This document shows, one piece after another, positions 1-64,000 of a stretch of 64,000 bases of DNA. How positions within the stretch are numbered: the first letter of the stretch is position 1; each line of letters opens with the position of its first letter. The DNA lies in the IMG/VR virus record IMGVR_UViG_3300046002_004363, positions 35,578-99,577 of that record; one strand, 5' to 3'. Made by a program: the position numbers and the translations under genes. Under the pieces are notes generated by a model. The model was not told the origin of the DNA and searched no databases. It saw nothing but the letters and a program-made list of their open reading frames with translations. Source of the DNA: a virus.

Positions 1-1
1 T

Positions 2-676
2 AGACATATACGAAAAGATACAAATCAAGTGTTTTATATTGGCATAGGAACAAGGTCAGGGCTTCATAGAGCAAAAAGCAAATCTTGTAGAAATAAAATA
101 TGGAATAGTATTGTGTCTAAAACAGAATATGAAGTAGAAATACTTTTTGAAGACGTTTCTTGGGATTTTGCTGTTGAAAAAGAAATTGAATTTATAAAAC
201 TATATGGCAAGATTATAGATAAAAACGGAACATTATCTAATTTAACTGATGGAGGAGAAGGATGCGCAGGTTTTAGTCATTCAGAAGAAACTAAAATAAG
301 ATTAAGTAAAAGTAAAAAAGGAGAAAAAAATCCAATGTATGGTACAGTATCGCCAAATAAAGGGAAAAAAACTTCAGAAGAAGTAAGAGAAAAAATAAGA
401 TTATCAAATACAGGTAAATTTAAAGGAGAAAAAAATCCTTACTATGGCAAAAAACACTCTGATGAGATTAGAAAAAAAATGTCAGATATACAGAAAACAA
501 TATCTAAAAAAGGAGAAGATAATCCTATGAGTAGAAAAATAATAAACTCAAACAATGGCAAGGTATATGACTGCATAAGAGAAGCCGCTGAAGATTTTGG
601 ATTTACATACTCAAAAGTAAAATGCCTATTAAATGGGAAAACAAAGGTAAACAACACAGGTCTTGAGTATCTATAA
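2..676 (+). CDS. GIY-YIG-type homing endonuclease with NUMOD3 repeats (5' truncated by window edge)
   Basis: Frame is open from base 2 (RHIRKDTNQVFYIGIG); NLTDGGEG motif; repeated HSEETK/GEKNPMYG NUMOD3 motifs; antisense to the capsid operon. Confidence 0.85.
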   Translation, partial: RHIRKDTNQVFYIGIGTRSGLHRAKSKSCRNKIWNSIVSKTEYEVEILFEDVSWDFAVEKEIEFIKLYGKIIDKNGTLSNLTDGGEGCAGFSHSEETKIRLSKSKKGEKNPMYGTVSPNKGKKTSEEVREKIRLSNTGKFKGEKNPYYGKKHSDEIRKKMSDIQKTISKKGEDNPMSRKIINSNNGKVYDCIREAAEDFGFTYSKVKCLLNGKTKVNNTGLEYL

Positions 677-710
677 AAAAAAGAGAGGCATTACACCTCT
701 CTTTTATTAT
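675..710. terminator. Bidirectional intrinsic terminator
   Basis: AAAAAAAAGAGAGG-cattaca-CCTCTCTTTT between convergent genes. Confidence 0.8.
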
Positions 711-738
711 TTATAACTTATTGATTTTCAAATAGTTA

Positions 739-2097
739 CTAACCTTTAACAAGTACGAAATTATTACGACCCATCGTACATAAGGCTCTTTCTGTCAACA
801 TGTGTAGTTGGTTAGCATCTAAGTCTGAATTACTTACATTTCCAGCTCCACCAACGCTCCACACTTTATAACGTCTGTCTTCAGTAGCAGACTTACGGTA
901 TTTAACGTGTAAGAATGGCAAAGTAGCATTAGCTCCTAAAACTTCATCTCTAACTGTTTTTGTTCCAGAAGGACATAGAACAGAGTTGATTGCAGAGTTA
1001 CCAGAGAACAAACCACGAGCAGTTGGATCATCTAAGTATTTCCATTGAGATTTGTAGATTTCGTAACCAGCAACTTTGAAACCTGAGAAACCTAAGTTTA
1101 AAGCTGTATCTTCGCTGTTATTGAAAGCTCCGTAAGAAGTACCTCCAACACCATAAGAATTTTGAGCAGCTAACAAGTAATCAATAGCTCTGTCTTGTTC
1201 GAAATCATTCATCATCATATATTCAGAAATAGCACCTTGTTTGTTTAAACGAGATAAGATTTCATCTACATCATCCATAGTAGAGATTACACCAGAGAAT
1301 ACGTTACCTTGAGCAACAGCTTCGAAGAAACCTTCAGTACCTGTGTACCCAGCAGTAGCAGCAGCAGAACCACTTTCGAAAGAAACACCCTCTACCATAC
1401 CCATCTCGATATAGTCATCAAATCTTTGACGAGATTGCGCTCTTGATTTTAAGTACCATAAGTACCCATTACCACCTTCACCTTCAACTTCAATCCAACC
1501 AACTTGAGCCATATCAGAACCATTAACTTCATCTAATTCCTTGATGATGATTGGTTTGTTATCAAAGATGTCTGGAGTAGCCTCTAAAGATTCAGCTCTA
1601 CCATTAGTTCCTTTTCTATACTCATTAGAGTAAGTGAATACGTTGATTCCTGAAGCAGCTAAAGCACCAGTATTACCAGCAGTACCGAAACCAGCAGATG
1701 TAGAAGCAGCAACTGTAAATGTATTTGCGTCTTCCGCTGTTACAATACCTTTCATTTCAACTGTACCATCATTTAAGATTACAGTATCATTTAAACGGAA
1801 AGAATGTCCATTCAAAGTAAATACAGCTCCTGAACGAGTTACACCTGTACCAACTGGTCTTAAACGACCTTCTTCAGACCATTTAATTAAGTCAGATTGG
1901 ATAGCCATCTCTTGACCCATTTTCTCTAAGAAACCTTTTAACGATTGGTTTCCGTAACGAGCGAATTCTTTTTCATACAATTCAGGTAAGAATTGATTTG
2001 TGAAGTCGAAATCAGAAGCATCTAAGTAGTTGCTATTTAAGATTTCTTTTGTTGCAGTAGGAGTTAATTTTACTCCTGGACTTGAATTTAATGCCAT
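739..2097 (-). CDS. Major capsid protein
   Basis: 452 aa, downstream of portal and acidic scaffold; QFLPELYEKEFARYG...WSEEGRL N-terminus typical of Bacteroidota podophage capsid proteins. Confidence 0.85.
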   Translation of the reverse strand: MALNSSPGVKLTPTATKEILNSNYLDASDFDFTNQFLPELYEKEFARYGNQSLKGFLEKMGQEMAIQSDLIKWSEEGRLRPVGTGVTRSGAVFTLNGHSFRLNDTVILNDGTVEMKGIVTAEDANTFTVAASTSAGFGTAGNTGALAASGINVFTYSNEYRKGTNGRAESLEATPDIFDNKPIIIKELDEVNGSDMAQVGWIEVEGEGGNGYLWYLKSRAQSRQRFDDYIEMGMVEGVSFESGSAAATAGYTGTEGFFEAVAQGNVFSGVISTMDDVDEILSRLNKQGAISEYMMMNDFEQDRAIDYLLAAQNSYGVGGTSYGAFNNSEDTALNLGFSGFKVAGYEIYKSQWKYLDDPTARGLFSGNSAINSVLCPSGTKTVRDEVLGANATLPFLHVKYRKSATEDRRYKVWSVGGAGNVSNSDLDANQLHMLTERALCTMGRNNFVLVKG

Positions 2098-2132
2098 TTG
2101 TGTGTGTTTTTGTTTTTTTTATTATTTCTTTT

Positions 2133-3152
2133 TTATACTAATTTAAACTTTGTGCCAGTAGATATGCTCTCTGGCGCTCTACGCATTCCCATATCTATGT
2201 TCTTACTATTTCTAACCTCATCCTCTATAGCCTTAGCCTTAGCTGTTTCATATACGTTTGATAAGATTGATTCGTAGTTCATAGCTACATACAATGCTTT
2301 GTGGTATCCTTCAGGGTCTTTGATAAAACCATTCTCATCTAAGAACTTTCCTAAAAAATTCATCACGTTTGATTGTGTCTCTTTCGTAGATTGAATATTT
2401 GAAGGTTTGTGATTAATAACTTCTTCACCAACTTTAAATTCAAAACCTTTGAATTCATTGCTAAATAAATTATCAGTCTCCTTCAAGAATATTTCATTCT
2501 GTTTTTGAGATAATTCCTCTTGCCCTTTAATAGAATCTACAAACTCCTTAGCACTTTTATATTCAGCTGGAATTTCTGTATCACTAGACCCTAATGGTAC
2601 AGCATATTTTTCCTTTTGTTTATTAAAGTATTCTAAGGCATCTGCGTGAGCCTTCTTAAATGCACGAGTCTTTTTTCTTATATCCTTGTCATCATCAAGG
2701 TCTTCATCATAAGCGTATGCATCTAAAAATTCATCTTGAATATCTTCATTGTCGAATTCAGGATTCATTTCTCGCATATACTTCTTAACAATATCTTGTT
2801 CGTCTAATTCAGAAAAGTCTTTTTGGTATTCTAAAAAATCATTATACCCCCTACCTGTTTCCTCTTTAAACTCTAAGTACTTCTTAACATCTTCTGGTAA
2901 TTCCTTGCTTTCGCTTTTAGGAGCTACCTTAGATAATAATTCTTCCTTAGTCTTAAGGTATTCTAATACGTCATCGTCATTATTAAATGTAAGAACTTGT
3001 TTGTCTTCTATAATCTCATCAGGTGTATCATTTGTTGTTGTAACCGAATCTGTAATTTGGTCGTTCACTTCAGACACTCCTTCATTGTCAATGATCACAT
3101 CATTATTTTGAACATCAGAGTACTCAGACCCTTCTAATTTCATTTTAAACAT
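2133..3152 (-). CDS. Capsid scaffolding protein (putative)
   Basis: Very acidic helical 339-aa protein between portal and capsid genes. Confidence 0.65.
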   Translation of the reverse strand: MFKMKLEGSEYSDVQNNDVIIDNEGVSEVNDQITDSVTTTNDTPDEIIEDKQVLTFNNDDDVLEYLKTKEELLSKVAPKSESKELPEDVKKYLEFKEETGRGYNDFLEYQKDFSELDEQDIVKKYMREMNPEFDNEDIQDEFLDAYAYDEDLDDDKDIRKKTRAFKKAHADALEYFNKQKEKYAVPLGSSDTEIPAEYKSAKEFVDSIKGQEELSQKQNEIFLKETDNLFSNEFKGFEFKVGEEVINHKPSNIQSTKETQSNVMNFLGKFLDENGFIKDPEGYHKALYVAMNYESILSNVYETAKAKAIEDEVRNSKNIDMGMRRAPESISTGTKFKLV

Positions 3153-3181
3153 ATAGTATTTGATTTAATTAAATTTCTCTG

Positions 3182-3189
3182 CAAAATTA
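3182..3189 (-). promoter_or_regulatory. Bacteroidota -7 promoter element (TAATTTTG) for scaffold/capsid
   Basis: Matches TAnnTTTG 30 nt upstream of the start codon. Confidence 0.65.
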
Positions 3190-3232
3190 CAAAATAATAG
3201 TTTTTATTTATCGTGGTTAAAATTCTGATAAT

Positions 3233-4135
3233 TTAAACATATATTAGACTTGTTTTATTTGGTCTATTTCCACTTAAGTAATTATTCAGTGTAGATATAT
3301 TTATATTTCTAGCCACAGCAGCTTCTCTTACGCAATAATAATATATTCCACTATCTAAATCTAAGACTAATTTTGATTTGTAATTATTTTCCCCAGATAT
3401 ACTTTTGCTTCTTTTTTCTAAGCACTCTTTTGATAACACCCTTCCTTTTAATGCGTTGGATATTTTCTCCCTTCTTTCTTTTGAAAATACAGTTCCTTTA
3501 TTGCTTTCTGATATTTTCTTTCTAGTTTCAATAGATACTTTTCTACCTACTAATCCTTTTGATATTTTTATTTTACTTTCTTCTGTATGCTTAAATCCTT
3601 TAAGTGAATTAGATATTTTCTCTTTAGATTCGTCTGAATGATTTTTGCCAAGCATATTTTTATTGCCTTTTTTTGATTCAGATATTTTATCTTTAGTTTC
3701 TTCAGTATGATTTTTACCATACATTGGATGTTTTTCCCCAGAAAATTTACCCTTCATTACAATAGACATATTCTCTATTTGCTCTGCGCTTCTTTTTTTA
3801 CCTTTATTAGAAAATCCTATTTTTGACTTTGTTTCTTCTGAATGCTTACCACTAAGAGAATCTGTTTCTGTAAGTTTACAATTCAATCCTTCATTTCCTG
3901 TGGAGTTATAATGATCTTGCCAAAACCTTTCCTTTTCGTTTAATTCGTTTATAAAGCACTCTTCAATAATATCAAAACTATGATTTTTAAATCCATAACT
4001 TAAGATAGAATTATACAATCTAACTTGATTTTTACAGTTGTTATTTCTGTATTTTCTTATTCTGCTGTTTATATTTGTACTTTGACCTATATATATTTTC
4101 CCAGACGGAGAAGTTATCTTGTATATTCCTATCAT
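3233..4135 (-). CDS. GIY-YIG homing endonuclease with multiple NUMOD3 repeats
   Basis: GIYKITSPSGKIYIGQS; several HSEETK-type repeats; own TATATTTG promoter at 4148-4155. Confidence 0.9.
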   Translation of the reverse strand: MIGIYKITSPSGKIYIGQSTNINSRIRKYRNNNCKNQVRLYNSILSYGFKNHSFDIIEECFINELNEKERFWQDHYNSTGNEGLNCKLTETDSLSGKHSEETKSKIGFSNKGKKRSAEQIENMSIVMKGKFSGEKHPMYGKNHTEETKDKISESKKGNKNMLGKNHSDESKEKISNSLKGFKHTEESKIKISKGLVGRKVSIETRKKISESNKGTVFSKERREKISNALKGRVLSKECLEKRSKSISGENNYKSKLVLDLDSGIYYYCVREAAVARNINISTLNNYLSGNRPNKTSLIYV

Positions 4136-4163
4136 ATTTTTTTATTGCAAATATAACTATTTT

Positions 4164-6605
4164 TTATCTAGGGTCAAAAGAACTTAAGTCAAACCCATTA
4201 AGACTATCTTCATTACTCTCGAATGACACCGCAGGTAAATCTTTTTTACGTTGCTCTATCATCTTAGATTGCTGTGTAGCTTGTAATTTTGTTCTCTCGT
4301 CTTTTCTATCCTCCTTCATTTGTTCTTTGGTCTTCATACCATCAACCTCAATCCCCTTAAGTTGCATTTGGTATCCAAACTCTTTCTCCATAAGCATAAG
4401 CTTCATTTCAACTTCAGCCTTCATCTTCTCTATCTCGGCAGCTACTCTTGCTTGCTCTACCATCGCTTTACTTTGACCTTCTAATTGAATTAACTGAGCC
4501 TTGCCTTCTGAAGCAGCTTGAGCAGATTGCATATTACCTTGAGTTTGAGCATTAATTTCTTGCATTTTTTGCTCTTGTCTCTCCTTCATTCTCTTCTCCT
4601 TCTTAATTGAAAGGTATTTAGATGCTAAGGATAAATTCTTAATACCAAGAATAGCATACTTATCTTCTACACCAAGATTTCCTTGTTGAATTTCAAATGT
4701 AATATCCCCTTCTAATTTAGCTCTTTCTTCTTCGTCAGGTGTTAATTCGATGTTTATAGCAAAGTCGTGGATATACATATTCTTAATCTTATCCAACGCA
4801 GTAACATTGTTAGCTGATATTTTATTTATCAAGTCTTGTTTGGTCTCAGAGAATTGTAATACGTCTGCAATACGAATTGTAATGCATTTAGCTAACTCTC
4901 TTGTAACAAACATACTGCCTGCTAATATGTGTCTTGTCGCTACATTTGAAGAATACGCTGCCATCTTTTGAATACCAACTAAACTATTCTTATCAGGATT
5001 ACTTGCATCAATAGCTTGATTAATTCCTGTTACAGATGCAATCATATCCATAGATATTTGAATTGAATCCCATAATGAACTAATCTTATCTTGACCTGAT
5101 GAATGTCTAATCTCTTGAATAGGCACTTTAGCATTGTTAAATTCACCGCCTACATTAGAACTTCTACCGATAACAGAACCTGTTTGGAAGTACATATTCA
5201 TAGCGTCTTCTACGGTGTATTTATTTCCACCACCAAGATTAATACCTACTAGCCCATCAACATCAATGTATTGACCATCAGGAACAACTCTTTGTTTTAT
5301 TTGTTGTAGCTTTAACCAAGACATCTGAATGTCATCTGCAAATGGTATCATTCTGTTCACAGTTGAGTCTATATGTCCTTTATACATTTTAGGAGCAATA
5401 CCAATGTAGTTAGGCTGTACTTTGTTTAAGTTTGATTTCTCCTTAACCATATTCTTACAAACCTCCCACTTTAATAAGATATTTGTTCCTAGTACTAAAA
5501 TACCTTCGAACCACACCTCTTCAATCTTAGTTAATTTCTCAAAGTCGGCATCACCTGTTCCTTTATATACAAAGTCATTATCTTTTGCGATAACTTTTAA
5601 TCCACCCTTTGAATTCTTCTTCTTCTTCCAAACTTTCTCTCTTGAGGTTTTGTAATTAAAGTACAATAAGCCTAATTTACCATCTAATACATCTTGAGAT
5701 TGACCATTAAGGTTCAATTCATAATAGTTATTCCAAGATGAAGATATGCTTTGTAGTCTTTGTTTTTGCTCATCAGTTAGATTTGGAAATTCCTTATAAA
5801 CTTCTGATAAATTTGTATTCTTGTATTCTCCGTAGTAGAAGCAATCTTGAAAGTAAGGGTCTTCTGTGTACGACCAAATTAAGTTTGCAGGGTCAACATA
5901 TTCAATCTTAATTCCGTCTCCAGGAACGAATCTATGTTTTCCAAAACCAACACCAATCTCGATTATATCCTTCTCTATTTTTCTTCTTGTAATTTCGTTG
6001 TAGTTATTCTCTTTAAATACCGTTTCAACAGCTATCTCTACAGCTTGTTCAATTGGTGGCTTAAATTCAAACTCCATCTTAATATCTATCTCATCTTCAC
6101 TTTCTGGTATTTGATCTAAAGGAACAGAAGTTACTTCAATCCCAACATCATTCTTTATTTTTTGAGCTAACTCCTTCCCAATCATATCTGTCTTAAGATT
6201 CTCTCTCTTCTTTGATTTTTCTTCAACAGATGTAGGGTCTACTGCAATAGCATTAATAGAGAATTCTCTCTGAGCCATTCCATTAGCAATTATATCTACA
6301 TACTTAGGGATAACTGGTATAACCTTCCAATCTAAATTCAAATAAGACATATCTCCATTAACAGCGAAGTACTCCTTATATCTTGCAACACTCTGCAATC
6401 CATTAGCATACATTCTTCTCTTGTGAAATTCATCTCTTTGTTGATAATACTTACAGGTAGAGCTTTCTCTTTTAAACCATTCTGCTTGAATACTTTCGCC
6501 AACTTGTAATCCATAATCTTTTCCCTTTTGAACCTCAAATGGTACATTTTGATTTGGAAAACTTCTGTAAGGAATGGAAATACCTTCCGCTTTCTTCTTT
6601 ATCAT
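4164..6605 (-). CDS. Portal protein
   Basis: 813 aa directly downstream of terminase; long Q/E/K-rich C-terminal coiled coil as in podoviral portals. Confidence 0.85.
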   Translation of the reverse strand: MIKKKAEGISIPYRSFPNQNVPFEVQKGKDYGLQVGESIQAEWFKRESSTCKYYQQRDEFHKRRMYANGLQSVARYKEYFAVNGDMSYLNLDWKVIPVIPKYVDIIANGMAQREFSINAIAVDPTSVEEKSKKRENLKTDMIGKELAQKIKNDVGIEVTSVPLDQIPESEDEIDIKMEFEFKPPIEQAVEIAVETVFKENNYNEITRRKIEKDIIEIGVGFGKHRFVPGDGIKIEYVDPANLIWSYTEDPYFQDCFYYGEYKNTNLSEVYKEFPNLTDEQKQRLQSISSSWNNYYELNLNGQSQDVLDGKLGLLYFNYKTSREKVWKKKKNSKGGLKVIAKDNDFVYKGTGDADFEKLTKIEEVWFEGILVLGTNILLKWEVCKNMVKEKSNLNKVQPNYIGIAPKMYKGHIDSTVNRMIPFADDIQMSWLKLQQIKQRVVPDGQYIDVDGLVGINLGGGNKYTVEDAMNMYFQTGSVIGRSSNVGGEFNNAKVPIQEIRHSSGQDKISSLWDSIQISMDMIASVTGINQAIDASNPDKNSLVGIQKMAAYSSNVATRHILAGSMFVTRELAKCITIRIADVLQFSETKQDLINKISANNVTALDKIKNMYIHDFAINIELTPDEEERAKLEGDITFEIQQGNLGVEDKYAILGIKNLSLASKYLSIKKEKRMKERQEQKMQEINAQTQGNMQSAQAASEGKAQLIQLEGQSKAMVEQARVAAEIEKMKAEVEMKLMLMEKEFGYQMQLKGIEVDGMKTKEQMKEDRKDERTKLQATQQSKMIEQRKKDLPAVSFESNEDSLNGFDLSSFDPR

Positions 6606-6613
6606 TTTTTACT

Positions 6614-9244
6614 TTATTTATTATAAGTCTTAAAATTTATAACTATATCCTCAGTCACCTTCTGTGCTGGAGCATACATTTTTCTATTTACTGCCATTAT
6701 AGCTAAACCAGAACTAATAGAGGCATCAAACTTTGTTCTATTATTAATATCAAACTTAATCCAATCCTTTAGTGTGTCATTAAACACTATATTCTGAGGC
6801 ACTTCATCGTCATCTGCATTACTACCAACGTATTTCTCTATGTAAGATTCAATAGCTGTTGCGTGCATTTGCTTAACATCTTCAGAGGAGTTAGGCATAC
6901 CTCCTAATTCTTTCTCTGTTGGTGAAAGCCTATTTTCAGCCTTATCAAAACGAGTTATACTAAAACCTCTATACCCTCTATTCTTAAAGTGATATAATAA
7001 ACGTGGCTTATTATTCTCTGCTAATATAGGCATACCATAAAATACACACGCCATTAATACATCTTCAAAGAATATCTCTGCGGTTTTTGGTCTTGCTACA
7101 TACTCTAAAAAGAACGTATGATTAGGTGCATTAGAAAAACTAAATCCCGTTAGTCCGTGTAAAGCTCCCTTTGAAGCTCTATTGGTATCTTCATCGTAAG
7201 AACCATCTTTTCTAACACCTTCTACTGTTCCTGATATATCGTATGTATCACAACCGAAAGCCCCTATATCTCCATTTAATGGGTATTTTGAGTGTCCTCC
7301 TGGACCACTTTTTGTCTCAAATTTATTCCTCATCTCCTCTGGAGGTATCCAAGATAGCTTAAATCTTCCTTTCTCATTAGGGTGGAAATCAACTATTGTA
7401 TCTTTAATACCATCTCTCCATTGGAAATTACCAACCGCAATTTTGCTATCAGCATCGTGGTCTTCATTTATCTTTATTTGGTCTATTATCTTTTCTATGT
7501 TAAAGGTAGATTGCAACAACTCATCTCTAAATGCTTCATCTATAGTCATAGGGAATGCTCTTAATTCCTCATTATAAGAAATGTCGCTTTCCTTTCTCTT
7601 ACTACTTCTCTTCGCCTCTAAGAATTGAACACTACCAATAGTCTTCTTATCACCATACACATTGTAGTAAAAACTACCCTTCTCTATAACTTCGTGGCAA
7701 ACACCATATTTATCTGTGAATTCCTCCATATTCTTATGAGCTGGAAGAAAGTACGAGTACAACCCTGATGGTGTTCTACCTGTAATCTTATTTCTCTTCT
7801 TAATACTTGATGACTTGTATAGTTTGAAGAATTCTTCTCCACCCTTATTCATCGCATTAACGGTTGAGCCTATAAATGCCTTCCCTACAATTTTACCACC
7901 TGTATCGAATGTTGGTGATACTTGACCCCAATGCTTCTCGAAGTTAGCAGGCTTTTCCCACTTAGATGCCTCATCTCCAAGATATCTAAACATCTTTTGA
8001 CCATCATAAGCTGAATCCTTTGTTGGTAAGAAGTCTACTAACGTATTTAAGTAATCATCTGTATTTGTATCTCTATTCTTCTTAGATAACTTACTCTTGT
8101 CTTGCGGTCTTGCAAAATCTAAGGCTTTCTTTGAATCTTCAATACCCCTTACAATAGGTTTAAAGAAGAATGGTAAATTAAGGAATGCATAACTAAACTT
8201 AGAGAATGCCTTTGCAGCATCATCATTAGTTTTTGATGTCATACCTATTCTTGCATTTGAAGTTGAGGTTGCATCATTAAGTAGTTGACATATAATTTGA
8301 TAGGTATAACCTGTACGTCTTGATTTTACAAATAACTCACCTAAACATCGAGGGTCTACAATACAAGCCTCTGTGAAATAAAACATATCTCTTTGGGCTG
8401 TCCTGAAGTCCATATATCCACCTGAATCTTCCATCTTTACCCATTGAAGTGCAAAGTAATGACTACCAGTTAGATACTGAGGTTTTCCATTATTCATAAA
8501 CCAGATACCCTCTCTTCTTCTCCTAAATTCCTCTATAATGTATTCAGTGTATGCTTCTGCGTTTTCTTGAGATAAACCACTTGGCACATCTAATCTTCTC
8601 CAATATTGATCTTCCTTCTTCTTATCCCAGAATAATATATCTTTTCTGTAAGGTACTTTTGGTAGAGTTATATTTAAACCACTAAGGTTTATTACCTCAC
8701 CCCTTGTACCATTAGGGTCTAATATGATTGAATCATTTTCTTCATCATACCATTCTTTATAATAGTTCTTTCTTGGTAAAAACTCTCCACAAGCAAACTT
8801 CTCAGGATACCCTCTCTTAAACTCATTCTCCTTAAGATTAATTTTATCAGCATCTATTTGAAGTCTTAATTCAATAAGTGATGAATCAATTTCTACAATC
8901 GCTTGATGAATTGATGGTTTAACTGAAATAGCTAAGTGGTGTTTTGAAGGATCTAAATCATCGTAGTCAATCTTTGAACGTAAAGCGTCTCTAAGGACTC
9001 CTAAGGCAATATCTCCAGCCTTAACAAGTCTTACTACATATTTCTTAAATTTATCCTCAGAAGGAGCGTTTGTGCTGTTTTGCCATCTAAGTAGTAATTC
9101 CTTACCATACTTAAATGAATCAACCTTAGCCTTTACAATAGTCTTTACCTTGTCAGGTTCAATTAAAGACATATCAGTGCTATACTCTAATCCTTCGATT
9201 ACAGTTTCAACAGCTATCTCTATATCTTTACTTAATCCTATCAT
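6614..9244 (-). CDS. terL: Terminase large subunit with N-terminal helical extension
   Basis: Walker A-like KSRRTGYT, Walker B YLGDE, GST motif, RNase H-like GCD and LAENN/FDASI nuclease motifs. Confidence 0.9.
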   Translation of the reverse strand: MIGLSKDIEIAVETVIEGLEYSTDMSLIEPDKVKTIVKAKVDSFKYGKELLLRWQNSTNAPSEDKFKKYVVRLVKAGDIALGVLRDALRSKIDYDDLDPSKHHLAISVKPSIHQAIVEIDSSLIELRLQIDADKINLKENEFKRGYPEKFACGEFLPRKNYYKEWYDEENDSIILDPNGTRGEVINLSGLNITLPKVPYRKDILFWDKKKEDQYWRRLDVPSGLSQENAEAYTEYIIEEFRRRREGIWFMNNGKPQYLTGSHYFALQWVKMEDSGGYMDFRTAQRDMFYFTEACIVDPRCLGELFVKSRRTGYTYQIICQLLNDATSTSNARIGMTSKTNDDAAKAFSKFSYAFLNLPFFFKPIVRGIEDSKKALDFARPQDKSKLSKKNRDTNTDDYLNTLVDFLPTKDSAYDGQKMFRYLGDEASKWEKPANFEKHWGQVSPTFDTGGKIVGKAFIGSTVNAMNKGGEEFFKLYKSSSIKKRNKITGRTPSGLYSYFLPAHKNMEEFTDKYGVCHEVIEKGSFYYNVYGDKKTIGSVQFLEAKRSSKRKESDISYNEELRAFPMTIDEAFRDELLQSTFNIEKIIDQIKINEDHDADSKIAVGNFQWRDGIKDTIVDFHPNEKGRFKLSWIPPEEMRNKFETKSGPGGHSKYPLNGDIGAFGCDTYDISGTVEGVRKDGSYDEDTNRASKGALHGLTGFSFSNAPNHTFFLEYVARPKTAEIFFEDVLMACVFYGMPILAENNKPRLLYHFKNRGYRGFSITRFDKAENRLSPTEKELGGMPNSSEDVKQMHATAIESYIEKYVGSNADDDEVPQNIVFNDTLKDWIKFDINNRTKFDASISSGLAIMAVNRKMYAPAQKVTEDIVINFKTYNK

Positions 9245-9783
9245 AAATGCAATATAATTCTATTTTGATTAATCATATATAACTTCTCGTCAAATATCTT
9301 GAACTCGTATTCTGAATCTTTCTTAACGCCAATCAACGAACCTTCGTTTAGATTAGTCATATCTTTATTCTTATACTTTAAGATACATATTTGTTCATTC
9401 TCTTTATGTCCTTCATACTTATCATTGATAGTTGTAGGCTCTATAAAACAAAATGGAGGTAATGCAATTTTATCATCACCCTTTATAACCATATAAGCTA
9501 ATTCCTTCTCAACATAAAATAAGTCATCTTTAATATGATATTTACTCTCCAAAGGAAACCCTTGATTATTATATTGAATCCTAAATGTATTGTGATGTAC
9601 AACTATTGTATCTCCAATTTCTACATCCCCTTCATAACCAATAGGTGTTGATACTACTTCTGCTAATCTTTGTGTGAAGTTGTGGTCCTCAACAGATATA
9701 TTTAAAATTAATCCATTAGATGAATTATTAGAATACCTCTCTTTATTGAAAGGTCTAACTATAAAATAATGTGGACTTCTCAT
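9241..9783 (-). CDS. GroES-like co-chaperonin (possibly two tandem domains)
   Basis: FIVRP...GLIL...AEVV...VEIGDTIV pattern; second half (CFIEP...EGSLIGV...KLYMI...IIL) repeats the layout. Confidence 0.6.
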   Translation of the reverse strand: MRSPHYFIVRPFNKERYSNNSSNGLILNISVEDHNFTQRLAEVVSTPIGYEGDVEIGDTIVVHHNTFRIQYNNQGFPLESKYHIKDDLFYVEKELAYMVIKGDDKIALPPFCFIEPTTINDKYEGHKENEQICILKYKNKDMTNLNEGSLIGVKKDSEYEFKIFDEKLYMINQNRIILHL

Positions 9784-9787
9784 AAGA

Positions 9788-10012
9788 CTATAATTGCGTA
9801 TAGTATTCGATATGAATTACATTGCTTAAATTAAAAGACTTCCATATAGCTTTTACATCGCTATCTATTTCCTTTACATAGATGTCAAAGAACATATCTT
9901 CCTTTATTATATCTGAAACTACTCCAGAGCCACCAAATACATTACTGTTCACTTGGTAGTGCATAATATTGTTATTATCCATTTTAACGGATATCTTTCT
10001 TACTAAATTCAT
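9788..10012 (-). CDS. Hypothetical protein
   Basis: ORF with upstream TATCTTTG promoter (10037-10044). Confidence 0.6.
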   Translation of the reverse strand: MNLVRKISVKMDNNNIMHYQVNSNVFGGSGVVSDIIKEDMFFDIYVKEIDSDVKAIWKSFNLSNVIHIEYYTQL

Positions 10013-10045
10013 ATTAAATTAAATTAAAAATATATGCAAAGATAA

Positions 10046-10606
10046 TTAAAATATAGGGATACCGATTCCTAATGAAATATAAGGCTTTAACGTTTGTGTT
10101 TCATATCCAACACCTCCCTTTAATAATATCTTATTCTTTATGTTCCAATCAATTCCTAAATTCAATTGATTGTTTGTATTGTACGATGCCGAAACAAAAG
10201 CCTTACTCCTATCTCTGTATTTTGTAATTGTGGTTTCTCTTATTGTATCGTTAACTTCTACCTCTGAACAGAAATCTAACAATTCCCCAGTTGTTGTGAT
10301 ATGGGCAATACCTTTAACTCTCTTGCCTTCTATCGGTTGGTTGTATACTTTTGCTGTAATTGACGTTGTGTCTGGTTTATCTAAATACACTAAAGACGTA
10401 TCAGTTTTTCTTATATACACAGTCTTGTACTTAGTAACAATATTATTGTCTTTTACCCTTAAAGTATCTGTTATCTTTATTATTTTATCTTTGTATGTTA
10501 TTGTTTCAGAGACACCTCTATATTCACAGAAATGCAATACAGAAAAAGCCATTACAACCCCAATAGCTATAAATATAACTCGATTTAATATTTTAGAATA
10601 AATCAT
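10046..10606 (-). CDS. Membrane-anchored lysis accessory / spanin-like protein
   Basis: N-terminal TM helix, C-terminal amphipathic beta strands ending in Phe; near endolysin. Confidence 0.45.
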   Translation of the reverse strand: MIYSKILNRVIFIAIGVVMAFSVLHFCEYRGVSETITYKDKIIKITDTLRVKDNNIVTKYKTVYIRKTDTSLVYLDKPDTTSITAKVYNQPIEGKRVKGIAHITTTGELLDFCSEVEVNDTIRETTITKYRDRSKAFVSASYNTNNQLNLGIDWNIKNKILLKGGVGYETQTLKPYISLGIGIPIF

Positions 10607-11801
10607 CGTTTAAAAAATTTGATATTGATTCAGATATTGTTCCATCACATAATTCTACTCCATTTGTAATTACGTCTGGATATAGAGTAACTTTTACATC
10701 TATAGGTCTTTCCCCAATAGTAGTGCTAAGAGAAGAAAAATTAAATGGAAACGTAATATAGTTACTAGTTAATGAAACATTTGTATTATATATATCTGTT
10801 CTTGTTTTCTTAATTTCAGCACCTGATTCAAACTCAATAAATACCGAAGCAACCTTAACATTGCTTGTTGTATTCTTGAATATAGGATCATTAAACTTTA
10901 CTCTTATAGAGTTTATTGGACTTGTAACATCATATACATAGTTTTGACCGTCTGAAAAATAAGTGGTATTTGTTAATGAATCTCTAAGCTCAATATGATT
11001 TGCATACGGTCTATTGTAGTATTGCGAGTTAATTGTATATACACCATCGCTTGATTCAATAGATATGTTATCTCCATCTGCTAATTCTTGAATTTCAATA
11101 GTAGGTATGTCTGATAAATAAGCAATCGTACCAGATGCATTTTGGAATGTAGCTGTTCTTGCAGTTGTTAGACCTGCTGGTTTTTGAATTGAGAATTTAT
11201 CGTTTGTAGAGTTATTGTTTCTTAATGTAATGTATCCACTTCCAGCTTCAAGTATATTATTTAGTTGACGGTTTTGAAATATGAAAGTGTCTTTATCTGT
11301 AAATATCTTACCGTAACTAGTATTTGTTTCATCATACAAGAATAAAGAACCTATTTTTGCGTCTTCCTGAGATACATTTCCTTGATTCAATACGTTATCT
11401 AAATCTTGTAGATTTGCATTAATTATAGATGTAATATCTATTTCTGTAAAATCACCTGATACAACTTGAGTTTCATCAACGCCATAAGTATCGTTATTTT
11501 TTCTAAATATAAATGTTCTTCCATTTAAAATTAAGAATACAATCTCATAATGTAATACAATAATTGGAGTTTCTGAATTGTTGAAATAATCCTCAGGAGT
11601 TGTTTCCTCTGAATCATTATCTACAATTGTAGTTATCTTTAGATTACCTCCAGTCTCTGGATCTAACCCACTTACTATGTATTGTCTTAATGCTGATACT
11701 TGATAATTCTTTGTTTGGTCAAAGTTATCGTTATCACTTCCAATTATAATATCGTTATCTGATATTAAGTTATCTATTGTGTATGTCTTTATTCTTGCCA
11801 T
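10593..11801 (-). CDS. Tail fibre / virion structural protein
   Basis: MARIKTY...IIGSD...TKNY head motif; LQDLDNVL and SGTIAYLSDI fibre-type motifs. Confidence 0.6.
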   Translation of the reverse strand: MARIKTYTIDNLISDNDIIIGSDNDNFDQTKNYQVSALRQYIVSGLDPETGGNLKITTIVDNDSEETTPEDYFNNSETPIIVLHYEIVFLILNGRTFIFRKNNDTYGVDETQVVSGDFTEIDITSIINANLQDLDNVLNQGNVSQEDAKIGSLFLYDETNTSYGKIFTDKDTFIFQNRQLNNILEAGSGYITLRNNNSTNDKFSIQKPAGLTTARTATFQNASGTIAYLSDIPTIEIQELADGDNISIESSDGVYTINSQYYNRPYANHIELRDSLTNTTYFSDGQNYVYDVTSPINSIRVKFNDPIFKNTTSNVKVASVFIEFESGAEIKKTRTDIYNTNVSLTSNYITFPFNFSSLSTTIGERPIDVKVTLYPDVITNGVELCDGTISESISNFLNDDLF

Positions 11802-11808
11802 AGTTACT

Positions 11809-12273
11809 TTATTCTTTTATTTCAAAATGCATCCAATCGTAATTCTTCTCTCTACCTAACGATATAAATCCGTGTTTATAAAATATATCAATCATAGGTT
11901 TATATTCTGGTCTAGCAAATCTTGCTGTTTTTGACGTTTCTTTTAATTGGTTTCTACCAGGATCTAAATCAATCGAAATTCCCCAAGAATGAGTACTCCA
12001 GTCATCACCACCTCTCATCTTTCTAAAGTTAAAACAACCTCCAAATAAATCAATACCAAGATCAACTATTTTATTATAGCCATAAACTCTATGTATTTCA
12101 TTAAATACAGCAAGGAATCTAGCGCCAACTAATTTATGGCATCTCATTTTAGTAACCTTTGTATCTGTATCCCAAGCTAATCGCATAGGGTACGGAAGAT
12201 TAATAGTCATAAGATAACCTTCACCAGTTACATTAGGTTTTCCGTATTTAGAAATTATCTCCTTTGTTGTCAT
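11809..12273 (-). CDS. Endolysin, M15-family peptidase
   Basis: R...WSTHSWGISIDLD...DWMHFE zinc-peptidase motifs. Confidence 0.85.
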   Translation of the reverse strand: MTTKEIISKYGKPNVTGEGYLMTINLPYPMRLAWDTDTKVTKMRCHKLVGARFLAVFNEIHRVYGYNKIVDLGIDLFGGCFNFRKMRGGDDWSTHSWGISIDLDPGRNQLKETSKTARFARPEYKPMIDIFYKHGFISLGREKNYDWMHFEIKE

Positions 12274-12427
12274 TCTTTTTATTCTTTAATAATTCTATGG
12301 TCTTCAATATGGTATAAATAATAGATACGCATAAAAGGAATATCTTTAATGTAGCTTCTACATTAGAAAAACTTACAGCCATAGCAAGCGAATTTAGTCC
12401 GTATATCTTCAAATCGTTAAGTGACAT
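12248..12427 (-). CDS. Holin-like membrane protein (59 aa, not in ORF track)
   Basis: MSLNDLKIYGLNSLAMAVSFSNVEATLKIFLLCVSIIYTILK...; hydrophobic core with charged tail; overlaps endolysin start. Confidence 0.6.
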   Translation of the reverse strand: MSLNDLKIYGLNSLAMAVSFSNVEATLKIFLLCVSIIYTILKTIELLKNKKNDNKGDNF

Positions 12428-12623
12428 TATTGTTCTTTGCTTTAATTAAACGTTCTGCTATATTTGTAGCGCCTTCTACAGCTATATACATTGTAGCTAC
12501 TATAGTCCAATTATCTGAATCAACCTTACTAAAGAATAATGCAATTGAAGCAACAATAAATACTGTTAACTTTCTGCTTATCCATTTATTTAAGTAAAGG
12601 TCTATTTTTTCTTTTCTACTCAT
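12417..12623 (-). CDS. Holin-like protein
   Basis: SRKL followed by two TM segments, upstream of endolysin. Confidence 0.6.
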   Translation of the reverse strand: MSRKEKIDLYLNKWISRKLTVFIVASIALFFSKVDSDNWTIVATMYIAVEGATNIAERLIKAKNNNVT

Positions 12624-12819
12624 CTATACAAGGCGTATATTCAATCCTTTCTAACTCATTTAATTGGTCGTGAATTGGCTGAAATGGTTCGTATGTAAGT
12701 GCGTCAAGACCTATAAACCATTTATCTGCCCCATCTTTTATAAACTCTAACCTGCAAACACCATTTGTGTAACCATTTAAAGCATTGTATTGTTCTGTAT
12801 TTGGATGTAAAACTATCAT
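12616..12819 (-). CDS. Hypothetical protein (possible fibre assembly factor)
   Basis: Short ORF following a fibre-like gene. Confidence 0.45.
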   Translation of the reverse strand: MIVLHPNTEQYNALNGYTNGVCRLEFIKDGADKWFIGLDALTYEPFQPIHDQLNELERIEYTPCIDE

Positions 12820-12820
12820 A

Positions 12821-13621
12821 TTAAACTAAATTTGTCATATAAGTATTAATTGCATTGTATAAATTTGTGTTCAAAGTTGCATCACCTCCAGAAGTGACTA
12901 AAGAAGCTCCCATTCCATAAACGGAAATTGTGTGAGTTCCGTAAGTTGTTAATGACCTAAAAACTAATTGAGGTGTTGTAGTTAATGCTGAACTATTACT
13001 AGTTCCACTTACACTTAAATTTGTATTTTGAAAGACTCTTATTTGATTACTTGCAGGTCTGTTAATTGATTTCAAACCCGTTCCTGATAAAGCACCAATA
13101 GCATTACTTGTTGTTCCATTGTTGATGTTTTGAGGTAAAACTGCATCAAAAGTAAATCTATTCGATAAACTACCGCTCACACCATCGATAGTTCCTGTAC
13201 CAGCAGTGTGTACCCAAGCAAATCTACTCGCATCACTTAGTTTATATTCTACCCCATTAGTTGAAGGAATAAAGTTTGTTGAAATAGAACCAGTGCTAGT
13301 ATTAGTAAATCCATTATTTGTAGCAAAAGTTAATGGATTGTTTAATGTAGATTGATATAATGTGGGAGTTTTCCAATTCAATGAAGCAAACGCATTTGTA
13401 GCACCCGTCCCAGTCGCAAAAACATAAAACACATCAAGTTTATCCCAAATGCCTCCTGCTTTTAAATCTAAAACTAACTGATTTTGTACAATTTGTTGTG
13501 CAGATGAAGGTATTGGATATCCAAGACTAGTAGCTCTATCTAATACAGCTTTGTAAGATGTGTCGTATTTAATACCAGAAGACCTATTAGCTCCTATTGC
13601 ATTTGCTATTGCTATAAACAT
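12821..13621 (-). CDS. Virion fibre/receptor-binding-like protein
   Basis: S/T/G/N-rich; LVLDLKAGGIWDKLD motif common in phage structural lectin-like proteins. Confidence 0.55.
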   Translation of the reverse strand: MFIAIANAIGANRSSGIKYDTSYKAVLDRATSLGYPIPSSAQQIVQNQLVLDLKAGGIWDKLDVFYVFATGTGATNAFASLNWKTPTLYQSTLNNPLTFATNNGFTNTSTGSISTNFIPSTNGVEYKLSDASRFAWVHTAGTGTIDGVSGSLSNRFTFDAVLPQNINNGTTSNAIGALSGTGLKSINRPASNQIRVFQNTNLSVSGTSNSSALTTTPQLVFRSLTTYGTHTISVYGMGASLVTSGGDATLNTNLYNAINTYMTNLV

Positions 13622-13622
13622 A

Positions 13623-13889
13623 TTACCAAAGAGCTATGATGTTAGATGCTGTTGTTCCTGTTGAATAAACCCTAACTACCTGCACTGGTAAGAAACTACC
13701 ATCTTGGAAGTTTGTAAAAGTTACTTCATCTCCTCCGACAGTCAATACTTTTAAATTACCTTTCGTACCAACGTAAAGCACACAGCCTCTATTCGGTGTT
13801 CCTGCTTCTGAAGATAATGATGGAATATTAGCTGTATTACTTGGTGTTACAGCAGCAGCTCTATTTGCTTGTAATTTTTGATATGACAT
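13623..13889 (-). CDS. Small virion structural protein
   Basis: AVTPS...LYVG..G.L.V...G.FLPVQV.RV..TGTTA..I.AL conserved pattern. Confidence 0.6.
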   Translation of the reverse strand: MSYQKLQANRAAAVTPSNTANIPSLSSEAGTPNRGCVLYVGTKGNLKVLTVGGDEVTFTNFQDGSFLPVQVVRVYSTGTTASNIIALW

Positions 13890-13915
13890 TTTATTTTATA
13901 TTTTTAAGTTATTAT

Positions 13916-14188
13916 TTACCATTTTTCTTTGTCAGCCCAATATGCAGCAGACATTTTTCCTTTCGCTATATTCTTTCCGTGTCTTGCTTTAAATGAAGCT
14001 CTTTTCTTCTTCATCTTATCGCTTTCTCCTGCTTTAGGTTTTCCTGCTGTCTTAGCTCCTTGCTCTCCAAATCTAATTATCTTCTCTTTCCCTCCTTCGC
14101 AAGCCTTTACTATATGACTTTTCTTAGGGTGAGATGGTGTACGTTTTGCAACATTACATTTCATCTCAGACTTATTTACCTTTAGCAT
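13916..14188 (-). CDS. Small basic protein
   Basis: K-rich; IIRFGEQG...RASFKARH...SAAYWA; promoter at 14220-14227. Confidence 0.65.
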   Translation of the reverse strand: MLKVNKSEMKCNVAKRTPSHPKKSHIVKACEGGKEKIIRFGEQGAKTAGKPKAGESDKMKKKRASFKARHGKNIAKGKMSAAYWADKEKW

Positions 14189-14219
14189 AGTTAATTATAA
14201 TATTTTTAATAAATCTCTG

Positions 14220-14251
14220 CAAAGATACGAAATAAAAAAAGTGTATATTTG
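14220..14251. promoter_or_regulatory. Back-to-back divergent -7 promoter elements
   Basis: TATCTTTG on minus (14220-14227) and TATATTTG on plus (14244-14251). Confidence 0.7.
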
Positions 14252-14274
14252 CAATATAAAAAATCAAATTTATT

Positions 14275-15837
14275 ATGGTTATAAAAGAAGTTAAATTTAA
14301 TCAAGAAGCAAAAGAGCCTTTAATTAAAGGTATCTCAACAGTTTGTGATGCAGTTGCTACAACTATGGGATATAGAGGTAGAACAGTATTAATTGAGAGT
14401 CCAGGAGGGCTTCCAATCGTAACAAAGGATGGTGTATCGGTAGCGGAAAGTATTTTCCTTGAAGATGCAACAGAAAGTTTAGGTTGTGAGTTTGTAAAGC
14501 AAGCTTGTAGAAAAACAGTTAATGAAGCAGGTGATGGTACAACTGGCACAGCCGTACTTACAAAGGCTATTATAGACAATAGTCAGAAGTATTTAAAGAA
14601 GGGTGAGTCGGCAATTGATTTAAAGAATGGTATTGACTTTGCTGTAAAGGAAGTTGTTGAGTACATCAAGAGTACATCTAAAGAAGTTGACGATTCGTAC
14701 TTGTTTGATGTGGCAAGAATATCAGCAAACAATGATTCTGAATTAGGGGAGATAATTGCAAAAGCCTTTATATCTGCTGGAAAGAATGGTGTTGTATCTT
14801 ACGAGCAATCAGAAAGTTCAGAAACCTATTTAGACTTTATTGATGGTATGCCAATCGCAAGAGGGTATGAATTTGAGGGGTTTGTAAATAAACCAGAAAA
14901 TAGATCAATCGAATTCAATAATAACCCCCTTATCTTACTATCAAACAGAAGATTTCAGAACATTACAGAATTACTACCTGTTATAGAGTTTTGTCACCAC
15001 GCAAAGAAAGAGCTACTTATCATCTCTGAAATGGAGTTTGAGGTTATGAAGGTTTTGTATGCTAATAAAAAGAATGGTCTTAAGGTAGCTACTATTATAC
15101 CGCCAAGTATAGGAGAGAAGCGTAGAGATTATTTAACAGATATTTCTTTAGCAACAGGTGGTTTAATTATTGATTTAGACACCTCTACAAATATTGAAGG
15201 GTATGATATGAATGAACTACTTGGTAAATGTAGTCGATTGACTGTAACTAAAGATGACACTGTATTATTCTTTAATGAAAAACCTAATGCAGATAGGGTT
15301 CAATCAAAGATTGAAGAGTTAAATAAAGTAATCAAGAACTCAAACAATAATTTAGAAAAGGAATACCTGAGAGACCGTATATCAAAATTAGCTTGTGGTG
15401 TTTCTGTAATTAAGGTTGGAGGAACAACTGAGGTAGAGATTAAGGAGAAGATTGATAGGGTTGACGATGCAATTAATGCAGTTAAGAGTGCAATAGCTGA
15501 AGGTGTGGTTGTAGGAGGTGGTTTAGCGCTATATAACGCCTCTTTAAAGCTTGTTCCTGTATCGAAAGGATATAAGTGTCTTCTTGAGTCAATTCAAGCT
15601 CCTATTCGCACTATTTTAAGTAATGCAGGTATTAAGTTAGATTCAATTGAAATGAACTTACTAACATATCAAGATAACTATGGATACGATGTTAAGGATT
15701 ACGAAATTGTAGATATGTTTGAGAAAGGAATTATAGATCCTTCAAAGGTAATTAGATTAGCCTTAGAGAATGCTGCAAGTGTAGCTACAACAGTTTTATT
15801 AACCAATACGACAATAACACATAAAAGAAGTAACTAA
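14275..15837 (+). CDS. groEL: Phage chaperonin GroEL
   Basis: TKDGVSVA, AGDGTT, GVSVIKVGG.TEVE.KE, GVVVGGG and GIIDP motifs. Confidence 0.95.
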   Translation: MVIKEVKFNQEAKEPLIKGISTVCDAVATTMGYRGRTVLIESPGGLPIVTKDGVSVAESIFLEDATESLGCEFVKQACRKTVNEAGDGTTGTAVLTKAIIDNSQKYLKKGESAIDLKNGIDFAVKEVVEYIKSTSKEVDDSYLFDVARISANNDSELGEIIAKAFISAGKNGVVSYEQSESSETYLDFIDGMPIARGYEFEGFVNKPENRSIEFNNNPLILLSNRRFQNITELLPVIEFCHHAKKELLIISEMEFEVMKVLYANKKNGLKVATIIPPSIGEKRRDYLTDISLATGGLIIDLDTSTNIEGYDMNELLGKCSRLTVTKDDTVLFFNEKPNADRVQSKIEELNKVIKNSNNNLEKEYLRDRISKLACGVSVIKVGGTTEVEIKEKIDRVDDAINAVKSAIAEGVVVGGGLALYNASLKLVPVSKGYKCLLESIQAPIRTILSNAGIKLDSIEMNLLTYQDNYGYDVKDYEIVDMFEKGIIDPSKVIRLALENAASVATTVLLTNTTITHKRSN

Positions 15838-16088
15838 TGAAGGTAGTATTAAGTAACATTTTAGTTAAGGAGATTAAGGAAGACGTGAAGACAAGTAGCG
15901 GTCTTTATTTAGGAGATGGTCAAGACATTAAGTTTCACAGAGGTGAAGTAATTGAGATTGGAGAGAATGTAGATAAGGTCAATGTTGGAGAGACCATTTG
16001 GTTTGATAGACACAGAACATACCCAATTAACTATCAAGGAATCGAGTACTTGGTTATGGGATATGAGAATGTAGTGATTGTAGAATAG
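15837..16088 (+). CDS. groES: Co-chaperonin GroES
   Basis: KTSSGLYL mobile loop, GEVIEIG, VNVGETI; coupled to groEL. Confidence 0.85.
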   Translation: MKVVLSNILVKEIKEDVKTSSGLYLGDGQDIKFHRGEVIEIGENVDKVNVGETIWFDRHRTYPINYQGIEYLVMGYENVVIVE

Positions 16089-16125
16089 GTATAGGCGCAA
16101 CAACTTCCATTTTCAATAGAACGCA

Positions 16126-16158
16126 AAAAAAGAGAGGGTTTAATCACCCTCTCTTATT
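16126..16158. terminator. Bidirectional terminator
   Basis: AAAAAAGAGAGGGT-ttaatc-ACCCTCTCTT at a convergent junction. Confidence 0.75.
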
Positions 16159-16832
16159 ATTTCATCCTCTAAGTGATTTCCTAAACCACCATTTAAAATT
16201 TCATTCCTCTTCTTATTATACTCAACCATAAGTTTTGCAATCCTCTTATCCTTGTAGCTTGTCTCGTAGCTATTAAAGAATTTATTACTTGAAGAGTATT
16301 CGCTAATTTCTTCTTGCATAGTTAGTTTCTTGTATATACTAGAAACCCTTCTATTTGCCTTTATGGTTAATCTATATAATCTGTTTCCTGCAACCTTAAT
16401 CATTGTATTACCAGGAAGAGCCTCTATCAATCCTAAATCAATAAATCTCTTTATGCTCTTATTTTTTTGAAGCATTGCAGAGTTATATACATCAAACTCC
16501 TTCTTTGAGAATAGTGGTTCTGAGTAAAAGTACATAAGCATCTCTATTTCATCAATGGTTAAATCATACATTACAGAAGCCCATCTCTTTACAATACCAT
16601 AAAACTTCATAAAGTCAAACTCCCTATTACAAGAAATAACCTTTATAACCTTCTTCTTGAGTGGTCTTTTCTTTGACCTCTCATACTTCCGCTTCATTGG
16701 TCTATACTTCTTTGCTTTATGTATAGTACTATCTGCAATTGGTTTTATTAAGAAACTATTGATTTCAGACAAGACTTTCTCTTCCTTGAGTGTTTTTTCA
16801 TTCTGCTCTAAAAAGTCCTTAAAATCGCTCAT
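16140..16832 (-). CDS. Hypothetical protein, possible winged-helix DNA-binding protein
   Basis: Basic; RFIDLGLIE...LYRLT wing-like motif. Confidence 0.5.
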   Translation of the reverse strand: MSDFKDFLEQNEKTLKEEKVLSEINSFLIKPIADSTIHKAKKYRPMKRKYERSKKRPLKKKVIKVISCNREFDFMKFYGIVKRWASVMYDLTIDEIEMLMYFYSEPLFSKKEFDVYNSAMLQKNKSIKRFIDLGLIEALPGNTMIKVAGNRLYRLTIKANRRVSSIYKKLTMQEEISEYSSSNKFFNSYETSYKDKRIAKLMVEYNKKRNEILNGGLGNHLEDEIIREGD

Positions 16833-16835
16833 AAA

Positions 16836-17114
16836 TTATTTCTTTTTGCCTCTTGCTCGGACATCGCCTGGTGCATCTTTTTTACTTCCCCTATTAACTG
16901 ATTGTGGTTTTAATACCATACCATTCTTTGTGTGGCTTTGGTCTTTTCCATCACCAACACTACTTGTTCCGTTTTTATGGCTCTTTCTATTTGCTTTATT
17001 CAATTCAACCCTCTTCTTAACCTGTTCAGGTTTTTTATTGTACTCTTTTTGGTACTCATCCTTTTTTGCTTTAGCCTTAGGATTGTCTTTATAATACTTA
17101 GCAGTTTCTTTCAT
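16836..17114 (-). CDS. Small basic protein (degenerate HNH-like)
   Basis: K-rich; GDGKDQSH...NRG motif. Confidence 0.5.
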   Translation of the reverse strand: MKETAKYYKDNPKAKAKKDEYQKEYNKKPEQVKKRVELNKANRKSHKNGTSSVGDGKDQSHTKNGMVLKPQSVNRGSKKDAPGDVRARGKKK

Positions 17115-17493
17115 ATTTCTTCATTTCGTTTAATAATTCGTATCTTTCTCTTGTAATTAATTCATCTTCAATCAGTTGCTCCGCTTCATCAAGTCTGCCT
17201 TCGTATACTAGATCATCTAACTCATCAGAGAATACAATTGAGTTTGATTCTAATAGCACATCACCTCTCCTGTCGTATATAATATCCTCTTCTTGATTAC
17301 ACACAATAGAGGCTATAATTGATATTGGTATTGAAGTTGACATATAGTCGTCTTTATCTACGTCATATAATTGGTCTATTGAATCGTAAATCATTCTAGC
17401 TAATTCATAGTTGTTATCTTCGTCTATAAAGTTATCTACTCGATTAAACAATTCTACATTTATTGCAGTAAATTCTGGGCTGTTGCTTTCCAT
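17098..17493 (-). CDS. Acidic hypothetical protein
   Basis: Co-oriented overlapping ORF in operon. Confidence 0.55.
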   Translation of the reverse strand: MESNSPEFTAINVELFNRVDNFIDEDNNYELARMIYDSIDQLYDVDKDDYMSTSIPISIIASIVCNQEEDIIYDRRGDVLLESNSIVFSDELDDLVYEGRLDEAEQLIEDELITRERYELLNEMKKYERNC

Positions 17494-17813
17494 TGATTGT
17501 CTGTTACGTTAATTACTTCTGTATATGTGCTTCTACTTATTTCTCTTAATTCTGTTTCATCATTATCAAAGTGTATATCTACTCCTTCCATATAATGTTG
17601 CTTCTTGTCTCCATCAGTGTAAATCACTTTGTTTATACCGAGTTTATCAGTTACCTTTATTAAGTCTTGATTAAGATACTTACTATGTCTTGTTGTTGTT
17701 ACAATTACGTTGTATTCACCTTCAATTAATTCCTTAGCATATTCTTGTACTGATGGTAATGATAATGTTGCGTCAAAATCAAAACTTACTGTTATATTAC
17801 TATTCTCTACCAT
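17460..17813 (-). CDS. HAD-like phosphatase
   Basis: SFDFDATL (DxD), TTR, K and HFDND motifs. Confidence 0.7.
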   Translation of the reverse strand: MVENSNITVSFDFDATLSLPSVQEYAKELIEGEYNVIVTTTRHSKYLNQDLIKVTDKLGINKVIYTDGDKKQHYMEGVDIHFDNDETELREISRSTYTEVINVTDNQWKATAQNLLQ

Positions 17814-17815
17814 AT

Positions 17816-18142
17816 CTAGTTCACATCATTAAAGTACATTTCATCATCATTCTCTTCGTACACAAAAGACCATTTAGTGTAATGATAGAACTTTGCATTT
17901 TGCAATAGACTTAATCTATCTAAAATTGCGTAATCATCAACATTAATTATATTGTCATCTATTTTGCCGAACATATCGTAGAAATCAGTACCTATCAAGA
18001 CCACTACATCAGGCATAGAATCGTCAGATTGAAAATTAACCAATATTTCCCCCTTGAATTTATTTGCTAGTAGTAATGAGAATAAAAATACATTTGGTCT
18101 CTTTATCTGTGAGTTAAAATCCTCTATAAATTTTTCAATCAT
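17816..18142 (-). CDS. Hypothetical protein
   Basis: ORF downstream of TACTTTTG promoter (18159-18166). Confidence 0.55.
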   Translation of the reverse strand: MIEKFIEDFNSQIKRPNVFLFSLLLANKFKGEILVNFQSDDSMPDVVVLIGTDFYDMFGKIDDNIINVDDYAILDRLSLLQNAKFYHYTKWSFVYEENDDEMYFNDVN

Positions 18143-18169
18143 AAGTTAAATCTTTTCACAAAAGTAATA

Positions 18170-18200
18170 AAAAAAGACCAAACAAAATGAATGGTCTTTT
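18170..18200 (-). terminator. Intrinsic terminator
   Basis: AAAAAAGACCA...TGGTCTTTT. Confidence 0.6.
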
Positions 18201-18227
18201 AATTGTAATCTGATTAAGTAATTTAAT

Positions 18228-18542
18228 CTACGATACCGCAGTTACACTGTAGCTTATCCAAGCTGTACTTGATATTCTTAAATATAATAAACCACCAGCT
18301 GTGATACTTCTGCAAACAACCTTAGTTCCTACTGGGAAAGTAGCTACTGGGTACGTTGAATTTAAAGTAGCTAATGATAATGCAGATGTAGTAGTGTTAT
18401 TTACCGTAAAATCAACACCATCAATTAAATCCTCTATCGTATAAGGTTCTGTTAAGCTATTTTGTTGAGCTGCTTTTCTCTCTGTTAGATCTGCATCAGT
18501 TGAAATACCGATAAATCTTGTTCCTGCTGGAATTGTTGCCAT
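18228..18542 (-). CDS. Structural protein, paralogue family A
   Basis: Shares MATIPxGTxFxG...DLTExK...YT/FTxEDx N-terminus with neighbouring genes. Confidence 0.65.
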   Translation of the reverse strand: MATIPAGTRFIGISTDADLTERKAAQQNSLTEPYTIEDLIDGVDFTVNNTTTSALSLATLNSTYPVATFPVGTKVVCRSITAGGLLYLRISSTAWISYSVTAVS

Positions 18543-18559
18543 AGTTTTTGTTTTATATA

Positions 18560-19315
18560 TTAATTGTAAAGTCTTAATTCAAAGTTTATTCTTCCACCAT
18601 AAGACCAACCCACAGCAGGCGTTCCACTTACCTTATAACTAGCTAGTTCGATTGTATCAAAACCTAATAATGAAGGTGTAATTACGTGATATATACTGTT
18701 TTGAAGATAATTTGATGCGCTTAGATATGGATTTGTTAGTGTAATTAATTCAGATCCTAACACGATATTTATTTTTCCTGACACCCAGCTAACTGTTACA
18801 GTTGTGCCTAAAGTGTTCTCTAAAACATTTGTAGTTACAACAGATATAGATTCTGGGATTATTTGAGCAACATAAGACTTATAAGCTAATGCTTCTCCAG
18901 AAGCTCCTTGCGGTCCTGTTGGTCCTTGCGCACCTTGTGGTCCTGTAGCTCCTTGAGAGGCTAGTAAAGCCCATTTAGTTGTAGCCACCTCTGGATTAGA
19001 GTTACCTGTACCTGTGACTGCTGAAATACAAAACCAAGATGAACCATTAAAACCTACGGCATCATCTATTGCGTATGATGTATTTGTATTCCAAGCTCCT
19101 CTCCATTCTAATCCTGCTGGTCCTACTGGTCCTGGAGGTCCTGCTGGTCCTTGAACTCCTTGAGGTCCTTGAGATCCTGCTCCGATTGTTGCTGTAATAT
19201 CCTCTAATGTAAAGTACTCTGACTTTCTATCTACCTTAGTACCTTTCTTTTCGGTTAGGTCTGTAAACGCAGGGTCTACACCTAAAAACTTTGTTCCGCT
19301 TGGAATTGTTGCCAT
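18560..19315 (-). CDS. Collagen-like fibre protein, paralogue family A
   Basis: Two Gly-X-Y tracts flanking a W...Y..DDAV..NGSSW...W carbohydrate-binding-like module. Confidence 0.75.
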   Translation of the reverse strand: MATIPSGTKFLGVDPAFTDLTEKKGTKVDRKSEYFTLEDITATIGAGSQGPQGVQGPAGPPGPVGPAGLEWRGAWNTNTSYAIDDAVGFNGSSWFCISAVTGTGNSNPEVATTKWALLASQGATGPQGAQGPTGPQGASGEALAYKSYVAQIIPESISVVTTNVLENTLGTTVTVSWVSGKINIVLGSELITLTNPYLSASNYLQNSIYHVITPSLLGFDTIELASYKVSGTPAVGWSYGGRINFELRLYN

Positions 19316-19331
19316 ATTTTATGTTTTCTTA

Positions 19332-19859
19332 TTAATTTGCTATTCTTATTTTGTTCAAATCTTTAAGCGCTTTCAGGTCTTTTGCTGTAAGTGTTTTTTT
19401 ATTCCCAGTATTAACTTTAACAAAGTTTAAATTATTACTAGCTCTATTGGCGTAATCTGTACTGTCTCTTACAAATTGTTTTCTAAACTCAGGATTAAAT
19501 TTTTCTCCAGGCTTAGTTGTTGTTTTAGCCTCGCTAACTACCTTTCCTTTTGAGTCAAAAACTCTGTCTTTTTGACCAGACTTTCCGTATTCGTACTTCT
19601 TAGGGTATTGTTTTACTTCAGCTTTACCTCCAGAGTATTTAACTCCGCTTGACTCGAATTTACCTTCTTTTACGTTTTTATCAATTTTTTTTGCGCTTTC
19701 AGTAAATTTCTTTGTGTATTCAATGTTAGGCGTAGTTGGTGTAGTAACTGTTTTCTTAGTAGTTACAATTGTCTTCTTCTCGTCTTTCTTAACCGCTGGG
19801 GTTTTAGCAGGAGTTGTTTTAGTTACCTCTTTTTTCTTTTCTTTTAAAGCTATAGCCAT
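19332..19859 (-). CDS. K/T-rich basic protein
   Basis: Low-complexity basic ORF in structural operon. Confidence 0.55.
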   Translation of the reverse strand: MAIALKEKKKEVTKTTPAKTPAVKKDEKKTIVTTKKTVTTPTTPNIEYTKKFTESAKKIDKNVKEGKFESSGVKYSGGKAEVKQYPKKYEYGKSGQKDRVFDSKGKVVSEAKTTTKPGEKFNPEFRKQFVRDSTDYANRASNNLNFVKVNTGNKKTLTAKDLKALKDLNKIRIAN

Positions 19860-19878
19860 ATCTTTATTATTTTATTTG

Positions 19879-20511
19879 TTAAAATGTTTTGCTTAATGTA
19901 AATATCTCTGAATAAATTGAATCTTCTGCATTAGCTGAACCCCATTTAGCGGTTACGTCTAGCGTGTTATTTATTGTTGTATTGAATGTATTTATAGTAC
20001 TAAAGTTAGTTCCCTCAAATGCCAATCCAGCATTTCTATTATATGAGAATATACCGCCAGACGCTACAGATCCATTACTACCAACACTTCTGACTGTAAA
20101 GTATATGTTTAGCTCCCAGTGTCTATTACTTATTGTGTCTAAATCAATTATTCCTGTATCAGCAAGTATTACAGATCCTGCCTTAATATTTAATCTTAAG
20201 GTTGCAGCTGAGTTGCAAGATATATGACCAATTAACTTTGCGTGATATGAATCCCCAACCTTAAATGCATTTGCAGGAACAGATAATGATCCAACACCAC
20301 TACCAATTAAACTACTTTCTGTAGCTGTGTTTGCTATTGGAGTGCTACTTGTTGTTTGAGCGAATAGACCTACTAGTGGATTTATATAACCATAAATATC
20401 TTGTAGCGAGTAGTATTCGGTTTTTGAATCATTAAGAGACCCTTTCTTCTCGCTTAAATCAACCTTAGAAGAATCTACACCTAAGAATCTTGTATTGGTA
20501 TCTATAGACAT
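19879..20511 (-). CDS. Structural protein, paralogue family A
   Basis: TRFLGVD...DLSEKK...EYYSLQDI N-terminus with beta-rich C-terminal domain. Confidence 0.65.
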   Translation of the reverse strand: MSIDTNTRFLGVDSSKVDLSEKKGSLNDSKTEYYSLQDIYGYINPLVGLFAQTTSSTPIANTATESSLIGSGVGSLSVPANAFKVGDSYHAKLIGHISCNSAATLRLNIKAGSVILADTGIIDLDTISNRHWELNIYFTVRSVGSNGSVASGGIFSYNRNAGLAFEGTNFSTINTFNTTINNTLDVTAKWGSANAEDSIYSEIFTLSKTF

Positions 20512-20514
20512 AAT

Positions 20515-20649
20515 CTATTTCTTCTTAAAAGCCGTACCCATCTTCTCTTTCTTCTCAAAAGCCTTACCTTCTTTTTTCTCGTGCTTAGCCTTAGCTGTTT
20601 TAGAAGTGTATTTTTCTTTTCCTCCGTATTCTTTAATCATTTTTTTCAT
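20515..20649 (-). CDS. Small basic protein (44 aa; start revised)
   Basis: Promoter TATCTTTG at 20678-20685 lies inside the longer ORF call, favouring the ATG at 20649. Confidence 0.55.
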   Translation of the reverse strand: MKKMIKEYGGKEKYTSKTAKAKHEKKEGKAFEKKEKMGTAFKKK

Positions 20650-20689
20650 ATCGTAGAATGTTTTTATTTTTGATTTGCAAAGATACAAA

Positions 20690-20908
20690 TTATTCAACCA
20701 CCTTTATAAAGTTTCCATTCTTATCGTGTAGTGTAGTTAACTCAAACTTTTTATCTAAACCACTAAGTACCACTTCATTTAATTGAAATACCATTTGAAA
20801 TACATTGAAGTCAACTGAACCTCCGTTCTCTTTGTAGTATCTGTAAAACCAACCTATATCGAATTGATTGGTATTTCTCATTTGTATATATTGTTCTCTA
20901 TATTTCAT
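20690..20908 (-). CDS. Hypothetical protein
   Basis: Co-oriented ORF. Confidence 0.5.
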   Translation of the reverse strand: MKYREQYIQMRNTNQFDIGWFYRYYKENGGSVDFNVFQMVFQLNEVVLSGLDKKFELTTLHDKNGNFIKVVE

Positions 20909-20911
20909 AAT

Positions 20912-21760
20912 TTATTTATTTAATTTATCCCAATGTTTAGTTACAGTTATTCTTGACACACCTGATTTTTCTGAAACAGAATTTTTATTTATCTTTTCGT
21001 TATTCAATTTCATTTCATTTATAACGGATTGTATTTCATTTATCTTTTCTTGCTTATTTAATTCATTTTTATTTACAACCAAGTCATAACCTTCAAGTCT
21101 TATGTTTTTAGATACATATTCTTCGTAATGTCTTTTAACTGTATTGAATGATATTTTTGTTCTATCTACTATCTCGTTTATATAGCATTTATCTAAACCA
21201 TCTTTTTCTTCATTTATTATCTTGATAGTCTCAATTATTAAATCTCTTTTATTCATACTTTTTACTTTATTTAAAAATGTTAATGCTTCTTTTTGTTTTT
21301 TCTTTGCTTTAAAATCAGAATAATATTTATCTTTTTTATAACCATCAAGTGAATTATACATATCTAATTCTTCTTTAGTCATAACAAATAATTCATCTAA
21401 ATTTGTTTTCCACATTATTTTTTTGTCTTCATAAATCATATTCAACATTTCTTGACTAAATTCTTTGTTAAAACATTCTTCTGCTATCGAATATATATCA
21501 TACTCTGAAACATATATCCCCTTTATCTTTTTTGTTTTCCTTATTAAAGATATACCCTCATCTACCAACATACCAATATTAACATCATCATTCAAATACA
21601 TTAGTTTATAGAAAAAAGACTCAACATTCCTCATTGCAGATGCTCTTGTATAATTAATACCAACATATCTTGCATCAACACAAGTATATCCATCTGGATA
21701 ATACCAAAAGTATTTATGCTCAATAGCTGTGGTTTTATTTATAGTTCTATAGTAAATCAT
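20912..21760 (-). CDS. DNA-binding protein with two HTH motifs (start revised)
   Basis: INEIVDRTKISFNTVKRHY and NSVSEKSGVSRITVTKHW; promoter TATATTTG at 21766-21773. Confidence 0.6.
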   Translation of the reverse strand: MIYYRTINKTTAIEHKYFWYYPDGYTCVDARYVGINYTRASAMRNVESFFYKLMYLNDDVNIGMLVDEGISLIRKTKKIKGIYVSEYDIYSIAEECFNKEFSQEMLNMIYEDKKIMWKTNLDELFVMTKEELDMYNSLDGYKKDKYYSDFKAKKKQKEALTFLNKVKSMNKRDLIIETIKIINEEKDGLDKCYINEIVDRTKISFNTVKRHYEEYVSKNIRLEGYDLVVNKNELNKQEKINEIQSVINEMKLNNEKINKNSVSEKSGVSRITVTKHWDKLNK

Positions 21761-22346
21761 ATATGCAAATATACGAAAAATATGTATATAAATTACGCTA
21801 TCAATATACAATTATTAACTTATATTAAAAATGTATATACCTATTCAAACCATCCTTTTATAATATACGGACATTAATGGTGTATACACTTTTATCAATA
21901 ATTTGTTATATATTCTATGTTAGATAAGTCTGTTGTAGTTAGTATGGTCTGTTGTTGTGATTATAACCCCACCCTACGATCACCACCCTCCCCACCAAAA
22001 CCATCCACCAAAGCCTACGGGGGTAACCTTTCAAAATGTTTCTCCAAAAGTTTTTACCTTTTTAGCCTGGATTGATGTCGTGGTACATTACAGCCTACTT
22101 ATTTAACGGCACAATATTGTAGTTAATCCATTCAACGTTTTAGGTAATCAACTTTTAAAACCAAAATACAAAGGTTTTATTTTTTTGTGGTGTGAAGTGG
22201 CTTTTGTCGGTGCAACTAATCCCAAAACCTAAAGCAATTTTAACCTAAAATAACTACATTCTAAAAGTTAAGTTCTTAAATTATAATAATATCATAAAAT
22301 TGTATAAAATGTAACTACTTGAAAATCAAAGGCTTTAATAATAATC

Positions 22347-22417
22347 AAGTTAAAAAGTGTTAAAGTTTTGTTAAAGGTATTGTTATCTAAAATTAAATAC
22401 CTATATTTGTAGTGTAA
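22347..22417 (+). promoter_or_regulatory. Early promoter P1
   Basis: GTTAAAAAGTGTTAAAGTTTT upstream block plus TATATTTG (22402-22409). Confidence 0.7.
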
Positions 22418-22583
22418 TAATGAAACAAAGTTCTTTTATATACATTATGTAATACACGATAAGGCTAAACCACAGGTATACTATAAAATAAGTAAATGTG
22501 AAATAGGCAAACATCCGAGTATTGTAAGTTAGTTGGTCACACGTTACGCAAAGCAGTATGGTACACAAGGCGATAAGATAGCA

Positions 22584-22646
22584 AATGTTAAAAAAGTGTT
22601 AAAGTTTTTGTATATTAAATAACTTGTTATATATTTGCAGTGTTAA
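22584..22646 (+). promoter_or_regulatory. Early promoter P2 (near-duplicate of P1)
   Basis: GTTAAAAAAGTGTTAAAGTTTT plus TATATTTG (22630-22637). Confidence 0.7.
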
Positions 22647-22815
22647 GTAGAGACAAACTACTTCAAAATAAATCAGCTGATACCACAGGCTTACGATGTG
22701 GAGGTAGTCATAAAAGACTATAAAATAGGGTGTGGTCACTCAGGAATAAGCGGTAAAAAGTAATCCGTGAAGTCCGAGACTACGATACTGCCAACTACAT
22801 AGGTATAAGGTCGTT

Positions 22816-22870
22816 AAGCGTATAAGGATGTGTTATCCTTACTGAAGAGAGGCAGAACCTCGAAACGCTT
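22816..22870 (+). ncRNA. Hammerhead ribozyme, type III
   Basis: AAGC-GUA; stem I UAAGGAU/AUCCUUA; core CUGAAGA; stem II GAGG/CCUC; GAAA; stem III CGCUU; predicted cut after A22822. Confidence 0.9.
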
Positions 22871-22886
22871 TTTAAAATTATACACT

Positions 22887-22997
22887 ATGAAGAATAAACT
22901 TAAGGTTATAGCGCTACTAATTGTGGCGCTATTTCTATTAGCAGTAGCAGAAAAACATTGTGAAACCAAAAATAAATACTATGAAGGGCAGAAGTAA
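22887..22997 (+). CDS. 36-aa single-TM peptide (not in ORF track)
   Basis: MKNKLKVIALLIVALFLLAVAEKHCETKNKYYEGQK; first ORF after the ribozyme. Confidence 0.5.
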   Translation: MKNKLKVIALLIVALFLLAVAEKHCETKNKYYEGQK

Positions 22998-23130
22998 TTC
23001 AAGTAGCAGAAGGTTAGCCTTAACCATCAGCACAAGCAGTACAATGAATGATTTTATTAACAAAAAATTAGGAGTAACTAAAGAAAACAAACGACCAATT
23101 TTAATCAAACCAACTAAAAAATAATATATT

Positions 23131-23319
23131 ATGGACAAATCTTATTCAATTTTTTGCATCGCAAGTCAGTTATTAAAAGATAACGAAAGAGAGTTAGATA
23201 TAGTTTGGCAAAATGCAACCGAACTATACAACGAATTTTTAAATAGTAGTTTCGATAATGTTAACGAATCGGAGTTGGACTGCATAAATGATTTTTTAAA
23301 TTATAAAAATCTAATATAA
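23131..23319 (+). CDS. Early hypothetical protein
   Basis: A-rich leader, coupled to next ORF. Confidence 0.55.
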   Translation: MDKSYSIFCIASQLLKDNERELDIVWQNATELYNEFLNSSFDNVNESELDCINDFLNYKNLI

Positions 23320-23660
23320 TGAAAACACTACAAATTAATTTGGGATTAAATAATAATCCAATGGATCGTGATCAGGTAGCTAACTACTTTTATGCACTAT
23401 CTGAGTATAGACTAATGGCTTATATCATCAAGGATAAGACCTTTAATGGTGAAGTAGAGCCTACTTTTGTAGCCTTATTAGAGCATAAGTACACACGTGA
23501 CAGCAAAATACTATCTGATGCTGAAAATTGGTGTAGCCTATTCACTCAGGAGTCAATTGCAGTAGTGACTGATAAAATGGAGGTGCTTGCATTCAATACG
23601 AAGTACGAAGGAGATACCTACAAATTTGATTCTAGTCTATTTGAATACATTAAAATATAA
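23319..23660 (+). CDS. Early hypothetical protein
   Basis: 113-aa ORF. Confidence 0.6.
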   Translation: MKTLQINLGLNNNPMDRDQVANYFYALSEYRLMAYIIKDKTFNGEVEPTFVALLEHKYTRDSKILSDAENWCSLFTQESIAVVTDKMEVLAFNTKYEGDTYKFDSSLFEYIKI

Positions 23661-23729
23661 CCTTATGAGAGCAATTATAAAATTTTTAGAAGAGTTAGCT
23701 AAGAATTGTCCGAGCGAGACAAAATGGTA

Positions 23730-23787
23730 GGCAAACTGATGAGGTTTTAATAACCGAAACTTGGATCTTCGGATCTGAGTCTTTGTC
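23730..23787 (+). ncRNA. Hammerhead ribozyme, type I
   Basis: Stem I GGCAAA/UUUGUC; core CUGAUGA; stem II GGUU/AACC; GAAA; stem III CUUGGAUC-UUCG-GAUCUGAG; GUC triplet, predicted cut after C23781. Confidence 0.92.
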
Positions 23788-23809
23788 AAACTTTAAAAAC
23801 AATACTAAT

Positions 23810-24061
23810 ATGAGAACAAAACAAGTTTTAGAATACATAGAAAACACACTAAATCAAACACCTAGACACAATTGTACAGCACTAGCTAAGGCTATAACCC
23901 AAGCTAGTAAAAAATTCAAGCAGGACCAATTCGATATGATGATGTTACTACTGGAAAATAAACCAATAGGAGGTCACACTCATAGCTATGGTTTCCACAC
24001 GTCATACGGAAGAGATCTAATAGACACAATGTCAAACTATTACTATAAATTTAATAACTAA
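23810..24061 (+). CDS. Early hypothetical protein (start revised to ATG 23810)
   Basis: The TTG start in the track lies inside the ribozyme; A-rich leader precedes ATG 23810. Confidence 0.55.
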   Translation: MRTKQVLEYIENTLNQTPRHNCTALAKAITQASKKFKQDQFDMMMLLLENKPIGGHTHSYGFHTSYGRDLIDTMSNYYYKFNN

Positions 24062-24074
24062 AACCAAGCATATT

Positions 24075-24491
24075 ATGAGTAATTATAAAACATTTTACGA
24101 AAATACAATTGTAGACAATATAGATTTAGAGTCTTATGGTTTATCTAATGACGTATACCTATACGATAAAATTAAAACAACGTACAACATATTCAAACAA
24201 GAGTATGGTTTTATGATTGATAGAGTAGGCGAAGTAAACGCATTTAAAGAATGGTTAATGGGATTACCAAGTGTCTTAAGTGTTCCGTTTATGAATAGCG
24301 AAATATTGTCTTTAGCAAAAGATAATGGATTCCTTAACGTGCAATGCATAACAAACCATATAGATGGTAGTAAAACAACTGAATATGTTTATGCAGAAGG
24401 CAGAATGTTAGAACGTATAGAAGATAGATTTTTAAATAACTATTGGACTAACTTAGCCTTAGCTTTTTTTAACTTAAAAGATAACCTTTAA
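24075..24491 (+). CDS. Early hypothetical protein
   Basis: EWLMGLPS motif; operon context. Confidence 0.6.
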   Translation: MSNYKTFYENTIVDNIDLESYGLSNDVYLYDKIKTTYNIFKQEYGFMIDRVGEVNAFKEWLMGLPSVLSVPFMNSEILSLAKDNGFLNVQCITNHIDGSKTTEYVYAEGRMLERIEDRFLNNYWTNLALAFFNLKDNL

Positions 24492-24503
24492 AATTATATA
24501 ACT

Positions 24504-24800
24504 ATGGAATTTACAAACGAATTTAAGAGTACAAGAAGTGGTTTTAATCACACGTCTAAACTATGGAGTAGCAAAGGAGAGTTATTAGCCGTAGCGGTCT
24601 GCAGATACTTAAATAGAACATGGGAAAGTTATGCATTTCAATCATCAATGAAGTCTGCGGTTTATCAGGCTATAGAAAATCAAGTGCAAAAAGAAAAACA
24701 ACTGCAAAGGATAACAAGACTAACCAAGAGTAAGAGACTAGAGATAGAAAATTACTCATCAATTATAAATGAATTAAAGGAACTATATAAGACATTGTAA
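24504..24800 (+). CDS. Early hypothetical protein
   Basis: TRSGFNH...YLNRTWESY motif. Confidence 0.6.
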   Translation: MEFTNEFKSTRSGFNHTSKLWSSKGELLAVAVCRYLNRTWESYAFQSSMKSAVYQAIENQVQKEKQLQRITRLTKSKRLEIENYSSIINELKELYKTL

Positions 24801-25093
24801 TGAATATAAAAGACCAATTCAATAAAAGCAAAGGACTCCCTTTATATGAGATAGAAGTAACTAATCTAATTAGTAATAAAGATGACTTCATTATCTTCGA
24901 TATAACGGCATATAAAAATTATTTCAAGGTAACACATCAGCCACTTACTGAAGAGCAAGAAAATAGCTGTAAAATAGCCTCATTCTTTATGCCTATAGAT
25001 AATGAGGTTTCTTTAGAAGAACACCTTAATGAGTTATACCAAAAATGTTGTGAAGAAATAACAAGTAGTGATTATTATATTTTAAATGATTAA
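24800..25093 (+). CDS. Hypothetical protein
   Basis: Translationally coupled ORF. Confidence 0.55.
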   Translation: MNIKDQFNKSKGLPLYEIEVTNLISNKDDFIIFDITAYKNYFKVTHQPLTEEQENSCKIASFFMPIDNEVSLEEHLNELYQKCCEEITSSDYYILND

Positions 25094-25471
25094 AGATATG
25101 AGACCGAGAATTAATAGACGTGTGAATGTTCAGCAAGTGATTGAACACCTAGAGAACAAACGTAGAGTGTATTCAGAAGCTATTACAGACCTTATGAATG
25201 AAGAAGGTATATCTTATACCAAAGCAAAAGAATTGTTAAATAAAAGGCTATACGATAAGGTGGTCTTTAAATTTTAAGGTATGGTAATAGTAAACCAAAT
25301 TGATAATGAATTTTGGCAAATGAGATTGTTTGAACCGAGTAATAATATTTGGTTTGAACTTCTCTGCCTTGATTTAGAATCATTAACGCTACAAGCGAGT
25401 GTAATATATAACGTAGATTTAAACGAAGTCTTAAACTAATGAGAGTGAGAGACGCTAAATAATTCTAAGAT

Positions 25472-25678
25472 ATGACAGAAACTGCACAAATACACGGAAG
25501 TCAATTACATTTAGGAGAATTTATCTATGTAATAAATAGATACGGAAGATTCCTTAGGAAGATTACTTGGCTAAATACATACTACTTTGAATGGAATTCA
25601 GGTTATAGTAGTATAAACGAATTAGAATTAAATACAGATCAAAAAAGTAAAGTTAAATTTTTATTAAAAGAAGAATAA
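25472..25678 (+). CDS. Hypothetical protein
   Basis: TAAGATATG start context. Confidence 0.5.
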   Translation: MTETAQIHGSQLHLGEFIYVINRYGRFLRKITWLNTYYFEWNSGYSSINELELNTDQKSKVKFLLKEE

Positions 25679-25681
25679 ATT

Positions 25682-25822
25682 ATGGAAGAGTATAGTAATT
25701 GCTGTGGTGCAGGTAGACACCACATATATAACGAACTTTGTGCTGACTGTTTAGAGCATTGTGAGTTTGAAGAAGATGAAGACTTTGAATATGATGCGGA
25801 CATCGAGGATTTACAAAGTTAG
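25682..25822 (+). CDS. Small Cys-rich zinc-binding protein with acidic tail (46 aa, not in ORF track)
   Basis: MEEYSNCCGA...LCADCLEHCEFEEDEDFEYD. Confidence 0.6.
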   Translation: MEEYSNCCGAGRHHIYNELCADCLEHCEFEEDEDFEYDADIEDLQS

Positions 25823-26020
25823 ATGTACATTGAATGTACGAAACCAAATAATTAAGGGTATTATAACAAGAGGTAAGGCATACGATGTTATATGGAGTAA
25901 TGAGTACGGCTTTACCTTCCTTAATGATAAGGGTAAATTGTCTTTAGGTAGATTTAAAAATTGTCATATAATAAATGGCGATTGGGAAGTAATTTAAGAA
26001 ACAAAATATAAAAATATAAA

Positions 26021-26368
26021 ATGGAAGTAAAGAAATTCACATTATTTGAGGTGGCTAAGATATTAAGAAATCAACACCTAAACAAACTAAACTACAAAGA
26101 CTACAATAAATTTACTCAAGATGATTTTGAAGGTGTTGAGTATGTAAGGGTTAATAACAAGACAAGACCAAAAGATTTAGTAGGTAAGAGTGGTAGGGTA
26201 TCTAAGATGATCACCGCAATATCACCTAAGGGTAAGGAGATTGTATTCGATGGTGTTACAGATATTTGCGAGGCCTTAGATATTAAGGCTAAGAACTACT
26301 GGAGAAAGATGGCAGAGAATCAAGGGTACACTATTGTAAGTGTAGAAGAAGTAGCTAAATTAATTTAA
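26021..26368 (+). CDS. Hypothetical protein (possible NUMOD1/HTH C-terminus)
   Basis: A-rich leader; EIVFDGVTDICEALDI. Confidence 0.5.
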   Translation: MEVKKFTLFEVAKILRNQHLNKLNYKDYNKFTQDDFEGVEYVRVNNKTRPKDLVGKSGRVSKMITAISPKGKEIVFDGVTDICEALDIKAKNYWRKMAENQGYTIVSVEEVAKLI

Positions 26369-26558
26369 AGAAAAATAAGATGAAAAAAATACTTAAAAAA
26401 TTAGAGAAATTAAATAAAATAAGTGGTGATACCAATATGATACAGATATTCTCAGATGGCAGTGGCTTTGTATTGTATGAAACAGAAGATATTAGATTTG
26501 AATTTCTGAGTATTAAGCAATTAAAGAAATACCTTAAAACAATTTAAAAAGAAATAAG

Positions 26559-26771
26559 ATGGAAAATAAAGAAATACTTGAAGAAGTTGCTGAACAATTT
26601 GAATATACTAATGGTATATATGGATTTAAACAAGGTGCTAAATGGCAACAAGAACAAGACAAGAATAAGTATAGTGAAGAAGAAGTAATTCAACTACTAA
26701 TAAAATTCAATCAAGAAATTCAAGAAGTGGAAAATGTTAGAGGTTGGTTTGAAGAATTTAAAAAGAAATAA
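26559..26771 (+). CDS. Small mosaic hypothetical protein
   Basis: GAKWQQEQ..YSEEEV...WFEEFKKK modules shared with 39545..39832. Confidence 0.6.
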   Translation: MENKEILEEVAEQFEYTNGIYGFKQGAKWQQEQDKNKYSEEEVIQLLIKFNQEIQEVENVRGWFEEFKKK

Positions 26772-26774
26772 GAT

Positions 26775-26960
26775 ATGGAACACTTTAAATACAGATGGAA
26801 AATAGTTAATGTATACTACGAAACTATAGATGATGATCCAGAGTTAAGACCAGATATAGTACTTGATGCCGTTTATTATAATGGTATAGACATATTGCCA
26901 ATAATGAATGAAGTAGATTGTATTGAGTTAAAAGAAGAAATGTATAATCAATTATTTTAA
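26775..26960 (+). CDS. Hypothetical protein
   Basis: TAAGATATG start context. Confidence 0.5.
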   Translation: MEHFKYRWKIVNVYYETIDDDPELRPDIVLDAVYYNGIDILPIMNEVDCIELKEEMYNQLF

Positions 26961-26963
26961 AAT

Positions 26964-27131
26964 ATGAATAAGGTAGAAATTATTGCAGAATTAGATAAAC
27001 TAATGTATATTGCAGAACAATTAGAGAATACTTTTTTAGTTGGTAGACTTGAGGCAATAAAGCAATCACTTATAAAGGATTGGAATGAGAGTGATGCTTA
27101 CTATAAAATTATAAGTAATCAATTGAAATAA
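26964..27131 (+). CDS. Hypothetical protein (55 aa, not in ORF track)
   Basis: Its TAA stop is part of the TAAC box opening the cassette array. Confidence 0.5.
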   Translation: MNKVEIIAELDKLMYIAEQLENTFLVGRLEAIKQSLIKDWNESDAYYKIISNQLK

Positions 27132-27244
27132 CGGTTCTCGGCTTGGCGAAGTTGCAGAATGTTGAAATTAAACACTAAATATTACAGATTATGACTAAAC
27201 ATTCAGAAAATACCAAAAGTAGCAATAGCACAAAACCTGTGTTA
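27129..27244. repeat. attC-like site 1 (chimeric)
   Basis: TAAC 27129, GTTA 27241; right half 69/77 identical to site 4. Confidence 0.7.
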
Positions 27245-27463
27245 CAATCAGTTTTTTTTGACTTTGATTATTGGAATAAATGCAATGCTTTATGGAATGT
27301 TTCTCCGCATCATTCTTTTGAAAATTTAGTAGTCATTGAATATGTTGGAACAAGTAAAATGAGAATTTCTATTTGTGTTGAAAAAAATGAATTTGAATTA
27401 GGTTTAAATAGATTTTGGAGTGAGTTCAAACGTCAAAGTGAAAATAATGCGTTACGTAATTAA
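27191..27463 (+). CDS. Cassette 1 hypothetical protein
   Basis: Starts within site 1, stops at the next box. Confidence 0.65.
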   Translation: MTKHSENTKSSNSTKPVLQSVFFDFDYWNKCNALWNVSPHHSFENLVVIEYVGTSKMRISICVEKNEFELGLNRFWSEFKRQSENNALRN

Positions 27464-27472
27464 AATTGATTG

Positions 27473-27598
27473 TAACGTATGTGGCTTTAAGCAGTTGCCA
27501 ATAAAACTGCCTTAACTTTTGATTTAAAACTAATGATTACAGATACAAAACAACCTTTAAATTTAGCCGAAAGTGGCAATTGCTTAAAGCCGCTGTTA
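27473..27598. repeat. attC-like site 2
   Basis: Arms GTGGCTTTAAGCAGTTGCCA (27481-27500) / TGGCAATTGCTTAAAGCCGC (27574-27593): 18 Watson-Crick pairs plus 2 G-T. Confidence 0.85.
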
Positions 27599-27985
27599 CA
27601 AGCAGTGTTTTTAGTTCCTTATGTTCCGTATTATTTACGAATATTTGAACCAATTTACAACGAAAAATATACACTTGTTGGAATTATTGAAAATGAACTT
27701 TATTGCAAAGAAACTGAAATAGATGATTGTTTCTCTTTTGAAATAGACGAAAATACATTTCCAATATTAAGACCGTTGTCTGATTTTTACGATATAAATG
27801 CACCCGCATTTATTGATACAAATTTTGATATTCCAACACAATTAGTTTTGGTTGATTTATGCTCTAAAAAACAACATTATTCAAGCGTAAGATATTCAGA
27901 TATGCAAGAGTTTTTACGTGAACATATTGACATTTTCAATCTTATTGAACAAGATTTAGCCGTTTCAATCCACGATGTTGTGTAA
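27533..27985 (+). CDS. Cassette 2 hypothetical protein
   Basis: PYVPY...PILRPLSD...HIDIFNLIEQDLAV; starts within site 2. Confidence 0.7.
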   Translation: MITDTKQPLNLAESGNCLKPLLQAVFLVPYVPYYLRIFEPIYNEKYTLVGIIENELYCKETEIDDCFSFEIDENTFPILRPLSDFYDINAPAFIDTNFDIPTQLVLVDLCSKKQHYSSVRYSDMQEFLREHIDIFNLIEQDLAVSIHDVV

Positions 27986-27994
27986 CATTGCTTA

Positions 27995-28104
27995 TAACGT
28001 TCCCACGCTTGGCATCAGTTGCCTAACGGAATAATCAAATGAATTAATAAAAAACAATAATGTCAAACGAAACACTAATAGGCGATTGTGCCAAACGTGT
28101 GTTA
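27995..28104. repeat. attC-like site 3
   Basis: Arms CACGCTTGGCA(T)CAGTTGCCTA / TAGGCGATTGTGCCAAACGTG with one bulged T. Confidence 0.85.
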
Positions 28105-28118
28105 AAAAACGTATTAAA

Positions 28119-28346
28119 ATGAAACAACAAACAGCAGTAGAATGGTTAGAAGAACAATTATTTGGTTCATTAGGAATTGAATTAACAGAACATCAATCAA
28201 AAATGGCTAATGAAATATTCTTTAAACAAGCCAAAGAAATGTTTGAAAGTCAAATTATTAATGCACATACATCAGGGCAATTAGAAAATGATTTACTACC
28301 AAACGAAAAAGCACAACAATATTATAAGCAAACTTTTAAAAAATAA
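28119..28346 (+). CDS. TAVEWL-family small protein (start revised)
   Basis: MKQQTAVEWL; paralogues at 38866 and 39131. Confidence 0.65.
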   Translation: MKQQTAVEWLEEQLFGSLGIELTEHQSKMANEIFFKQAKEMFESQIINAHTSGQLENDLLPNEKAQQYYKQTFKK

Positions 28347-28351
28347 AAATT

Positions 28352-28630
28352 ATGATTTTTAAATTAATTTTTGAGGACAAACAAGAATATGCACAAGCTA
28401 AATCACAACTTCATTTATTACAAAAATGGAATAAAGAATATGATGATTTTGAAGATATTTTAGAGGTAATTGAAATATCAGAAGAAGAAGCAAAAATAAT
28501 TATGCTTTCAAACAATGAGTATGACCCTGAATTGCCAATTGACGATGAATTTAATTACCCTGAATTTTCATTATATGATACCGTTGTAGGCGATGATTTC
28601 GTAGTAGTTGGTTCAACGGAATGGGATTAA
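28352..28630 (+). CDS. Cassette 3 acidic hypothetical protein
   Basis: Stop codon overlaps the closing inverted repeat. Confidence 0.6.
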   Translation: MIFKLIFEDKQEYAQAKSQLHLLQKWNKEYDDFEDILEVIEISEEEAKIIMLSNNEYDPELPIDDEFNYPEFSLYDTVVGDDFVVVGSTEWD

Positions 28631-28639
28631 TATGTTTTT

Positions 28640-28769
28640 TAACGTTATCAGGCTTTGTGTCTGTTGCGACCAAAAATAAAACAAATTTTAATTTAAACAC
28701 TAAAAATTACAGATTATGATTAAACATTCAGAAAACACCGAGCCAAGCAATAGCACAAAACCTGTGTTA
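28640..28769. repeat. attC-like site 4
   Basis: Arms CAGGCTTTGTG(T)CTGTTGC / GCAATAGCACAAAACCTG with one bulged T. Confidence 0.85.
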
Positions 28770-29144
28770 GCAAATCGTATTTTTAAACTTCGTGCTTGGG
28801 TTAGAAATGAATTAATGGTTAATGTCGTAAGTATAGATTTCAATAATGAATTTATAACTTGGGACGACAATCAATACGATAGATGTGTTCCTCCAAATAA
28901 ATGCTATGAAATTGAAACTTTTGATGATATTGTTTTAATGCAATTTACAAATTTTAAAGATAAAAAAGGAATTGACATTTATGAAGGAGATAAAATAAAA
29001 TACAAAAATTTCAAAGGTTATTCAACAATTGTTTTTGAAAACGGTGCTTTTGGTTATTACGGAATTTCTTGTTTTATTACTCTTTTAGAAACAAATGCAG
29101 AACATATAGAAGTTATTGGAAACGTCTTTCAGTATTCTGAATAA
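28716..29144 (+). CDS. YopX-family protein (cassette 4)
   Basis: FKLRAW...LMQFT..KDKKGIDIYEGD...EVIGNV. Confidence 0.85.
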   Translation: MIKHSENTEPSNSTKPVLANRIFKLRAWVRNELMVNVVSIDFNNEFITWDDNQYDRCVPPNKCYEIETFDDIVLMQFTNFKDKKGIDIYEGDKIKYKNFKGYSTIVFENGAFGYYGISCFITLLETNAEHIEVIGNVFQYSE

Positions 29145-29210
29145 TATGTTTGCTAACTACAACATTACATCATAAAAAATATTATTTTCTATTATTAACA
29201 CTTATAAACA

Positions 29211-29411
29211 ATGGAAATTTATACAGAAGTACATAGCTTTACTTTAACGAAAGAACAAAAGAAAATCTTAACCGATTTAAAGGCAAACAAAGTGAATGTT
29301 TCAAAGTTAATAAGAGAAATACTATTTAAGGAATTAACGTCAAAAGTTGACAAAAGAAAGAAACCAACAATTGACGATTTAAAAAATAGTTTAGATAACG
29401 TGTTTATTTAA
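29211..29411 (+). CDS. Ribbon-helix-helix-like small regulator
   Basis: SFTLT...NVSKLIREIL. Confidence 0.5.
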   Translation: MEIYTEVHSFTLTKEQKKILTDLKANKVNVSKLIREILFKELTSKVDKRKKPTIDDLKNSLDNVFI

Positions 29412-29485
29412 ATATAAATACTATATTTGCATACGGAGAAGCCGAACACCGAACATAGTAGGCAATACATTTTAAATTATATTAT

Positions 29486-29797
29486 ATGGCTCAATTGATT
29501 GCAGTTAGCGTTGACCTAACAAAAATTGACAAAACAAGAATCGTTGAAGGTAGAAATGGAGGTAAATACATAAACCTTACCATCTCTGTAAACGATGAGG
29601 AGGACCAATACGGAAACAATGTTTCTTTATGGCAGTCACAAACTAAGGAAGAGCGTGAGGCTAAGGAGAATAGATTGTTCTTAGGTAATGGGAAGTCATT
29701 ATGGAGTGATAGTGATAAAGGCACAAAAGCATCTAAGACTTCTAAGAAAGAAGAGGCTATTGCAAATGACGAACAACACAATGACCTGCCATTCTAA
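29486..29797 (+). CDS. Single-stranded DNA-binding protein (putative)
   Basis: Beta-rich core, acidic tail ending DLPF; promoter at 29422-29429. Confidence 0.65.
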   Translation: MAQLIAVSVDLTKIDKTRIVEGRNGGKYINLTISVNDEEDQYGNNVSLWQSQTKEEREAKENRLFLGNGKSLWSDSDKGTKASKTSKKEEAIANDEQHNDLPF

Positions 29798-29868
29798 AAA
29801 GGTAGTAAAATAAATTTGTAATTACCATTTTAATTCTCTATATTTGTATATCTTAAAAATATATAAGT

Positions 29869-30375
29869 ATGGAGAATTTAATTTTAAAAAAGGTTTGTTT
29901 TAAGTGTAATGAAGAAAAAGAAATCACAGAATATTACAAACATAAAGAAATGTCTGACGGTCATTTAAACAAGTGTAAAAATTGTACTAAAAAAGATTCT
30001 AAAATAACTTTAGAATTAAAAACATCTACTACAGAAGGTTTAGAAAAAGAACGTGCAAGGCATAGAGAAAAGTATAAGCGTTTAGGATATAAAGATAAGC
30101 AAAAAAAATGGGATGAAAAAAGACCACATACTAAAAGTAGTAAGTATAAAAACTTAAGTAGAAATAATAAAATACCTAAAGGTTTTGAAATACACCATTG
30201 GAATTATTTAGACATTTTTTTAGAAGACTTTTTTATACTACCAATAAAAGAACAACGAAAAGCACATACTTTTTTAAATAAACTAAATAATATTTTTGAA
30301 GGTTTAAATGGTGAAATATTAGACACAAGGGAAAAGCATTTTAATTATTTAGTTAGTAAAGGAATAGTGTTTTAG
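29869..30375 (+). CDS. Zn-finger HNH-like endonuclease
   Basis: CFKC...CKNC, EIHHWNY; own promoter at 29839-29846. Confidence 0.65.
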   Translation: MENLILKKVCFKCNEEKEITEYYKHKEMSDGHLNKCKNCTKKDSKITLELKTSTTEGLEKERARHREKYKRLGYKDKQKKWDEKRPHTKSSKYKNLSRNNKIPKGFEIHHWNYLDIFLEDFFILPIKEQRKAHTFLNKLNNIFEGLNGEILDTREKHFNYLVSKGIVF

Positions 30376-30458
30376 CAATCAAGCACTTAGATTATTAATT
30401 AAAACATTTGATTTAGAGGTTTTCATTGAGAAATACTACTAAATAACACAACTAACCT

Positions 30459-30491
30459 AAAGAGAGGTATCGTATGGTACTTCTCTTTTTT
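30459..30491 (+). terminator. Intrinsic terminator
   Basis: AAAGAGAGGTA-tcgtatgg-TACTTCTCTTTTTT. Confidence 0.65.
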
Positions 30492-30511
30492 AATACAAAA
30501 CAAATTAAATT

Positions 30512-31126
30512 ATGGCAACAAAAAACACAGAAAAGAAAATGAATTTATTTCAAAAATTATTAGAGATTCAAAAAGTAGTAGTTGGTCTTGGTAAGGATTC
30601 AAAATCATTCGGATACCAATATGTATCAGGTTCAAAGGTATTAGAACACATTAAGCCTATGATGAATGACTTAGGTATTATCTTAAAGCAAGAGATAATT
30701 GACATTGAGAATACAAGACAAGATTACGCAACAAAGAATGGATCTAAGACAGAGATACTAACTAAGGCGATTATGAGATTCACTTGGGTAGATTGTGAGA
30801 CTGGAGATAAAGATGAAAATTTATTTGCTGCTAATGGATTCAATGATTTTGATAAAGGCGTTGGATCTGCATTAACTTATGCCGAGAGATACTTCTTACT
30901 TAAGTACTTTCACATTGCTACTGATGAGGATGACATCGATAATCCTAATCGTAAGCCTACTGAGGTTACAAAACCTAATAACTCCACAACACCAACCCCT
31001 AAGAAACCAACAATAAGCGACTTATCAAAGGTTAAAGATGCACTAAAGAAAGATATGGAGACAACATTAAAGATGCTTGAGAAGTACGATATAACACCAG
31101 AACAGAAAAGAGAGTTGGGAATTTAA
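30512..31126 (+). CDS. ERF-family ssDNA annealing protein
   Basis: GSALTYAERYFLLKYFHIATDEDD. Confidence 0.9.
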   Translation: MATKNTEKKMNLFQKLLEIQKVVVGLGKDSKSFGYQYVSGSKVLEHIKPMMNDLGIILKQEIIDIENTRQDYATKNGSKTEILTKAIMRFTWVDCETGDKDENLFAANGFNDFDKGVGSALTYAERYFLLKYFHIATDEDDIDNPNRKPTEVTKPNNSTTPTPKKPTISDLSKVKDALKKDMETTLKMLEKYDITPEQKRELGI

Positions 31127-31152
31127 TTCCTGACTCTTAAATAAAGTAAGAT

Positions 31153-31866
31153 ATGAATAAAATAATTTTAATAGACGCTGACAGTTTTGCATACATAGGT
31201 AATAACTGCGAAGAAGTAGACCAAGCATACGATAAAGTAGACCAAGCAATATCAAATATCATAGCGACATCTGGAGCAAGTCATTACAAGGTTTTCATTG
31301 AAGCAATTGGAAACCAAACATTTAGACGTATTGCATTTAATTCTTATAAGTCAGGAAGAAAAAATAAAGAACTGCCAAAGTATTATAAAGACATAAAGCA
31401 ATACATAATTGAAACTTATAACCCATTCATTAGTTGTGGTGTTGAGAGTGATGATTCTATAATTTCAACACACAAGCATTTAAAAGAAGAATATCCGTTC
31501 ACAGAAATAATAATTGCAGCAATGGATAAAGACTATCTAACACACGAAATATCAAGGTTTGATACTTATTACAGCAGATTCGGAGAAATAAAAACAGTTA
31601 GCAAAAAAGAAGCTGAATTTAATTTTTATAAACAAATGATAGAAGGTGACTCTAGCGACTCCGTTTCTGGCGTTAAAGGTTCTGGTAAGGTAATGGCAGA
31701 GAAAGTCCTTAAAAATAGCTATAATTACTTTATATCGACCTGTAGGCATTATAAGTTAAAGCATAAGAATAAATGGAGGGATAGTTTTAAGAAAAATTAC
31801 TTCCTATTAAGGATAAGAGATGATGTTAGGTTTTGTAAAGAACTTGATTTAGTTGAGTTTGAATAA
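31153..31866 (+). CDS. 5'-3' exonuclease (T7 gp6/PolI N-terminal-like)
   Basis: LIDADS, FR..YK.GR, ESDD, DKD and GDSSDSVSGVKG motifs. Confidence 0.85.
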   Translation: MNKIILIDADSFAYIGNNCEEVDQAYDKVDQAISNIIATSGASHYKVFIEAIGNQTFRRIAFNSYKSGRKNKELPKYYKDIKQYIIETYNPFISCGVESDDSIISTHKHLKEEYPFTEIIIAAMDKDYLTHEISRFDTYYSRFGEIKTVSKKEAEFNFYKQMIEGDSSDSVSGVKGSGKVMAEKVLKNSYNYFISTCRHYKLKHKNKWRDSFKKNYFLLRIRDDVRFCKELDLVEFE

Positions 31867-31883
31867 TTTTTTTGTATCTTTGT

Positions 31884-31977
31884 GTTGCATTTGAAATCTC
31901 GACAATATAATGCAATAAAAATATTTGCCTTGCGATACGGATAGGAGTCGAGACCTTGAAGTATTGTGAGGCTTTTT
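31884..31977 (+). promoter_or_regulatory. Structured 5' leader (kissing loop plus terminator-like hairpin)
   Basis: Loop TCTCGAC complementary to loop GTCGAGA; follows promoter 31875-31882. Confidence 0.65.
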
Positions 31978-31990
31978 AATTTTAAAAGAT

Positions 31991-32725
31991 ATGTTAAAAA
32001 AATGTAGTAAATGTAAAGAAGAAAAAAAAATTGTTGAGTTTTCAAAAGACAAAACAAGAAAAGATGGTTATTATCATCAATGCAAAAGTTGTAGAAAAGA
32101 ATGGAGATTAAATAATAAAGAAAAGCAAAAAAAATACTATGATAATAATAAAGAAAGGATAAAAGAACGAGATAAAAAATATTATAAAGAAAATAAAGAA
32201 ATAATATCAATACAAAAAAAACAATACAAGCAAAAAAATAAAGAAAATATAACAGAACAAAGAAAACAATATAGAAAAGAAAATAAAGAATATATAAACA
32301 AATACGGAAAACAATACTATGAAAAAAATAAGGGTAAAATAAAAAAATGGCATGAAGAAAATAAAGAAAAAAGAAATGAATATGCAAGAAAATATAACAA
32401 ACAAAGAAAACAAACAGACTCATTATTCAAATTAAGAAATAATATTGGCTCTTTAATTTGTCATTCAATGAAAAATAAAGGATATACTAAACGTTCTAAA
32501 ACATTTGAGATACTAGGTTGTTCTTATGAAGAATTTAAGTTGCACATAGAAAAACAATTCAAAGATGGTATGAGTTGGGAAAATACTGGACAATGGCACT
32601 ACGACCATATTTACCCTGTATCTTTAGCTAAAGATGAAGAAGAATTAATTAAATTAAATCATTACACTAATTTTCAGCCGTTATGGGCTATTGATAACTT
32701 AAAAAAAGGAAATAAAATAATATAG
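31991..32725 (+). CDS. HNH homing endonuclease with N-terminal Zn finger
   Basis: CSKC...CKSC; K/E/Y repeats; WHYDHIYP...NHYTNFQPLW..NLKKGNK. Confidence 0.85.
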   Translation: MLKKCSKCKEEKKIVEFSKDKTRKDGYYHQCKSCRKEWRLNNKEKQKKYYDNNKERIKERDKKYYKENKEIISIQKKQYKQKNKENITEQRKQYRKENKEYINKYGKQYYEKNKGKIKKWHEENKEKRNEYARKYNKQRKQTDSLFKLRNNIGSLICHSMKNKGYTKRSKTFEILGCSYEEFKLHIEKQFKDGMSWENTGQWHYDHIYPVSLAKDEEELIKLNHYTNFQPLWAIDNLKKGNKII

Positions 32726-32729
32726 AATT

Positions 32730-33038
32730 ATGGCAAAACAAAAGGTAGAAGCATTTTTCCCTAAGGAGGAAGAAATCGCAATGGTAGGAGTGATTAATAA
32801 GGAGGTTAAGGTAGCTTTCTCAGTTGAGAAGGCAGACTACGGATTTTATGTGGTTAGGTATAACCTTAATGATAATTTAGAAGGTATTAAAGATACCATA
32901 AGTTATAAGAGGATTGATACGAATGAGAGTGATAGCAAAAGAAATAGAGTTATCTTTAGTAATCAAAGTGATGCGGAGAGAGAGGTTATTAAATCGTACA
33001 ATCAAGTGTTTAACTATATTCAAGAAAAAAGAAAGTAA
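32730..33038 (+). CDS. Hypothetical protein
   Basis: Operon context. Confidence 0.55.
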   Translation: MAKQKVEAFFPKEEEIAMVGVINKEVKVAFSVEKADYGFYVVRYNLNDNLEGIKDTISYKRIDTNESDSKRNRVIFSNQSDAEREVIKSYNQVFNYIQEKRK

Positions 33039-33040
33039 TT

Positions 33041-33292
33041 ATGGAAACAATTAAGGAGAAAATTATCAGTAGAGTAAATGTGATATACAATACTCTAATC
33101 AAGGTAAACAAAAAAGACTCTGTATCTGAAGATGTTAAGAGCATTAGGTTTGTAGTATTCAATGGTAAGACCACAGAAGAATCAATTAAGATTAAGAAAA
33201 TGTTTGATGTAGTCTTCGAGAGAGAATTAAGCAAGAGGTTACAAGAGGCAAACAACGAATTAAGTATAATTAATAACCATATAAATAAATAA
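33041..33292 (+). CDS. Hypothetical protein
   Basis: Operon context. Confidence 0.5.
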   Translation: METIKEKIISRVNVIYNTLIKVNKKDSVSEDVKSIRFVVFNGKTTEESIKIKKMFDVVFERELSKRLQEANNELSIINNHINK

Positions 33293-33296
33293 GATT

Positions 33297-33779
33297 ATGT
33301 ATTTAGACGAAGTAATCTACAATATTGTAGTAAATGAAGCAAAAGAGATTAAGGGAGAAGAAACTAAATCATTTGTGGGCAGAAAAATTAAGTGTATGAA
33401 AGACAATGCCAACCATACATTAGCTGTGAAGGGAGAGGTAGTTGAAGTGATTCATCAAGACGGAAGTGTATTAACCATAAGCAAACCAATAAATGGTATT
33501 GATGGTATGAAGATAACTTCTTGTATGATTGGTAAGGAATTTAAACTACTGAAGAAGAAAGGCAAGAAAGACACCATAGTTGAAGCAATTGTAGATAAAT
33601 TTAATGATAGAAGTGATGTTGGTATTAAGAAATACAACACTACATTAGATAGGGAAGACCTTACAACAGAGCAGTGGATTGATCACGCAATTGAGGAAGG
33701 AATGGATATGATTCTGTACTTAGAGAGATTGAAGAGAGATATAACCAATATTAAGAAAGCTGTAAGAGATGGAGAATAA
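33297..33779 (+). CDS. Protein with C-terminal all-alpha NTP-PPase-like domain
   Basis: GIKKYNTTLDREDL..W..HAIEEGMD..LY. Confidence 0.55.
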   Translation: MYLDEVIYNIVVNEAKEIKGEETKSFVGRKIKCMKDNANHTLAVKGEVVEVIHQDGSVLTISKPINGIDGMKITSCMIGKEFKLLKKKGKKDTIVEAIVDKFNDRSDVGIKKYNTTLDREDLTTEQWIDHAIEEGMDMILYLERLKRDITNIKKAVRDGE

Positions 33780-33999
33780 GACACTACAGAGGGTAATCTT
33801 TGAACTATCTGGGCAAAAGAACAATAGGGAGTTTGCAAAGTACATCAGGAGATCAGAGAGTTATACATCGAATATGATAAACTCAGATAAGAATATAAGT
33901 GTTGAACTTGGAATTGATATGATGCAGAGAATGTACTTAGATAAGGAGTTAATTAAGGAGGTTATATTAAATTATATAGATGAGGCTTTCTTTATTTAG
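33769..33999 (+). CDS. HTH transcriptional regulator-like protein
   Basis: NREFAKYIRRSESYTSNMIN. Confidence 0.55.
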   Translation: MENKTLQRVIFELSGQKNNREFAKYIRRSESYTSNMINSDKNISVELGIDMMQRMYLDKELIKEVILNYIDEAFFI

Positions 34000-34145
34000 A
34001 AGATAGTTCTTATATTTGCAAAGGTGCTTATCGCTGTCGGTATTCGGCAGTATCAGGAATAAGTTAAATGGTAGTTCATTCAGCCTTAAAGTAAAATAGC
34101 TAAGCTGTGTAAAGCGTTCAAACTGATAATTGATTAGAAGCTAAA

Positions 34146-34322
34146 TCGGGTGTGGCGGAATGCTAACAATGTGAGTTAAATCGTTAAGGTGTTTAATTCC
34201 TGTTGTTACTAGGTAGACGCAAAAAGATAAGGATAGTGTCATCGTGGGTGTGGAATGGAAAAAGCCCACACGAGTCCTTACTTGGAAATCCACAATTGCA
34301 GGTTCGAATCCTGTCACCCGAG
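34146..34322 (+). ncRNA. Enlarged tRNA-like RNA (Leu-type D/T arms, no canonical anticodon loop)
   Basis: Acceptor TCGGGTG/CACCCGA; TGGCGGAAT...GGTAGACGC; T arm GCAGG-TTCGAAT-CCTGT. Confidence 0.75.
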
Positions 34323-34329
34323 CATAGTA

Positions 34330-34478
34330 GTTTTCTTATGATAAAAATCTTTACAAATCCTGTAAGGTAGCTATTCCACTTGGTCGTTTCAACTGACAGT
34401 ATAAGAAAACGGTAAACTCATAATTGACTGTCAAAAGTGGATATGGATTGACAAATCGGAAAGACGATTATTTTTTTT
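34330..34478 (+). ncRNA. Putative pseudoknotted RNA ending in terminator
   Basis: GTTTTCTTATG/TATAAGAAAAC stem; crossing pairs TCCACTT/AAGTGGA and TGACAGT/ACTGTCA; AATCG-gaaaga-CGATT plus T tract. Confidence 0.5.
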
Positions 34479-34521
34479 AAACATATCTAAAATTGAATAT
34501 AAATATTTTGTATCTTTGCTG

Positions 34522-34627
34522 AGTAATTTCTGTGGAGGATTAATTACAATTGAAAATATTACAATATCATTAGAAACCTTATAAGGATTAGAGCCTCCAC
34601 CTCGAAACTTATAGGGTTTTCTGTTTT
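34522..34627 (+). promoter_or_regulatory. Structured 5' leader (kissing loop plus terminator-like hairpin)
   Basis: Loop GTGGAGG complementary to loop CCTCCAC; follows promoter 34511-34518. Confidence 0.65.
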
Positions 34628-34639
34628 AAATAATTTAGT

Positions 34640-35173
34640 ATGGAAAATAAAATAATTAACAATCAATTAAAAGCGTTTCAACTTATTGAGAGTGAAGATT
34701 CAGTCATATTTTTTAACGGATCTTGCTATGAAAACCCCTCAATTGATGAATTAAAGAGAATTAAAAAGCTAATAGATTCAACGATAAATAATTATGAATC
34801 TATATCTTTGGCTATACAAAAATCAAACAATATAATTCAAGAAGAAAGATTTAAAGAATTTGAAGATATATTTAAGCCAAAAAAAGCTAACAAACCTAAA
34901 AAAGGTATAATATATATTATGAAGTGTGGAAGAACAAATCTATATAAAATAGGTTTAACAACTGGAAATGTAAATACAAGATTTAATTCTTTAAAAACAG
35001 CAAATCCTAATATAAACTTGTTTAAATACTACAAAGAAGTAGTTGACCTATACAGCAAAGAAAGAGAATTACATGATTTATTTTGTAATAAAAGAATAGA
35101 TGGAGAATGGTTCGAACTTAATGAGTCAGACTTATGTGAAATAGATTTATTTTTTAACGTTGTGCCTTTTTAA
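34640..35173 (+). CDS. GIY-YIG (T5orf172-like) domain protein
   Basis: GIIYIM...YKIGLT...R...L.T.NP...ERELH..F...RIDGEWF. Confidence 0.85.
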   Translation: MENKIINNQLKAFQLIESEDSVIFFNGSCYENPSIDELKRIKKLIDSTINNYESISLAIQKSNNIIQEERFKEFEDIFKPKKANKPKKGIIYIMKCGRTNLYKIGLTTGNVNTRFNSLKTANPNINLFKYYKEVVDLYSKERELHDLFCNKRIDGEWFELNESDLCEIDLFFNVVPF

Positions 35174-35192
35174 TTTTTTAAACATAAAACAA

Positions 35193-36134
35193 ATGAATCA
35201 TAGTTTTAACGTAGATATAGCAAAAAAATATGGTGTAGAATTGGCTATAATTTTAGAAAATATGCAGTGGTGGATTGCTAAAAATAAAGCTAATAAAAAG
35301 CATTTTCATCAAGGAAGTTACTGGACATATAATTCTGTAAAAGCATTTTCTGAACTATTTCCTTATTGGTCTGTACATCAAATAGGCAGGTTTTTAAGAA
35401 GACTAGAAGACGAAGGTTTGATAGTGTCTAAAAACTTTAATAAGGCTGGATATGACAAGACAAAGTGGTATACAGTCAATGATAGCTTGATTTTGCAAAA
35501 TTGCAACATCGAATGTGCAGAAATGCACAATCCATTGTGTGAAAATGCACAACCTATACCAGATATAAACACAGATATAAATAATTCTCTTGTAGGGTCT
35601 TCTCAGACACCTACGAAAAAAGATTCTAAGAAAGATTTATTTAAAACCAAATTGTCAGAAATTGATGTTACTACACTTGATAAGCAAGAACAAGTATATT
35701 TTAAAATAGCTATTGGTTTTAGAGATTTGTTTATAAAGAACAAAAAGGCTTTAGGTGTTAATGATTTTAGAGACCAAGAAAACGCTACTTACAAAAATTA
35801 TGTTGACCCAATAAGATTATCTTTTACGCAAGATAAAAAAACAGAGGAAGATTTTAGAAAGGTGTATGCTTTTTTAATGAATGATGAATTCTGGATGAAG
35901 AATATAATGTCTACATCTAAGTTAAGAGAAAAAATGTCTGATTTACTGATAAGATCATCTTCTGTTCCGACTAAGAAACAAGTACTACCATCAGACTTTT
36001 GGGTAAGGGAATTAAGTGATGAGCAAAAGAAATTACTAAGCGATAAAGACTTAGCTACTTGGGAAAGACAGAAGACAGCAAGGCTTATGGAGGGTGGTAG
36101 AATGTTACCTATAAAAATAGAATATGAAAAATAA
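35193..36134 (+). CDS. Replication initiator (winged-helix, lambda O/DnaD-like; start revised)
   Basis: WTYNS...LFPYWS...L..EGLI...YDKTKWY; internal direct repeats; FWMKNIMS.SKLR; directly upstream of primase-helicase. Confidence 0.75.
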   Translation: MNHSFNVDIAKKYGVELAIILENMQWWIAKNKANKKHFHQGSYWTYNSVKAFSELFPYWSVHQIGRFLRRLEDEGLIVSKNFNKAGYDKTKWYTVNDSLILQNCNIECAEMHNPLCENAQPIPDINTDINNSLVGSSQTPTKKDSKKDLFKTKLSEIDVTTLDKQEQVYFKIAIGFRDLFIKNKKALGVNDFRDQENATYKNYVDPIRLSFTQDKKTEEDFRKVYAFLMNDEFWMKNIMSTSKLREKMSDLLIRSSSVPTKKQVLPSDFWVRELSDEQKKLLSDKDLATWERQKTARLMEGGRMLPIKIEYEK

Positions 36135-37971
36135 AGATATGAAAGTAGCGGTATTTAACAACATTAACGATACGTCTGAACCAAGATATGTAGAGGTTAG
36201 TAAGATATTAAAGGCGATAAAAGATGGAGCTTTTAAGGATAAGGTAGAAGCTATTAGAAACGAGAACGATAAGGGTAATCAAAGTAGATTAAAGTCGTCT
36301 TTAACATCAATACTATTCTCTTCATCTAAACAAGAAGGTGTTGAATCAGGTAGAAACAATAAGGTTTCCTGGAGAACAGATAAGGGATTGGTAGAGCATA
36401 GCGGTCTTATGTGTCTTGACTTAGATAAGTTTAGTAATGAGTTCGAGATGATTTCTATTAAGGATGATTTAATGAATGATGACTATGTATTCTCTGTATT
36501 CGTATCTCCATCTGGTGAAGGTTTAAAGGTATTAGTTAAAGTTCCAACTCAAATTGAAAACCACAGGAAATACTTTTATGGTCTTAAGGAACACTTTAAT
36601 TCACCTAACTTTGATGATTCTTGTGTTAATGAGGCAAGAGTTTGTTATGTTTCTTACGATGAAGGCATTTACATAAATGAGGATTCTTTAGTATTCGATA
36701 AGATGCTTGAACAAAAAACTCAAATAGTAGAGGTTAAGGAAGTAAAGGTTCAGGTTAAGGCTGATAATAATAGAATTATAGACGGTCTTTATAAGTGGTG
36801 GTCAGATAGATACGGTCTTATAGACGGAGAAAGAAATAGGAATACCTACATCCTTGCTATGGCTTTCAATGAATTTGGAATACCAGAGTTACAAGCTAAG
36901 TCTTTTATGTCTCAGTTCGAACACACTGGTTTTGAAATTCAAGAGATTAATTCTTGTATAGAGAGTGCTTATAATAAGACACACGTATTTGGAACTAAGT
37001 CATTTACAGATGAAGAGACCATAATAAAAGAATACCTACCTAATGATGTAGCTCCAAAACAAAGTATATCTGTAAACCTTGAGAATATATACAAGGCTTC
37101 ATTTGTTGATGTGACTAAGAAGATTGAGTATCCACCAGTAGCTGTATCAATTGGAACACACAGAATGGGAAGTAAAGATTTCCCTATACCATTTGGAACT
37201 TACGGAAACTTTAGTTGTATTGTTGGGGCATCTAAGTCTAAGAAGACATTCTTAAAGTCTCTGATTACAGCATCATTTATTGGAGGTCAAACATCTAACT
37301 ATACATCTTCTATAAAAAGCCACAGAGATAGAGAATGCTTTATCATTGATTTGGATACTGAGCAATCAAGTTGGCACGCACAGAATGTATTTAAGAGGGT
37401 TACAAGATTAGTTGGTGTTGAAAATTACGAGTTTTATAAACCATTTGCATTAAGACCATACGAACCTAAAGAGAGACTTCAGTTTATAGAGTGGTTGATT
37501 TACGAAAGCGAGATGAAGGATAATATCGGTTTTATAGCAATTGATGGTCTTGCAGATTTAGTTAATGACTTTAATGATCTAAAAGAAAGTCAGGCTGTAA
37601 TACAAAAAGTTATGACTTGGACTGATGATAAGCAATTTCACTTAACAACTATCTTGCACTCCAACTTTGGAACTACTAAAGCTGTAGGGCATATAGGTTC
37701 ATCTATGTTAAAGAAGGCAGAAACTGTATGTCAAGTAACTCCAGAAGGTGATTGTGTTAAAGCTCACTTTAGCCACACAAGGGGATTTCCAATAGCAGAT
37801 TTTTGTTATTCAGTTAATGAAGATGGTCTTCCGTACTTATTGAATGAGAATGCAGAACCTATAATTAGAAAGGCTGTAAAGGAAATTGATGAGTGTGATG
37901 CTCCATTACCGACACCAACACCAGACCAAGCATTTGGACCAATAGATATTAATAACGCAATACCATTTTAA
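36124..37971 (+). CDS. Primase-helicase (BT4734/VirE-N-like + PriCT + AAA domain)
   Basis: HSGLMCLDLD, FVSPSGEGLK, GERN; GASKSKKT, DLDTEQ, IAIDG, GHIGS. Confidence 0.85.
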   Translation: MKNKDMKVAVFNNINDTSEPRYVEVSKILKAIKDGAFKDKVEAIRNENDKGNQSRLKSSLTSILFSSSKQEGVESGRNNKVSWRTDKGLVEHSGLMCLDLDKFSNEFEMISIKDDLMNDDYVFSVFVSPSGEGLKVLVKVPTQIENHRKYFYGLKEHFNSPNFDDSCVNEARVCYVSYDEGIYINEDSLVFDKMLEQKTQIVEVKEVKVQVKADNNRIIDGLYKWWSDRYGLIDGERNRNTYILAMAFNEFGIPELQAKSFMSQFEHTGFEIQEINSCIESAYNKTHVFGTKSFTDEETIIKEYLPNDVAPKQSISVNLENIYKASFVDVTKKIEYPPVAVSIGTHRMGSKDFPIPFGTYGNFSCIVGASKSKKTFLKSLITASFIGGQTSNYTSSIKSHRDRECFIIDLDTEQSSWHAQNVFKRVTRLVGVENYEFYKPFALRPYEPKERLQFIEWLIYESEMKDNIGFIAIDGLADLVNDFNDLKESQAVIQKVMTWTDDKQFHLTTILHSNFGTTKAVGHIGSSMLKKAETVCQVTPEGDCVKAHFSHTRGFPIADFCYSVNEDGLPYLLNENAEPIIRKAVKEIDECDAPLPTPTPDQAFGPIDINNAIPF

Positions 37972-37974
37972 GAT

Positions 37975-38214
37975 ATGAAATTAATAGAAAAGTTTGAAAG
38001 AATTAAAATAAGTCAAAAAAACACAACTGCAACTTTAAATATAGATTTAGATACAGCAAAAGAATGTGAACAAATAGTAGATGAAGTTGCTATTGAATTT
38101 GGTAATTGGTTGAATAACCATGTAATTAACACTGATGGTAGACATCATAATTTATGTTTTAATAGTAGAGTAAGTCAATTATTTCCTATATTTAAAAAAG
38201 AAAAAGGACTATGA
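37975..38214 (+). CDS. Small protein, FKKEKGL family
   Basis: Paralogous to 38211 and 40158. Confidence 0.6.
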   Translation: MKLIEKFERIKISQKNTTATLNIDLDTAKECEQIVDEVAIEFGNWLNNHVINTDGRHHNLCFNSRVSQLFPIFKKEKGL

Positions 38215-38480
38215 AATTAGTAGATAAAATACAAGAGGCACGCAGTAATAAACTTAGCGATTACTCTAAAATTTACACACCTACCGCTGAAGTTATTGAG
38301 GGGATAGCAGATGAGTTTGCTTTAAGTTTTATTGATTGGTATAATACTTCCGAAACTTGCGAAAGGTATTTAAGAAGGAATTATCCGAAAAATATAACAA
38401 TGTGCGGTTCTCACTATAAAAAAGTTTTAGAGGTTAATAAAGAACTATTAGAAATCTTCAAAAAGGAAAAAGGACTGTGA
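38211..38480 (+). CDS. Small protein, FKKEKGL family
   Basis: DEFA..F..W...ELLEIFKKEKGL. Confidence 0.6.
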   Translation: MKLVDKIQEARSNKLSDYSKIYTPTAEVIEGIADEFALSFIDWYNTSETCERYLRRNYPKNITMCGSHYKKVLEVNKELLEIFKKEKGL

Positions 38481-38854
38481 AGACATACACCATAAAAGAT
38501 ATAGCTGAGTATTGCAATATAGATAAAACAACTATAACGCATAGAATGAAGGTATTAGGTATAGTAAAGGATAATAGGAGGAGCGGTAAGGTACTTTACT
38601 TTGATGAAGAAGAGTTTGAGAGTATTATAAACTTCAAGAAGAGTCCTTCTAAGAGGTTGTATTCATCACTTATGTATTCAAAGAAGAAGATATATATAAT
38701 AGAGTATTTCTTGTCTAATAAAGATAATTCAAGCCCAGAGATTGCATCTTACTTCGATGTACCTGAGAGTTTTGTAAATGCCACGCTTACAGAATATTTA
38801 GAAAATAATTCAACAATTTTAGTTGGTAGTAAAATTAATTTAGTAGATTTGTAA
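38477..38854 (+). CDS. Double-HTH DNA-binding protein
   Basis: TIKDIAEYCNIDKTTI and SSPEIASYFDVPESFV. Confidence 0.65.
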   Translation: MKTYTIKDIAEYCNIDKTTITHRMKVLGIVKDNRRSGKVLYFDEEEFESIINFKKSPSKRLYSSLMYSKKKIYIIEYFLSNKDNSSPEIASYFDVPESFVNATLTEYLENNSTILVGSKINLVDL

Positions 38855-38865
38855 AAAAATAAGAT

Positions 38866-39087
38866 ATGGAAAAAACAGCAGTAGAATGGTTATGTGAACA
38901 ATATCATTTAAAACAAGATATAGAAATAGTTAAACAAGCCAAAGAAATGGAAAAGCAACAGATAATTGATGCACACGGGAATCAGACAAAAAAATCTGGT
39001 GGAATTTCAAATTACACCTACATATTAACTGGTGAGGAATATTATAACAAAACGTTTACTAATCGTTTAAACATAAACCCTAAATAA
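38866..39087 (+). CDS. TAVEWL-family small protein
   Basis: KTAVEWL...AKEMEKQQIIDA. Confidence 0.65.
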   Translation: MEKTAVEWLCEQYHLKQDIEIVKQAKEMEKQQIIDAHGNQTKKSGGISNYTYILTGEEYYNKTFTNRLNINPK

Positions 39088-39130
39088 TGGGGTTTTAATT
39101 GACATAAAAAGTAAGCTAAAAATATAAAAA

Positions 39131-39352
39131 ATGAAACAAACAGCAGTAGAATGGTTATTAGAGCAACTTAAAATAAATAATTATATACAATTAAGTGATA
39201 ATGCTCATTGGGTAATTGATGAAGCCAAAGAAATGGAAAAGGAACATATTATAAATGCTTTTGAAATAGGTTATGAAAATGGCGCTGGTGTTAACGAAGG
39301 CGAGGGTATTCATTACGGAAGTAATTATTATAATGAAAAATTTAAAAAATAA
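39131..39352 (+). CDS. TAVEWL-family small protein
   Basis: KQTAVEWL...AKEMEKEHIINA. Confidence 0.65.
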   Translation: MKQTAVEWLLEQLKINNYIQLSDNAHWVIDEAKEMEKEHIINAFEIGYENGAGVNEGEGIHYGSNYYNEKFKK

Positions 39353-39355
39353 GAT

Positions 39356-39541
39356 ATGGAATTACAACTTAAATCATACGGAAAAACAATAACCTTTAAA
39401 ACTGAACACGATGATGTTTCTTTAGAGGAATACTTTGAGGCTTTTGAAGGATTACTTGTTCAAGCTACATTTAATCAAAAAAGTGTTAGAGAGTTTATTA
39501 TAGAGTGGGGAAAAGAATTAGAGGATTTTAAAGACAAATAA
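39356..39541 (+). CDS. Hypothetical protein
   Basis: TAAGATATG start context. Confidence 0.55.
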   Translation: MELQLKSYGKTITFKTEHDDVSLEEYFEAFEGLLVQATFNQKSVREFIIEWGKELEDFKDK

Positions 39542-39544
39542 GAT

Positions 39545-39832
39545 ATGGGAAAAGAAATGATTGAAGAAGTTTGTTCGTTTTGCAATGGAACAGGTCAAGT
39601 AGTATCTTCTACAACAATAAGTAGATTTAAAACTTGTGATTGTAAAATCATTCCAAAAGAAGAAATTAAACAAGAAAGAAGTTATAGCGAAGAAGATGTG
39701 AAATACGCTTACGAACAAGGAGCAATATTAGCCTTACTTAGTCAGTCGCCTTTAGCATTGCATAAGGGAGAGTTTCCAAATCCTGAAGAATGGTTTAACC
39801 AATATAAAGAAGAAAATAAGATATGGATATAA
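39545..39832 (+). CDS. Small protein with DnaJ-type CxxCxGxG finger
   Basis: CSFCNGTG...CDC plus YSEEDV module. Confidence 0.55.
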   Translation: MGKEMIEEVCSFCNGTGQVVSSTTISRFKTCDCKIIPKEEIKQERSYSEEDVKYAYEQGAILALLSQSPLALHKGEFPNPEEWFNQYKEENKIWI

Positions 39833-40122
39833 AATGTTATTGCGGTCATACAGATAGATGTGATTGCGAGCCTGAGATAGAGGTAATTAAAAGTCAAGAG
39901 CTTTTGTTTAATGGGAATACCATAAAGATTAAGTTCGAAGAGTGGCATCATCAATGTGGTGATGGTTGTTGTGATAGCTACGGAACATACTTATACTTGA
40001 ATGGTAAGAAATTAGAACACCCTAATTCTGAAATACACGATAATAGTTACTTAGGAGAAGATGTTCAGACTGCTTTAGAGGCTGTATTAAAAGAGTTAGG
40101 ATATAAAGTTGAGTTTGATTAG
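39823..40122 (+). CDS. Cys-rich hypothetical protein
   Basis: CYCGH..CDC, CGDGCC. Confidence 0.6.
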   Translation: MDIKCYCGHTDRCDCEPEIEVIKSQELLFNGNTIKIKFEEWHHQCGDGCCDSYGTYLYLNGKKLEHPNSEIHDNSYLGEDVQTALEAVLKELGYKVEFD

Positions 40123-40157
40123 AGAATAGTATTTACGAATTATTTAGAGAGTAAGAT

Positions 40158-40352
40158 ATGACGACACTACAATACGAAGATAGTAATTATAGACAAAAGC
40201 AATTACAAAAAGAAAAAGAAGATTTTGCTATTAAATTTTCTGAATGGGTAGAAAGTTTAAGAAGTAGTGAAATTGACACTATTGACTATGACTTATACTT
40301 AAAATACAATACGGAAGAACTATTAGAAATTTATAAAAAAGAAATAAAATGA
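40158..40352 (+). CDS. Small protein, FKKEKGL family
   Basis: DFAIKFSEW...ELLEIYKKE. Confidence 0.55.
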   Translation: MTTLQYEDSNYRQKQLQKEKEDFAIKFSEWVESLRSSEIDTIDYDLYLKYNTEELLEIYKKEIK

Positions 40353-41032
40353 GCTTAAGAATACTTCACGTCTCAGATACCCATTCCTATCATTATTTAT
40401 TAAAAATACCTAATAACATTGATATGATTATACATTCAGGTGATTGTAGTAATTCAAGAGACCCTTACAACAATGAACCAGAGGTTAGAGACTTCATTGA
40501 TTGGTATAAAGAATTACCTATAAAATACAAGATTTATGTTGCAGGCAATCACGATACCTCAATTGAGAAAAAACTTGTAACAAAGAAAGATTTCGAAGAT
40601 GCTGGTATTATTTATCTTGAAAATGAATCTGTAACAATTGATGGGATTAAGATATTTGGATCACCACACACACCTAACTTTGGTAATTGGGCTTTTATGA
40701 AGGAAAGAACAAAGCTTGAGAGATTCTGGAGATTGGCAATTGATGAAGATGTAGATATTGTTGTAACTCACGGACCACCAAAAGGAATCTTAGATAAGTC
40801 TTACGACCAAAGAAATAATATAGAATCTTGCGGAGATAAGTCTTTATTAAATAGGATATTAGAGGTACAGCCTGCTTATTGTCTTTTTGGACATATCCAC
40901 AACTGCAAAGATATTATTAATGCTGGTGTGCAAAAATTAAGTATTTGCGATACTTGGTTTAGTAATGGCTCAGTTGTAACAGATGGTAGATTTGGTAAAT
41001 TAAGTAGTAACGGAAATATATTTGAAATATGA
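40349..41032 (+). CDS. Metallophosphoesterase
   Basis: SDTH, HSGD, AGNHD, THGPP, FGHIH. Confidence 0.92.
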   Translation: MSLRILHVSDTHSYHYLLKIPNNIDMIIHSGDCSNSRDPYNNEPEVRDFIDWYKELPIKYKIYVAGNHDTSIEKKLVTKKDFEDAGIIYLENESVTIDGIKIFGSPHTPNFGNWAFMKERTKLERFWRLAIDEDVDIVVTHGPPKGILDKSYDQRNNIESCGDKSLLNRILEVQPAYCLFGHIHNCKDIINAGVQKLSICDTWFSNGSVVTDGRFGKLSSNGNIFEI

Positions 41033-41334
41033 AAAAATGGCTAAAACAAAAAATAGCTAAGTGGCTAAAAATTACAGATGAAGACATTAAGGCGAATGAT
41101 TATTATCATCCTAAGCTTTTTGGAGAAGGTAAAACTGTTTCTTATGAAATAAAAGGGCTAGCCGAATCATTTTGTCAATTAACAGAGTGGACCAATGGAG
41201 AAGGTTACGACATATCTTTTCAAACAAAAACAGATACAAAGAATAATACTTGGGAAGATAAAAGAATATCTTTACACACAGATGAACTTGATGTATTCTT
41301 CGCTTGCCTTAATCACTTTAAATACTTTGGGTAA
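41029..41334 (+). CDS. Hypothetical protein
   Basis: TEWTNGEGYDI motif. Confidence 0.6.
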   Translation: MKKWLKQKIAKWLKITDEDIKANDYYHPKLFGEGKTVSYEIKGLAESFCQLTEWTNGEGYDISFQTKTDTKNNTWEDKRISLHTDELDVFFACLNHFKYFG

Positions 41335-41673
41335 ATGAAAGAATTAGAATCAGTAAGGATGAAGCTTTGGTGCGATGTATATGTAGCTTATGTATCAGCA
41401 CCTAATACTATTAAGAATGATGGAGCTTATATATGGGCTAACATTGCGTTAAGAAGATTTGATGAAACATTTAAAGAAGAAGAAAATGAGAATAAAGGTG
41501 GAATTTGAAATAGAAGTTGAAGATGGTTTTTGGTTTAATCCAGATTGCCCAGAAGAAACCGAGTGGTTTATGAATATGCTCAATGATAAAGAAAATACGT
41601 TTGCAATACTTCATAGTAATGATGTTGGAGATAGTTTAGGTCAGTCAAATAATTTTAAATACGAAATAATAAA

Positions 41674-42096
41674 ATGAGAAAGTTTAAATTAGCAAAGAGC
41701 TATCCAGGAAGTCCTGAATTAGGTGTAGAAGTAGAGAGACATACGGAATCTGCGTCTCAGTTTTATAGAACTGAAGATAAAACAATTTCTATTTTTAAAT
41801 CACATGTTGAAGACAACCCTGAATATTGGGAAGAGATTATCGAAAATAAGTTTATGGTATCTACAAGAAATTCAGCTTTTCTAAATGCGTATAGCGTAGC
41901 AAAAGTAAACCCTAATTATAAATGCAATGAATATGAGGTATTGTTCAATTCAAGAGAACACGCTAAGGAATTTATACTTTACAATAAACCTTGCTTGAGT
42001 TATTGGGATTTGATGTGGAACTTTGTGGAGGATACAAAAAATAATAGGCTTAATGTAAATATAGATGAATTAGTTGAATTAATAAAGACAAAGTAA
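41674..42096 (+). CDS. Hypothetical protein
   Basis: YPGSPELG...VEDNPEYWEE. Confidence 0.6.
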   Translation: MRKFKLAKSYPGSPELGVEVERHTESASQFYRTEDKTISIFKSHVEDNPEYWEEIIENKFMVSTRNSAFLNAYSVAKVNPNYKCNEYEVLFNSREHAKEFILYNKPCLSYWDLMWNFVEDTKNNRLNVNIDELVELIKTK

Positions 42097-42098
42097 AT

Positions 42099-42371
42099 AT
42101 GACGGTAGAAGAAAGACTTAATAAATACAACGAAGAAGCCGTAGATATCCTGTTTGAACCTCAACCAAAAACAGAAAAGTTTGAAGGATTTATAAGTGTA
42201 TTTGAAAACAAAAAAGATAATATTATGAATAAAGAAAGACAATACCTTGAGTTAATAAAGTCTCAGGAACAAATAATTAAAGATTTAAAGGCAAGTAATT
42301 ATATTATACTGCTCTGGGGAATTATAGCAGGATTTACACTTGCACACGCAATATTAACCTTAACAAAGTAA
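42099..42371 (+). CDS. Membrane protein with C-terminal TM helix
   Basis: YIILLWGIIAGFTLAHAILTL. Confidence 0.55.
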   Translation: MTVEERLNKYNEEAVDILFEPQPKTEKFEGFISVFENKKDNIMNKERQYLELIKSQEQIIKDLKASNYIILLWGIIAGFTLAHAILTLTK

Positions 42372-42548
42372 ACTATGAGCTGTACATCACATCAAATCGA
42401 ATTAGAAAGACTTCATAAAGAGTTAGAGGAAGTTATGAAAGAAATCGACTTCTACTATCTTCAAGGCCACAATGACGAGACCTTAAATAGAAAATACCAC
42501 AAACTACTATCAGAGATTAATCAAACTAAATTAAGTAAATTTTAAGAT

Positions 42549-43046
42549 ATGAAGGAGACAATAAACTTTTTAAAGGATAATAAAGGGAAGTATCTTAACT
42601 TCAAGGATATAAACAAGACGTACTACACTGATTCATTTGTAAATGCAACACCAATACCAAACATTAAGGATGCAATTAAATTAGCAGAACACTTTAAGTT
42701 AGAGGTTAAGAGTGTTGATGTTGAGTTATTCAAGACGGAATACTCTAAGATAGTATCAAAGATATTAGTTGTTGGTGAGTTATTATACAGAGAATTGAAT
42801 AGGTATAATGATGACATACCAGTTATTCCAGGATTAAATAAACATGTTAGGAATGCTGTTCGTAATGCTTCAGATAAGTTAAAGGCTTTCCATAAACTAT
42901 CTGATTCTATTGTTGCAACTGGTAAAGACGAGTTATTTTTCGAGGCTTCAGGAGACTTTGAGGAGTTAATGAATTGCATTGTTGATGGTCTTGAGAAAGA
43001 TACTATGAAAGATTTGGTAAAAAAACTTAAGAAAAACACTAAATAA
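42549..43046 (+). CDS. Hypothetical protein
   Basis: TAAGATATG start context. Confidence 0.6.
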   Translation: MKETINFLKDNKGKYLNFKDINKTYYTDSFVNATPIPNIKDAIKLAEHFKLEVKSVDVELFKTEYSKIVSKILVVGELLYRELNRYNDDIPVIPGLNKHVRNAVRNASDKLKAFHKLSDSIVATGKDELFFEASGDFEELMNCIVDGLEKDTMKDLVKKLKKNTK

Positions 43047-43089
43047 TCAAATTTTTTTATATAACTTTGACATCAAATAAGAAATTATT

Positions 43090-43536
43090 ATGGCGAAGTA
43101 TGATAGAAGATTAATTAAATCGAAGAAGATTACCATTGATGGTATCAACTTCTCGTCTCGTTTAGAGGGTACAATGTACAAACTTCTTAAGGAAAACAAT
43201 ATAAAATTTAAATACGAGTCAGAGAGCTACACACTTTCTGACTCTTTCATTTTCAATAATAATTACCACGCAAGGTTATCATCTGGTAAAGGTGATTATA
43301 TTAATCGTGGTTTTAAGAAGGTAAATGATATGTCTTATAAACCTGACTTTGTAATTAGACATAATGACTATTATGCAATCATAGAGACCAAAGGTTTACC
43401 AACAGAACCTTACAATATGCGAATGAAGCTATTTAAGAGTATGTTAAATCGACAGAATATTAAATGTGACATATATGTTCCGCAAACAAATTTAGAGTGC
43501 GTAGAAACGATTAAATTAATCCTTGAAAGAATATAA
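43090..43536 (+). CDS. PD-(D/E)xK endonuclease (DUF1064/T7 endonuclease I-like; possible resolvase)
   Basis: DGINFSSRLE...YKPDF...IETKG; promoter at 43062-43069. Confidence 0.8.
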   Translation: MAKYDRRLIKSKKITIDGINFSSRLEGTMYKLLKENNIKFKYESESYTLSDSFIFNNNYHARLSSGKGDYINRGFKKVNDMSYKPDFVIRHNDYYAIIETKGLPTEPYNMRMKLFKSMLNRQNIKCDIYVPQTNLECVETIKLILERI

Positions 43537-43542
43537 ATAAAG

Positions 43543-43773
43543 ATGGAAATTAAACACCCAAGACACCAAGTAAATAAGGCACTCCTAGAAAGCGAGAGAA
43601 TTGTCTTAATCAATCGAATGATGAAAAAAATTAATCAAGCAACTGATTTCTTGTACGAGAGTATGGTAGACCACGAAAGAGCCTACACATTTTCTGCGAT
43701 AGATAAGATACAATCTTACTGCGAGGAAATCAAGAATGACTTTGATAAATACCTAAAAAAAGATGGACAATAA
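43543..43773 (+). CDS. Hypothetical protein
   Basis: Operon context. Confidence 0.5.
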   Translation: MEIKHPRHQVNKALLESERIVLINRMMKKINQATDFLYESMVDHERAYTFSAIDKIQSYCEEIKNDFDKYLKKDGQ

Positions 43774-45046
43774 TCTTAAAGAAAAATTATTAAATAGAGT
43801 TAGCGAACTTTATTTAGAGAGTCAGAATATAACTCAGTCTTGTATCACTGCTTGTCGTGAGAGTGAGGTTGAGTATAACGACAGTTTACGGAGGTCTTTC
43901 TCAAAGAAATTAAAAGACTTAGGTCTTACAAATGACTCTGAGTCAGATAGTAATAATTACTCAAACGATAAAGAAAAAAAACCTAAAGGATTTACAGCTA
44001 TAGGTCCTGATGGTCAGTTAATGTCTATTGAGAAGTATTGCGAGTTTTATGGTTTAGATTGTAGTAAGATTAGGAGTTATAAATTAATATCTCACTCAGG
44101 AATACCATTTTACAATGTTGTATTTTATTCTTCTGAAGATGAGGTTATGTTTAACCTTGAAGATAGCTTTGAAGAAATAGTAAAGAAACATATAAAACCA
44201 GTTGTCTTTGAAGATCTAAAAACGTTAGACAATAATGATTGGTTTGATAGACTTGTTTATACTGACACCCATATAGCTATGAATGTAAATGGTAAGGATG
44301 GAGATTCTTTATATGAAGGGAAGTGGGATAAAGAAGAGGTATTAAATAGGTTGCATAAAATGATTAGTCACGTTAAGAGATTCTCTACATGTAATACATT
44401 GATTATAGATGATTTAGGTGATTTTATGGATGGTCTTGGAGGTAATACAACTAGAAAAGGTCACGAACTTCCTCAGAATATGAATGACAAAGAGGCTTTT
44501 GATTTAGCCTTAGAGTTTAAGATTTACTTAGTAGATTCATTGATTCATAGTTATGATACAATAGTTTGTAATAATATAACCAATGACAACCACTCAGGAG
44601 TATTTTCTTACTTTGTTTCTCAAGCTGTAAAGAATATTTTAGAAGCTAAATACCCTAACAAAGTTTATGTAAACTCTATAAAGAGATTTATACACCATTA
44701 CTCTGTTGGTAATCATACATTTGTAATATCTCACGGAAAAGATATTGGTGAGCAGAAGTTTGGATTTAAACCAAAGTTAGATGCTATTCAGGCTGAAAAG
44801 ATAGACCAATATTGTAAGGAACATAGATTGTATAATGGTAATTACATAGAATTTAGTAAAGGTGATTCTCATCAAGCTATATATGACGATACTACAAGTA
44901 ATGATTTCAGTTACTATAACTATCCAGCATTCTCTCCTCCAAGCAATTGGGTTAAGACCAACTTTAAGAATAGTAAGTCTGGATTTAATTTTTTCAATAT
45001 AGATAAAGAAAATAATACAAAAATATCAATACCTTACTGGTTTTAA
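43763..45046 (+). CDS. Metallophosphoesterase-domain protein
   Basis: TDTH, LGDFMDG, NDNH, SHG, GDSH. Confidence 0.75.
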   Translation: MDNNLKEKLLNRVSELYLESQNITQSCITACRESEVEYNDSLRRSFSKKLKDLGLTNDSESDSNNYSNDKEKKPKGFTAIGPDGQLMSIEKYCEFYGLDCSKIRSYKLISHSGIPFYNVVFYSSEDEVMFNLEDSFEEIVKKHIKPVVFEDLKTLDNNDWFDRLVYTDTHIAMNVNGKDGDSLYEGKWDKEEVLNRLHKMISHVKRFSTCNTLIIDDLGDFMDGLGGNTTRKGHELPQNMNDKEAFDLALEFKIYLVDSLIHSYDTIVCNNITNDNHSGVFSYFVSQAVKNILEAKYPNKVYVNSIKRFIHHYSVGNHTFVISHGKDIGEQKFGFKPKLDAIQAEKIDQYCKEHRLYNGNYIEFSKGDSHQAIYDDTTSNDFSYYNYPAFSPPSNWVKTNFKNSKSGFNFFNIDKENNTKISIPYWF

Positions 45047-45059
45047 AAAAAACAAAAAT

Positions 45060-45443
45060 ATGGAAATAAATAAAGCAATTGAAATGGTATCACAATTTAT
45101 GATAGCTTGTGACCAAGAAGTAAAGGGGAGACCATCTAATGTAGAAGATAAAGTAGCTTCACTTAGATATAACCTTATGTCTGAAGAGAATAGAGAGTAC
45201 TTTGTGGCTTGCTTACAGAATAATAAAGTAGAAATACTTGATGCCTTAATTGATATGGCGTATGTATTATTTGGTACAGTCGCTGCACACGGAATGACTG
45301 AAGAGTTTATCAAGGGATTTACTTTGGTTCACGAGAATAATATGACTAAGGTTCAAGATGATGGAAAGGTGTTGAAGAATCCTGATGGTAAGATTTTAAA
45401 GCCTATGGGATATACATCTGTTAATCTGAATGCATTATTATAA
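45060..45443 (+). CDS. MazG-like/PRA-PH NTP pyrophosphohydrolase
   Basis: EENRE...EILDALID..YV..G...VHENNMTK...DGKILKP. Confidence 0.85.
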   Translation: MEINKAIEMVSQFMIACDQEVKGRPSNVEDKVASLRYNLMSEENREYFVACLQNNKVEILDALIDMAYVLFGTVAAHGMTEEFIKGFTLVHENNMTKVQDDGKVLKNPDGKILKPMGYTSVNLNALL

Positions 45444-45446
45444 AAC

Positions 45447-45482
45447 AAAAAAGGAGGGGAATTTAACCCCTCCAATTTTTTT
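45447..45482. terminator. Bidirectional terminator where the two genome arms converge
   Basis: AAAAAGGAGGGG-aatttaa-CCCCTCCAATTTTTTT. Confidence 0.75.
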
Positions 45483-45486
45483 ATCC

Positions 45487-48400
45487 TTAATTAGCTCTAT
45501 TACCATTTACCTTTAAATCTTTTCCTTCCTTATAACTTGGAAATCTTGACTTCAACTGAGTTTCTTTAACTCCTGGTATTACCCTTGATTTACGGAATTG
45601 ATTATCAGTACTATCCTTCTCTACATCCTCTTTACTTCTAAGAATATCAATCTTTGATTCTTCTATATCCTTGATTATATTCTCTCTGTACTTACCATTT
45701 GTATTTTGGTATATAACATCATTCCTCATCTTAGAATCTATCTTAGAAAAATCATTTACCCCTAAGATACCTAGTGGTGTAAATCTAACTAAGTCAGGTA
45801 TAGCATAATCAGTAGCCATATATCTATCCATCTTCGTTAATGCAGGGAATAATATATTAAACACATCTTGAGTTAACTGTTGCTTGCTTGCTTTTTCAGT
45901 TAATCCAGCCTTCACTGGTGTTTGAAATACATTATCCTTAAACGCATCATAACCTCTTTCACCTCTTCTAGCCTGAATCAACTGCTTATTAGCTAACTCA
46001 GCAGCATAATTGTAGGCTGCCTTTGTAAAGTTATTAGATCTTGATAACATCATTCCCATAAACAATTTAAGACCCTCAGTTGTAGTTATATCACCAATAG
46101 ATTTATTACTTCTGTAATCAGACAATATACTTGCTGTCTTCGTAATTATAAGTCTGTCTATCTGTTTGTTAGACTCTCTTATAGCTCTATTACTTAAGAA
46201 CTTAGTGTCAGACATATACTTCTCTAACTTTAAAGTGTAAGAATCGATTTGGTCTTGCGTAAATAACTTATAACCTTGTTGTGAATTAAGAAGTCCTAAT
46301 ACGCCTATAATCTCATCATCTGATTTACCAAATCCTTTATCCATATCAGAGAAGAATACCTCAACAAGTGATTTATCGTATTCGTATTTACCACTATTTA
46401 TTTCTCCTATTTTGTTCTTAACTTGATTGTCAAATAAATCTCTGTTAACATAACCATAAACAATGTCGTAAGCCGCAGCAAAATCTTTATTTTGCATAAG
46501 TTTATCTCTCATCTTGTTATACTTAACCAAATCCTCTCTAGTCAATTCAATTATATTACCATCAGCATCTTTTTGTATTGGGTAGTCTAATAATGAATTA
46601 TTTACCTCCTTAATGAAATCATCATCGCCTGACAACTTATCGAAAGATACTTTTAATTTCTCTTCATCATCGTCATCTCCTTTGAATAATCCCCATATAG
46701 CTCCAGTTATATAGTTGATTGCTAATGAATAAGAAGCTAATCTTATAGCTCCACCAAGAAATCTTCTTGCATTTCTACCTTCTTGATTCTCTATGTATGT
46801 ATTAACAGCTGTATTCATATCGTTTCTAGCATTCATATCGAAACTAGCAAATAAGTATGCTGCTTTATTCACAAGTGCATTAACTGCTCCAGGAACTGAG
46901 TTCTTAACTTGTTTTGATGCAATCTCCATAATACCAACCTTCTTCTCCATAGGGTTTGTACTACCATATAGATCGGCATTTTCCTGGTTAGCTTTATTAG
47001 ATGCTTTACTTATAGCGTCTTTATACTTCTTAAGGTATTCAACATCTCCTCTTGCTATCTTCTCTACATTAACATCTTCTCCTGTTTGTTTTAAGAATTC
47101 TTCGTAGAAAACACCGTTCCAAGATATTGCATAAGGCTTAACGTCTCCAAATCCTAGTAATGTATCCACAGCTCCAGATGCAGTATCTCTTATAGGGCCT
47201 GTAATATTGGTTTTAATCTTAAGACCTATATTTGATGATGGTAATCCCTTTGATAAGACCTCCTTATTAATACCTTTATTTATAAATTCAGTTCTCTCTG
47301 TATTTATCTTCTTAGATGAAATCATCTTGTTAACATCAGAAGCCTCAGCATTCTCATAGAAACTTCTTATCAACTCTGTTTCACTCTCACCGTCTTCCTT
47401 TATATTCACAAGAGCATTTGACACCTTATTACTGTATGAAATATACTTAGGATTTATAGTCATTAATTGCACCATATTCCCAGCAAAATCGACACCTCTA
47501 CTTATTATACTACCCAATGCTAACGTATAGAATGCTCTATCAGTTCCGTTTAATATCTTATCTGTAAGTGTAGGCTCTGTATGTATAGCTCCGTTTATAA
47601 GTAAGTCAAATTGAGAGTTCAAAGCTTTCTGAATACCCTTTAAATAAGGAAGTACATCGTTGTCTTTTGAATTCTCTGCAATAGCCTCATTTATAGCTTG
47701 AGTTATAGCTGCATACTCAGATCTTAATTGGTGTTGAAATAATACATTCCTAACACTTGAGAAGGCAGATGTGAAAGGGTTTAAATCAATAGGGTGTGCA
47801 GTACCAGTCTTATCTTCTAAGTTACCAGCCTTTATTGACACACTATCAATACCAAACTTGCTTTTTAGTCTAGCTAAATCATTTTCAGCTTGTTTAACCA
47901 CACTATTAAATACAGGATAGTACTCTACAATCATTGGGGCTGCATTAGAGTTTTGAAAGAAATTAGCTTCGTATGCATTGATTTGATTTTCCTCTAATAC
48001 CATTCTAATAGCATTTGCGGCATTCGCTTCCTCTGGTGTTAAATCATCTATTTGATTATTATTAGCTCTAACTTTATCAATAAATCCTTGAACAAGACCC
48101 TTCATATAGTTATCTTCACTTATCTTAGAGTTAGGGTCGCTTACAGTAGCTTCAAAGTATTCCATAGCTGATATAGAAGAAGTTGTTCCTACATTATTCT
48201 TAGCCATTGTATCAATCAAGTGATAAACAATCTTCATATAAGACTCTTGTGGATTCTTTGAGTTCTTATCTAAATCCCTCTTAGCTCTAAGTAATACTGA
48301 TTCTACCTTTTCTTCAGTCGATGCTATTCTTGACATAGCCTTACCAAATGAAGACATAAATGCGTTAAATAAAGGTGTATCTCCATATACCTTTACAGCT

Positions 48401-51400
48401 GCATCTATAGCTGATAAATTAAAGAGCTTAATTCTTCTGTCAATTATTTTTTGAGTTATATTCTTCTTCCTGATATCGTTCCATAAAGCTACAGGATTAA
48501 GAGGCAACCCAATAATCTCTCTTATTTTAAGTGGTATTTTAGCCGCTTTAATTTTATATACCCCAAACTTACCTGCCTTTCTTAACGTATCTACTAATGC
48601 ATTTTTATAATTTGTCTTTAGTTTATATATATATAATTCCTCTGCGTAGTCATTTACAATGTCATCATAAACCATAGAGTTTAATGAGTTCAATACATTT
48701 GTAAGCATATTATCAGGCATAGAATCCACATCTGACTCACTAAGACCAATCAATGCGTCTAATATTCTCCACTCCAAACTACCTTTAGTAGCATTTGATG
48801 ATTCAAATACACTCTTAATTGACGGTAACAATTCTTTTATAGAGGCTTTCTTCTTAGCTATCTCTTCTTCTTTCTTAGCATCCCTTTCTAATTTCTTAGC
48901 TTCCTTATCAGCTAATGTTTCAGGAGTCTCTCTTTCTCTAAATTCAGATTTATTATTCTCTATGAAATCAGATTCACCTTTAGTTAAAGTACCACCAGCA
49001 TCTATAATTTGTTGTATTCTATTTACTTCAGCCACATAATCACTATATGGTTTTACAATTTTATCAAATATTTTCTCAATAGTAGGTAAATCTGTCTCCT
49101 CTAAAGTCAATCCTCTACCAGACAATCTACTAATATAGTCTTTGTATTGTTCGAAGTCAGCATCATCTAAAACCTTCTTAAGTCTCTTAGGCTCTAATTT
49201 AGTAAAGTTTACAATCTTAGATGACATAACTTTATCTCTGTCACCTCTTTTATCCAACTTACCAACCTTTCCAGACATTACATTATCAAATGCATTTTTA
49301 CTATCATCCTTAGCTGTATTTACATCTCTATTTGTGTATAGATTATCTAATACAGTATTTATGTCTAATAGTTTTTCCTCAAAGTTTTGGTCTGTAATAC
49401 TTTGTATTTTAGAAGCAATAGATGTAATAGCTCTGTTTCCTATGTCTCCAGCCTTTAAATCTGTAATAGAAGCTTTTATAAATGCATTTGCTTCTGCTTT
49501 CAAGCTTTTTATTAAGGCAGCCTTATCTTTTTCAGCTACTGTCTTAAGTTTTTGAAAAGCCACACCTATATCATAAGCTTTATTTATTCTTTTTTGCTCG
49601 GTAGCTTCAGGTTTAATACCAACTACTTTATTTATTTGGTCAGATAGTTTTTTAGGCTTCTGCATTCTAACTGAAGGTTTGTCAATTTTAATGATGCTTC
49701 TTCTGTTTCTCTCATTGTTTACAGTTGTTCCTTTAGCTATACCATCTAAACTTTCATATCTAAGTTTATCTCCATCTACATTTGTAATTAAAGACTCTCT
49801 TCCGTCAATAATAGCGTAATCACCATCTTTAAATGTATCTAGTGGTCTCTCTTTAAAATCAATAGCCTTATCAGAAGGAGTAAGCTCCTTAGTTGTTTGC
49901 GCTCTAAGTTCAGAACCTCTCCATTGAGTTACAGCTATATCAAAACCATTCTCATTAGCTATCTGAGTTATAAAAGCACCTCTATGATTGTTGGTAAATG
50001 CTTGACCAGGTCTAACTTCATTGAATCTTTTCTTAGCTTCTTTCTCAAAACCAAGTGGATCAGAATCTATGTCGTATACCTTATCTTTAGAGATTAAAAT
50101 ATTATGCTCTACATTTCCAACTCCAGTCTCTTTTTGACCTTCCATTGTATAGAACATAGCTAAACCTCCAACAGCACTCAAGGCAGAAGCCTCTTCTCTT
50201 GAAGTGATAGCATTATTTCCTTGACCTGTCTTGATTACATCTCTCTTTTGGTCTGAGTAATGCTTGAATACAAAGTTGCCATCTCCATCTTCAGTTAGCT
50301 TTTCAGTTACTTTTACAGGTAATTCTTTTTGTTGTCTTTTTGAAGGAATAGTAGATATTTCTTTTACACCAGATCCATATGGAGCTATAGCTTGTGATGC
50401 TTGACTATTTTTTCCTAAGTATTTTTTAGCCATTTCTTTAGGCATAACCTCAAGTGCGTTTATTTTTGAGTCTGGAACACCTATAACTTCTCCTTCAATT
50501 GTATTTTCATATGTAGAATGATTCGAACCAGCTCTAACACCAGTAGGTTTCAATACTAACATTATATCATTCTGTTCAAAACCATTATCCTTATAAAATC
50601 CATCTCTAAAATCATCTAAATTGAAATATCCATCTAATGATTTTATGTATTTGTGAAATTCAGTATTAGGTTTTTTACCACTTTCATTTATAGCAATCAA
50701 GAATGGTTTCCTACTTGTAGAATTTCTTAAATCATCCCAATTTTCAATATTGTTTAATATATCTGTTATATCCTTAGTCGGTTTTGTTTTTAAGACTTTA
50801 TTTTTAAAGTTATCAAAATCACCAAAATTAGATATCATTTTATCAAATACTTTTTTATTAAATAACTTACTCACAGTAGGAGAACCGCTAATGATAAATA
50901 TGTAATCTGATTTATTAATATTGTTATTGATAGAGTTAATATTCATACTACTAGCCCAGATATCTCCTTCTTTTTGGTGTGCAAAACTAGGTCCTCCATC
51001 AAAATCTTTATTTATTCCTAATTGGTCGGCAACCCAAAACCAAACTTTTTGTTTTTTAGCAACGATATCTTCCAATAAGGAATAGATGTCAACTTTTTTA
51101 TCTGGAGTAACTAATGAATTATCATAAGAATCCTTAAAGTCGATTTTAGATTCACGCTTTTTAGGTATTCTAATTTCAGTTGGATTTCCAATAGGATTAG
51201 TTCCATTATCCAATGTAGACACATCTTCTACTCTTATTTCTTTACCAGTAGCAACCCTTTTAGCAATGGTATTCAACACATCAAAAACCTCGTTAGTTTC
51301 GAATAACTCGACACCAAAAGATTTAGCTATATTGTTTAACCAGTTCTTTATAATTTCCTTTACTCTTGTAGAGAATGATTCATAATTTTCAGCCAACATA

Positions 51401-54400
51401 CCTACCAATTCAGCCAACTTCTCTTCGTCTTGTATATTCTCATCGTACATTGATGCGAAGTCCTCTAATTTAGCCTTTAAAGTAGGATTACCTTCTATCT
51501 TAGAAGTAATAACCTCAATCATTTTCTTTGTTACAACCTGAGCGTTAGCGTCTGTCTTAACCTTATCAAGTAGTATTGCGTGGAATATCTCGTGGGCTAC
51601 AGTTCTTTTGTTTGCTTTAGGCAGGTTTATATGTATCTCTCCATTAATGTAAAGACCAGAAGATTCTTGGTTCTTTGACTCGCCACTAACACTTCTAAAT
51701 GAAGTATCTGTATCGTGAATTATTACCTTTACATTAGGTAGTATTTTTGATATTGCCTTAACACCATTTAAAACAGCTTTTGCTATCTTCTTATCAGCTA
51801 TATTGGCTACCTGTTTTTTAGCTTGATTTATATCTTTAGCTACTTCGATTCCCTTTGACTTTGGTTTTAATCTTTGTTGTATCTCTTTAAATTCGGCTGG
51901 AGTTAGTTTTTTAGGGTTCATACCGTCAGAGCCAGTCTTAACATTCTCAAATGTATCTAAATCAAATAAAGACTCTTGACCCAACTCTTTTCCTATGGCA
52001 ATAGCCTCTTCTCTAACAGAAGGGTCTGCAACTATATTTATATCTATAGATGCCTGATTAGAATTAGGGAATTTATAGATACCAACCTTTACATTGTCAG
52101 CGCCTACCGATTCTGCATTCTCATCTACAAACGACTGAATAGCTTCTGGTGTTAATTCAGACGCATTCATATTCTTTGAAGCCAAAGGAATAACTAATCC
52201 TCCGTCTTCATATTTAGATCCGTCAAGATTCATTGTAGCCCCATCTTCAGATTCAATAGGTAGGGCTTTAACTCTATCCACCTCAATTGAAGTGTATGGA
52301 TCAGATATTTTTGTATTTACTTTTTCTTCACCTTGTTTGGTAACGACTTCTTGTTTGGTGTCTCCTTGCTCCATTTCTTGCAATCCCATTTCGGATTGTC
52401 CTGGCTGTAGCACGCCTTCATTTGTGATTTGCTCTTGAACGGCATCTTCTTGTGTTTTAATGTTATCTAATAATGGTTTAATTTGCGCATCATACTTGGC
52501 ATAAATTTCTTTAGCCTTTGCGTTATCTGATTCAGACACCTTTTTAGCGTCTACTTTCCCATCTGTAATGAAGTTCTCAGGGGTTTCTACATTCTCTGTT
52601 AGTTCATTAAGTTCTTGAACTCTAAGTTTATCTACTTCTTCTTGCAGCCCGACATTGCTTTTTTGCTGTGCTGCGCTAACGGTTTGTTCTTTGGTTGCGG
52701 CTGTAGGCTTTTCTTCACTGGCGATTTGCCCATCAGTTTGCTTTGTTTTTGCATCTTCTTGTATTTTTTGGTTATATAATTCTTTTGCTTTGTTGTTAAT
52801 TACTTCTGCATTAGGCTCTTGTATCTTATCTTTTTCAATGCCTTTGTCTACTTGCTCTTGTATTATAGCTTCTGCCGCTTCTACTTTAAGTTTAGTTTGC
52901 TCTTCTTCAGGAAGTATATCAAACGATGATTTTCTCCCAGAAACAATGTCCTCCCTAAGAGATTCATTCTTAATAAATTCGTCTTTCAATCCAGATAATA
53001 ATACAGCTTTTTGGTCTTTACTTATAGTTTTATCTTCATTTATTTGATTTGCTTTGTTTCTTAAATCAGAGCTTGCAATTTCAATGTCTATAACTTTATC
53101 TATAAGTTTGTCATCTAACTTGGCTGTATTTTGAATAATTTTAGTTAAACCATCTTCATTAGCCTTTACTATTTTATCTATTTTACTCTTAGCCTCTAAT
53201 TTTACAACTTCACTTGCTTCTTTATTATTTAATATTTTAGATAATTCCTCTATCTCTTTATTGTTTTTATCTAAGTTATATGTATAATCTTTTGGAGAAA
53301 ATGCATTTGCTACTTTAGCTATTGCTGTTGGAAATAAATTCAAACCAATAACCATAACGCCTGTATCCTTTACTAGTGACTTTACTTCTTGTTTAGCATT
53401 TTTAAATACATCCTTAGACTCTAAATCTAAAACAACAATATCAGTTATTTTTTGAGCGCCATAGGTTGTTAATTCTTCTTTTAATTCTCCAGTATAGTTT
53501 TTAACAAATTCTTTACCAGCATTAAATGTTTTTGTAGAAAGTGATTCTTTAAATAATTTTCTTGAAGGTTCATTTTTTAATGCTTTGGTTATAATGTTTT
53601 TACCTCCTCCAATCATTTTAAGGGTATTTGATTCAAGCATTTCTGAAGCACCATATAAGCCAGAAGCTAATACCATTTGCAACTTTGAATAATCAGTACT
53701 CCCTTCTGCGTTTGACGTAACCAATTCTGAGTATTTATTACCAGCAGAAGAAGCTCCAATACCATACATCATCGATGTTCCTCCAGTAAGATACCCTAGC
53801 GCTATATTAGGCGTTTGTGATATTAATACATCAGATCCATAATCAAGTATATCGTTTAGGTTTTTCGAATCTTTTACTTGTTTTTGTAGTTTTTCAGCAA
53901 CAAATCTATCCTTGTCATTTTTTAATTCAGCTATCTGCATAGCTGTTATATCTTGCATAGGACCTCCTTTTGCTACATTAGCTAATTGAAGTACTCCTAA
54001 TCCAAAATCAGATACAGCATTTAATAGTTTTCCTGCCTTATCTTCAAAACCATAAGACCTTTTAAATAAATCATATTCCTCCTCAGCAGTAGTTAATTCA
54101 CTAAGGTTTTTTTCGTAATTTTTGTATAGCTTAGTTCTTGTATTTATTTTTAAAGGAAGTTCTGCACTCAATTTATTATATCTATCTAAATCATTTGGAG
54201 ATAAACCATCGTTGTTTTTTGCTAATTTCTCTAATTCAACCAGCTCGCTATTATCTTCCTTTATATCTAAATCTAACGCCTTAAGTATATCAAATTGTTT
54301 ATTAACTTCAGGTGCTTTTATTCCTATTTGGTTAGACGAATTAATTTTCATTCTATCCTTAGTATCATTATCTAGATTATCTAAATAATCATTAGCTAAA

Positions 54401-55269
54401 GAAAGTTTTTTATCTTCTACTCTTTTCTTAACCTCTAAATTGATAGCTCCTTCGGTTAATATATCGTCAGTTATTTCATCTTCTTTTGCGCCTTGTTTTA
54501 AAAGTATTTTCTTATACTCCTCTTTTGCTTTAGGTAAAAATGTTACATCTGATTTTAATTGCTCAACTTCTTCTTTACTTGATGGCGCTCCTGGAATATA
54601 TGGCAGTATCTTATTCCATACATTTGAAGCTCCTTGAGTTATTGTATTCCAAACTCCTTTTCCTTGAACTTCATTATTTACTTCTTCAATTACTTGTTGT
54701 TCGTAGTTTTCTGGAAGAGCAGTTGCGTTTCTAAAGTCATTAACAAACACCTTCTCTTCTTCTCTTTTAACTTCTTGTTTAAATAGAGACGCTTCTTTTT
54801 TAGCTTCCTTAATTTCAGGTTTATCAAATTGTTCTTTTTTTACTGAAACAGATTTAATAGCAGAAGGAGTCTTAACATCAACTTTTGTTTTTGATGCCTG
54901 AACTCCTGCTTTCTTTTGCTCTTCTTTATCTTTAAAACCAAACTTATTAATTAAATCTTCACTTTTCCCAGCAGAAGATGCCGAAGCCCCAGTTTGAATA
55001 GGTTTTCCTCCAACCGATGTAGGTTTTCTTTCTCGTTGTTGTGTAGGAGAAACCGAAGGAGTTTTTGTTGAAGTGGTAGTCGAGTTTTGATTTTTTTTTT
55101 CAGGGTCTGTTTTTGGTTCTTGAGGTTCAGCATACTTCATATTAAAAGAAGACTCTAATTCTTCATTTGAAGCATAGTTCTCAGAAATGTACTGTAACTT
55201 CTCAGGAGTTAATTCAACACCTTTGCTAGAATATAATTGTTTTACAAAATTTGTATCAAGCTTTGACAT
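45487..55269 (-). CDS. Giant internal virion/ejection protein with zincin-like domain
   Basis: 3260 aa, last gene of tail operon; VAHEIFHAIL HExxH motif with downstream EEKLAE. Confidence 0.7.
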   Translation of the reverse strand: MSKLDTNFVKQLYSSKGVELTPEKLQYISENYASNEELESSFNMKYAEPQEPKTDPEKKNQNSTTTSTKTPSVSPTQQRERKPTSVGGKPIQTGASASSAGKSEDLINKFGFKDKEEQKKAGVQASKTKVDVKTPSAIKSVSVKKEQFDKPEIKEAKKEASLFKQEVKREEEKVFVNDFRNATALPENYEQQVIEEVNNEVQGKGVWNTITQGASNVWNKILPYIPGAPSSKEEVEQLKSDVTFLPKAKEEYKKILLKQGAKEDEITDDILTEGAINLEVKKRVEDKKLSLANDYLDNLDNDTKDRMKINSSNQIGIKAPEVNKQFDILKALDLDIKEDNSELVELEKLAKNNDGLSPNDLDRYNKLSAELPLKINTRTKLYKNYEKNLSELTTAEEEYDLFKRSYGFEDKAGKLLNAVSDFGLGVLQLANVAKGGPMQDITAMQIAELKNDKDRFVAEKLQKQVKDSKNLNDILDYGSDVLISQTPNIALGYLTGGTSMMYGIGASSAGNKYSELVTSNAEGSTDYSKLQMVLASGLYGASEMLESNTLKMIGGGKNIITKALKNEPSRKLFKESLSTKTFNAGKEFVKNYTGELKEELTTYGAQKITDIVVLDLESKDVFKNAKQEVKSLVKDTGVMVIGLNLFPTAIAKVANAFSPKDYTYNLDKNNKEIEELSKILNNKEASEVVKLEAKSKIDKIVKANEDGLTKIIQNTAKLDDKLIDKVIDIEIASSDLRNKANQINEDKTISKDQKAVLLSGLKDEFIKNESLREDIVSGRKSSFDILPEEEQTKLKVEAAEAIIQEQVDKGIEKDKIQEPNAEVINNKAKELYNQKIQEDAKTKQTDGQIASEEKPTAATKEQTVSAAQQKSNVGLQEEVDKLRVQELNELTENVETPENFITDGKVDAKKVSESDNAKAKEIYAKYDAQIKPLLDNIKTQEDAVQEQITNEGVLQPGQSEMGLQEMEQGDTKQEVVTKQGEEKVNTKISDPYTSIEVDRVKALPIESEDGATMNLDGSKYEDGGLVIPLASKNMNASELTPEAIQSFVDENAESVGADNVKVGIYKFPNSNQASIDINIVADPSVREEAIAIGKELGQESLFDLDTFENVKTGSDGMNPKKLTPAEFKEIQQRLKPKSKGIEVAKDINQAKKQVANIADKKIAKAVLNGVKAISKILPNVKVIIHDTDTSFRSVSGESKNQESSGLYINGEIHINLPKANKRTVAHEIFHAILLDKVKTDANAQVVTKKMIEVITSKIEGNPTLKAKLEDFASMYDENIQDEEKLAELVGMLAENYESFSTRVKEIIKNWLNNIAKSFGVELFETNEVFDVLNTIAKRVATGKEIRVEDVSTLDNGTNPIGNPTEIRIPKKRESKIDFKDSYDNSLVTPDKKVDIYSLLEDIVAKKQKVWFWVADQLGINKDFDGGPSFAHQKEGDIWASSMNINSINNNINKSDYIFIISGSPTVSKLFNKKVFDKMISNFGDFDNFKNKVLKTKPTKDITDILNNIENWDDLRNSTSRKPFLIAINESGKKPNTEFHKYIKSLDGYFNLDDFRDGFYKDNGFEQNDIMLVLKPTGVRAGSNHSTYENTIEGEVIGVPDSKINALEVMPKEMAKKYLGKNSQASQAIAPYGSGVKEISTIPSKRQQKELPVKVTEKLTEDGDGNFVFKHYSDQKRDVIKTGQGNNAITSREEASALSAVGGLAMFYTMEGQKETGVGNVEHNILISKDKVYDIDSDPLGFEKEAKKRFNEVRPGQAFTNNHRGAFITQIANENGFDIAVTQWRGSELRAQTTKELTPSDKAIDFKERPLDTFKDGDYAIIDGRESLITNVDGDKLRYESLDGIAKGTTVNNERNRRSIIKIDKPSVRMQKPKKLSDQINKVVGIKPEATEQKRINKAYDIGVAFQKLKTVAEKDKAALIKSLKAEANAFIKASITDLKAGDIGNRAITSIASKIQSITDQNFEEKLLDINTVLDNLYTNRDVNTAKDDSKNAFDNVMSGKVGKLDKRGDRDKVMSSKIVNFTKLEPKRLKKVLDDADFEQYKDYISRLSGRGLTLEETDLPTIEKIFDKIVKPYSDYVAEVNRIQQIIDAGGTLTKGESDFIENNKSEFRERETPETLADKEAKKLERDAKKEEEIAKKKASIKELLPSIKSVFESSNATKGSLEWRILDALIGLSESDVDSMPDNMLTNVLNSLNSMVYDDIVNDYAEELYIYKLKTNYKNALVDTLRKAGKFGVYKIKAAKIPLKIREIIGLPLNPVALWNDIRKKNITQKIIDRRIKLFNLSAIDAAVKVYGDTPLFNAFMSSFGKAMSRIASTEEKVESVLLRAKRDLDKNSKNPQESYMKIVYHLIDTMAKNNVGTTSSISAMEYFEATVSDPNSKISEDNYMKGLVQGFIDKVRANNNQIDDLTPEEANAANAIRMVLEENQINAYEANFFQNSNAAPMIVEYYPVFNSVVKQAENDLARLKSKFGIDSVSIKAGNLEDKTGTAHPIDLNPFTSAFSSVRNVLFQHQLRSEYAAITQAINEAIAENSKDNDVLPYLKGIQKALNSQFDLLINGAIHTEPTLTDKILNGTDRAFYTLALGSIISRGVDFAGNMVQLMTINPKYISYSNKVSNALVNIKEDGESETELIRSFYENAEASDVNKMISSKKINTERTEFINKGINKEVLSKGLPSSNIGLKIKTNITGPIRDTASGAVDTLLGFGDVKPYAISWNGVFYEEFLKQTGEDVNVEKIARGDVEYLKKYKDAISKASNKANQENADLYGSTNPMEKKVGIMEIASKQVKNSVPGAVNALVNKAAYLFASFDMNARNDMNTAVNTYIENQEGRNARRFLGGAIRLASYSLAINYITGAIWGLFKGDDDDEEKLKVSFDKLSGDDDFIKEVNNSLLDYPIQKDADGNIIELTREDLVKYNKMRDKLMQNKDFAAAYDIVYGYVNRDLFDNQVKNKIGEINSGKYEYDKSLVEVFFSDMDKGFGKSDDEIIGVLGLLNSQQGYKLFTQDQIDSYTLKLEKYMSDTKFLSNRAIRESNKQIDRLIITKTASILSDYRSNKSIGDITTTEGLKLFMGMMLSRSNNFTKAAYNYAAELANKQLIQARRGERGYDAFKDNVFQTPVKAGLTEKASKQQLTQDVFNILFPALTKMDRYMATDYAIPDLVRFTPLGILGVNDFSKIDSKMRNDVIYQNTNGKYRENIIKDIEESKIDILRSKEDVEKDSTDNQFRKSRVIPGVKETQLKSRFPSYKEGKDLKVNGNRAN

Positions 55270-55296
55270 ATATTTAATTTTATCTTTTTTATTATT

Positions 55297-56652
55297 TTAT
55301 AAACCTCTATCTACGAATAGCGCTTTCTTGAAGTCCTCTATTGTCTGTAATTTAGTTCCAAACGCAGAGTTGTATACCGTTTTAAACGCATTAAATTCAG
55401 TACTGTCTTGAGGATACCATTTTGTGGTTTTATTAGAAACTCCTTCACCAGCACTACTTCCTTCATTACCAACTCCTTGACGAGAAGACTCGTTAAATGC
55501 AATTCCTATATACATTTTATTTGTAGCAGAGTCATATAAAACCCTATCAAGAGGCATACTATTTACCAATAGTGTTTTACCTGTTGGACTGCTTATAGTT
55601 AAAGACTTGGCTTTGCCAGGAGTTATAGAAACTGTACTAACACTTGTTCTTCCTGGAGTACTTCCTGGCTTCTCAGTAGTAATACTACTACTTTCCCACA
55701 ATGTAGGTGTTCCTACCGTAAGACCATCTTTACCTCCTCCACCTCCGCCACTTCTTTTTTGAGAGACAGACAAATCAATTTTTCTCTTATATGCATCTTT
55801 TAATAACGTAGAGAAGTATTCTTTCGCTTGTTTTTTTTCGTCTTCATCAAAGGCATTAGCTCTTGTTTCAAACTTGTCTATTGTTTTACCAAAGTGAGCC
55901 ATAGCCCTATCGTCACTAATAAATTCATTAGCCTTAGCGTCTATTCTATTTAGAACTCTTTCGTTATTCAATAGGTCTTCTGTTTTTACAGTTCCTAATT
56001 TACTCTTTGTGTCAATTTCTTTTTCAATTTCATCAAGTCTAAATGTATCTGCAAAACTATCAGCTTCTTTATTTGAATCAAATTTTAATGGAACTTCTAG
56101 CTTTGTTACATACTCGTATGGAGTTATGGCTTCATACATTAATTCTGTTTTAGCTGCATCTTTATATATATTATATCTAAGCTCTCCATCTCCTTTGTCA
56201 ACTACATTCACGTTAGCCTTATCTATGTTATCAACTAAGTCTTCTGCTCTCTTTAAATAGGTTTCATCATAAATACCCCTATTTGCAAATATTTTATTTA
56301 ATTTAGCATTTGTTTGTTTAACAGCGTTAGCTTCACTTTCTAATGAGGTTATCAATCTTTGCATACCATTATAATCACCAGCCGCTTTTAATGCTGTAAA
56401 TTCAGGAACTTTTGATTTATACCAATTATACCTTTGGTCTTGAAGACCATTAATGTTAAGCATTTCCATTTCTGGAAGAGATAACTTATTCAAGGCATCT
56501 TCCTTATCCTTATCAGCCTTAGCTTTAGCTGCAGCCTTAGCTTTTCTTTCCGCATCAAGTTTATCAAATTCAACCTTAACCATTCCTCCGAAGTCAGGAC
56601 CTTGAATTGGTTGTACTTGAGCGTATGTTCCTACATTACCTACTACTGCCAT
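55297..56652 (-). CDS. Internal virion/ejection protein
   Basis: Position between small and giant ejection genes; helical with Gly linker. Confidence 0.55.
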   Translation of the reverse strand: MAVVGNVGTYAQVQPIQGPDFGGMVKVEFDKLDAERKAKAAAKAKADKDKEDALNKLSLPEMEMLNINGLQDQRYNWYKSKVPEFTALKAAGDYNGMQRLITSLESEANAVKQTNAKLNKIFANRGIYDETYLKRAEDLVDNIDKANVNVVDKGDGELRYNIYKDAAKTELMYEAITPYEYVTKLEVPLKFDSNKEADSFADTFRLDEIEKEIDTKSKLGTVKTEDLLNNERVLNRIDAKANEFISDDRAMAHFGKTIDKFETRANAFDEDEKKQAKEYFSTLLKDAYKRKIDLSVSQKRSGGGGGGKDGLTVGTPTLWESSSITTEKPGSTPGRTSVSTVSITPGKAKSLTISSPTGKTLLVNSMPLDRVLYDSATNKMYIGIAFNESSRQGVGNEGSSAGEGVSNKTTKWYPQDSTEFNAFKTVYNSAFGTKLQTIEDFKKALFVDRGL

Positions 56653-56654
56653 AA

Positions 56655-57287
56655 TTATCCTTTATTAAAAATACCTAATAGTTGATTTGTCAAATTCGGG
56701 TCTGATACTGTTTGATTAGCAGCGTTTAAAGCCTCTGACCTTCCTCCAGGAGGCGGTGTTTTCTTTTTGTCTTTAATTGATTTATCCCAAGCCCCAAGTC
56801 CAGAAATACCTGCTTGAGCCACCCCTCCAATTCCATCCCACATCATTTGGTTTCCTGCATTGTATTGAGAAGATAGCCCTGATATATCAGCAACCTCTCT
56901 CTGTTCTTGCATACCTCTTATTTGAGCTTGGTCTTGAGCATACATTTGGTCTATTTGTTTTTGTTGCATATCTAAGTCAGCTCCGATCTGTCTATTAAGC
57001 ATTTGATTACCTGCCTCAACTCTTCCAAGACCACCAAGTAAACCTCTAACACCAGCGCCTTGTAAAGCACCAACTTGTGTAGAAGCTAGTCTCGCTTGCT
57101 CCTCTCTTTGTAGGTCTGCGCCTAAAGTAGAAACTTGTAGTCCTTCTGCAACATTATTAAACTCTTGTCTTTGATAATTATCTAAAGCATTTTTTGCGTC
57201 TTTCGCATCTTTTGCTCCCTTTATAGTTTGGTATCCAGAACCTAATAGTCCTACACCAGCCATTGCAATACTCGTAGCTGCAGCCAT
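56655..57287 (-). CDS. Small ejection protein
   Basis: A/G/Q-rich with hydrophobic Gly-rich segments. Confidence 0.6.
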   Translation of the reverse strand: MAAATSIAMAGVGLLGSGYQTIKGAKDAKDAKNALDNYQRQEFNNVAEGLQVSTLGADLQREEQARLASTQVGALQGAGVRGLLGGLGRVEAGNQMLNRQIGADLDMQQKQIDQMYAQDQAQIRGMQEQREVADISGLSSQYNAGNQMMWDGIGGVAQAGISGLGAWDKSIKDKKKTPPPGGRSEALNAANQTVSDPNLTNQLLGIFNKG

Positions 57288-57299
57288 TTTATATATTTT

Positions 57300-57707
57300 T
57301 TATAGTATTTTTATTAATTCAGTTGTTCCTCTTGTTCCTATAGAGAATCCGTTCTCTATATATTTATTAATTAAATTCTCGTTCTTAATAGATGAAAATG
57401 CAATCGAATAGCCTGACTCTTTAGCTGAGAAAGATAATTCTTCTAACACACTTAAAATAGCCTTATTTCTTTCTTCCGATGTGGTCTTAGGGTTTGTAAC
57501 TATAAACTCTATCCACACCATATTAGAATTAGTGGTATACATAAAACCGCAAGCTAAATCCTTACCACCTTCTGAGGCTATAACTCCATTGAATTTACCT
57601 AAATCATATTGTGGTAATGCCTTGATTGATGGGGCTGGAAATCTCCAAAAACCCCACCATTCTGTTAGCATTTTATAATCAGTATGTTCAGCAATTCTTA
57701 TATCCAT
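57300..57707 (-). CDS. GNAT-fold acetyltransferase-like protein
   Basis: IR.A...D...ACGFMY...WIEFIVTNP...R...Y..NGF; typical position after the nozzle gene. Confidence 0.65.
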   Translation of the reverse strand: MDIRIAEHTDYKMLTEWWGFWRFPAPSIKALPQYDLGKFNGVIASEGGKDLACGFMYTTNSNMVWIEFIVTNPKTTSEERNKAILSVLEELSFSAKESGYSIAFSSIKNENLINKYIENGFSIGTRGTTELIKIL

Positions 57708-57725
57708 ATTGCAAAGATAAAGTAT

Positions 57726-60700
57726 TTATTCAAAAGATTTTGCGACTTCTGAATTTATAGCATATACCTCAGCATAGTCTGTTGTTTGTAAATTAAAGCG
57801 TGTATTCATATAATACCCTCTAATGCCAGATGTCTCGATACTGCTTGGTTTTGAAGACAATATAAAATCACCAGCACTTAATCCTGCAACACTACTTAAC
57901 ACTATATTATTTAAATCACCTATAAATAGTATAGTTCCTATTAATGATAAAGAAGAGTTATATACGAGGTCTCCAATACTAACAGTACTTGGAACTTCTG
58001 TTAAATATAAGTTTATACCTATTATTCTATCAATGTTCCCTAATCCAGTAACAGCTATCGTCTTTAAATCTAAAGTATCATTTCCTCTTATATATGCATA
58101 CTGTACACCCTCTTTATTTTTAAAATCACCTTGATTTATGTATCCGTTCTGCATATCTGTATTCATACTTACATTCCAAGCTGAATTACCCTCTACTGAT
58201 ATATTCTTAAATATCTTTCTTGTTGAAGGCTCTTCGTTAAAGTTAAATGCAAATGAAGATTGACTTGATGTTCCATAAAATGTATTGTAAGACCCTATAT
58301 TGTGCTTATAAACATCTGCTCCTTTGAATGATAGAAATTCATTGTTCACTCTCACCATACTATCAGGATCGAATGATTGTCTACCTAAAAATCCATTTGC
58401 CTCTGGAGAATAAGACCAAGTGACATAATCATACTTAACTGGTAAAGGAGCATAGTCTTTTCCTTTTATCTTGTATTTAATATTTAATACATATATATCA
58501 AAGAATGCATCGTATTGACCAATAACATTTACAATCTCATTATCCCTAAATAGGGTTTTAAAATAATCCCTCATTCCAGAGTTACTTATCTCACTAAGAC
58601 CATTAGAGTTATTCATACCTAATACCACACCTCTCTTGTCGTCAGTACAGAAAGCATTTGTTCCGTAGTCATCGTAAGATTCGGGATGTAATGATATTCC
58701 GTACTCTCCAGAATACAATACTTGTTGACCTAACACATCTTCAATTCTTGATAAATTAGTTGTTGCATCTGTATTATACAATAAATCCTTACCATATAAT
58801 ACCTTACTCCACTTATCCTCTTGAATTACAAGTAAATCAGTTTGGTCTGAATCAAGCCTTATAATATTTCCATATTTCTTTTCTAAATCATCTTTGTAAT
58901 TACCTAAATACAAGTTAAATTCATTAAGTCTATTTACATTCGTACTCTCTTGGTAGACACCAGAGTATGTTAGATCTGCATATCTATTTACTTGTCTATA
59001 TATATCTTCGCTGACTGCATTTATAGCGTAGTCTAGATTTAAGAAGTTTGTAGTCATCTCATCCCTAACAGATATACTCTCAACACTATTACCAAAGCAA
59101 TAACAATTAAATACATCGTTTAAGGTGTGAGTTGTAAATTGATATTGACCATTATTTATCACATAAGTCTTAGGTGTTTCTATGTAAATGTTGTTATCAC
59201 TTTTTAATGGTATCGTCTCAAATACAGGTATGCTAGATTTAGTAACATATATATTTGTTTCTGTATATATATTTCTTTCGCCATCTCTAGTTGTTCTAGG
59301 TTTAAAAGCTATTTGAGTCCTACCTAATGCGTCTGGAAGCCAAATGTAATCCATTTTTGTGTTTCCTTCGTTTGCAAAAGCTTGATAAGCGTTTGATGGC
59401 TCAATGATATCCTCAAATACAGCTCTAAAATCAGCATAATCTCTTGTAAGTAAATATTCTTGGTCTATTTTATTTGTGAATTGTCTACTACCAAATGGTC
59501 TAGAGCAATTAGCTGAATATCTAACTATATTACCTGACGAAAATGTCAATGGTGTACCTATTGGAAGTTCTATTTTTGCTGATTCAATGTAGTAAGGAGT
59601 TTTATACGCTCCATTTTTTCCTAAGAACTCTAGAAAGTCGTTATCAGAAATTGTTAAATCAAAAGAACCTTGTTTTATTTTAAAGTAAAAACCGCTGTCA
59701 GACCCAGTAGTTATCTCGTCTTTTTCATAAAATCTAGCAGCTAACACCTTTACCTTTGTATATTCTACTAAAGGTCCGTTTAAATCACTCTTAATCACTA
59801 AGTAATCTCCTTCTTTAACCTTGTTTTTATTATCTGCCACAAGTTCTAGGTAAGAAAATAAATCTACATTGTAAATTTTTTTTGTAAAGATGGTTTCATA
59901 TTTATCCCTATCATATTTTACAGCAAACTTGTAGTATTTAGCCCAGCTTGGCGGAGTTCCAGTGGTTGTTACTTTTAATACATTTTGATTTACAGAATCT
60001 AAAGACTCTATATATACACTGTTATTCTTTGCATCTATAACGGTAGTCTTTCTTCCTTTATCATCTAAAAATACCATACCTACTTCGTAGTCTCTTGAGG
60101 AGTGCATACTTGTAAATAATGTTCCAGAAGAGTAAAATATTACAACTCCTTCACAGAAAACATAATCTGTTTTTCCTTCTAAATCACCACTTCCAGATTC
60201 CTCTATATCTATCGCCCTATTTGGTATTATTAAGTTTAATACATTTGTGGCAGCATTAAAACTAGTTAATAACGGATCAACCACAACATTAATAGCTCCA
60301 GGCAAATTGGAGTCTGCTAGTTCTAATTGTGTTGAAAAGAAAGTTTCAAGTTGAGATATAAAGTTGGAATTTGTTATAAAATCCTCTTTAGTTAAGTAAG
60401 TTCCATTTACAGTATATGGGAATGAATATAAATTAGGATTATCTATAGGAGGCAACAAGTCGTTTGGAGAGAAGTAACTTCTTATATCAAAATCAAATAA
60501 TATTTGCGTACCGTCTATTACAGGTATGTTTGTTAAATCAATATCTAAAGACTTTTTATTTATAACATTGTCGTCATTAGAGAATAATTGATAGTAATCG
60601 TCTGAATTAAATGCTTTTTGAACAGTTGTAGTTCCAAGAATATTAACCAATCTAAAAGTAATGATAGGTTTTAATAGTAATGGAAAATCACTCTCTATTT

Positions 60701-62126
60701 CAAAATAAACCTGAACACTTTCACCTGCAAGTAATGTATATCCTCCAGATATATTATTTGTCCAAGATCGAGTCTCGTTTATTTGATTAGTTCCTACCGA
60801 AAATGAAGTAGGTACACCATTAAAATACATTTTCAATGTAAATGGTACAGATGAAAAAGTAGCTTCTTTTTGCGTTTCAACAACAAGCCTTAACCTTCTA
60901 GGGTCAGTGGGGTGTGTATTTGTAATTGTAGCTATATTAGTTGTGTAATCCATGACTAATTCACTCATAATACTACCATCAACAGAACCCCATATATCTA
61001 AAAGAGTTGGTAATGCATCAGTATTTTCATAACTACCTACCTCCTCTATATCTATTGTATTAATTGCTTTGCTTTCATAGTCGACAGAGAATTCTATTTT
61101 AGAATCTATATCTCTACCCTCTACAAAGTTACCATAAACCAATCTATTTCCTATCCTAGCTTGAGTGTATGCGCTTAATGGTACGTTGTCAAAACTCCTA
61201 AAGAATTCATTTTCTGACAATACATTATAAACCTTATAGTTTTCAAATAAGTATGATTTATTAAAATTATTAGCCCATCCTTCGTCTTCTTTATTTAATT
61301 TAATAATAGAGTAAACATTGTTGTTGTTAGATAGTTTAAAAACTAACTCTATTATTTCCACCTCTCTTGGTCCTGTATTGAATGATATTTGATAAGCCCT
61401 AGATATATTTTCCATAGCTAAATTAGTTGATGTGTCTAAATCAACATTGAATGTACCTGGAGTAAATGCATAAGGACTCCACGAAGAAAACGAAGAGTAA
61501 TATCCATCTTTATATCTATATCTATAAGCAAACGACATAAACTTATCTCTAAGAAATCCTGCAAAATCAGAGTTATTAGATTGTACTTGATTTACGCTTG
61601 GGGCAAATATAGGAGAAGGCTTCATCACAGATACTTCATCTTCCGTAAATCCATCAATACCGTAAGTCTTAGCTCTTTCAATACTAATTATTCTAGGAGG
61701 ATTTAAACCATCTGTCCAAGACAATAAGTCATATCCTTCTACACTAACAAATAAGTCAGAATGCGATATGCGATATTCCTTATTAAAATTCAATACTCCT
61801 GTTCCGTGAGTAGACTGAAGTACTATCTCTGTACTGTTATCAATTAGATTATACTGAATTACATAATCGTAAGAAGGAGATGTAACAAAGTAGAAAGCTC
61901 TATTCTTTGCATCATCCTCTATACTTCCAATTGTTTCAGAATTAGCTATATTTAGATTAGTAACTTTTAAGTTACCTTTTACATTCTTTAATACACCAAC
62001 ACCACCATTGTCCTCAGAAATAACCATTACATTTTCTGCATCAGTCATTTGACCATTTGGTGTCAATCTTTCATCAAAATCTTTGTTAATCGTTGCCTTT
62101 AGGAAATTATTTTTTATTTTAGCCAT
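57726..62126 (-). CDS. Tail nozzle/stabilisation protein (P22 gp10-like)
   Basis: 1466 aa; NKDFDERL..G...DA.NV, WTDGLNPPR.I, GNRLVYGNF, GEYGISLHPES beta-propeller-type motifs. Confidence 0.75.
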   Translation of the reverse strand: MAKIKNNFLKATINKDFDERLTPNGQMTDAENVMVISEDNGGVGVLKNVKGNLKVTNLNIANSETIGSIEDDAKNRAFYFVTSPSYDYVIQYNLIDNSTEIVLQSTHGTGVLNFNKEYRISHSDLFVSVEGYDLLSWTDGLNPPRIISIERAKTYGIDGFTEDEVSVMKPSPIFAPSVNQVQSNNSDFAGFLRDKFMSFAYRYRYKDGYYSSFSSWSPYAFTPGTFNVDLDTSTNLAMENISRAYQISFNTGPREVEIIELVFKLSNNNNVYSIIKLNKEDEGWANNFNKSYLFENYKVYNVLSENEFFRSFDNVPLSAYTQARIGNRLVYGNFVEGRDIDSKIEFSVDYESKAINTIDIEEVGSYENTDALPTLLDIWGSVDGSIMSELVMDYTTNIATITNTHPTDPRRLRLVVETQKEATFSSVPFTLKMYFNGVPTSFSVGTNQINETRSWTNNISGGYTLLAGESVQVYFEIESDFPLLLKPIITFRLVNILGTTTVQKAFNSDDYYQLFSNDDNVINKKSLDIDLTNIPVIDGTQILFDFDIRSYFSPNDLLPPIDNPNLYSFPYTVNGTYLTKEDFITNSNFISQLETFFSTQLELADSNLPGAINVVVDPLLTSFNAATNVLNLIIPNRAIDIEESGSGDLEGKTDYVFCEGVVIFYSSGTLFTSMHSSRDYEVGMVFLDDKGRKTTVIDAKNNSVYIESLDSVNQNVLKVTTTGTPPSWAKYYKFAVKYDRDKYETIFTKKIYNVDLFSYLELVADNKNKVKEGDYLVIKSDLNGPLVEYTKVKVLAARFYEKDEITTGSDSGFYFKIKQGSFDLTISDNDFLEFLGKNGAYKTPYYIESAKIELPIGTPLTFSSGNIVRYSANCSRPFGSRQFTNKIDQEYLLTRDYADFRAVFEDIIEPSNAYQAFANEGNTKMDYIWLPDALGRTQIAFKPRTTRDGERNIYTETNIYVTKSSIPVFETIPLKSDNNIYIETPKTYVINNGQYQFTTHTLNDVFNCYCFGNSVESISVRDEMTTNFLNLDYAINAVSEDIYRQVNRYADLTYSGVYQESTNVNRLNEFNLYLGNYKDDLEKKYGNIIRLDSDQTDLLVIQEDKWSKVLYGKDLLYNTDATTNLSRIEDVLGQQVLYSGEYGISLHPESYDDYGTNAFCTDDKRGVVLGMNNSNGLSEISNSGMRDYFKTLFRDNEIVNVIGQYDAFFDIYVLNIKYKIKGKDYAPLPVKYDYVTWSYSPEANGFLGRQSFDPDSMVRVNNEFLSFKGADVYKHNIGSYNTFYGTSSQSSFAFNFNEEPSTRKIFKNISVEGNSAWNVSMNTDMQNGYINQGDFKNKEGVQYAYIRGNDTLDLKTIAVTGLGNIDRIIGINLYLTEVPSTVSIGDLVYNSSLSLIGTILFIGDLNNIVLSSVAGLSAGDFILSSKPSSIETSGIRGYYMNTRFNLQTTDYAEVYAINSEVAKSFE

Positions 62127-62974
62127 TTCTTTCTACCATTAAATAATATGAATAATTCACCACCTCTTAAATCTAACATTCTGATATTAGCATTTTGTAG
62201 GTCTCTATAGTAGTCTTTCTTAGCTCTATTAATTATGTATTCCTGAACACCATACTTATTATTCAAGATAGCGTACTTAACGTAACTATATAAAGCTTGC
62301 TCAGCTAATTTATTCACCATTACTTCGTCTCCGTTGTTATACTCAAGACCATCAGACACATACTCTAATACAATTACTCTGCCACCAATATTAGAGGAAA
62401 AAGACATTACGCCTTTTCTCTTATCTATACTGAAGTATCCATTCGCATTAAGTGAAGGATTAATACCGTAGTTAGGACCAGTTAAGTCGTGATTACAAAA
62501 ACTATTATCCCTACTAATTACTCTTTCATTGTACTTTTTAAATGTTTCTGTTTCATTAGCCTCTAATGGGTATCCATTTTCATCAAACAATATATTGAAT
62601 TCGTGGTCTTGTAAATAAGCTGTACCAATTAGCGTTCTTGAATCTTTAGACAATGTTCTTAATAGTCCATCAGCACCTAGCACAGAAACCCTAACATAAG
62701 AAACAAAGTCGTGAGGAAGTGTAAGCAATAAAGAATCACTTAACTCCAACTCTACAACCTTAACTTCTTTTAATGTATCGTAATTGAATTCCTGAATACC
62801 TCTCTTAAAATGCTGTAATACATTATATCTCTTTACATTAGATAATAACCTATCGTCTCCAATTTGTTCTAACATAAAATTATTAACCAATTGAGATAGA
62901 GATACATACTGATAACTACCCCAATTATCCTCATTATTATAGTAATCTATTGGTGGTAAAATTTGGTGTGCCAT
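62114..62974 (-). CDS. Tail tubular/adaptor protein
   Basis: LPHDFVSYVRVS, LEYVSDG; upstream of nozzle gene. Confidence 0.65.
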   Translation of the reverse strand: MAHQILPPIDYYNNEDNWGSYQYVSLSQLVNNFMLEQIGDDRLLSNVKRYNVLQHFKRGIQEFNYDTLKEVKVVELELSDSLLLTLPHDFVSYVRVSVLGADGLLRTLSKDSRTLIGTAYLQDHEFNILFDENGYPLEANETETFKKYNERVISRDNSFCNHDLTGPNYGINPSLNANGYFSIDKRKGVMSFSSNIGGRVIVLEYVSDGLEYNNGDEVMVNKLAEQALYSYVKYAILNNKYGVQEYIINRAKKDYYRDLQNANIRMLDLRGGELFILFNGRKKWLK

Positions 62975-62984
62975 CTATTATATT

Positions 62985-63710
62985 TTATAATTGTTCGTTA
63001 CTTATACTTGCAGCCTCCATTGTTTGTGCTACCTGAATTACGTCATTCTCTCTAATTTCAATACCACAATACCCTAATATCTTTATAACTAAATCAGAAA
63101 AAAATTGTTCTGGTAATTCAAAATCTTGATAGTCAAGAGACGATTGATTAAACAATGGATTACCTCCTATATTTTGATATGTCCACTTCGGAGTCTTTGG
63201 TTTTCTAATGTAAGTTCCTATTAATTTTATAGTTATATCTAAAATTGGAAATACCCTATATTCTCCATCAACACTAATATATACTGGATACTCAATTGTA
63301 GGGGCTATTAAATTATTATTAAGAAGTTTTGTTATCTCTAATTTACTAACCTCTTCTATATCTATTCTATTAGAAAATATATCTTGACCTCCGTTAATTA
63401 TTTCTAATTTTATACCTCTATAGAAATCATTAGGAGTAAATTTATACACACCAGGTCTTAATATAGTTAAATCTCCTTCAGATACAAACATGTCGAATAC
63501 CTCCCTAATGTGTTTTGGTATATCTGAAAATTCAGAGTGATACATTCTTGCATTTTGCTTAGATATAGCCTTAGAGTATTTGTGGAATAACTCTTCGAAT
63601 ATAGACATCTGCGCTAATTCAGAATATAAATTAAATTCCAAAGGACTGACATATCCTCTGTTGTCTTTATTTAATATAGCTAATACCGTAGTATATACTT
63701 GATTTATCAT
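62985..63710 (-). CDS. Tail ring/adaptor protein
   Basis: LNKDNRGYVSP.EFN, YIRKP..P, DFELP; promoter at 63730-63737. Confidence 0.65.
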   Translation of the reverse strand: MINQVYTTVLAILNKDNRGYVSPLEFNLYSELAQMSIFEELFHKYSKAISKQNARMYHSEFSDIPKHIREVFDMFVSEGDLTILRPGVYKFTPNDFYRGIKLEIINGGQDIFSNRIDIEEVSKLEITKLLNNNLIAPTIEYPVYISVDGEYRVFPILDITIKLIGTYIRKPKTPKWTYQNIGGNPLFNQSSLDYQDFELPEQFFSDLVIKILGYCGIEIRENDVIQVAQTMEAASISNEQL

Positions 63711-63742
63711 TTGTAAGTAAATTTATTTGCAAAGATACAAAA

Positions 63743-63768
63743 TAAAAAAAGAGAGGGGTTTCCTCTCT
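63743..63768 (-). terminator. Intrinsic terminator
   Basis: Minus strand AGAGAGG-aaac-CCCTCTCTTTTTTT. Confidence 0.7.
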
Positions 63769-63824
63769 AATTTTAACTACCTAACCTATACTCTGCTTTC
63801 GCTGTCCAAGTAATCAGTCTGTTA

Positions 63825-64000
63825 TTATTTTATCTTACTTTGAACGTACTTATTAAAGGCTTTTCCTTCGTCTGTATCATTCATCCATCTTGCAAGCGTA
63901 TTAAACTTGTCTGTCTCATCAAATGGAACTTTACACAATAATGTTTCGCCATTATAGAATGCATTTCCTTTGTACTGAGCAAGATTTAATTCTGTAGTCA
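63825..64000 (-). CDS. C-terminus of a structural-operon protein (truncated by window edge)
   Basis: Open frame ...KVPFDETDKFNTLARWMNDTDEGKAFNKYVQSKIK*. Confidence 0.55.
   Translation of the reverse strand, partial: TTELNLAQYKGNAFYNGETLLCKVPFDETDKFNTLARWMNDTDEGKAFNKYVQSKIK

Follow-up and report, generated by a model that had tools for sequence, protein, structure and literature searches.

Conserved type III and type I hammerhead ribozymes at the head of the plus-strand arm in Elemovirus-like Flavobacterium phages

We analysed the final 64,000 nucleotides of the IMG/VR virus record IMGVR_UViG_3300046002_004363 (positions 35,578–99,577; hereafter the window). Direct reading, covariance-model alignment and comparison with relatives identify positions 22816–22870 as a genuine, evolutionarily conserved type III hammerhead for which self-cleavage is predicted (ribozyme 1). 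A second hammerhead, of type I (ribozyme 2), lies 0.9 kb downstream and changes the picture of the RNAs produced from this locus. Judged from the sequence comparisons set out below, both ribozymes are real, conserved features of the phage genus Elemovirus. They are unannotated and constitute a fresh example of a known, functionally unexplained phage arrangement. The features of the locus are collected in Table 1.

Table 1 Features of the ribozyme locus (window coordinates).
Feature	Coordinates	Strand	Basis
Promoter-like P2: upstream box shared with P1, TTTG, -7 box TATATTTG	22588–22637	+	Sequence reading
Conserved non-coding leader, ~180 nt, ORF-free, several hairpins	22643–22822	+	Conservation; start inferred from -7 box
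Hammerhead ribozyme 1, type III	22816–22870	+	Direct reading, fold, descriptor scan, RF00008 alignment, covariation
First ORF after ribozyme 1, 36 aa, hydrophobic core, no family match	22887–22997	+	
ORFs between ribozymes: 23131–23319 (62 aa), 23319–23660 (113 aa), 23665–23730 (21 aa)	23131–23730	+	
Hammerhead ribozyme 2, type I, GUC triplet, UUCG-capped stem III	23730–23787	+	Direct reading, descriptor scan, covariation
First ORF after ribozyme 2, 83 aa, ATG 22 nt past ribozyme	23810–24061	+	

A sequence-only reading had described a complete type III hammerhead with the conserved core, three perfectly paired stems and a GUA cleavage triplet, about 180 nt downstream of a promoter P2 and 16 nt upstream of the first early ORF. 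Direct reading bore out the core, stems and triplet; the full-length covariance-model alignment and the compensatory substitutions in relatives upheld a complete hammerhead on the coding strand just before the first ORF. The core consists of CUGAAGA and GAAA, with all 13 conserved core positions in place. Stem III pairs AAGCG with CGCUU over 5(+1) bp, stem I pairs UAAGGAU with AUCCUUA over 7 bp plus a possible G.U and is closed by the 5-nt loop GUGUU, and stem II pairs GAGG with CCUC over 4 bp and is closed by the loop CAGAA; none of the three contains a mismatch. U16.1 and A17 follow the 5′ strand of stem III and give the GUA triplet, position 17 is not a G, and cleavage is predicted between A22822 and U22823. 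As Perreault et al. 2011 ask of a hammerhead, three helices meet at the core, and the pairs adjoining the core are standard throughout (U1.1-A2.1, G10.1-C11.1 and A15.1-U16.1). Loops close stems I and II and both ends of the RNA lie in stem III, which is the type III topology, and the unconstrained minimum-free-energy fold of 22816–22870 was exactly this three-way junction. The distances held as well: a 16-nt spacer separates ribozyme 1 from the first ATG (22887–22889), and the -7 box of P2 at 22630–22637 puts the cut about 180 nt past the likely transcription start.

The motif was then set against random sequence. The descriptor used for scanning called for the core and a UH site and set minimum stem lengths of 4/3/3 bp, G.U pairs included; it returned one type III match in the 64-kb window and exactly two hammerheads of any type, over all three topologies, in the whole 99,577-base record. 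Applied to both strands of 2,788 random 64-kb sequences from a first-order Markov model, the same scan gave 36 loose matches (~0.013 per window), and motifs with stems of at least 7/4/5 bp numbered zero in these 2,788 sequences. When the Rfam model RF00008 (Hammerhead_3) was compared with a 61-nt stretch, 22815–22871 aligned with the whole model (positions 1–54 of 54), scoring 32.2 bits with an E of 5.4e-6. The alignment is full-length, but its score did not reach the curated gathering score of 48.5 bits. Larger Rfam searches were blank for hammerheads, both on the 64 kb at the gathering threshold and on stretches of 401 nt and 111 nt at E ≤ 10, because the speed filters dropped ribozyme 1 and not because it is absent; a search of the phage's own record with RF00008 gave only a weak 13-bit match overlapping ribozyme 2. 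The cmscan speed filters can hide short ribozymes, and ribozyme 1 was seen only in the 61-nt search. This is a practical pitfall, in that a textbook hammerhead escapes the standard Rfam pipeline through its filters and a high gathering score.

We next turned to the relatives of the window. It shares ~90% identity with vB_FspP_elemoA-F, Flavobacterium phages of the genus Elemovirus (~60 kb; 68 sequenced Elemovirus records) that infect Flavobacterium sp. BAL314 from the Baltic Sea. The motif also occurs on three IMG/VR contigs, and further distinct sequences came from the contigs L009 and L010, so that the covariation set had four distinct members (window, elemoA, L009 and L010), one per lineage. 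Across the four, the core and both loops of ribozyme 1 are invariant, 100% of the cells are paired, and the observed covariation score was unmatched by any shuffle. Stem II is swapped from GAGG/CCUC to GUCA/UGAC with three pairs altered on both sides, the outermost pair of stem III turns from A-U to U-A in L009, and one G-C is replaced by G.U; compensatory substitutions were therefore found in stem II (three doubly changed pairs) and in stem III (one). Sliding the 3′ partner by 1–3 columns lowered the pairing to 29–46% and left no double changes. Three compensatory changes fall within 13 nt, and protein-coding constraint on either strand is therefore ruled out as the source of the conservation. 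Stem I is invariant among the four lineage sequences and draws its support solely from the wider subfamily described below. Ribozyme annotation was absent for either element in the six Elemovirus GenBank records examined, and none of the papers in the collection searched connected Flavobacterium phages with hammerheads.

Metagenome contigs were scanned with the pattern CTGAAGAG-N3-CAGAA-N3-CGAAAC, in which 19 nt are copied from the core and loop II of ribozyme 1. This yielded a complete type III hammerhead on 10 unrelated metagenomic contigs with G+C contents of 0.28–0.63; the recurrence of loop II CAGAA among them is imposed by the search pattern. MAFFT alignments of the unrelated hammerheads were structurally inconsistent, and a model-guided alignment was used instead. 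In this alignment 95.9% of the cells are paired and double changes occur at 12 of 17 pairs, including 6 of the 7 in stem I. A covariance model built from the 10 alone scored ribozyme 1 at 57.6 bits (E 1.4e-14), a large share of which arises by construction because 19 nt of the query pattern were taken from ribozyme 1; the next best match to this model in the 64 kb, with filters off, reached 13 bits. The placement of the 10 was not set by construction, and every one of them lies 11–31 nt before an ATG. The catalytic nucleotides are invariant in all lineages and in all 10 subfamily members. In four members the distance to a preceding same-strand ORF is only 3–38 nt, and the rule that a type III hammerhead always heads an operon was rejected on that count. 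One member belongs to a larger array: on an unrelated 65-kb AT-rich contig (L039, Ga0114974_10000122; 1535–4448, minus strand), a type III hammerhead preceded by ~500 nt of non-coding sequence is followed by three of type I, which share stem I GGUUAA/UUAACC and each lie exactly at a gene junction. On a 1.7-kb AT-rich metagenome contig (L024, 1243–1491), a TAnnTTTG box stands ~180 nt before the subfamily hammerhead and an ATG follows 11 nt past it, the same spacing as in the window with an unrelated leader sequence.

Ribozyme 2 begins at the stop codon of the 21-codon ORF and reads, in order, GGCAAA, CUGAUGA, GGUU with loop UUAAU and AACC, GAAA, an 8-bp stem III, UC and UUUGUC, with a predicted cut after C23781. 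Two of its stem II pairs are changed on both sides in elemoA and L010, where the inner part of stem III is also replaced by another helix and the cap changes from UUCG to GUGA. The comparison as a whole gave 5 doubly changed pairs and 96.5% of cells paired, with one A.A mismatch. Ribozyme 2 resembles RAGATH-1 and type I hammerheads (RF03152, RF00163) in its CUGAUGA and GAAA segments, open stem I and long capped stem III; its match to the RAGATH-1-hammerhead model RF03152 is partial, covering only the 3′ two-thirds at 24 bits, far under the cut-off of 56.3. Ribozymes 1 and 2 share the plus strand, and the segment between their predicted cuts (22823–23781) measures 959 nt in the window and 1,836 nt in elemoA.

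The genomic setting was examined on both sides of ribozyme 1, which lies at the plus-strand edge of a ~1.1-kb gap (21812–22886) without ORFs of at least 60 aa. Upstream of the gap is the minus-strand structural arm with portal, large terminase and tail fibre genes; the plus-strand arm that leaves the gap has ~40 small ORFs first, after which come genes for a replication initiator, a primase/helicase and an exonuclease. As read from the sequence, a place for ribozyme 1 in the earliest transcript is plausible. The putative promoter P2 has a Bacteroidota-type -7 box of the TAnnTTTG kind and is identical in Elemovirus. P1 (22355–22409, -7 box at 22402) is its near-duplicate; the two units (22355–22412 and 22588–22650) have in common the TATATTTG -7 box and an upstream box whose last letters are GTGTTAAAGTTTT. 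The RNA after P1 shares the short blocks ACCACAGG and ACTATAAAATA with the P2 leader, and the 3′ portion of this P1 RNA has been retained even in L009, a diverged contig. Further into the AT-rich divergent intergenic region is a C-rich tract (21960–22020) with repeated CCACC/CCCTCCCC-like words.

The leader between P2 and the cut matched no Rfam family, and similarity to the leaders of L024, L026 and L039 was not found. Its consensus fold over four sequences contains 3 doubly changed pairs with a covariation term of 0. Large deletions have removed parts of it in L009, in which some blocks are retained and hairpins such as CCACA/UGUGG persist. Upstream of the cut, leader and promoter are ~97% identical to Elemovirus, whereas the downstream ORF is replaced, and the ORF directly behind ribozyme 1 differs in all four lineages; ribozyme 1 is thus tied to the promoter and leader and to no gene in particular. 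Compared with window positions 22874–22891, elemoA has three extra small ORFs (~715 nt; L002:2645–3360) inserted directly behind ribozyme 1. Each end of this insertion has a copy of the short A/T-rich leader that precedes the ATG, which suggests cassette exchange at this point. The neighbouring ORFs gave no informative family against Pfam and PHROG.

Some properties of the record as a whole were also noted. It repeats itself: window 29433–63997 (genome 65010–99574) corresponds to genome 3672–34882, the last ~35 kb being 87–96% identical to the first ~35 kb in the same order at an offset of ~64 kb. The 99.6-kb record looks like an assembly joining ~1.6 copies of two related ~60–64 kb genomes and not a 100-kb phage. 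A GroEL-like chaperonin (14275–15837, plus strand; phrog_5725, E 1.6e-125) lies inside the mostly minus-strand structural arm, and a single ORF of 3,260 codons occupies 45487–55269 on the minus strand.

Hammerhead cleavage leaves a 2′,3′-cyclic phosphate on the upstream product and a 5′-OH on the downstream product. From the sequence evidence we consider it probable that ribozyme 1 is a functional type III hammerhead, transcribed from P2 in the early/replication arm of an Elemovirus-like phage and cutting co-transcriptionally together with ribozyme 2; transcription, cleavage, end chemistry and physiological benefit are what we infer here. P2 would drive the plus-strand transcript carrying ribozyme 1, which would fold during transcription and cut between A22822 and U22823. 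The ~180-nt leader would then be freed with the end ...GCGUA and a 2′,3′-cyclic phosphate, keeping only 7 nt of the ribozyme because ribozyme 1 is of type III. The downstream message would start with a 5′-OH on the stem I hairpin, followed by stem II, an open A/U-rich 16-nt spacer and the ATG. Ribozyme 2 would cut after C23781 and, being of type I, would leave its body on the upstream piece as the 3′ end. Three RNAs would in this way arise from the early transcript: the leader, a 959-nt four-ORF message bearing ribozyme remnants at both ends, and the remainder of the operon, headed by a short open leader. From the established chemistry of hammerheads, the release of the upstream RNA and the 5′-OH end are expected at 22822/22823.

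When the post-cleavage 3′ product of each of the four lineages was folded, the hairpins of stems I and II were kept and the region around the start codon stayed open. With more flanking sequence included, the hammerhead is missing from the minimum-free-energy folds of elemoA and L009, so that cutting may require the RNA to fold while it is being transcribed. A feature confined to the window is a modelled helix of ~12 further pairs beyond stem III (ddG ~-13 kcal/mol by folding), which could hold both cleavage products together. The selected effect would be that variable gene cassettes are uncoupled from the structured leader and from one another and that the stability and translation of the pieces are set; insulation and end-definition are, as a conjecture, the most likely benefit. 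In RiboJ, an engineered insulator, a hammerhead placed after promoter-proximal RNA removes the upstream context and leaves a 5′ hairpin. RiboJ is synthetic and ribozyme 1 natural, and the likeness extends to the proposed working principle only.

Other readings of the locus were weighed against this one. Ribozyme 1 might mainly make a small RNA, the ~180-nt leader, with its 5′ end set by P2 and its 3′ end by the ribozyme, trimming of the mRNA being a by-product. The far better conservation of leader and promoter than of the downstream sequence (~97% against replaced ORFs) speaks for this, as do the type III topology, which leaves the leader nearly free of ribozyme sequence, the conserved hairpins kept in the diverged L009, and the TAnnTTTG box at the same distance before a hammerhead of the same subfamily in AT-rich L024. 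Yet several subfamily members lie 3–38 nt after an upstream ORF and have no leader, so the class needs no small RNA, and the leader itself has a structure nearly without covariation, no Rfam family, and large parts missing in L009. We consider this reading possible but on the unlikely side. An extended version holds that P2, leader and ribozyme 1 form a ribozyme-terminated gene for a trans-acting small RNA with a cyclic-phosphate 3′ end, and that a type III hammerhead at the head with type I hammerheads at the junctions is a general design leaving ribozyme-capped messages. The order of type III first and type I after is seen in the window and in the unrelated L039 contig; the extended version as a whole seems doubtful to us.

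The conserved fold might also not be a constitutive cutter, and act instead as a slow or conditional element or as a 5′-UTR structure controlling translation of the first ORF. Competing longer-context folds in elemoA and L009, the ability of the start codon to pair with sequence upstream of ribozyme 1 in the window, and the slowness of some phage hammerheads (PMC3088659) would fit such a role. The invariance of the catalytic nucleotides in all lineages and all 10 subfamily members argues against it, since a hairpin pair would not need them, and the helix sequestering the ATG is missing from elemoA, L009 and L010. We rate a non-constitutive role as quite improbable. A conserved riboswitch-like ATG-sequestering helix was rejected as a candidate in its own right, as it appears in the window fold only.

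Still less probable, and in our view very unlikely, is excision of the 959-nt segment with joining of its ends by a host RtcB-type ligase into a circular early mRNA. Both ribozymes being on one strand, the excised RNA would carry ends with the chemistry of an RtcB substrate, and both ribozyme bodies would stay on the excised piece. Circular or spliced products were raised as a possibility by Perreault et al. for clustered prophage hammerheads, but were sought there and none was found (PMC3088659). The strands set free in the window, CGCUU and GGCAAA, showed no end-joining complementarity, the two half-ribozymes are unable to form a hybrid ligation-competent hammerhead, and the excised length varies widely between the window and elemoA. 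Finally, chance resemblance to a hammerhead in AT-rich intergenic DNA, for which one could cite the silence of the standard Rfam scan, is excluded by the length of the stems (0 of 2,788 random windows), the compensatory changes in relatives and the full-length alignments to RF00008 and to the model from 10 environmental hammerheads.

Compared with known families, ribozyme 1 shares with RF00008 type III (clan CL00010) the 13 core positions, the three helices, the loops on stems I and II, the open stem III and the GUA triplet; it differs in having A at N7, where U is commoner, in its short loop II CAGAA and in a score under the gathering threshold. As a pair, the two ribozymes resemble the clustered prophage hammerheads that flank single genes or short gene blocks and cleave in vitro (Perreault et al. 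2011, PMC3088659): here too, two ribozymes on the same strand bracket a short block of variable small phage genes. In contrast to those clusters, the locus lies in a virulent-type, cultured Bacteroidota podovirus lineage (Elemovirus) with no integrase nearby, and what precedes ribozyme 1 is a putative promoter with a long, conserved non-coding leader and not a gene. A parallel in position is HHphage of the haloviruses HF1/HF2, 13 nt ahead of their first early ORF; in HF2 the 5′ end has been mapped at the cut site (PMC3088659). In both cases a hammerhead sits a short distance (13 nt there, 16 nt here) ahead of the ATG that opens the first ORF on a polycistronic transcript, early there and presumably early here. 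HHphage, however, is a core variant that depends on high salt and comes from an archaeal virus, whereas the core of ribozyme 1 is canonical and its cut site predicted. Perreault et al. 2011 proposed the processing of long transcripts as the role of clustered prophage hammerheads (PMC3088659). The insulation reading favoured here would, by analogy, be theirs, and is consistent with the mapped 5′ end of HF2.

The roles of genomic hammerheads in bacteria and phages are still called largely elusive (PMC6765202). What the present locus adds is a partner ribozyme, clear covariation, a recurrent position before a start codon and a cultivable phage-host pair. The two ribozymes sit in a cultured, lytic Flavobacterium phage genus with a known host, and natural variants with swapped stems and with different gene cargo behind an identical ribozyme are at hand. 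The locus thereby lends itself in practice to testing whether the cut governs how stable the early mRNA is or how well it is translated, or whether it frees a functional leader RNA.

Follow-up and report, generated by a model that had tools for sequence, protein, structure and literature searches.

A predicted type I hammerhead ribozyme and its companion mini-ORF in the early operon of an Elemovirus-like Flavobacterium podophage

Hammerhead ribozymes have been known in phage operons since 2011, and their biological role there is still open (PMC6765202). According to Perreault et al. (2011), clustered phage hammerheads that flank blocks of genes cleave both in vitro and in E. coli (PMC3088659), and the processing of transcripts is the role that has been proposed for them (PMC3088659, PMC6765202). 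According to the same report, fast hammerheads require a tertiary contact between stem I and stem II, and for the HHphage ribozyme of the haloviruses HF1 and HF2 a mapped 5' end agrees with the cleavage site (PMC3088659). Type I hammerheads of RNA viruses yield a translatable downstream RNA and promote translation (PMC13725137).

The locus described here lies in a stretch of viral DNA of 64,000 nucleotides (the window), which is part of a 99.6-kb IMG/VR virus record; the Elemovirus relatives are about 60 kb long. The window also carries a single 3260-aa ORF on the - strand (45487-55269), which is remarkably long for a genome of the podophage type. In about half of the 7.5-kb stretch that was tested (20500-28000), the DNA is ~89% identical to vB_FspP_elemo, a group of 60-kb podophages of the Baltic Sea that belong to the genus Elemovirus and have Flavobacterium sp. 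BAL314 as host. As far as the sequence allows it to be judged, positions 23730-23787 are very likely a genuine type I self-cleaving hammerhead, placed in the rightward early polycistronic mRNA of an Elemovirus-like Flavobacterium podophage. The parts of the predicted ribozyme are as follows.

23730-23787, + strand: predicted type I hammerhead ribozyme (core, stems and minimum free energy (MFE) fold)
23729, + strand: A on the 5' side of stem I, proposed tertiary partner of U23747 (first base of loop II)
23730-23735, + strand: 5' strand of stem I, GGCAAA, pairing with UUUGUC at 23782-23787
23736-23742, + strand: catalytic core C3-A9, CUGAUGA (hammerhead consensus)
23743-23755, + strand: stem II GGUU/AACC with loop II UUAAU (compensatory changes)
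23756-23759, + strand: core G12 A13 A14 with A15.1, GAAA (unchanged in close relatives)
23760-23779, + strand: stem III hairpin of 8 bp with UUCG loop, CUUGGAUC-UUCG-GAUCUGAG (in this window only)
23780-23781, + strand: U16.1 and C17, predicted cut at 23781/23782 (hammerhead consensus geometry)
23782-23787, + strand: 3' strand of stem I, UUUGUC (fold and family alignment)
23788, + strand: base directly 3' of stem I, proposed tertiary partner of U23751 (last base of loop II)

The original prediction had placed a type I hammerhead with a CUGAUGA/GAAA core and a GUC triplet at these very positions, and each of these parts was found there. The topology is that of type I, with stem I open and stems II and III capped. 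The core C3 U4 G5 A6 N7 G8 A9 ... G12 A13 A14 is present as CUGAUGA (23736-42) and GAA (23756-58), and the cleavage triplet N-U-H as G23779 U23780 C23781. Likewise, the standard pairs next to the core (1.1-2.1, 10.1-11.1 and 15.1-16.1) are formed by U23782-A23735, G23743-C23755 and A23759-U23780. Stems I, II and III measure 6, 4 and 8(+1) bp, respectively, and the MFE structure of a 68-nt stretch is the hammerhead three-way junction. The predicted boundaries held as well: the ribozyme overlaps the stop codon of a 21-codon ORF (UAG, 23728-30), whose G is the first base of stem I, and it ends at 23787, just before the leader of the next gene (23788-23809).

A descriptor covering three hammerhead topologies matched exactly two sites on both strands of the window (128 kb), namely 22816-22870 and 23730-23787, and these are the two hammerheads that had been predicted. 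Among 2198 dinucleotide-preserving shuffles, lax descriptor matches occurred at a mean of 0.099 per window, and one of the 218 shuffle matches reaches the 20 stem pairs of the candidate at 23730-23787. Recognition by Rfam Hammerhead_1 (RF00163; gathering threshold 34 bits), which had been named as a check, was not obtained: no family came up at gathering score in the window, and Hammerhead_1 was absent from an E-value scan listing matches up to E 10. The best Rfam match was RAGATH-1-hammerhead (RF03152), with 24.2 bits (E 0.52) against a gathering score of 56.3. A permissive Rfam scan of the whole window gave chance-level matches only, and a tRNA search of the window found none. Two sub-threshold Rfam matches elsewhere on the + strand, ToxI antitoxin inside the 113-aa gene upstream of the ribozyme (23525-23557; 20.6 vs 50 bits) and DUF805b (29432-29464; 21.8 vs 35.6 bits), are probably due to chance. 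A sibling of the window copy in contig L037 (5203-5260) scores 34.2 bits, above the Hammerhead_1 gathering score of 34, and thereby links the family with type I as curated in Rfam. A terminator or promoter reading of the site was rejected, as no terminator-like site was found at the ribozyme and sigma-70-like matches were fewer than expected from shuffles.

The window copy is a member of a type I family that counts at least 69 distinct phage copies and shows strong covariation in all three stems. A retrieval pattern which fixed just the core and the adjacent pairs returned 54 viral contigs, reduced to 48 non-redundant copies, and these were aligned together with the window copy using MAFFT (49 sequences). 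Paired cells make up 90.8% in this alignment, compared with 67.8% in shuffles; the covariation score is 0.594 vs 0.161 when shuffled, a value that none of 500 shuffles reached, and slid controls stayed at or below 0.165. Changes on both sides are seen in 13 of the 19 pairs, while the pairs with no or hardly any variation are those that the retrieval pattern had fixed. Stem I has 6 bp in every member, its outer three pairs covary and all its cells are paired. Similarly, stem II always has 4 bp, with 92.8% of cells paired and both-sided changes in three of four pairs, and A15.1-U16.1 is paired in 46 of 49 rows.

Two further pairs join loop II to the bases that flank stem I. A descriptor of geometry alone retrieved 69 distinct copies. 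In 67 of these, the base that ends loop II and the first base 3' of stem I are Watson-Crick partners (49 U-A and 18 A-U, the latter on about 15 different stem backgrounds), and in 62 the base that opens loop II and the base 5' of stem I are such partners (57 U-A and 5 A-U); none of 10000 shuffles reached either count. The window has the majority combination A/U/U/A, that is, A23729-U23747 and U23751-A23788. We infer that these two covarying pairs constitute the stem I-loop II tertiary contact of the family, and they offer a simple recognition signature for a family that is missed by Rfam thresholds. A family model (R1) was built in this analysis from the 49 seeds and describes a 6-bp stem I closed by G-C, a 4-bp stem II, a loop II of ~5 nt (UNAAU) and a free stem III. 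The window copy obtains 72.4 bits (E 1e-17), a match that is partly by construction because this copy is one of the 49 seeds, and independent copies obtain 50-77 bits. A copy with the window's stem II and loop II is also carried by the cultured SAR11 phage HTVC201P. This copy of the Pelagibacter phage (MH598802.1, ~2260-2324; L143, 1496-1560; 54.3 bits under R1) overlaps the 3' end of the annotated CDS gp08 and is followed by a MarR-family regulator gene after ~430 nt and by an integrase gene after ~790 nt.

The closest relatives provide a finer record of changes. All 68 elemo records of BAL314 contain the ribozyme segment at 89-92% identity, and the ribozyme is kept in all 68 cultured phages. 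When the window was aligned with seven representatives, the core was unchanged across the eight Elemovirus-group sequences except at N7, which is U or C. N7 is the one position of the hammerhead core that is free to vary. In elemoE and elemoA_7-9A, stem II GGUU/AACC has become GACU/AGUC, which is a double compensatory change. In elemoD_13-5B (L005) and elemoF_6-3D (L004), stem II reads GACU/AACC (locus ~1670-1731) and has two mismatches in 4 bp, and these copies score 62 bits under R1 vs 71-73 bits. The GACU/AACC combination appears to have arisen by recombination between the two alleles GACU/AGUC and GGUU/AACC, with the crossover inside loop II. elemoD and elemoF are two species-level lineages of viable isolates, and represent natural variants with partial loss of the structure. 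As isolates with a mismatched stem II are viable, an intact ribozyme would not be essential for plaque formation.

Stem III has been replaced as a whole and is nevertheless paired. In every elemo phage and in the nearest relative, L062, it reads CUAAAGCC-GUGA-GGCUUAGG, and L046 and L049 have further, different paired versions. The UUCG cap in the original prediction is hence a property of this window, the relatives all having other stem III sequences. Over the 743 nt compared between the window and L062, 11 of the 28 differences fall inside the 20-nt stem III and 17 in the other 723 nt (p = 3e-12), with zero differences in the mini-ORF, the core, and stems I and II. The swap leaves the predicted stability nearly unchanged (-14.3 vs -13.5 kcal/mol). 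A search for the exact 20-mer found no donor of the UUCG stem III. The sole other exact occurrence, at 13182-13201 of L142, was rejected as a donor, being a coincidence at chance level; there the 20-mer is the hairpin of an intrinsic terminator, with a G/C clamp and then a U-run, in an unrelated phage contig rich in GC.

The site is unlabelled as a ribozyme in the 68 GenBank Elemovirus genomes, an annotation that is corrected here. Six PHANOTATE-annotated records (L001, L003-L007) instead have a spurious 36-aa CDS on the reverse strand over the ribozyme (locus 1637-1744), which is missing from elemoB (L002), and the forward 21-codon ORF is annotated in none of the seven Elemovirus records examined. 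The PHANOTATE-derived entries would be explained if the motif were due to chance or if the region coded on the reverse strand, and the probability of this is practically negligible: the shuffle statistics and the covariation oppose a chance origin, wholesale replacement of stem III would rewrite any reverse protein, and the coding signature belongs to the forward mini-ORF instead.

A different question is whether the fold, although conserved, cleaves in vivo at all, or merely acts as a structured element such as a 3' stabiliser, a protein-binding site or an RNase entry site. The viable isolates with a broken stem II would agree with such a role. Against it, the stems vary freely around 11 conserved core nucleotides, none of which changes, a pattern specific to catalysis and not to a generic cluster of hairpins, and the tertiary contacts that covary are of the fast-cleavage kind. 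A non-cleaving element is therefore highly improbable. The selection for cleavage that had been suggested is supported in so far as it concerns the fold, through the compensatory changes in all stems and the two tertiary pairs, while cleavage itself is the predicted outcome. The relevant members of the operon are given below.

22816-22870, + strand: first hammerhead, type III, at the start of the same operon (descriptor and folding)
23319-23660, + strand: upstream early gene, 113 aa, whose homologue abuts the homologue of the downstream gene in L064
23810-24061, + strand: downstream early gene, 83 aa, with homologues in 73 viral contigs, mostly without a ribozyme

Positions 22887-25500 hold a run of small co-oriented ORFs on the + strand, as is typical of an early operon. 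The two neighbouring genes (113 aa and 83 aa) gave no Pfam family and no functional PHROG, the one weak PHROG match (E 0.004) being without an assigned function. The stop codon of the upstream ORF starts 2 nt ahead of stem I, with the next ATG (23810) 28 nt after the cut, which is the usual placement in the family. Of 51 contexts, 44 have their next ATG 20-35 nt past the cut (median 26), and in most of the 51 the upstream ORF (21-310 aa) stops within a few nt of the start of stem I. More distant relatives without a hammerhead at that position (L068, L069, L089 and L090) have a short hairpin, GUCGGACAAUCCGAC or CGGACAAGUCCG, just before gene starts, upstream of the homologue of the 83-aa gene.

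The first hammerhead has stems of 8/4/6 bp and a GUA site, with a predicted cut after 22822. It belongs to a type III family of its own, in which loop I and the loop of stem II are conserved, and its closest copies are in L010 and L047; in these contigs, the next ATG comes ~17-20 nt after the ribozyme. Half of the loci have several hammerheads on the same strand, up to five in 2 kb. For example, L030 has five type I copies in 1.9 kb (11853-13724), L010 has one type III and three type I copies (10204-11752), and L046 has a dense array (657-2539), on the same strand in each case. The independent acquisition that had been proposed for the two hammerheads of the window is supported by the absence of the cassette around the second one (described below) from L064 and its recurrence in unrelated contigs, and by the membership of the first in a separate type III family. 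The co-occurrence of the type I and type III families on the same strand of many unrelated contigs makes them look like a common operon toolkit and not two unlinked accidents.

The most likely role of the ribozyme is the processing of the polycistronic early mRNA. Hammerhead cleavage leaves a 2',3'-cyclic phosphate and a 5'-OH end. By the chemistry of this class, the RNA would cut itself between C23781 and U23782. The upstream product would end just past the mini-ORF stop with two hairpins and a 2',3'-cyclic phosphate, and the type I topology implies that the whole ribozyme body would remain on it. The downstream mRNA would be set free; it would begin with a 5'-OH and have an unstructured A/U-rich leader of 28 nt ahead of the next start codon. 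From general RNA biology, the stability and the translation of the neighbouring cistrons may be uncoupled in this way. The type III partner at the start of the operon would act the other way round, its ribozyme body staying at the 5' end of the RNA downstream of its cut; the segment between the two cuts would consequently have a ribozyme body at each end.

The same two cuts, after 22822 and after 23781, could also serve to release a 959-nt RNA for circularisation by an RtcB-type ligase. Several unrelated contigs show this order, a type III copy (stems of 8/4/n bp) followed on the same strand by a type I copy after 1-1.7 kb, and 5'-OH and 2',3'-cyclic-phosphate ends are known to suit RtcB. Nevertheless, many contigs have three to five type I copies and no type III partner, and an excised RNA with a ribozyme body at each end would equally well be a doubly protected linear mRNA. 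Moreover, Perreault et al. searched for products of clustered phage hammerheads that were spliced or circular, without finding any (PMC3088659). Circularisation is very unlikely to be the function of the pair. The second hammerhead is accompanied by the following elements.

23665-23730, + strand: 21-codon mini-ORF (MRAIIKFLEELAKNCPSETKW, stop UAG at 23728-30), recurring with the ribozyme
23706-23722, + strand: hairpin UUGUC-CGAGCGA-GACAA inside the mini-ORF (sub-threshold Rfam alignment to the extra 5' hairpin of RAGATH-1)
23788-23809, + strand: A/U-rich leader of the next gene, kept as part of the cassette (cassette homology)

The mini-ORF, the ribozyme in the middle and the leader form, in this order, a cassette of ~145 nt that occurs in six unrelated gene contexts. 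Homology among the unrelated contigs extends from the ATG of the mini-ORF to the ATG of the next gene (in cassette alignment A2, rows L052 and L042 were left out), and the phage contigs in which the cassette is found again have no more than one gene, a distant one, in common with the window. In the more distant relative L064, the two flanking genes have homologues (40% and 82% aa identity) that lie directly side by side, with neither the ORF nor the ribozyme between them; this marks the cassette as an indel, and other relatives without the hammerhead also have no cassette. Its presence in unrelated contexts makes insertion the simpler reading. In the elemo phages, the mini-ORF and the downstream gene (loci ~1606 and ~1752) both start with ATGAGAGCAA, and the downstream gene of the window starts with ATGAGAACAA (window positions compared, 23665-23674 and 23810-23819). 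The gene of the relatives without a hammerhead starts with ATGAGAG, and these starts may represent a microhomology or short duplication at the cassette boundary.

The mini-ORF evolves as a coding sequence, its substitutions indicating a peptide under purifying selection. For eight mini-ORF sequences of 63 nt, among them an elemoA row assembled from the close-relative alignment, the pooled pN/pS is 0.27 in frame vs 3.17 and 0.83 in the other frames, and third codon positions account for 10 of the 17 variable sites. The 21-aa peptide is 100% identical in the 68 elemo records, silent DNA changes notwithstanding. It gave no family in Pfam or PHROG, and a tblastn search of the peptide against cultured phages returned elemo phages only. 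The hairpin at 23706-23722 was rejected as a functional RNA element on account of coding constraint. The changes found in relatives weaken its pairing and are synonymous or conservative in the ORF (GAG>GAA, AAA>CGU), so the hairpin is probably a by-product of the coding sequence.

The linkage of this peptide to the ribozyme raises the possibility that cleavage depends on translation, the mini-ORF encoding a leader peptide of 21 aa and a ribosome that terminates or pauses at the UAG covering stem I and A23729; the release of the next cistron would then depend on translation as well. The stop codon is embedded in the fold: since the UAG supplies A23729 as well as G23730, which forms the first pair of stem I, a terminating ribosome and the active fold would be mutually exclusive. 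The mini-ORF is followed by a hammerhead in 12 of 12 occurrences in six contexts, with the same ORF length, stop position and spacing (a pattern for the ORF only, for which the ribozyme was not required, matched 5 viral and 6 metagenome contigs). The purifying selection on the peptide and the usual position of upstream ORF stops in the family, a few nt from stem I, also fit such a dependence. However, most members of the family follow ordinary genes of 40-310 aa and not mini-ORFs, and genes that abut tightly are an ordinary result of phage genome compaction. One copy in L060/L138 keeps its ribozyme beside a collapsed ORF remnant, and no arrest motif was identified in the mini-ORF. Likewise, the native mini-ORF in six cassette lineages was no more inhibitory to the hammerhead fold than 150 shuffles each, which gives no evidence for an RNA switch; under equilibrium folding of the 148-nt cassette, the hammerhead fold has an occupancy of ~2%, and shuffled upstream sequences behave alike, so that the low value does not count against the ribozyme. 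A competing fold between the mini-ORF start and the core, seen in one MFE structure, was rejected, being specific to the window and not conserved. Gating of cleavage by translation is hence rather unlikely. The wider proposal, in which the cassette is a mobile 'translation-coupled ribozyme' whose ribosome traffic and termination on the mini-ORF would time the folding and cutting of the hammerhead and the release of the cistron, is equally doubtful. If it is true, translation coupling would be the first defined regulatory input for phage hammerheads.

Some related arrangements may be mentioned here. The remnant in L060 (~870-960; same contig as L138, 3242-3307) belongs to a second type I hammerhead, with a GUA site, which lies 420 nt past the cassette; the sequence ahead of this hammerhead, 'atgagagataaagtggtag', resembles the mini-ORF after collapse by an internal deletion. 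ORFs that end with ...KHW-stop at stem I are found as a 25-codon mini-ORF in L010 and L047 (upstream of the hammerhead at 11698 of L010) and as 90-aa proteins in L019 and L050. Together with the ...TKW-stop of the window, they suggest a recurring UGGUA(A/G)G before stem I.

Processing of the early mRNA, retained here as the most likely role of the ribozyme, can be approached in an unusually tractable case, as the Elemovirus phages and Flavobacterium sp. BAL314 are a cultured phage-host pair. They bring with them a natural allelic series that comprises two compensatory stem II alleles, the broken recombinant in viable isolates and full swaps of stem III.

Compared with the described systems, the locus is closest to the clustered hammerheads of phages and prophages reported by Perreault et al. 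(2011). These are likewise encoded in DNA on the coding strand, with several per operon; they flank single genes or short blocks of varying identity, with processing of long transcripts as the proposed role, and they require a tertiary contact between stem I and stem II (PMC3088659). The present locus differs in its host group, which is Bacteroidota and marine phages, and in its contact, which consists of two isolated covarying pairs and not of a pseudoknot of at least 4 bp; it also differs in the fusion of the ribozyme to a conserved mini-ORF in a portable cassette, for which no description was found in the passages searched (PMC3088659). The HHphage of the haloviruses HF1 and HF2 resembles it in lying a few nt upstream of an early-gene start in a polycistronic early transcript, and is unlike it in being a variant hammerhead of an archaeal virus, placed at the first gene and not between genes (PMC3088659).

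Among the curated families, type I of Rfam Hammerhead_1 (RF00163) has the same topology and core, with the window copy below the gathering score. RAGATH-1-hammerhead (RF03152) is also of type I and has a hairpin 5' of stem I; membership in it was rejected on the score, on stem II (4 bp here vs a consensus of 1 bp) and on the upstream hairpin, which in the window is non-covarying and lies in coding sequence. The type I hammerheads of RNA viruses similarly fill a short intergenic UTR and cut a few nt before the next start codon; unlike the present family, they belong to eukaryotic RNA viruses, are without loop-loop contacts and have other stem II lengths (PMC13725137). A translational effect is demonstrated for those hammerheads (PMC13725137) and is only expected here. 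The kind of element is already known in phages, and the definition of the hammerhead is unchanged by this locus. What it adds to these systems is a portable cassette of mini-ORF and ribozyme, tertiary pairs that covary, and natural alleles in a cultured system.

Follow-up and report, generated by a model that had tools for sequence, protein, structure and literature searches.

Integrons are the textbook bacterial device for gene capture. In T4-type phages, small early genes of the hyperplastic region form another kind of cassette, bounded by repeated stem-loops and shuffled as modules; these elements, PeSLs, combine a promoter with a stem-loop, and their recombination is believed to rely on homology. 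Integrons are regarded as near-absent from Bacteroidota and dependent on a special domain of IntI. Surveys with IntegronFinder revealed almost no integrons in Bacteroidetes (PMC9024848), and the I2 helix in the IntI-specific segment is held to have enabled single-strand recombination (PMC7790495). Clusters of attC-type sites without an integrase (CALINs), some of them with methyltransferase cassettes, are reported from virulent phages by Qi et al. 2023 (PMC9892861). Moreover, the rAID-1 clusters of gut Bacteroidales comprise a XerD-family recombinase followed by long gene arrays, with intergenic repeats "reminiscent of integrons" (Ross et al. 2019, bioRxiv 10.1101/471110).

Here, we analyze a viral DNA stretch of 64,000 nt (positions 35,578 to 99,577 of the IMG/VR record IMGVR_UViG_3300046002_004363), below referred to as the window. 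Its region 27129–29157 probably consists of four integron-like cassettes without a recombinase of their own, forming a part of a Bacteroidota/Flavobacterium cassette system. Flavobacterium bacteria and phages thus seem to have in common a hitherto undescribed integron-like system of gene exchange: no published description of it has been found in the literature, and the Baltic phage paper (PMC7077304) mentions neither repeats, nor hairpins, nor an integrase. The reading of the locus as integron cassettes had been proposed in a preliminary description based on the nucleotide sequence alone, and each of its predictions examined here is supported by the results given below.

Structure of the Sites

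Four sites with the TAAC, stem-loop, GTTA layout had been claimed, and all their coordinates have been verified (Table 1), including the terminal TTTGCTAAC ending at 29157. A covariance model (CM) was built from the window sites and used to search phages, IMG/VR and Flavobacterium genomes; no further site is present in the 64-kb window.

Table 1. Features of the cassette array (window coordinates; CM, covariance model score).
Feature	Position	Strand	Remarks
Site 1 (chimeric, attC-like)	27129..27244	+	TAAC at 27129, GTTA at 27241; 5' arm of one site type, loop and 3' arm of the site-4 type
Site 2 (attC-like)	27473..27598	+	TAAC at 27473, GTTA at 27595; CM 105.9 bits
Site 3 (attC-like)	27995..28104	+	TAAC at 27995, GTTA at 28101; CM 85 bits
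Site 4 (attC-like)	28640..28769	+	TAAC at 28640, GTTA at 28766; CM 135.8 bits
Terminal half-site (...TTTGCTAAC)	29143..29157	+	closes cassette 4, end of array; next bases TAC, not GTT
Cassette 1 R-helix arms	27241-27255 with 27462-27476	+	left arm is GTTA plus 11 nt
Cassette 2 R-helix arms	27595-27609 with 27984-27998	+	
Cassette 3 R-helix arms	28101-28116 with 28628-28643	+	
Cassette 4 R-helix arms	28766-28774 with 29149-29157	+	
Cassette 1 ORF, 90 aa	27191..27463	+	ATG within the loop of site 1; no family match
Cassette 2 ORF, 150 aa	27533..27985	+	ATG within the loop of site 2; matches phrog_10841, function unknown
Cassette 3 body, two ORFs	28119..28630	+	28119-28346 (75 aa) and 28352-28630 (92 aa); no significant family match
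Cassette 4 ORF, 142 aa	28716..29144	+	YopX family from residue 25
Unit 4, discrete mobile block	28640..29157	+	100% identical copy on a sediment-metagenome contig from another study

In the predicted fold of sites 2–4, a 5-bp closing helix (TAACG/TGTTA) is followed by a bulge of 3–4 nt in the 5' arm and then by about 18 bp of stem capped by an AT-rich loop. The long stem is absent from the predicted fold of site 1, whose 3' half has 88% identity to site 4 and whose 5' arm is unmatched; the segment 27129–27159 alone is present on metagenome contigs, with breaks at 27128 and 27159. As the junction of this chimera is inside the loop, ordinary recombination within sites also occurs. A phage-like contig within a Flavobacterium assembly has a site with 95% identity to site 2, and site 4 has 91% identity to sites of Lillamyvirus and Muminvirus and 89% to a Flavobacterium chromosomal site.

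The phage sites are imperfect palindromes with R''(..AAC) and R'(GTT..) cores, L boxes and a variable loop, as expected of attC; their length ranges from 63 to 194 nt, the loops are 75% A+T, and TAAC and GTTA are conserved in 97–100% of the sites. In the alignment of 106 distinct phage sites, 96.9% of the stem cells are paired, compared to 70.8% in shuffles, with compensatory changes observed at 16 pairs, and in bacterial host sites the pairing equals 96.7%. Conservation extends to three G·T pairs, located on the identical DNA strand in phages and bacteria. A search of Rfam gave no relevant match at E ≤ 1 in the region 25000–31000 and, over the entire window, none reaching the gathering score. 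The Bacteroidetes –7 motif TAnnTTTG was found on the gene strand of only one out of the 106 phage sites, and promoter cassettes of the PeSL type were rejected based on this count.

Pairing of Cassette Ends

The arms of the R helix are contributed by the two ends of each cassette and not by the flanks of a single site, as had been suggested. For 79 unique phage cassettes, own ends form on average 8.87 out of 10 pairs beyond GTTA/TAAC, compared to 4.89 for the flanks of single sites and 5.07 for shuffled partners; in bacterial cassettes the respective value is 9.33 out of 10, with controls at about five. The inverted repeats initially noted in the flanks are therefore real, with pairing that greatly exceeds chance, whereas their extent has been redefined: the helix comprises GTTA and 11 more nucleotides, 15 bp in total, with a near-invariant G·T pair at position +7 (86–87% of cassettes, phage and bacterial alike).

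Cassette Genes and the Strand of the Fold

The folding strand carries the longest ORF in 76 of the 79 phage cassettes; in the bacterial ones, the longest ORF is mostly on the complementary strand (93 of 113). As phage genes run opposite to the genes of host cassettes, phage cassettes have inverted polarity, with the site upstream of the gene and often giving the start codon. The AT-rich loop of phage sites often provides both the start codon and the first 15–20 codons; site 4 encodes the first 18 residues of the cassette 4 ORF, and the loop of site 3 contains a leader ORF of 20 codons (28060–28122), whose TGA overlaps the ATG at 28119. In general, an ATG inside the site with the frame reading through GTTA is present in 35 of the 84 phage units and in none of the 18 short sites (<100 nt). 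A fixed frame at G|TTA holds for the four window sites but not generally, since phase 0 is found in 13 phage units and phase 1 in 20. RNase III processing stems flanking each ORF were also considered and discarded, as the cleavage would part loop-encoded start codons from their ORFs.

These features raise the question of a role in RNA only, the sites being structured leaders that expose the start codon within an open, AT-rich loop and insulate translation starts, with modular exchange as a by-product. The phylum of these hosts does without Shine–Dalgarno pairing, every phage site is co-oriented with the genes, and the loop composition and in-site start codons agree with such a role, as do the G·T pairs, which become G·U in mRNA. 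However, the strand of the G·T pairs is unchanged in Flavobacterium chromosomes despite the opposite orientation of most cassette ORFs, so that mRNA there would carry C/A mismatches; conservation of these pairs on the same strand, with genes opposed, points to folded DNA rather than mRNA. Nor does a purely RNA function agree with the lack of in-site starts in short sites, the variable phase at GTTA and the absence of an Rfam family match, and it does not predict breakpoints at TAAC (see below). Hence, we consider it extremely improbable as the sole explanation, while an additional RNA role in phages may exist alongside integron-like recombination.

Other Phages and Unit-Level Polymorphism

Unrelated Flavobacterium siphoviruses carry 10–14 sites each, all on one strand, as identified by the covariance model, and arrays of matching sites are present on many IMG/VR viral contigs. 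Altogether, the arrays are known from at least three unrelated phage groups, with most ORFs of the array regions having no known function.

The integron reading implied that relatives should differ at TAAC, and whole-unit gain, loss, replacement, and reordering have been observed exactly there. Sibling siphoviruses that are 99–100% identical differ by whole units, and the eight bounded indels among them intersect only in T+0 to T+3, that is, in TAAC; hence the absence of breakpoints at the TAAC/GTTA boxes, named in advance as an outcome contradicting this reading, has not been observed. In most bounded indels the shared sequence comprises only 6–7 nt (TAACGTT). The metagenome copy of unit 4 has unrelated flanks, with identity breaking exactly at 28640 and 29157 and another site coming next. 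Together with the eight indels, the ends of this unit place the cassette boundary at the AAC/GTT core, with the resolution of TAAC rather than of one phosphodiester bond. In the phage elemoA, which has zero sites, the sequence diverges from the window from 27132 on.

Near-identical sites occur on unrelated gene bodies, which fits the homogeneous sites of sedentary integrons; exchange at GTTA could be an alternative. A few "skip" joints with short sides were seen among assembled contigs, where self-returning junctions could not appear. A lake-water run contains 92% of the stretch.

In relatives of this phage, the genes of an ERF protein and a 5'–3' exonuclease are located just 3' of the array (homologues at approximately 30512–31866 of the window), and the units might be shuffled by general or microhomology recombination, either by these ERF-type annealing and exonuclease functions or by replication slippage at hairpins, the sites then being conserved sequence modules with no dedicated recombinase on the phage. 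Slippage between direct repeats is known to be promoted by a hairpin located between them, and the shuffling of PeSLs in T4-type phages follows the same logic. The chimeric site 1 with its loop-internal junction and the lack of a recombinase in the four phage records checked are also compatible with this mechanism. Still, a shared sequence of 6–7 nt is too short, and the meeting of the eight intervals in TAAC too precise, for exchange by annealing, which, moreover, leaves unexplained the co-varying cassette ends, the three conserved G·T pairs, and the same sites in recombinase-linked host arrays. We regard this mechanism as unlikely and prefer site-specific, integron-like recombination.

Host Arrays and the Candidate Recombinase

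The new model built from the window sites, as had been recommended, matches 111 of the 151 Flavobacterium genomes in addition to the viral contigs. Same-strand host arrays occupy more than 55 kb of genome G149, while those of G036 and G028 measure about 30 kb and about 20 kb, respectively. An exact-pattern scan of bacterial genomes turned out to be too loose, with 48 loci found and only two upheld by the model.

The G036 array is headed by a 345-aa protein with the Phage_integrase and Phage_int_SAM_4 domains. Its orthologue is found at the matching array end in G028, in equal relative orientation, and orthologues in G001, G098, G052, G030, G066, and G060 have an opposite-strand site at a distance of no more than about 3 kb. 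Thus, the architecture with an Xer-family recombinase heading an array of single genes with repeats is observed in G036, G028, and also G001, and the proposed association of the sites with a tyrosine recombinase family in hosts is supported. Sites and recombinase co-occur with the odds ratio of 7.5 (p = 7e-7, genomes taken as independent, with no phylogenetic correction); 35 of the 111 site-bearing genomes have no orthologue at the cut-off of E ≤ 1e-60. Elements of the IS200/IS605 or REP type with HUH transposases were considered because of the subterminal hairpin and tetranucleotide boundary, and set aside since it is a tyrosine recombinase that heads the host arrays.

The array-head recombinase aligns to residues 9–185 and 247–317 of VchIntIA, with just 18 residues corresponding to the stretch of 61 residues that includes the IntI-specific domain, and scores 202.5 bits on TIGR02249, under the cut-off of 265. 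IntI with the additional domain (I2 helix), which defines integrons sensu stricto, is found neither in the phage record nor in the host recombinase. The suggestion of a distinct recombinase family is borne out in that the protein is Xer-like and lacks this domain. The published view on the I2 helix (PMC7790495) counts against the host recombinase as the acting enzyme, the IntI segment being absent.

The window had been noted to contain no integrase, and the search for PF00589 extends this to the whole 99.6-kb record, as well as to the phages morran, mumin9-1, and PQ867841, none of which has a match. At the same time, a 132-kb array-bearing phage encodes a short tyrosine recombinase of its own. 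Given this protein, the spread of arrays over at least three unrelated phage groups, and the many ORFs of these regions without known function, site-specific recombination might be performed by an unrecognized phage-encoded enzyme and not by a host recombinase. We find this quite improbable, as PF00589 is absent from the four array-bearing phages, while the host genus offers a candidate enzyme heading homologous arrays. We retain the host recombinase as the preferred candidate.

Proposed Model

The model starts from the observed anatomy of the sites, the homology they share with those of hosts, the association of the recombinase with arrays, and the unit-precise polymorphism, while the cleavage position, the circles, and the acting enzyme are the elements that we infer. 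The site would fold as single-stranded DNA, with the folding strand being the plus strand of the phage and corresponding to the "bottom" strand of integrons. The putative fold begins with an R helix (TAAC/GTTA and 11 cassette-specific base pairs with the conserved G·T), followed by an asymmetric spacer, by an L stem measuring about 18 bp, and by a variable loop. The breakpoints are consistent with a crossover in the 5' TAAC, at TAA|C, and the mobile unit would then extend from C of one TAAC through TAA of the next one, comprising the site and the downstream gene. During infection, a recombinase provided by the host or by a co-infecting element would cut at TAA|C, and the units may leave as circles and enter other sites; the predicted circle junction for unit 4 of the window is ...TTTGCTAA|CGTTATCAGG... 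In this way accessory early genes might be shuffled among phages, and possibly between phages and hosts.

A broader hypothesis, the chances of which we see as evenly balanced, is that of a second integron lineage without IntI, defined by an Xer-like recombinase and attC-like sites with a long R helix and common in Flavobacterium. It would share one cassette pool with virulent phages, in which cassettes have the inverted polarity and the site also serves as a portable module for starting translation, and the phages would borrow the host enzyme to trade anti-defense and other early genes.

Sites following the integron logic are present in three quarters of the sampled Flavobacterium genomes, with a recombinase lacking the IntI domain alongside; the same sites are found inside virulent phages, and whole units come and go among near-identical isolates. 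If the model is correct, single-strand cassette recombination has evolved, or persists, without the I2 helix; a host-type cassette system diversifies early-gene regions of phages, including methyltransferases and other likely anti-defense genes; and phages are direct vehicles of cassette traffic. The analysis also provides a concrete, testable pair of substrate and enzyme.

Comparison With Known Systems

Both PeSL cassettes and the cassettes studied here carry small early genes bounded by repeated stem-loops and moved as modules, but the latter differ in the covariation of their ends and in having sites homologous to those of recombinase-linked host arrays. The rAID-1 clusters come from the same phylum and have the same recombinase-headed array layout, the likeness being one of architecture; they differ in carrying immunity genes in chromosomes and mobile elements of Bacteroidales, not in Flavobacterium or phages. 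The site structure and the crossover point, left unanalyzed in the rAID-1 paper (bioRxiv 10.1101/471110), are analyzed here.

With four sites in 2 kb and no PF00589 in 99.6 kb, the locus has the composition of a CALIN (two or more close attC sites, no integrase nearby), provided that non-canonical sites count as attC. The attC1 oligonucleotide of Polaribacter phage P12002L, given in the PMC9892861 supplement, has the same layout, TAACG...stem...TGTTA. The main text and one supplement of Qi et al. 2023 (PMC9892861) name no Flavobacterium phage, and present no host recombinase, unit-level polymorphism, inverted polarity, or loop start codon, all four of which are described here.

The closest parallel is with integrons, in particular sedentary chromosomal ones such as the Vibrio superintegron with its IntI, attI, and attC arrays. 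Both systems have same-strand arrays of one-gene cassettes, and sites composed of AAC...GTT cores, R helix, spacer, L helix, and variable loop (63–194 nt per site here), with the R helix completed only by the two ends of the cassette itself; the breakpoints observed here agree with AA|C on the folding strand, the host arrays are headed by a tyrosine recombinase, and the sites are homogeneous within a genus. On the other hand, the recombinase of the new system lacks the IntI-specific segment, has an N-terminal extension of about 70 aa, and is encoded in the same direction as the cassette genes; the R helix of the sites spans 15 bp and has a conserved G·T pair, compared to 7 bp in integrons; the spacer is 4–5 nt on one arm and 1 nt on the other; and in phages the gene polarity is inverted, so that the loop of the site can encode the start of the gene.

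Sites in the window and the site family

The positions proposed in the preliminary description for the four attC-like sites (TAAC, stem-loop, GTTA) are confirmed (see table), and window-wide site scans yield no further site in the 64-kb window. In sites 2–4, a TAACG/TGTTA helix closes a fold composed of a 5' bulge of 3–4 nt, an approximately 18-bp stem and an AT-rich loop. Site 1, which does not form the long stem, is a chimera: loop and 3' arm share 88% identity with site 4, whereas the 5' arm belongs to a different type. Three ORFs start within site loops. In site 3 there is a leader of 20 codons, and its stop codon overlaps with the ATG that follows. Stops of cassette ORFs fall at set positions relative to the next TAAC: in 12 phage units the stop is the TAA of TAAC itself, and in 11 it lies inside the right arm of the R helix (GTTA plus 11 nt paired across the cassette), 9 nt 5' of TAAC. 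A whole-window search with Rfam gave no match at gathering score, including at 22816–23787, where two hammerhead ribozymes had been proposed; a weak match to DUF805b RNA (RF02914; 21.8 bits vs gathering score 35.6, E = 0.01) is observed downstream of the array, directly 3' of a TATATTTG promoter-like box.

Coordinates of the arrays and associated features
Feature	Sequence	Position	Remark
Site 1	window	27129–27244 (+)	
Part of site 1	window	27129–27159	found alone on metagenome contigs
Site 2	window	27473–27598 (+)	
Site 3	window	27995–28104 (+)	
Site 4	window	28640–28769 (+)	
ORF starts in loops	window	27191, 27533, 28716	
Cassette-ORF stops	window	27131, 27461–27463, 27983–27985, 28628–28630, 29142–29144	
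Unit 4	window	28640–29157	
RF02914 match	window	29432–29464 (+)	below gathering score
Second-array sites	record	95–220, 524–653, 2857–2981	
Arrays by prfA	Flavobacterium loci	L113:9432–11833, L131:2925–10381	
Short tyrosine recombinase	132-kb viral contig (L123)	G153:C1:101521–101997	open frame 280 aa

The covariance model R1 was built from a 13-site alignment, in which compensatory changes occur at 13 of the 22 pairs. The scan of phages and hosts with a new model, suggested earlier, recovered arrays in both: R1 matches 14 sites in Lillamyvirus morran, 11 in Muminvirus mumin9-1 and two in a Zobellviridae oyster phage, as well as arrays on IMG/VR contigs of numerous samples, and has hits in 111 of 151 sampled Flavobacterium genomes. 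All sites of any one phage are on a single strand. In 106 distinct phage sites paired cells constitute 96.9%, compared to 70.8% in shuffles, and two G·U pairs are invariant. For 79 unique phage cassettes, pairing of a cassette's own ends beyond GTTA/TAAC averages 8.87 of 10 pairs; the flanks of any one site reach 4.89 and shuffled partners 5.07, in agreement with the earlier claim that the ends of a cassette, and not the flanks of a single site, pair. This helix extends 11 nt past the core, and position +7 is a G·T in 86% of these cassettes.

Unit-precise variation

The window belongs to an Elemovirus-like Flavobacterium phage. Two related elemo-like genomes seem to be joined in the 99.6-kb IMG/VR record: 1–34.9 kb parallels 62.7–99.5 kb with 86–96% identity. 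The part of the window concerned is 27129–64000. Outside the window (record 1–35577), the first copy bears a second, different array at 95–3343, which terminates in ...GCTACTAAC followed by TAC at record position 3343. Phage elemoA is approximately 90% identical to the window on both sides of the array and lacks 27132–29378, having one unrelated ORF at that place; homology ends with the TAA in the first TAAC, and the R1 search finds zero sites in the elemoA genome.

Sibling siphoviruses, 99–100% identical, differ in whole units, by presence or absence, replacement or relocation. A 506-bp unit (a site and a 142-aa ORF) of mumin9-1, for instance, is missing from mumin6-3, and TAACGTT is the sole sequence common to both junctions. 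Eight bounded indels, distributed over seven positions in the arrays, give the following intervals, counted from the T of TAAC: T+0..+6 (three cases), T–3..+11, T+0..+15, T–1..+4, T+0..+5 and T–8..+3. The gain, loss and movement of units at TAAC expected earlier are thus observed, and as all eight intervals intersect in TAAC, the mobile unit is a site with its downstream gene. A sediment-metagenome contig of another study supports mobility independently: it carries unit 4 with zero differences between flanks unrelated on both sides, the next site start (GTTAAAGC...) following directly. The unit 4 cassette body (YopX family) is also 100% identical in a wastewater metagenome, at high depth. DNA methyltransferases are encoded by several siphovirus cassettes (arrays L004, L006 and L008, GenBank annotation), consistent with anti-restriction cargo.

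Arrays and recombinase in Flavobacterium

Same-strand arrays reach >55 kb, ~30 kb and ~20 kb in genomes G149, G036 and G028, respectively. Host sites share the phage fold, with 96.7% pairing and both of the invariant G·U pairs seen in phage sites, and bacterial cassettes have own-end pairing of 9.33/10, with the +7 G·T in 87%. One Flavobacterium assembly has a site 95% identical to window site 2, on a phage-like contig, and another, a site 89% identical to site 4, in chromosomal context near prfA. In two genomes the array adjoins prfA (release factor 1) or is a few kb off, a hint that the chromosomal location is conserved. The Bacteroidetes –7 motif TAnnTTTG occurs on the cassette-gene strand at 64 of 126 host sites (loci L113–L122) and on the other strand at one. 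Of 106 phage sites, 24 have it on the strand equivalent to that of the host cassette genes and one has it on the other, which is the phage gene strand. In hosts, each site may provide the promoter of the following cassette.

A 345-aa tyrosine recombinase heads the G036 array, and its G028 orthologue is at the matching array end in the same orientation; in several other genomes an orthologue and an opposite-strand site are at most ~3 kb apart. Orthologues are present in 85 of the 151 genomes, and their presence is associated with that of sites (odds ratio 7.5, p = 7e-7, without phylogenetic correction). The best solved-structure match is archaeal XerA. The enzyme aligns to residues 9–185 and 247–317 of VchIntIA, and lacks the IntI-specific segment, as 18 residues stand where IntI has 61, which bears out the suggestion of a distinct recombinase family. 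The absence of an integrase, noted for the window, extends to the whole record: no tyrosine recombinase was found there, nor in morran, mumin9-1 or the oyster phage. One 132-kb array-bearing phage, with several sites, encodes a short tyrosine recombinase and may carry the complete system.

Folded DNA versus RNA

Phages and bacteria have the conserved G·T pairs on one and the same strand, but gene polarity is inverted in phages: this strand carries the longest ORF in 76 of 79 phage cassettes, whereas in 93 of 113 bacterial cassettes the longest ORF is on the other one. Selection for a fold in mRNA would not retain C/A mismatches in host transcripts, which points to the folded DNA strand, similar to the integron bottom strand, as the common denominator of the two sets. 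A secondary role of sites in phage translation is plausible: a loop ATG reads through GTTA in 35 of 84 phage units. However, this holds for none of the 18 short sites among them, and the reading phase at GTTA varies.

Comparison with known systems

Literature searches yielded no account of the Flavobacterium system, nor of its phage arrays. Integrons are almost absent from Bacteroidetes in IntegronFinder surveys (PMC9024848). CALINs are known in phages, including a Polaribacter phage, whose attC1 shows the layout of the window sites; Flavobacterium phages are absent from the main text and one supplement of that survey (PMC9892861). In Bacteroidales rAID-1 clusters, integron-like repeats accompany a XerD-family recombinase (10.1101/471110). 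The logic of the system is that of integrons, but the IntI-specific enzyme feature is absent and, as this feature is the defining one, the system is not classed as an integron proper.

Follow-up and report, generated by a model that had tools for sequence, protein, structure and literature searches.

The stretch of DNA analysed here, referred to as the window, comprises 64,000 nucleotides of the IMG/VR virus record IMGVR_UViG_3300046002_004363 (positions 35,578 to 99,577) and carries four integron-like recombination hairpins, S1 to S4, which are real sites lying just 5' of small genes in a Flavobacterium phage. Each of them places an ATG between the arms of a TAACG...TGTTA inverted repeat. A covariance model of the site family, built on 45 homologous sites with S1 and S3 outside the training set, detected all four on the plus strand only (E values of 3e-18 to about 3e-11), and no other significant match was obtained between positions 20000 and 32000. 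With its default filters the search of the window returned no matches, and all four sites were recovered once the filters were switched off.

S1 (27129-27244, plus strand; 72.9 bits, E 7e-12), which holds ATG 27191, is a hybrid site: alignment to S4 assigns its loop and right arm to the K-type sites, and its left arm stems from another site family, so that the arms are unpaired and no fold is seen (z +1.1). Its TAA (27129-27131) doubles as the stop codon of the backbone ORF 26964-27131, and 27131 is also the end of homology between the window and the array-less elemo phage. The cassette-1 ORF (27191-27463, plus strand; 90 aa) begins with an 18-residue leader, through the Leu of TTA, encoded in S1, and its next in-frame ATG past the junction lies 118 nt beyond the G of GTTA. 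S2 (27473-27598, plus strand; 104.6 bits) is a well-paired hairpin with ATG 27533 at offset 62 in the TTA frame and a DNA fold of -24.3 kcal/mol, and it encodes the 22-residue leader of the cassette-2 ORF (27533-27985, plus strand; 150 aa). Its loop is homologous to that of S1 and S4, but the S2 ATG lies 12 nt earlier. By itself, S2 was also matched in metagenome contigs, with divergence at 27481 and 27598.

S3 (27995-28104, plus strand; 69.4 bits, E 3e-11) holds ATG 28060 and opens a short plus-strand ORF (28060-28122), which begins in the loop, crosses GTTA, and comprises 20 codons (28060-28119) and a stop codon at 28120-28122; this TGA overlaps the ATG of the next gene (ATGA, 28119-28122). 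ATG 28060 is not the N-terminus of the cassette-3 gene, since its ORF has 20 codons and the first long ORF of the cassette begins in a different frame, at 28119. Both cassette-3 ORFs (28119-28630, plus strand), of 75 aa (28119-28346) and 92 aa (28352-28630), start 3' of GTTA, and metagenome copies of the short-ORF stretch show 1-nt indels. S4 (28640-28769, plus strand; 107.5 bits), a K-type site with ATG 28716 at offset 50 in the TTA frame, is 91% identical to sites of unrelated siphophages and encodes the 18-residue leader of a YopX-family ORF (cassette 4; 28716-29144, plus strand; 142 aa), which matches PF09643 at 53.9 bits (cut-off 22.4), residues 25-141 aligning to profile positions 2-124 of 128. 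The cassette is closed by an orphan TTTGCTAAC box (29148-29157, plus strand), the reverse complement of GTTAGCAAA at 28766, and no full site follows this box in the window phage. Among the four sites, folding energy beats that of shuffles only in S2 (z -5.0) and S3 (z -2.2); S4 is no better than its shuffles, which we count against the explanation preferred below. RNA-library contigs (run X19) span S2, S3, S4 and the YopX gene and are uninformative on transcription, ends and starts.

The mobile unit is a site together with the ORF 3' of it, running from TAAC to TAAC. Two related loci (L001 and L002) have junctions at TAAC on either side, and an 841-nt sediment contig contains 28640-29157, i.e., S4 and the YopX ORF, without a mismatch between foreign flanks. 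TAAC and GTTA are invariant in all 45 aligned sites, in which 22 pairs were recognized, 15 of them with compensatory changes, and two G.T pairs are invariant on the coding strand. Cassette ends were compared by requiring GTTA+N6 to be answered by the reverse complement of N6 followed by TAAC, with at most one mismatch. Complementary ends were thereby found in about 127 cassettes (85 distinct) from six phage or viral genomes and nine further loci, the complementarity often extending over 10-16 nt and the cassettes chaining up to 18, and the 99.6-kb genome outside the array gave no chained false positives. This rule was used instead of an energy-based site finder, which missed S1 and some K-type sites, and simple IUPAC patterns recovered no more than 27 of 62 sites.

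As in attC sites (57-141 nt), the inverted repeats are imperfect hairpins with conserved AAC and GTT boxes, and they measure 63-131 nt with a mode of 124-131 nt. The site does not follow the ORF in the phages, nor is crossover confined to one box: the site is inherited with the downstream ORF, and GTTA is a second breakpoint in addition to TAAC. On the coding strand, the 5' arm is irregular in three places: TAACG is followed by a conserved bulge of 3-4 nt, position 13 is a 1x1 mismatch, and one base bulges out near position 20. Compared with the extrahelical-base polarity known for class 1 attC, the phage sites, whose extra unpaired bases lie on the arm adjoining the crossover box, look mirrored, which was counted against the explanation preferred below. 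RNA parameters slightly favour folding of the complement and DNA parameters that of the coding strand; that the energies favour no strand was likewise counted against the preferred explanation. Rfam returned no family on the sites, the one weak DUF805b-like match (29432-29464) being below the gathering score.

The ATG-to-GTT offsets of 50, 62, 41 and 50 nt given in the preliminary description are correct (ATG at 27191, 27533, 28060 and 28716; G of GTTA at 27241, 27595, 28101 and 28766), and because all of them are 2 mod 3, TTA is read as Leu at all four window sites, in the peptides as quoted there. Its statement that each site encodes the start of its own gene applies to S1, S2 and S4, which hold the start codon and the first 17-21 codons, and fails for S3. 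Unrelated bodies do carry near-identical leaders, as it had noted: those of S1 and S4 agree in 15 of 18 residues, with 88% DNA identity over 83 nt. Beyond the window, the K-type leader is joined exactly at GTTA to nine bodies among which BLASTP finds no pairwise similarity, always at offset 50, and the S2 leader is also found on a PF01555 methyltransferase. One body, 85-96% identical between copies, is preceded by six or more different leaders, each joined to it in frame and of the TTA frame, with the homology breakpoint at CCGCTGTTA. In the cassette-2 body family, other leaders, the other frame and leader-less copies were seen. Start-less bodies usually have their next in-frame ATG more than 30 codons beyond GTTA, and in one of them (L010:5503) the first 29 codons beyond the junction include no in-frame start codon at all. 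The expectation that YopX homologues outside such sites lack the leader was borne out, phage homologues mostly aligning from residue 18-24, and homologues of the cassette-2 family outside such sites lack it as well; for the latter the comparison was drawn from a metagenome scan, as no relatives of the cassette-2 protein were found in IMG/VR. K-type sites contain no gap columns between ATG and GTTA, against six upstream of ATG. Variation of the K leader by codon position (7/4/6) shows no third-position bias, so the peptide itself is not conserved and may have no function of its own; the lack of bias was also entered against the preferred explanation. In bacterial genome contigs, the K-type pattern was found solely in three short MAG contigs and as two chance matches.

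Sites of the same family were detected in 126 of 151 Flavobacterium genomes, and the family forms chromosomal arrays of 20-44 kb. In four such arrays the ORF lies on the opposite strand in 83 of 100 cassettes, which corresponds to the canonical order of ORF, then site; a site-internal start occurs in 3 of these 83 cassettes versus 6 of the 17 inverted ones. In the phage arrays all cassettes are inverted, and 30 of 85 start within the site. Starting inside the site is a property of inverted cassettes, the sole kind in these phages. About 1 kb beyond the end of three of the four arrays lies a gene for an Xer/IntI-like recombinase of 345-346 aa (68% identity between the two compared, G040 and G032), which may recombine the sites. 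It scores 202 bits against an integron-integrase cut-off of 265, aligning in two segments with the IntI insertion skipped, and it is best matched by NF040815 (XerA/integron integrase), scoring 219.9 where the cut-off is 220; an IntI with the specific insertion, as required of a complete integron, does not adjoin the array. Both the sub-threshold score and the missing insertion were counted against the preferred explanation. IntI is rare in the hosts, a single one of 301 Flavobacterium genomes having a TIGR02249 match above the cut-off. That all array-bearing phages encode a recombinase was considered and rejected, as PF00589 occurs in G002 alone of six genomes, with no match in G000, G001, G003, G004 and morran9-1, and this absence of a tyrosine recombinase from five of the six was likewise counted against the preferred explanation. 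BLASTP revealed no protein family common to all six.

According to the strictest interpretation, every site would be a universal initiation module with a single frame in which TTA encodes Leu, and all captures and swaps would be in frame. The four window offsets, the K-type leader at its constant offset and the TTA-frame leaders on one body fit this idea, which is nevertheless largely refuted by the frame census that the preliminary description had proposed as a check, and which we regard as highly improbable. Among the 85 distinct cassettes from phages and viral contigs (about 127 before removing duplicates), the 30 site-internal ATG starts split into GTT (16), TTA (12) and nGT (2) frames, so the frame is not fixed, and in the other 55 (about 60% of sites) the site contains no start codon; in the window, S3 has its 20-codon ORF. 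The cassette-2 body family is fused in both frames (L056/L057 versus the window), and at homologous sites elsewhere the GTT frame is no rarer than TTA. Agreement of all four window sites is weak evidence because S1 and S4 are copies and the S2 loop is homologous to theirs, with GTT equally common elsewhere; it reflects the common ancestry of S1, S2 and S4. Since the mobile unit is the site with its downstream ORF, a leader usually moves with its own body and neighbours need no frame match; therefore the earlier proposal that any captured ORF is expressed and that swaps stay in frame is too strong, what is seen being in-frame survivors in two frame classes. The notion of a portable initiation module survives insofar as sites give start and N-terminal codons to start-less bodies, without a fixed frame.

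Two further possibilities concern what the hairpins do. The loop ATGs might be unused, the true start being an NTG abutting TTA (GTG-TTA or ATG-TTA) or lying further 3', and the absence of stop codons from the right arm being incidental. K-type sites indeed have an in-frame GTG (7 of 8) or ATG (1 of 8) at -2, morran9-1 gp021 has ATG abutting TTA as its one possible start, and the absent third-position bias agrees with an untranslated leader. However, CTG occupies -2 in the 62-offset class, GTT-frame junctions offer no start codon at that place, the L010:5503 body would be left without any start for 29 codons, the -2 codon lies in the paired stem base, and indels occur 5' of the ATG and none 3' of it. 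The loop ATG itself is found in an A-rich context typical of true starts: 73% have A at -3 and 65-92% at positions -10 to -13, the values for downstream starts being 89% and 63-83% and the background 35%. According to a previous study, initiation in F. johnsoniae is tuned by an A at -3 and by low structure (PMC6847099). The loop start region is unpaired with a predicted probability of 0.65, the arms with 0.26. We therefore consider disuse of the loop ATGs unlikely. The hairpins could also be intergenic elements that act chiefly at the RNA level or in regulation (terminator, processing, stability) and are shuffled by homologous recombination, with the overlap of starts due to gene packing. Erf or exonuclease recombination genes adjoin the phage array, S1 and L010:4112 are hybrid sites, the conserved module of one pair spans a 38-nt untranslated leader up to ATG, and the two G.T pairs are invariant on the coding strand, all of which this idea accommodates. 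It leaves unaccounted for the cassette-specific inverted repeats of 10-16 nt around every body, the sharp breakpoints at 4-nt boxes, and the chromosomal arrays of the same sites, which a dedicated tyrosine recombinase adjoins and in which the opposite strand carries most ORFs; Rfam offers no match, and loops acting as promoters were rejected because the Bacteroidota -7 motif TAnnTTTG occurs in just 3 of 62 sites. A mainly regulatory role is accordingly improbable.

S1-S4 are probably attC-like, structure-specific sites of an integron-like system widespread in Flavobacterium and present in several of its phages, in which inverted cassettes start in their own loop and the frame is set per junction. 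Each cassette body opens with GTTA+N6-10; at its end that stretch recurs as the reverse complement, directly ahead of TAAC. In host chromosomal arrays, most ORFs are oriented so that the site comes after the gene. Because the phage ORFs are all inverted, the site stands 5' of its own ORF in one mobile unit (TAAC..site..GTTA..ORF..TAAC), and the translation start of such a cassette would have to sit in, or just past, its own site. The A-rich, largely unpaired loop of about 65 nt may offer a start region already in place to ribosomes that work without Shine-Dalgarno sequences. Translation would start in the loop in about one-third of inverted cassettes and proceed across the 3' arm, then the GTTA box, into a start-less body, the leader peptide presumably being a by-product of conserved site DNA; the frame would be fixed junction by junction, in the TTA or GTT class and rarely as nGT. 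As both boxes are breakpoints, sites and bodies are likely reshuffled, selection retaining the in-frame combinations. S3 would represent the alternative, a short ORF ending on the ATG of the following gene. The in-frame GTG or ATG directly 5' of TTA in all K-type sites could be the true start and speaks against this explanation, as do breakpoints at two boxes, which are unexpected under canonical one-strand integron recombination.

A more far-reaching proposal, which we put forward tentatively and hold to be somewhat less than an even prospect, is that the hairpin has a dual use, as a DNA recombination site and as an RNA loop that starts translation without a Shine-Dalgarno sequence and encodes the first 14-23 residues, in an unrecognised, genus-wide Flavobacterium cassette system served by an Xer-like recombinase rather than IntI. 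With both boxes (TAA|C and G|TTA) recombining, sites and start-less bodies would be separately exchangeable within two frame classes, and phages could take up fragments of ORFs for immediate expression in their early operon. Apart from this proposal, the combinations of leader and body show N-termini reshuffled in frame at a recombination box. Many cassette proteins have their putative start codon and N-terminal codons within the recombination site itself, specifically in inverted cassettes, which offers a concrete and testable explanation of how cassettes that are inverted or lack a start could be expressed in this phylum, whose members do without Shine-Dalgarno sequences. For annotation, gene callers will assign near-identical N-termini to unrelated phage proteins, which reflect site DNA rather than homology.

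Integron cassettes are assumed to be promoterless, with the site behind the gene, and to be driven by a platform promoter. The Flavobacterium cassettes resemble them in having cassette-specific complementary ends and arrays of one-ORF cassettes, and the large sedentary host arrays have a tyrosine recombinase at one end. Unlike attC, the boxes here are TAACG and TGTTA with an invariant G.T, each arm has two binding boxes about 20 bp apart, and the loop module of about 65 nt is conserved; unlike integron cassettes, the phage ORFs are all inverted, with the site 5' of the gene and often containing its start codon, both boxes break, and the array-linked recombinase is Xer-like without the IntI insertion. 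Integrase-less attC clusters (CALINs) are known from phage genomes (Qi et al. 2023, PMC9892861), and the phage copies here similarly have no integrase. Surveys with IntegronFinder 2.0 found almost no integrons in Bacteroidetes (PMC9024848); host-wide arrays beside an Xer-like recombinase suggest a large cassette system missed by standard integron finders.

Other repeated elements share some of these features. The VCR of the Vibrio cholerae superintegron is a site of about 125 nt, nearly alike across unrelated ORFs, in large arrays with few inverted cassettes. The Flavobacterium sites are similar in length, in their likeness between cassettes with unrelated ORFs, in their large chromosomal arrays and in the inverted minority, and differ in sequence, host phylum and recombinase; we know of no description of VCRs encoding cassette N-termini. 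Arbiol, Comeau and Krisch reportedly described, in 2010, promoter-early stem-loops as mobile regulatory cassettes in T4-type phages, presumed to be shuffled by homologous recombination. Those are also repeated intergenic stem-loops that flank small phage ORFs, provide expression signals and shuffle modularly. However, they carry promoters, and the Flavobacterium sites have no promoter motif, showing instead cassette-specific terminal inverted repeats and a recombinase-linked host array.

To our knowledge, help in translation by a recombination site has been recognized solely in the form of small coupling ORFs. ORF-11 and ORF-18 of attI1, as well as short attC ORFs, aid cassette translation (PMC8876359). 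They have in common with the sites described here a start region in the recombination site, an ORF over the crossover point, and coupling to a cassette gene without its own start region, a pattern that S3 with its 20 codons and ATGA overlap fits. In contrast, S1, S2, S4 and about 27 others are fused in frame to the cassette gene, giving its first 14-23 residues, and the site ORF lies in an attC-like loop, not in attI. Judged by its arrangement, the S3 short ORF is a possible coupling ORF and, within the window, the sole candidate of the ORF-11 type. Among the 46 cassettes with a downstream start, about nine have a site-initiated ORF ending at most 10 nt from the main ATG.

Four attC-like hairpin sites, S1 (27129-27244), S2 (27473-27598), S3 (27995-28104) and S4 (28640-28769), are present in the window. 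As the preliminary description had it, the distances from their ATGs (27191, 27533, 28060 and 28716) to the G of GTTA are 50, 62, 41 and 50 nt, each 2 mod 3, and the peptides quoted for them are correct; every ATG is flanked by the two arms of an inverted repeat of the form TAACG...TGTTA. An alignment of 45 homologous long sites taken from phage and viral loci elsewhere, together with S2 and S4 (S1 and S3 were left out of model training), gave a consensus hairpin of 22 pairs, 15 of which show compensatory double changes, and includes two invariant G.T pairs. The resulting covariance model matched S4, S2, S1 and S3 on the plus strand with 107.5, 104.6, 72.9 and 69.4 bits, respectively (E-values from 3e-18 to 3e-11), and no further significant match besides S1-S4 was found in 20000-32000. 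When folding energy was the sole criterion, S2 (z -5.0) and S3 (z -2.2) were the only sites to outdo shuffles. S1 does not fold, because a left arm of foreign origin is joined there to a loop and right arm of the K-type (the site class of S4, with an ATG offset of 50). Both S1 and the site before position 4112 of locus L010 are such hybrids, whose left arm and loop/right arm come from different families and meet near the GTTGC box, so that the arms do not pair any more. On the coding strand, the TAACG/TGTTA G.T pair occurs in 45/45 sites (alignment A2 columns 5-150) and the GTTGC/GCAAT one in 42/45 (columns 25-135), both being A.C mismatches if the opposite strand is considered; these near-invariant pairs may be a strand-choice or recognition feature.

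All bodies between two sites start with GTTA plus 6-10 nt and end with the reverse complement of the same stretch plus TAAC, the end pairs in the window being GTTACAATCA/TGATTGTAAC, GTTACAAGCA/TGCTTATAAC, GTTAAAAAAC/GTTTTTTAAC and GTTAGCAAA/TTTGCTAAC. Such complementary ends are the signature of integron cassettes, and the rule held for about 127 cassettes with 85 distinct bodies, found in unrelated siphophages of Flavobacterium (vB_FspS_morran, hattifnatt and others), on small MAG contigs and on four IMG/VR contigs of 35-143 kb. Site lengths peak at 124-131 nt, with minor classes of 63-75 and 90-93 nt. The ORF 5' of a site very often ends exactly 12 nt ahead of the TAAC box or terminates on the TAA of that box (window 27461, 27983, 28628 and 29142, and many loci). 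Integrase-less attC clusters are already known in phages, a Polaribacter phage among them (PMC9892861); clusters in the present Flavobacterium phages are absent from published reports (PMC9892861), and the publication describing the vB_FspS phages makes no mention of repeats, hairpins or integrons.

The proposal that every site fixes one reading frame, in which TTA is always read as Leu, was not borne out. Among the 85 distinct phage cassettes, 30 have a site-internal start, defined as an ATG within the upstream site that opens an ORF extending 30 codons or more beyond GTTA (three of them at atypical site lengths of 144-194 nt), and the GTTA box is read in the GTT frame in 16 (ATG-to-GTT offsets 42, 45, 48, 51, 60 and 69), in the TTA frame in 12 (offsets 50 and 62, and one with the ATG abutting TTA), and in the nGT frame in two (offset 61). 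An A or G directly following GTTA creates TAA or TAG in the nGT frame, which is why this frame is disfavoured. The remaining 55 start 8-58 nt or more past GTTA. Agreement of frame in the window goes back to common descent, since S1 and S4 are copies and S2 has a homologous loop in which the ATG lies 12 nt farther upstream. The family of the cassette-2 protein carries at least six different TTA-frame leaders (N-terminal residues encoded in the site) on bodies 85-96% identical, its diverged subfamilies have GTT-frame leaders with offsets 45 and 48, and leaderless homologues start about eight residues ahead of the conserved PYLPY motif. The S2 leader is also found on a PF01555 methyltransferase.

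The claim that a site holds its gene's own start stood for three of the four sites and for sites elsewhere, but not for S3. Bodies mostly offer no other start, the next in-frame ATG usually lying more than 30 codons in, which argues for the loop ATGs as probable starts, and GenBank gene calls of morran9-1 use loop starts. Their context is like that of downstream starts and unlike background, with A at -3 in 73%, 89% and 35%, respectively, and A at -10 to -13 in 65-92%, 63-83% and 35%; G is nearly absent upstream, and this A-rich context agrees with the one tuning initiation in F. johnsoniae (PMC6847099). The predicted unpaired share is 65% in the start region and 26% in the arms, and K-type sites have six gap columns 5' of the ATG and none from the ATG to GTTA. 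In cassette 4, the YopX domain begins at residue 25; alignments of homologues mostly set in at residues 18-24. Counting against the loop ATG, K-type sites offer an in-frame GTG or ATG immediately before TTA, and leader variation by codon position (7/4/6) has no third-position bias. As one arm consensus is, moreover, read in two frames, the leader peptide is most likely a by-product of site DNA. Judged from these sequences, the suggested portable initiation module appears to survive as a reusable 5' module supplying a start, but within two frame classes instead of one and normally tied to its own body.

At S3, the ATG opens only 20 codons, and the TGA overlaps, as ATGA, the ATG at 28119, which starts the first real ORF of cassette 3 in a different frame. 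This short ORF is similar to ORF-11/ORF-18 of attI1 and to short ORFs within attC sites by which translation is coupled (PMC8876359); translational coupling is suggested as its possible role. In about 9/46 downstream-start cassettes, an ORF that begins in the site terminates 10 nt or less from the main ATG, and metagenome copies of S3 carry 1-nt indels within the short ORF.

The mobile unit is a site plus the ORF downstream, so that a leader normally moves with its own body: two cassettes with differing neighbours (L001 and L002) are identical from the TAAC of the upstream site to the next TAAC, and an 841-nt sediment-metagenome contig equals window 28640-29157 (S4 and YopX) with no mismatches and unlike flanks on both sides. 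GTTA is a second breakpoint. Identity among K-type sites is 85-97% between TAACG and GTTA and is lost immediately afterwards, and the cassette-2 body is 96% identical to those of L052/L053, where the preceding site differs and homology begins at ..CCGCTGTTA; L056 and L057 show the same pattern, and breaks at 27598, 28764 and 28770 recur in many metagenome contigs. In wastewater, sediment and freshwater metagenomes (X2, X5, X10, X19), many contigs match sites alone in window 27068-28831, summed depth over sites far exceeds that over bodies, and the YopX body is also common, with the cassette-1 body almost absent. In another pair, L001:4382-4741 and L018 (minus strand, around 8029), the site and a 38-nt untranslated stretch through the ATG are shared, as is the 3' flank from the stop codon on, and the intervening ORFs are unrelated, so that exactly the ORF has been swapped. 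Another viral contig (G003) carries the same K-type site and YopX cassette (L017:4687-5214), in which a stop interrupts the frame after 30 codons and an ATG 52 nt beyond GTTA opens it again; it may be a decaying copy.

This integron-like system is far larger than the phage of the window. The site model matches in 126/151 Flavobacterium genomes sampled, and chromosomal arrays in four of them (within loci L072-L082: G040:C1 3.738-3.769 Mb, G032:C12 206-227 kb, G095:C1 199-241 kb and G153:C1 2.301-2.345 Mb) hold about 30-45 sites each and span 20-44 kb; 141 sites were counted in 208 kb. Among 100 chromosomal cassettes, 83 have the ORF on the strand opposite the site model, the classical gene-then-site order, and only three of these have site-internal starts, versus 6/17 inverted cassettes (site 5' of its own ORF), each within its own site. 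As all phage ORFs also lie on the strand of the site, site-internal starts go with inverted cassettes. A tyrosine recombinase gene (345-346 aa) lies about 1 kb past one array end in three of the four arrays examined. Its product scores 219.9 bits against NF040815 (XerA/integron integrase; cut-off 220) and reaches 202 bits (cut-off 265) on the integron-integrase model, with a match split into two stretches that leave out the IntI insertion; XerA is its nearest solved relative, and the copies of two genomes are 68% identical. A 277-aa Xer-like relative (39% identity) is encoded on one array-bearing viral contig (L013:1198-2031, G002:C1:3600-4433), flanked by genes for a DNA methyltransferase and a primase; the array of this contig extends past the contig end. 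True IntI is rare (1/301 genomes). IntegronFinder 2.0 reported almost no integrons in Bacteroidetes, and no published description was found of arrays of this Flavobacterium site family beside an Xer/IntI-like recombinase.

In its backbone, the window shares about 91% identity with Flavobacterium podophages of the vB_FspP_elemo group, in which 27100-29250 has no match. Homology to elemoA_7-9A ends at 27131 and restarts at 29379; position 27131 is the final base of a TAA triplet that serves as a stop codon and at the same time opens the first TAAC box. The window is part of a 99.6-kb IMG/VR record, which may be longer than one genome length or join related phages, because an ORF of about 615 aa is present twice (8555-10402 and 71701-73548) some 63 kb apart. 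Beyond the window, the record start falls within another cassette-array piece (G000:C1:95-527). Finally, 29432-29464, directly behind a promoter-like motif, TATATTTG, at 29422, weakly matches the RNA motif DUF805b of Rfam (21.8 bits, E 0.014, below the gathering score).
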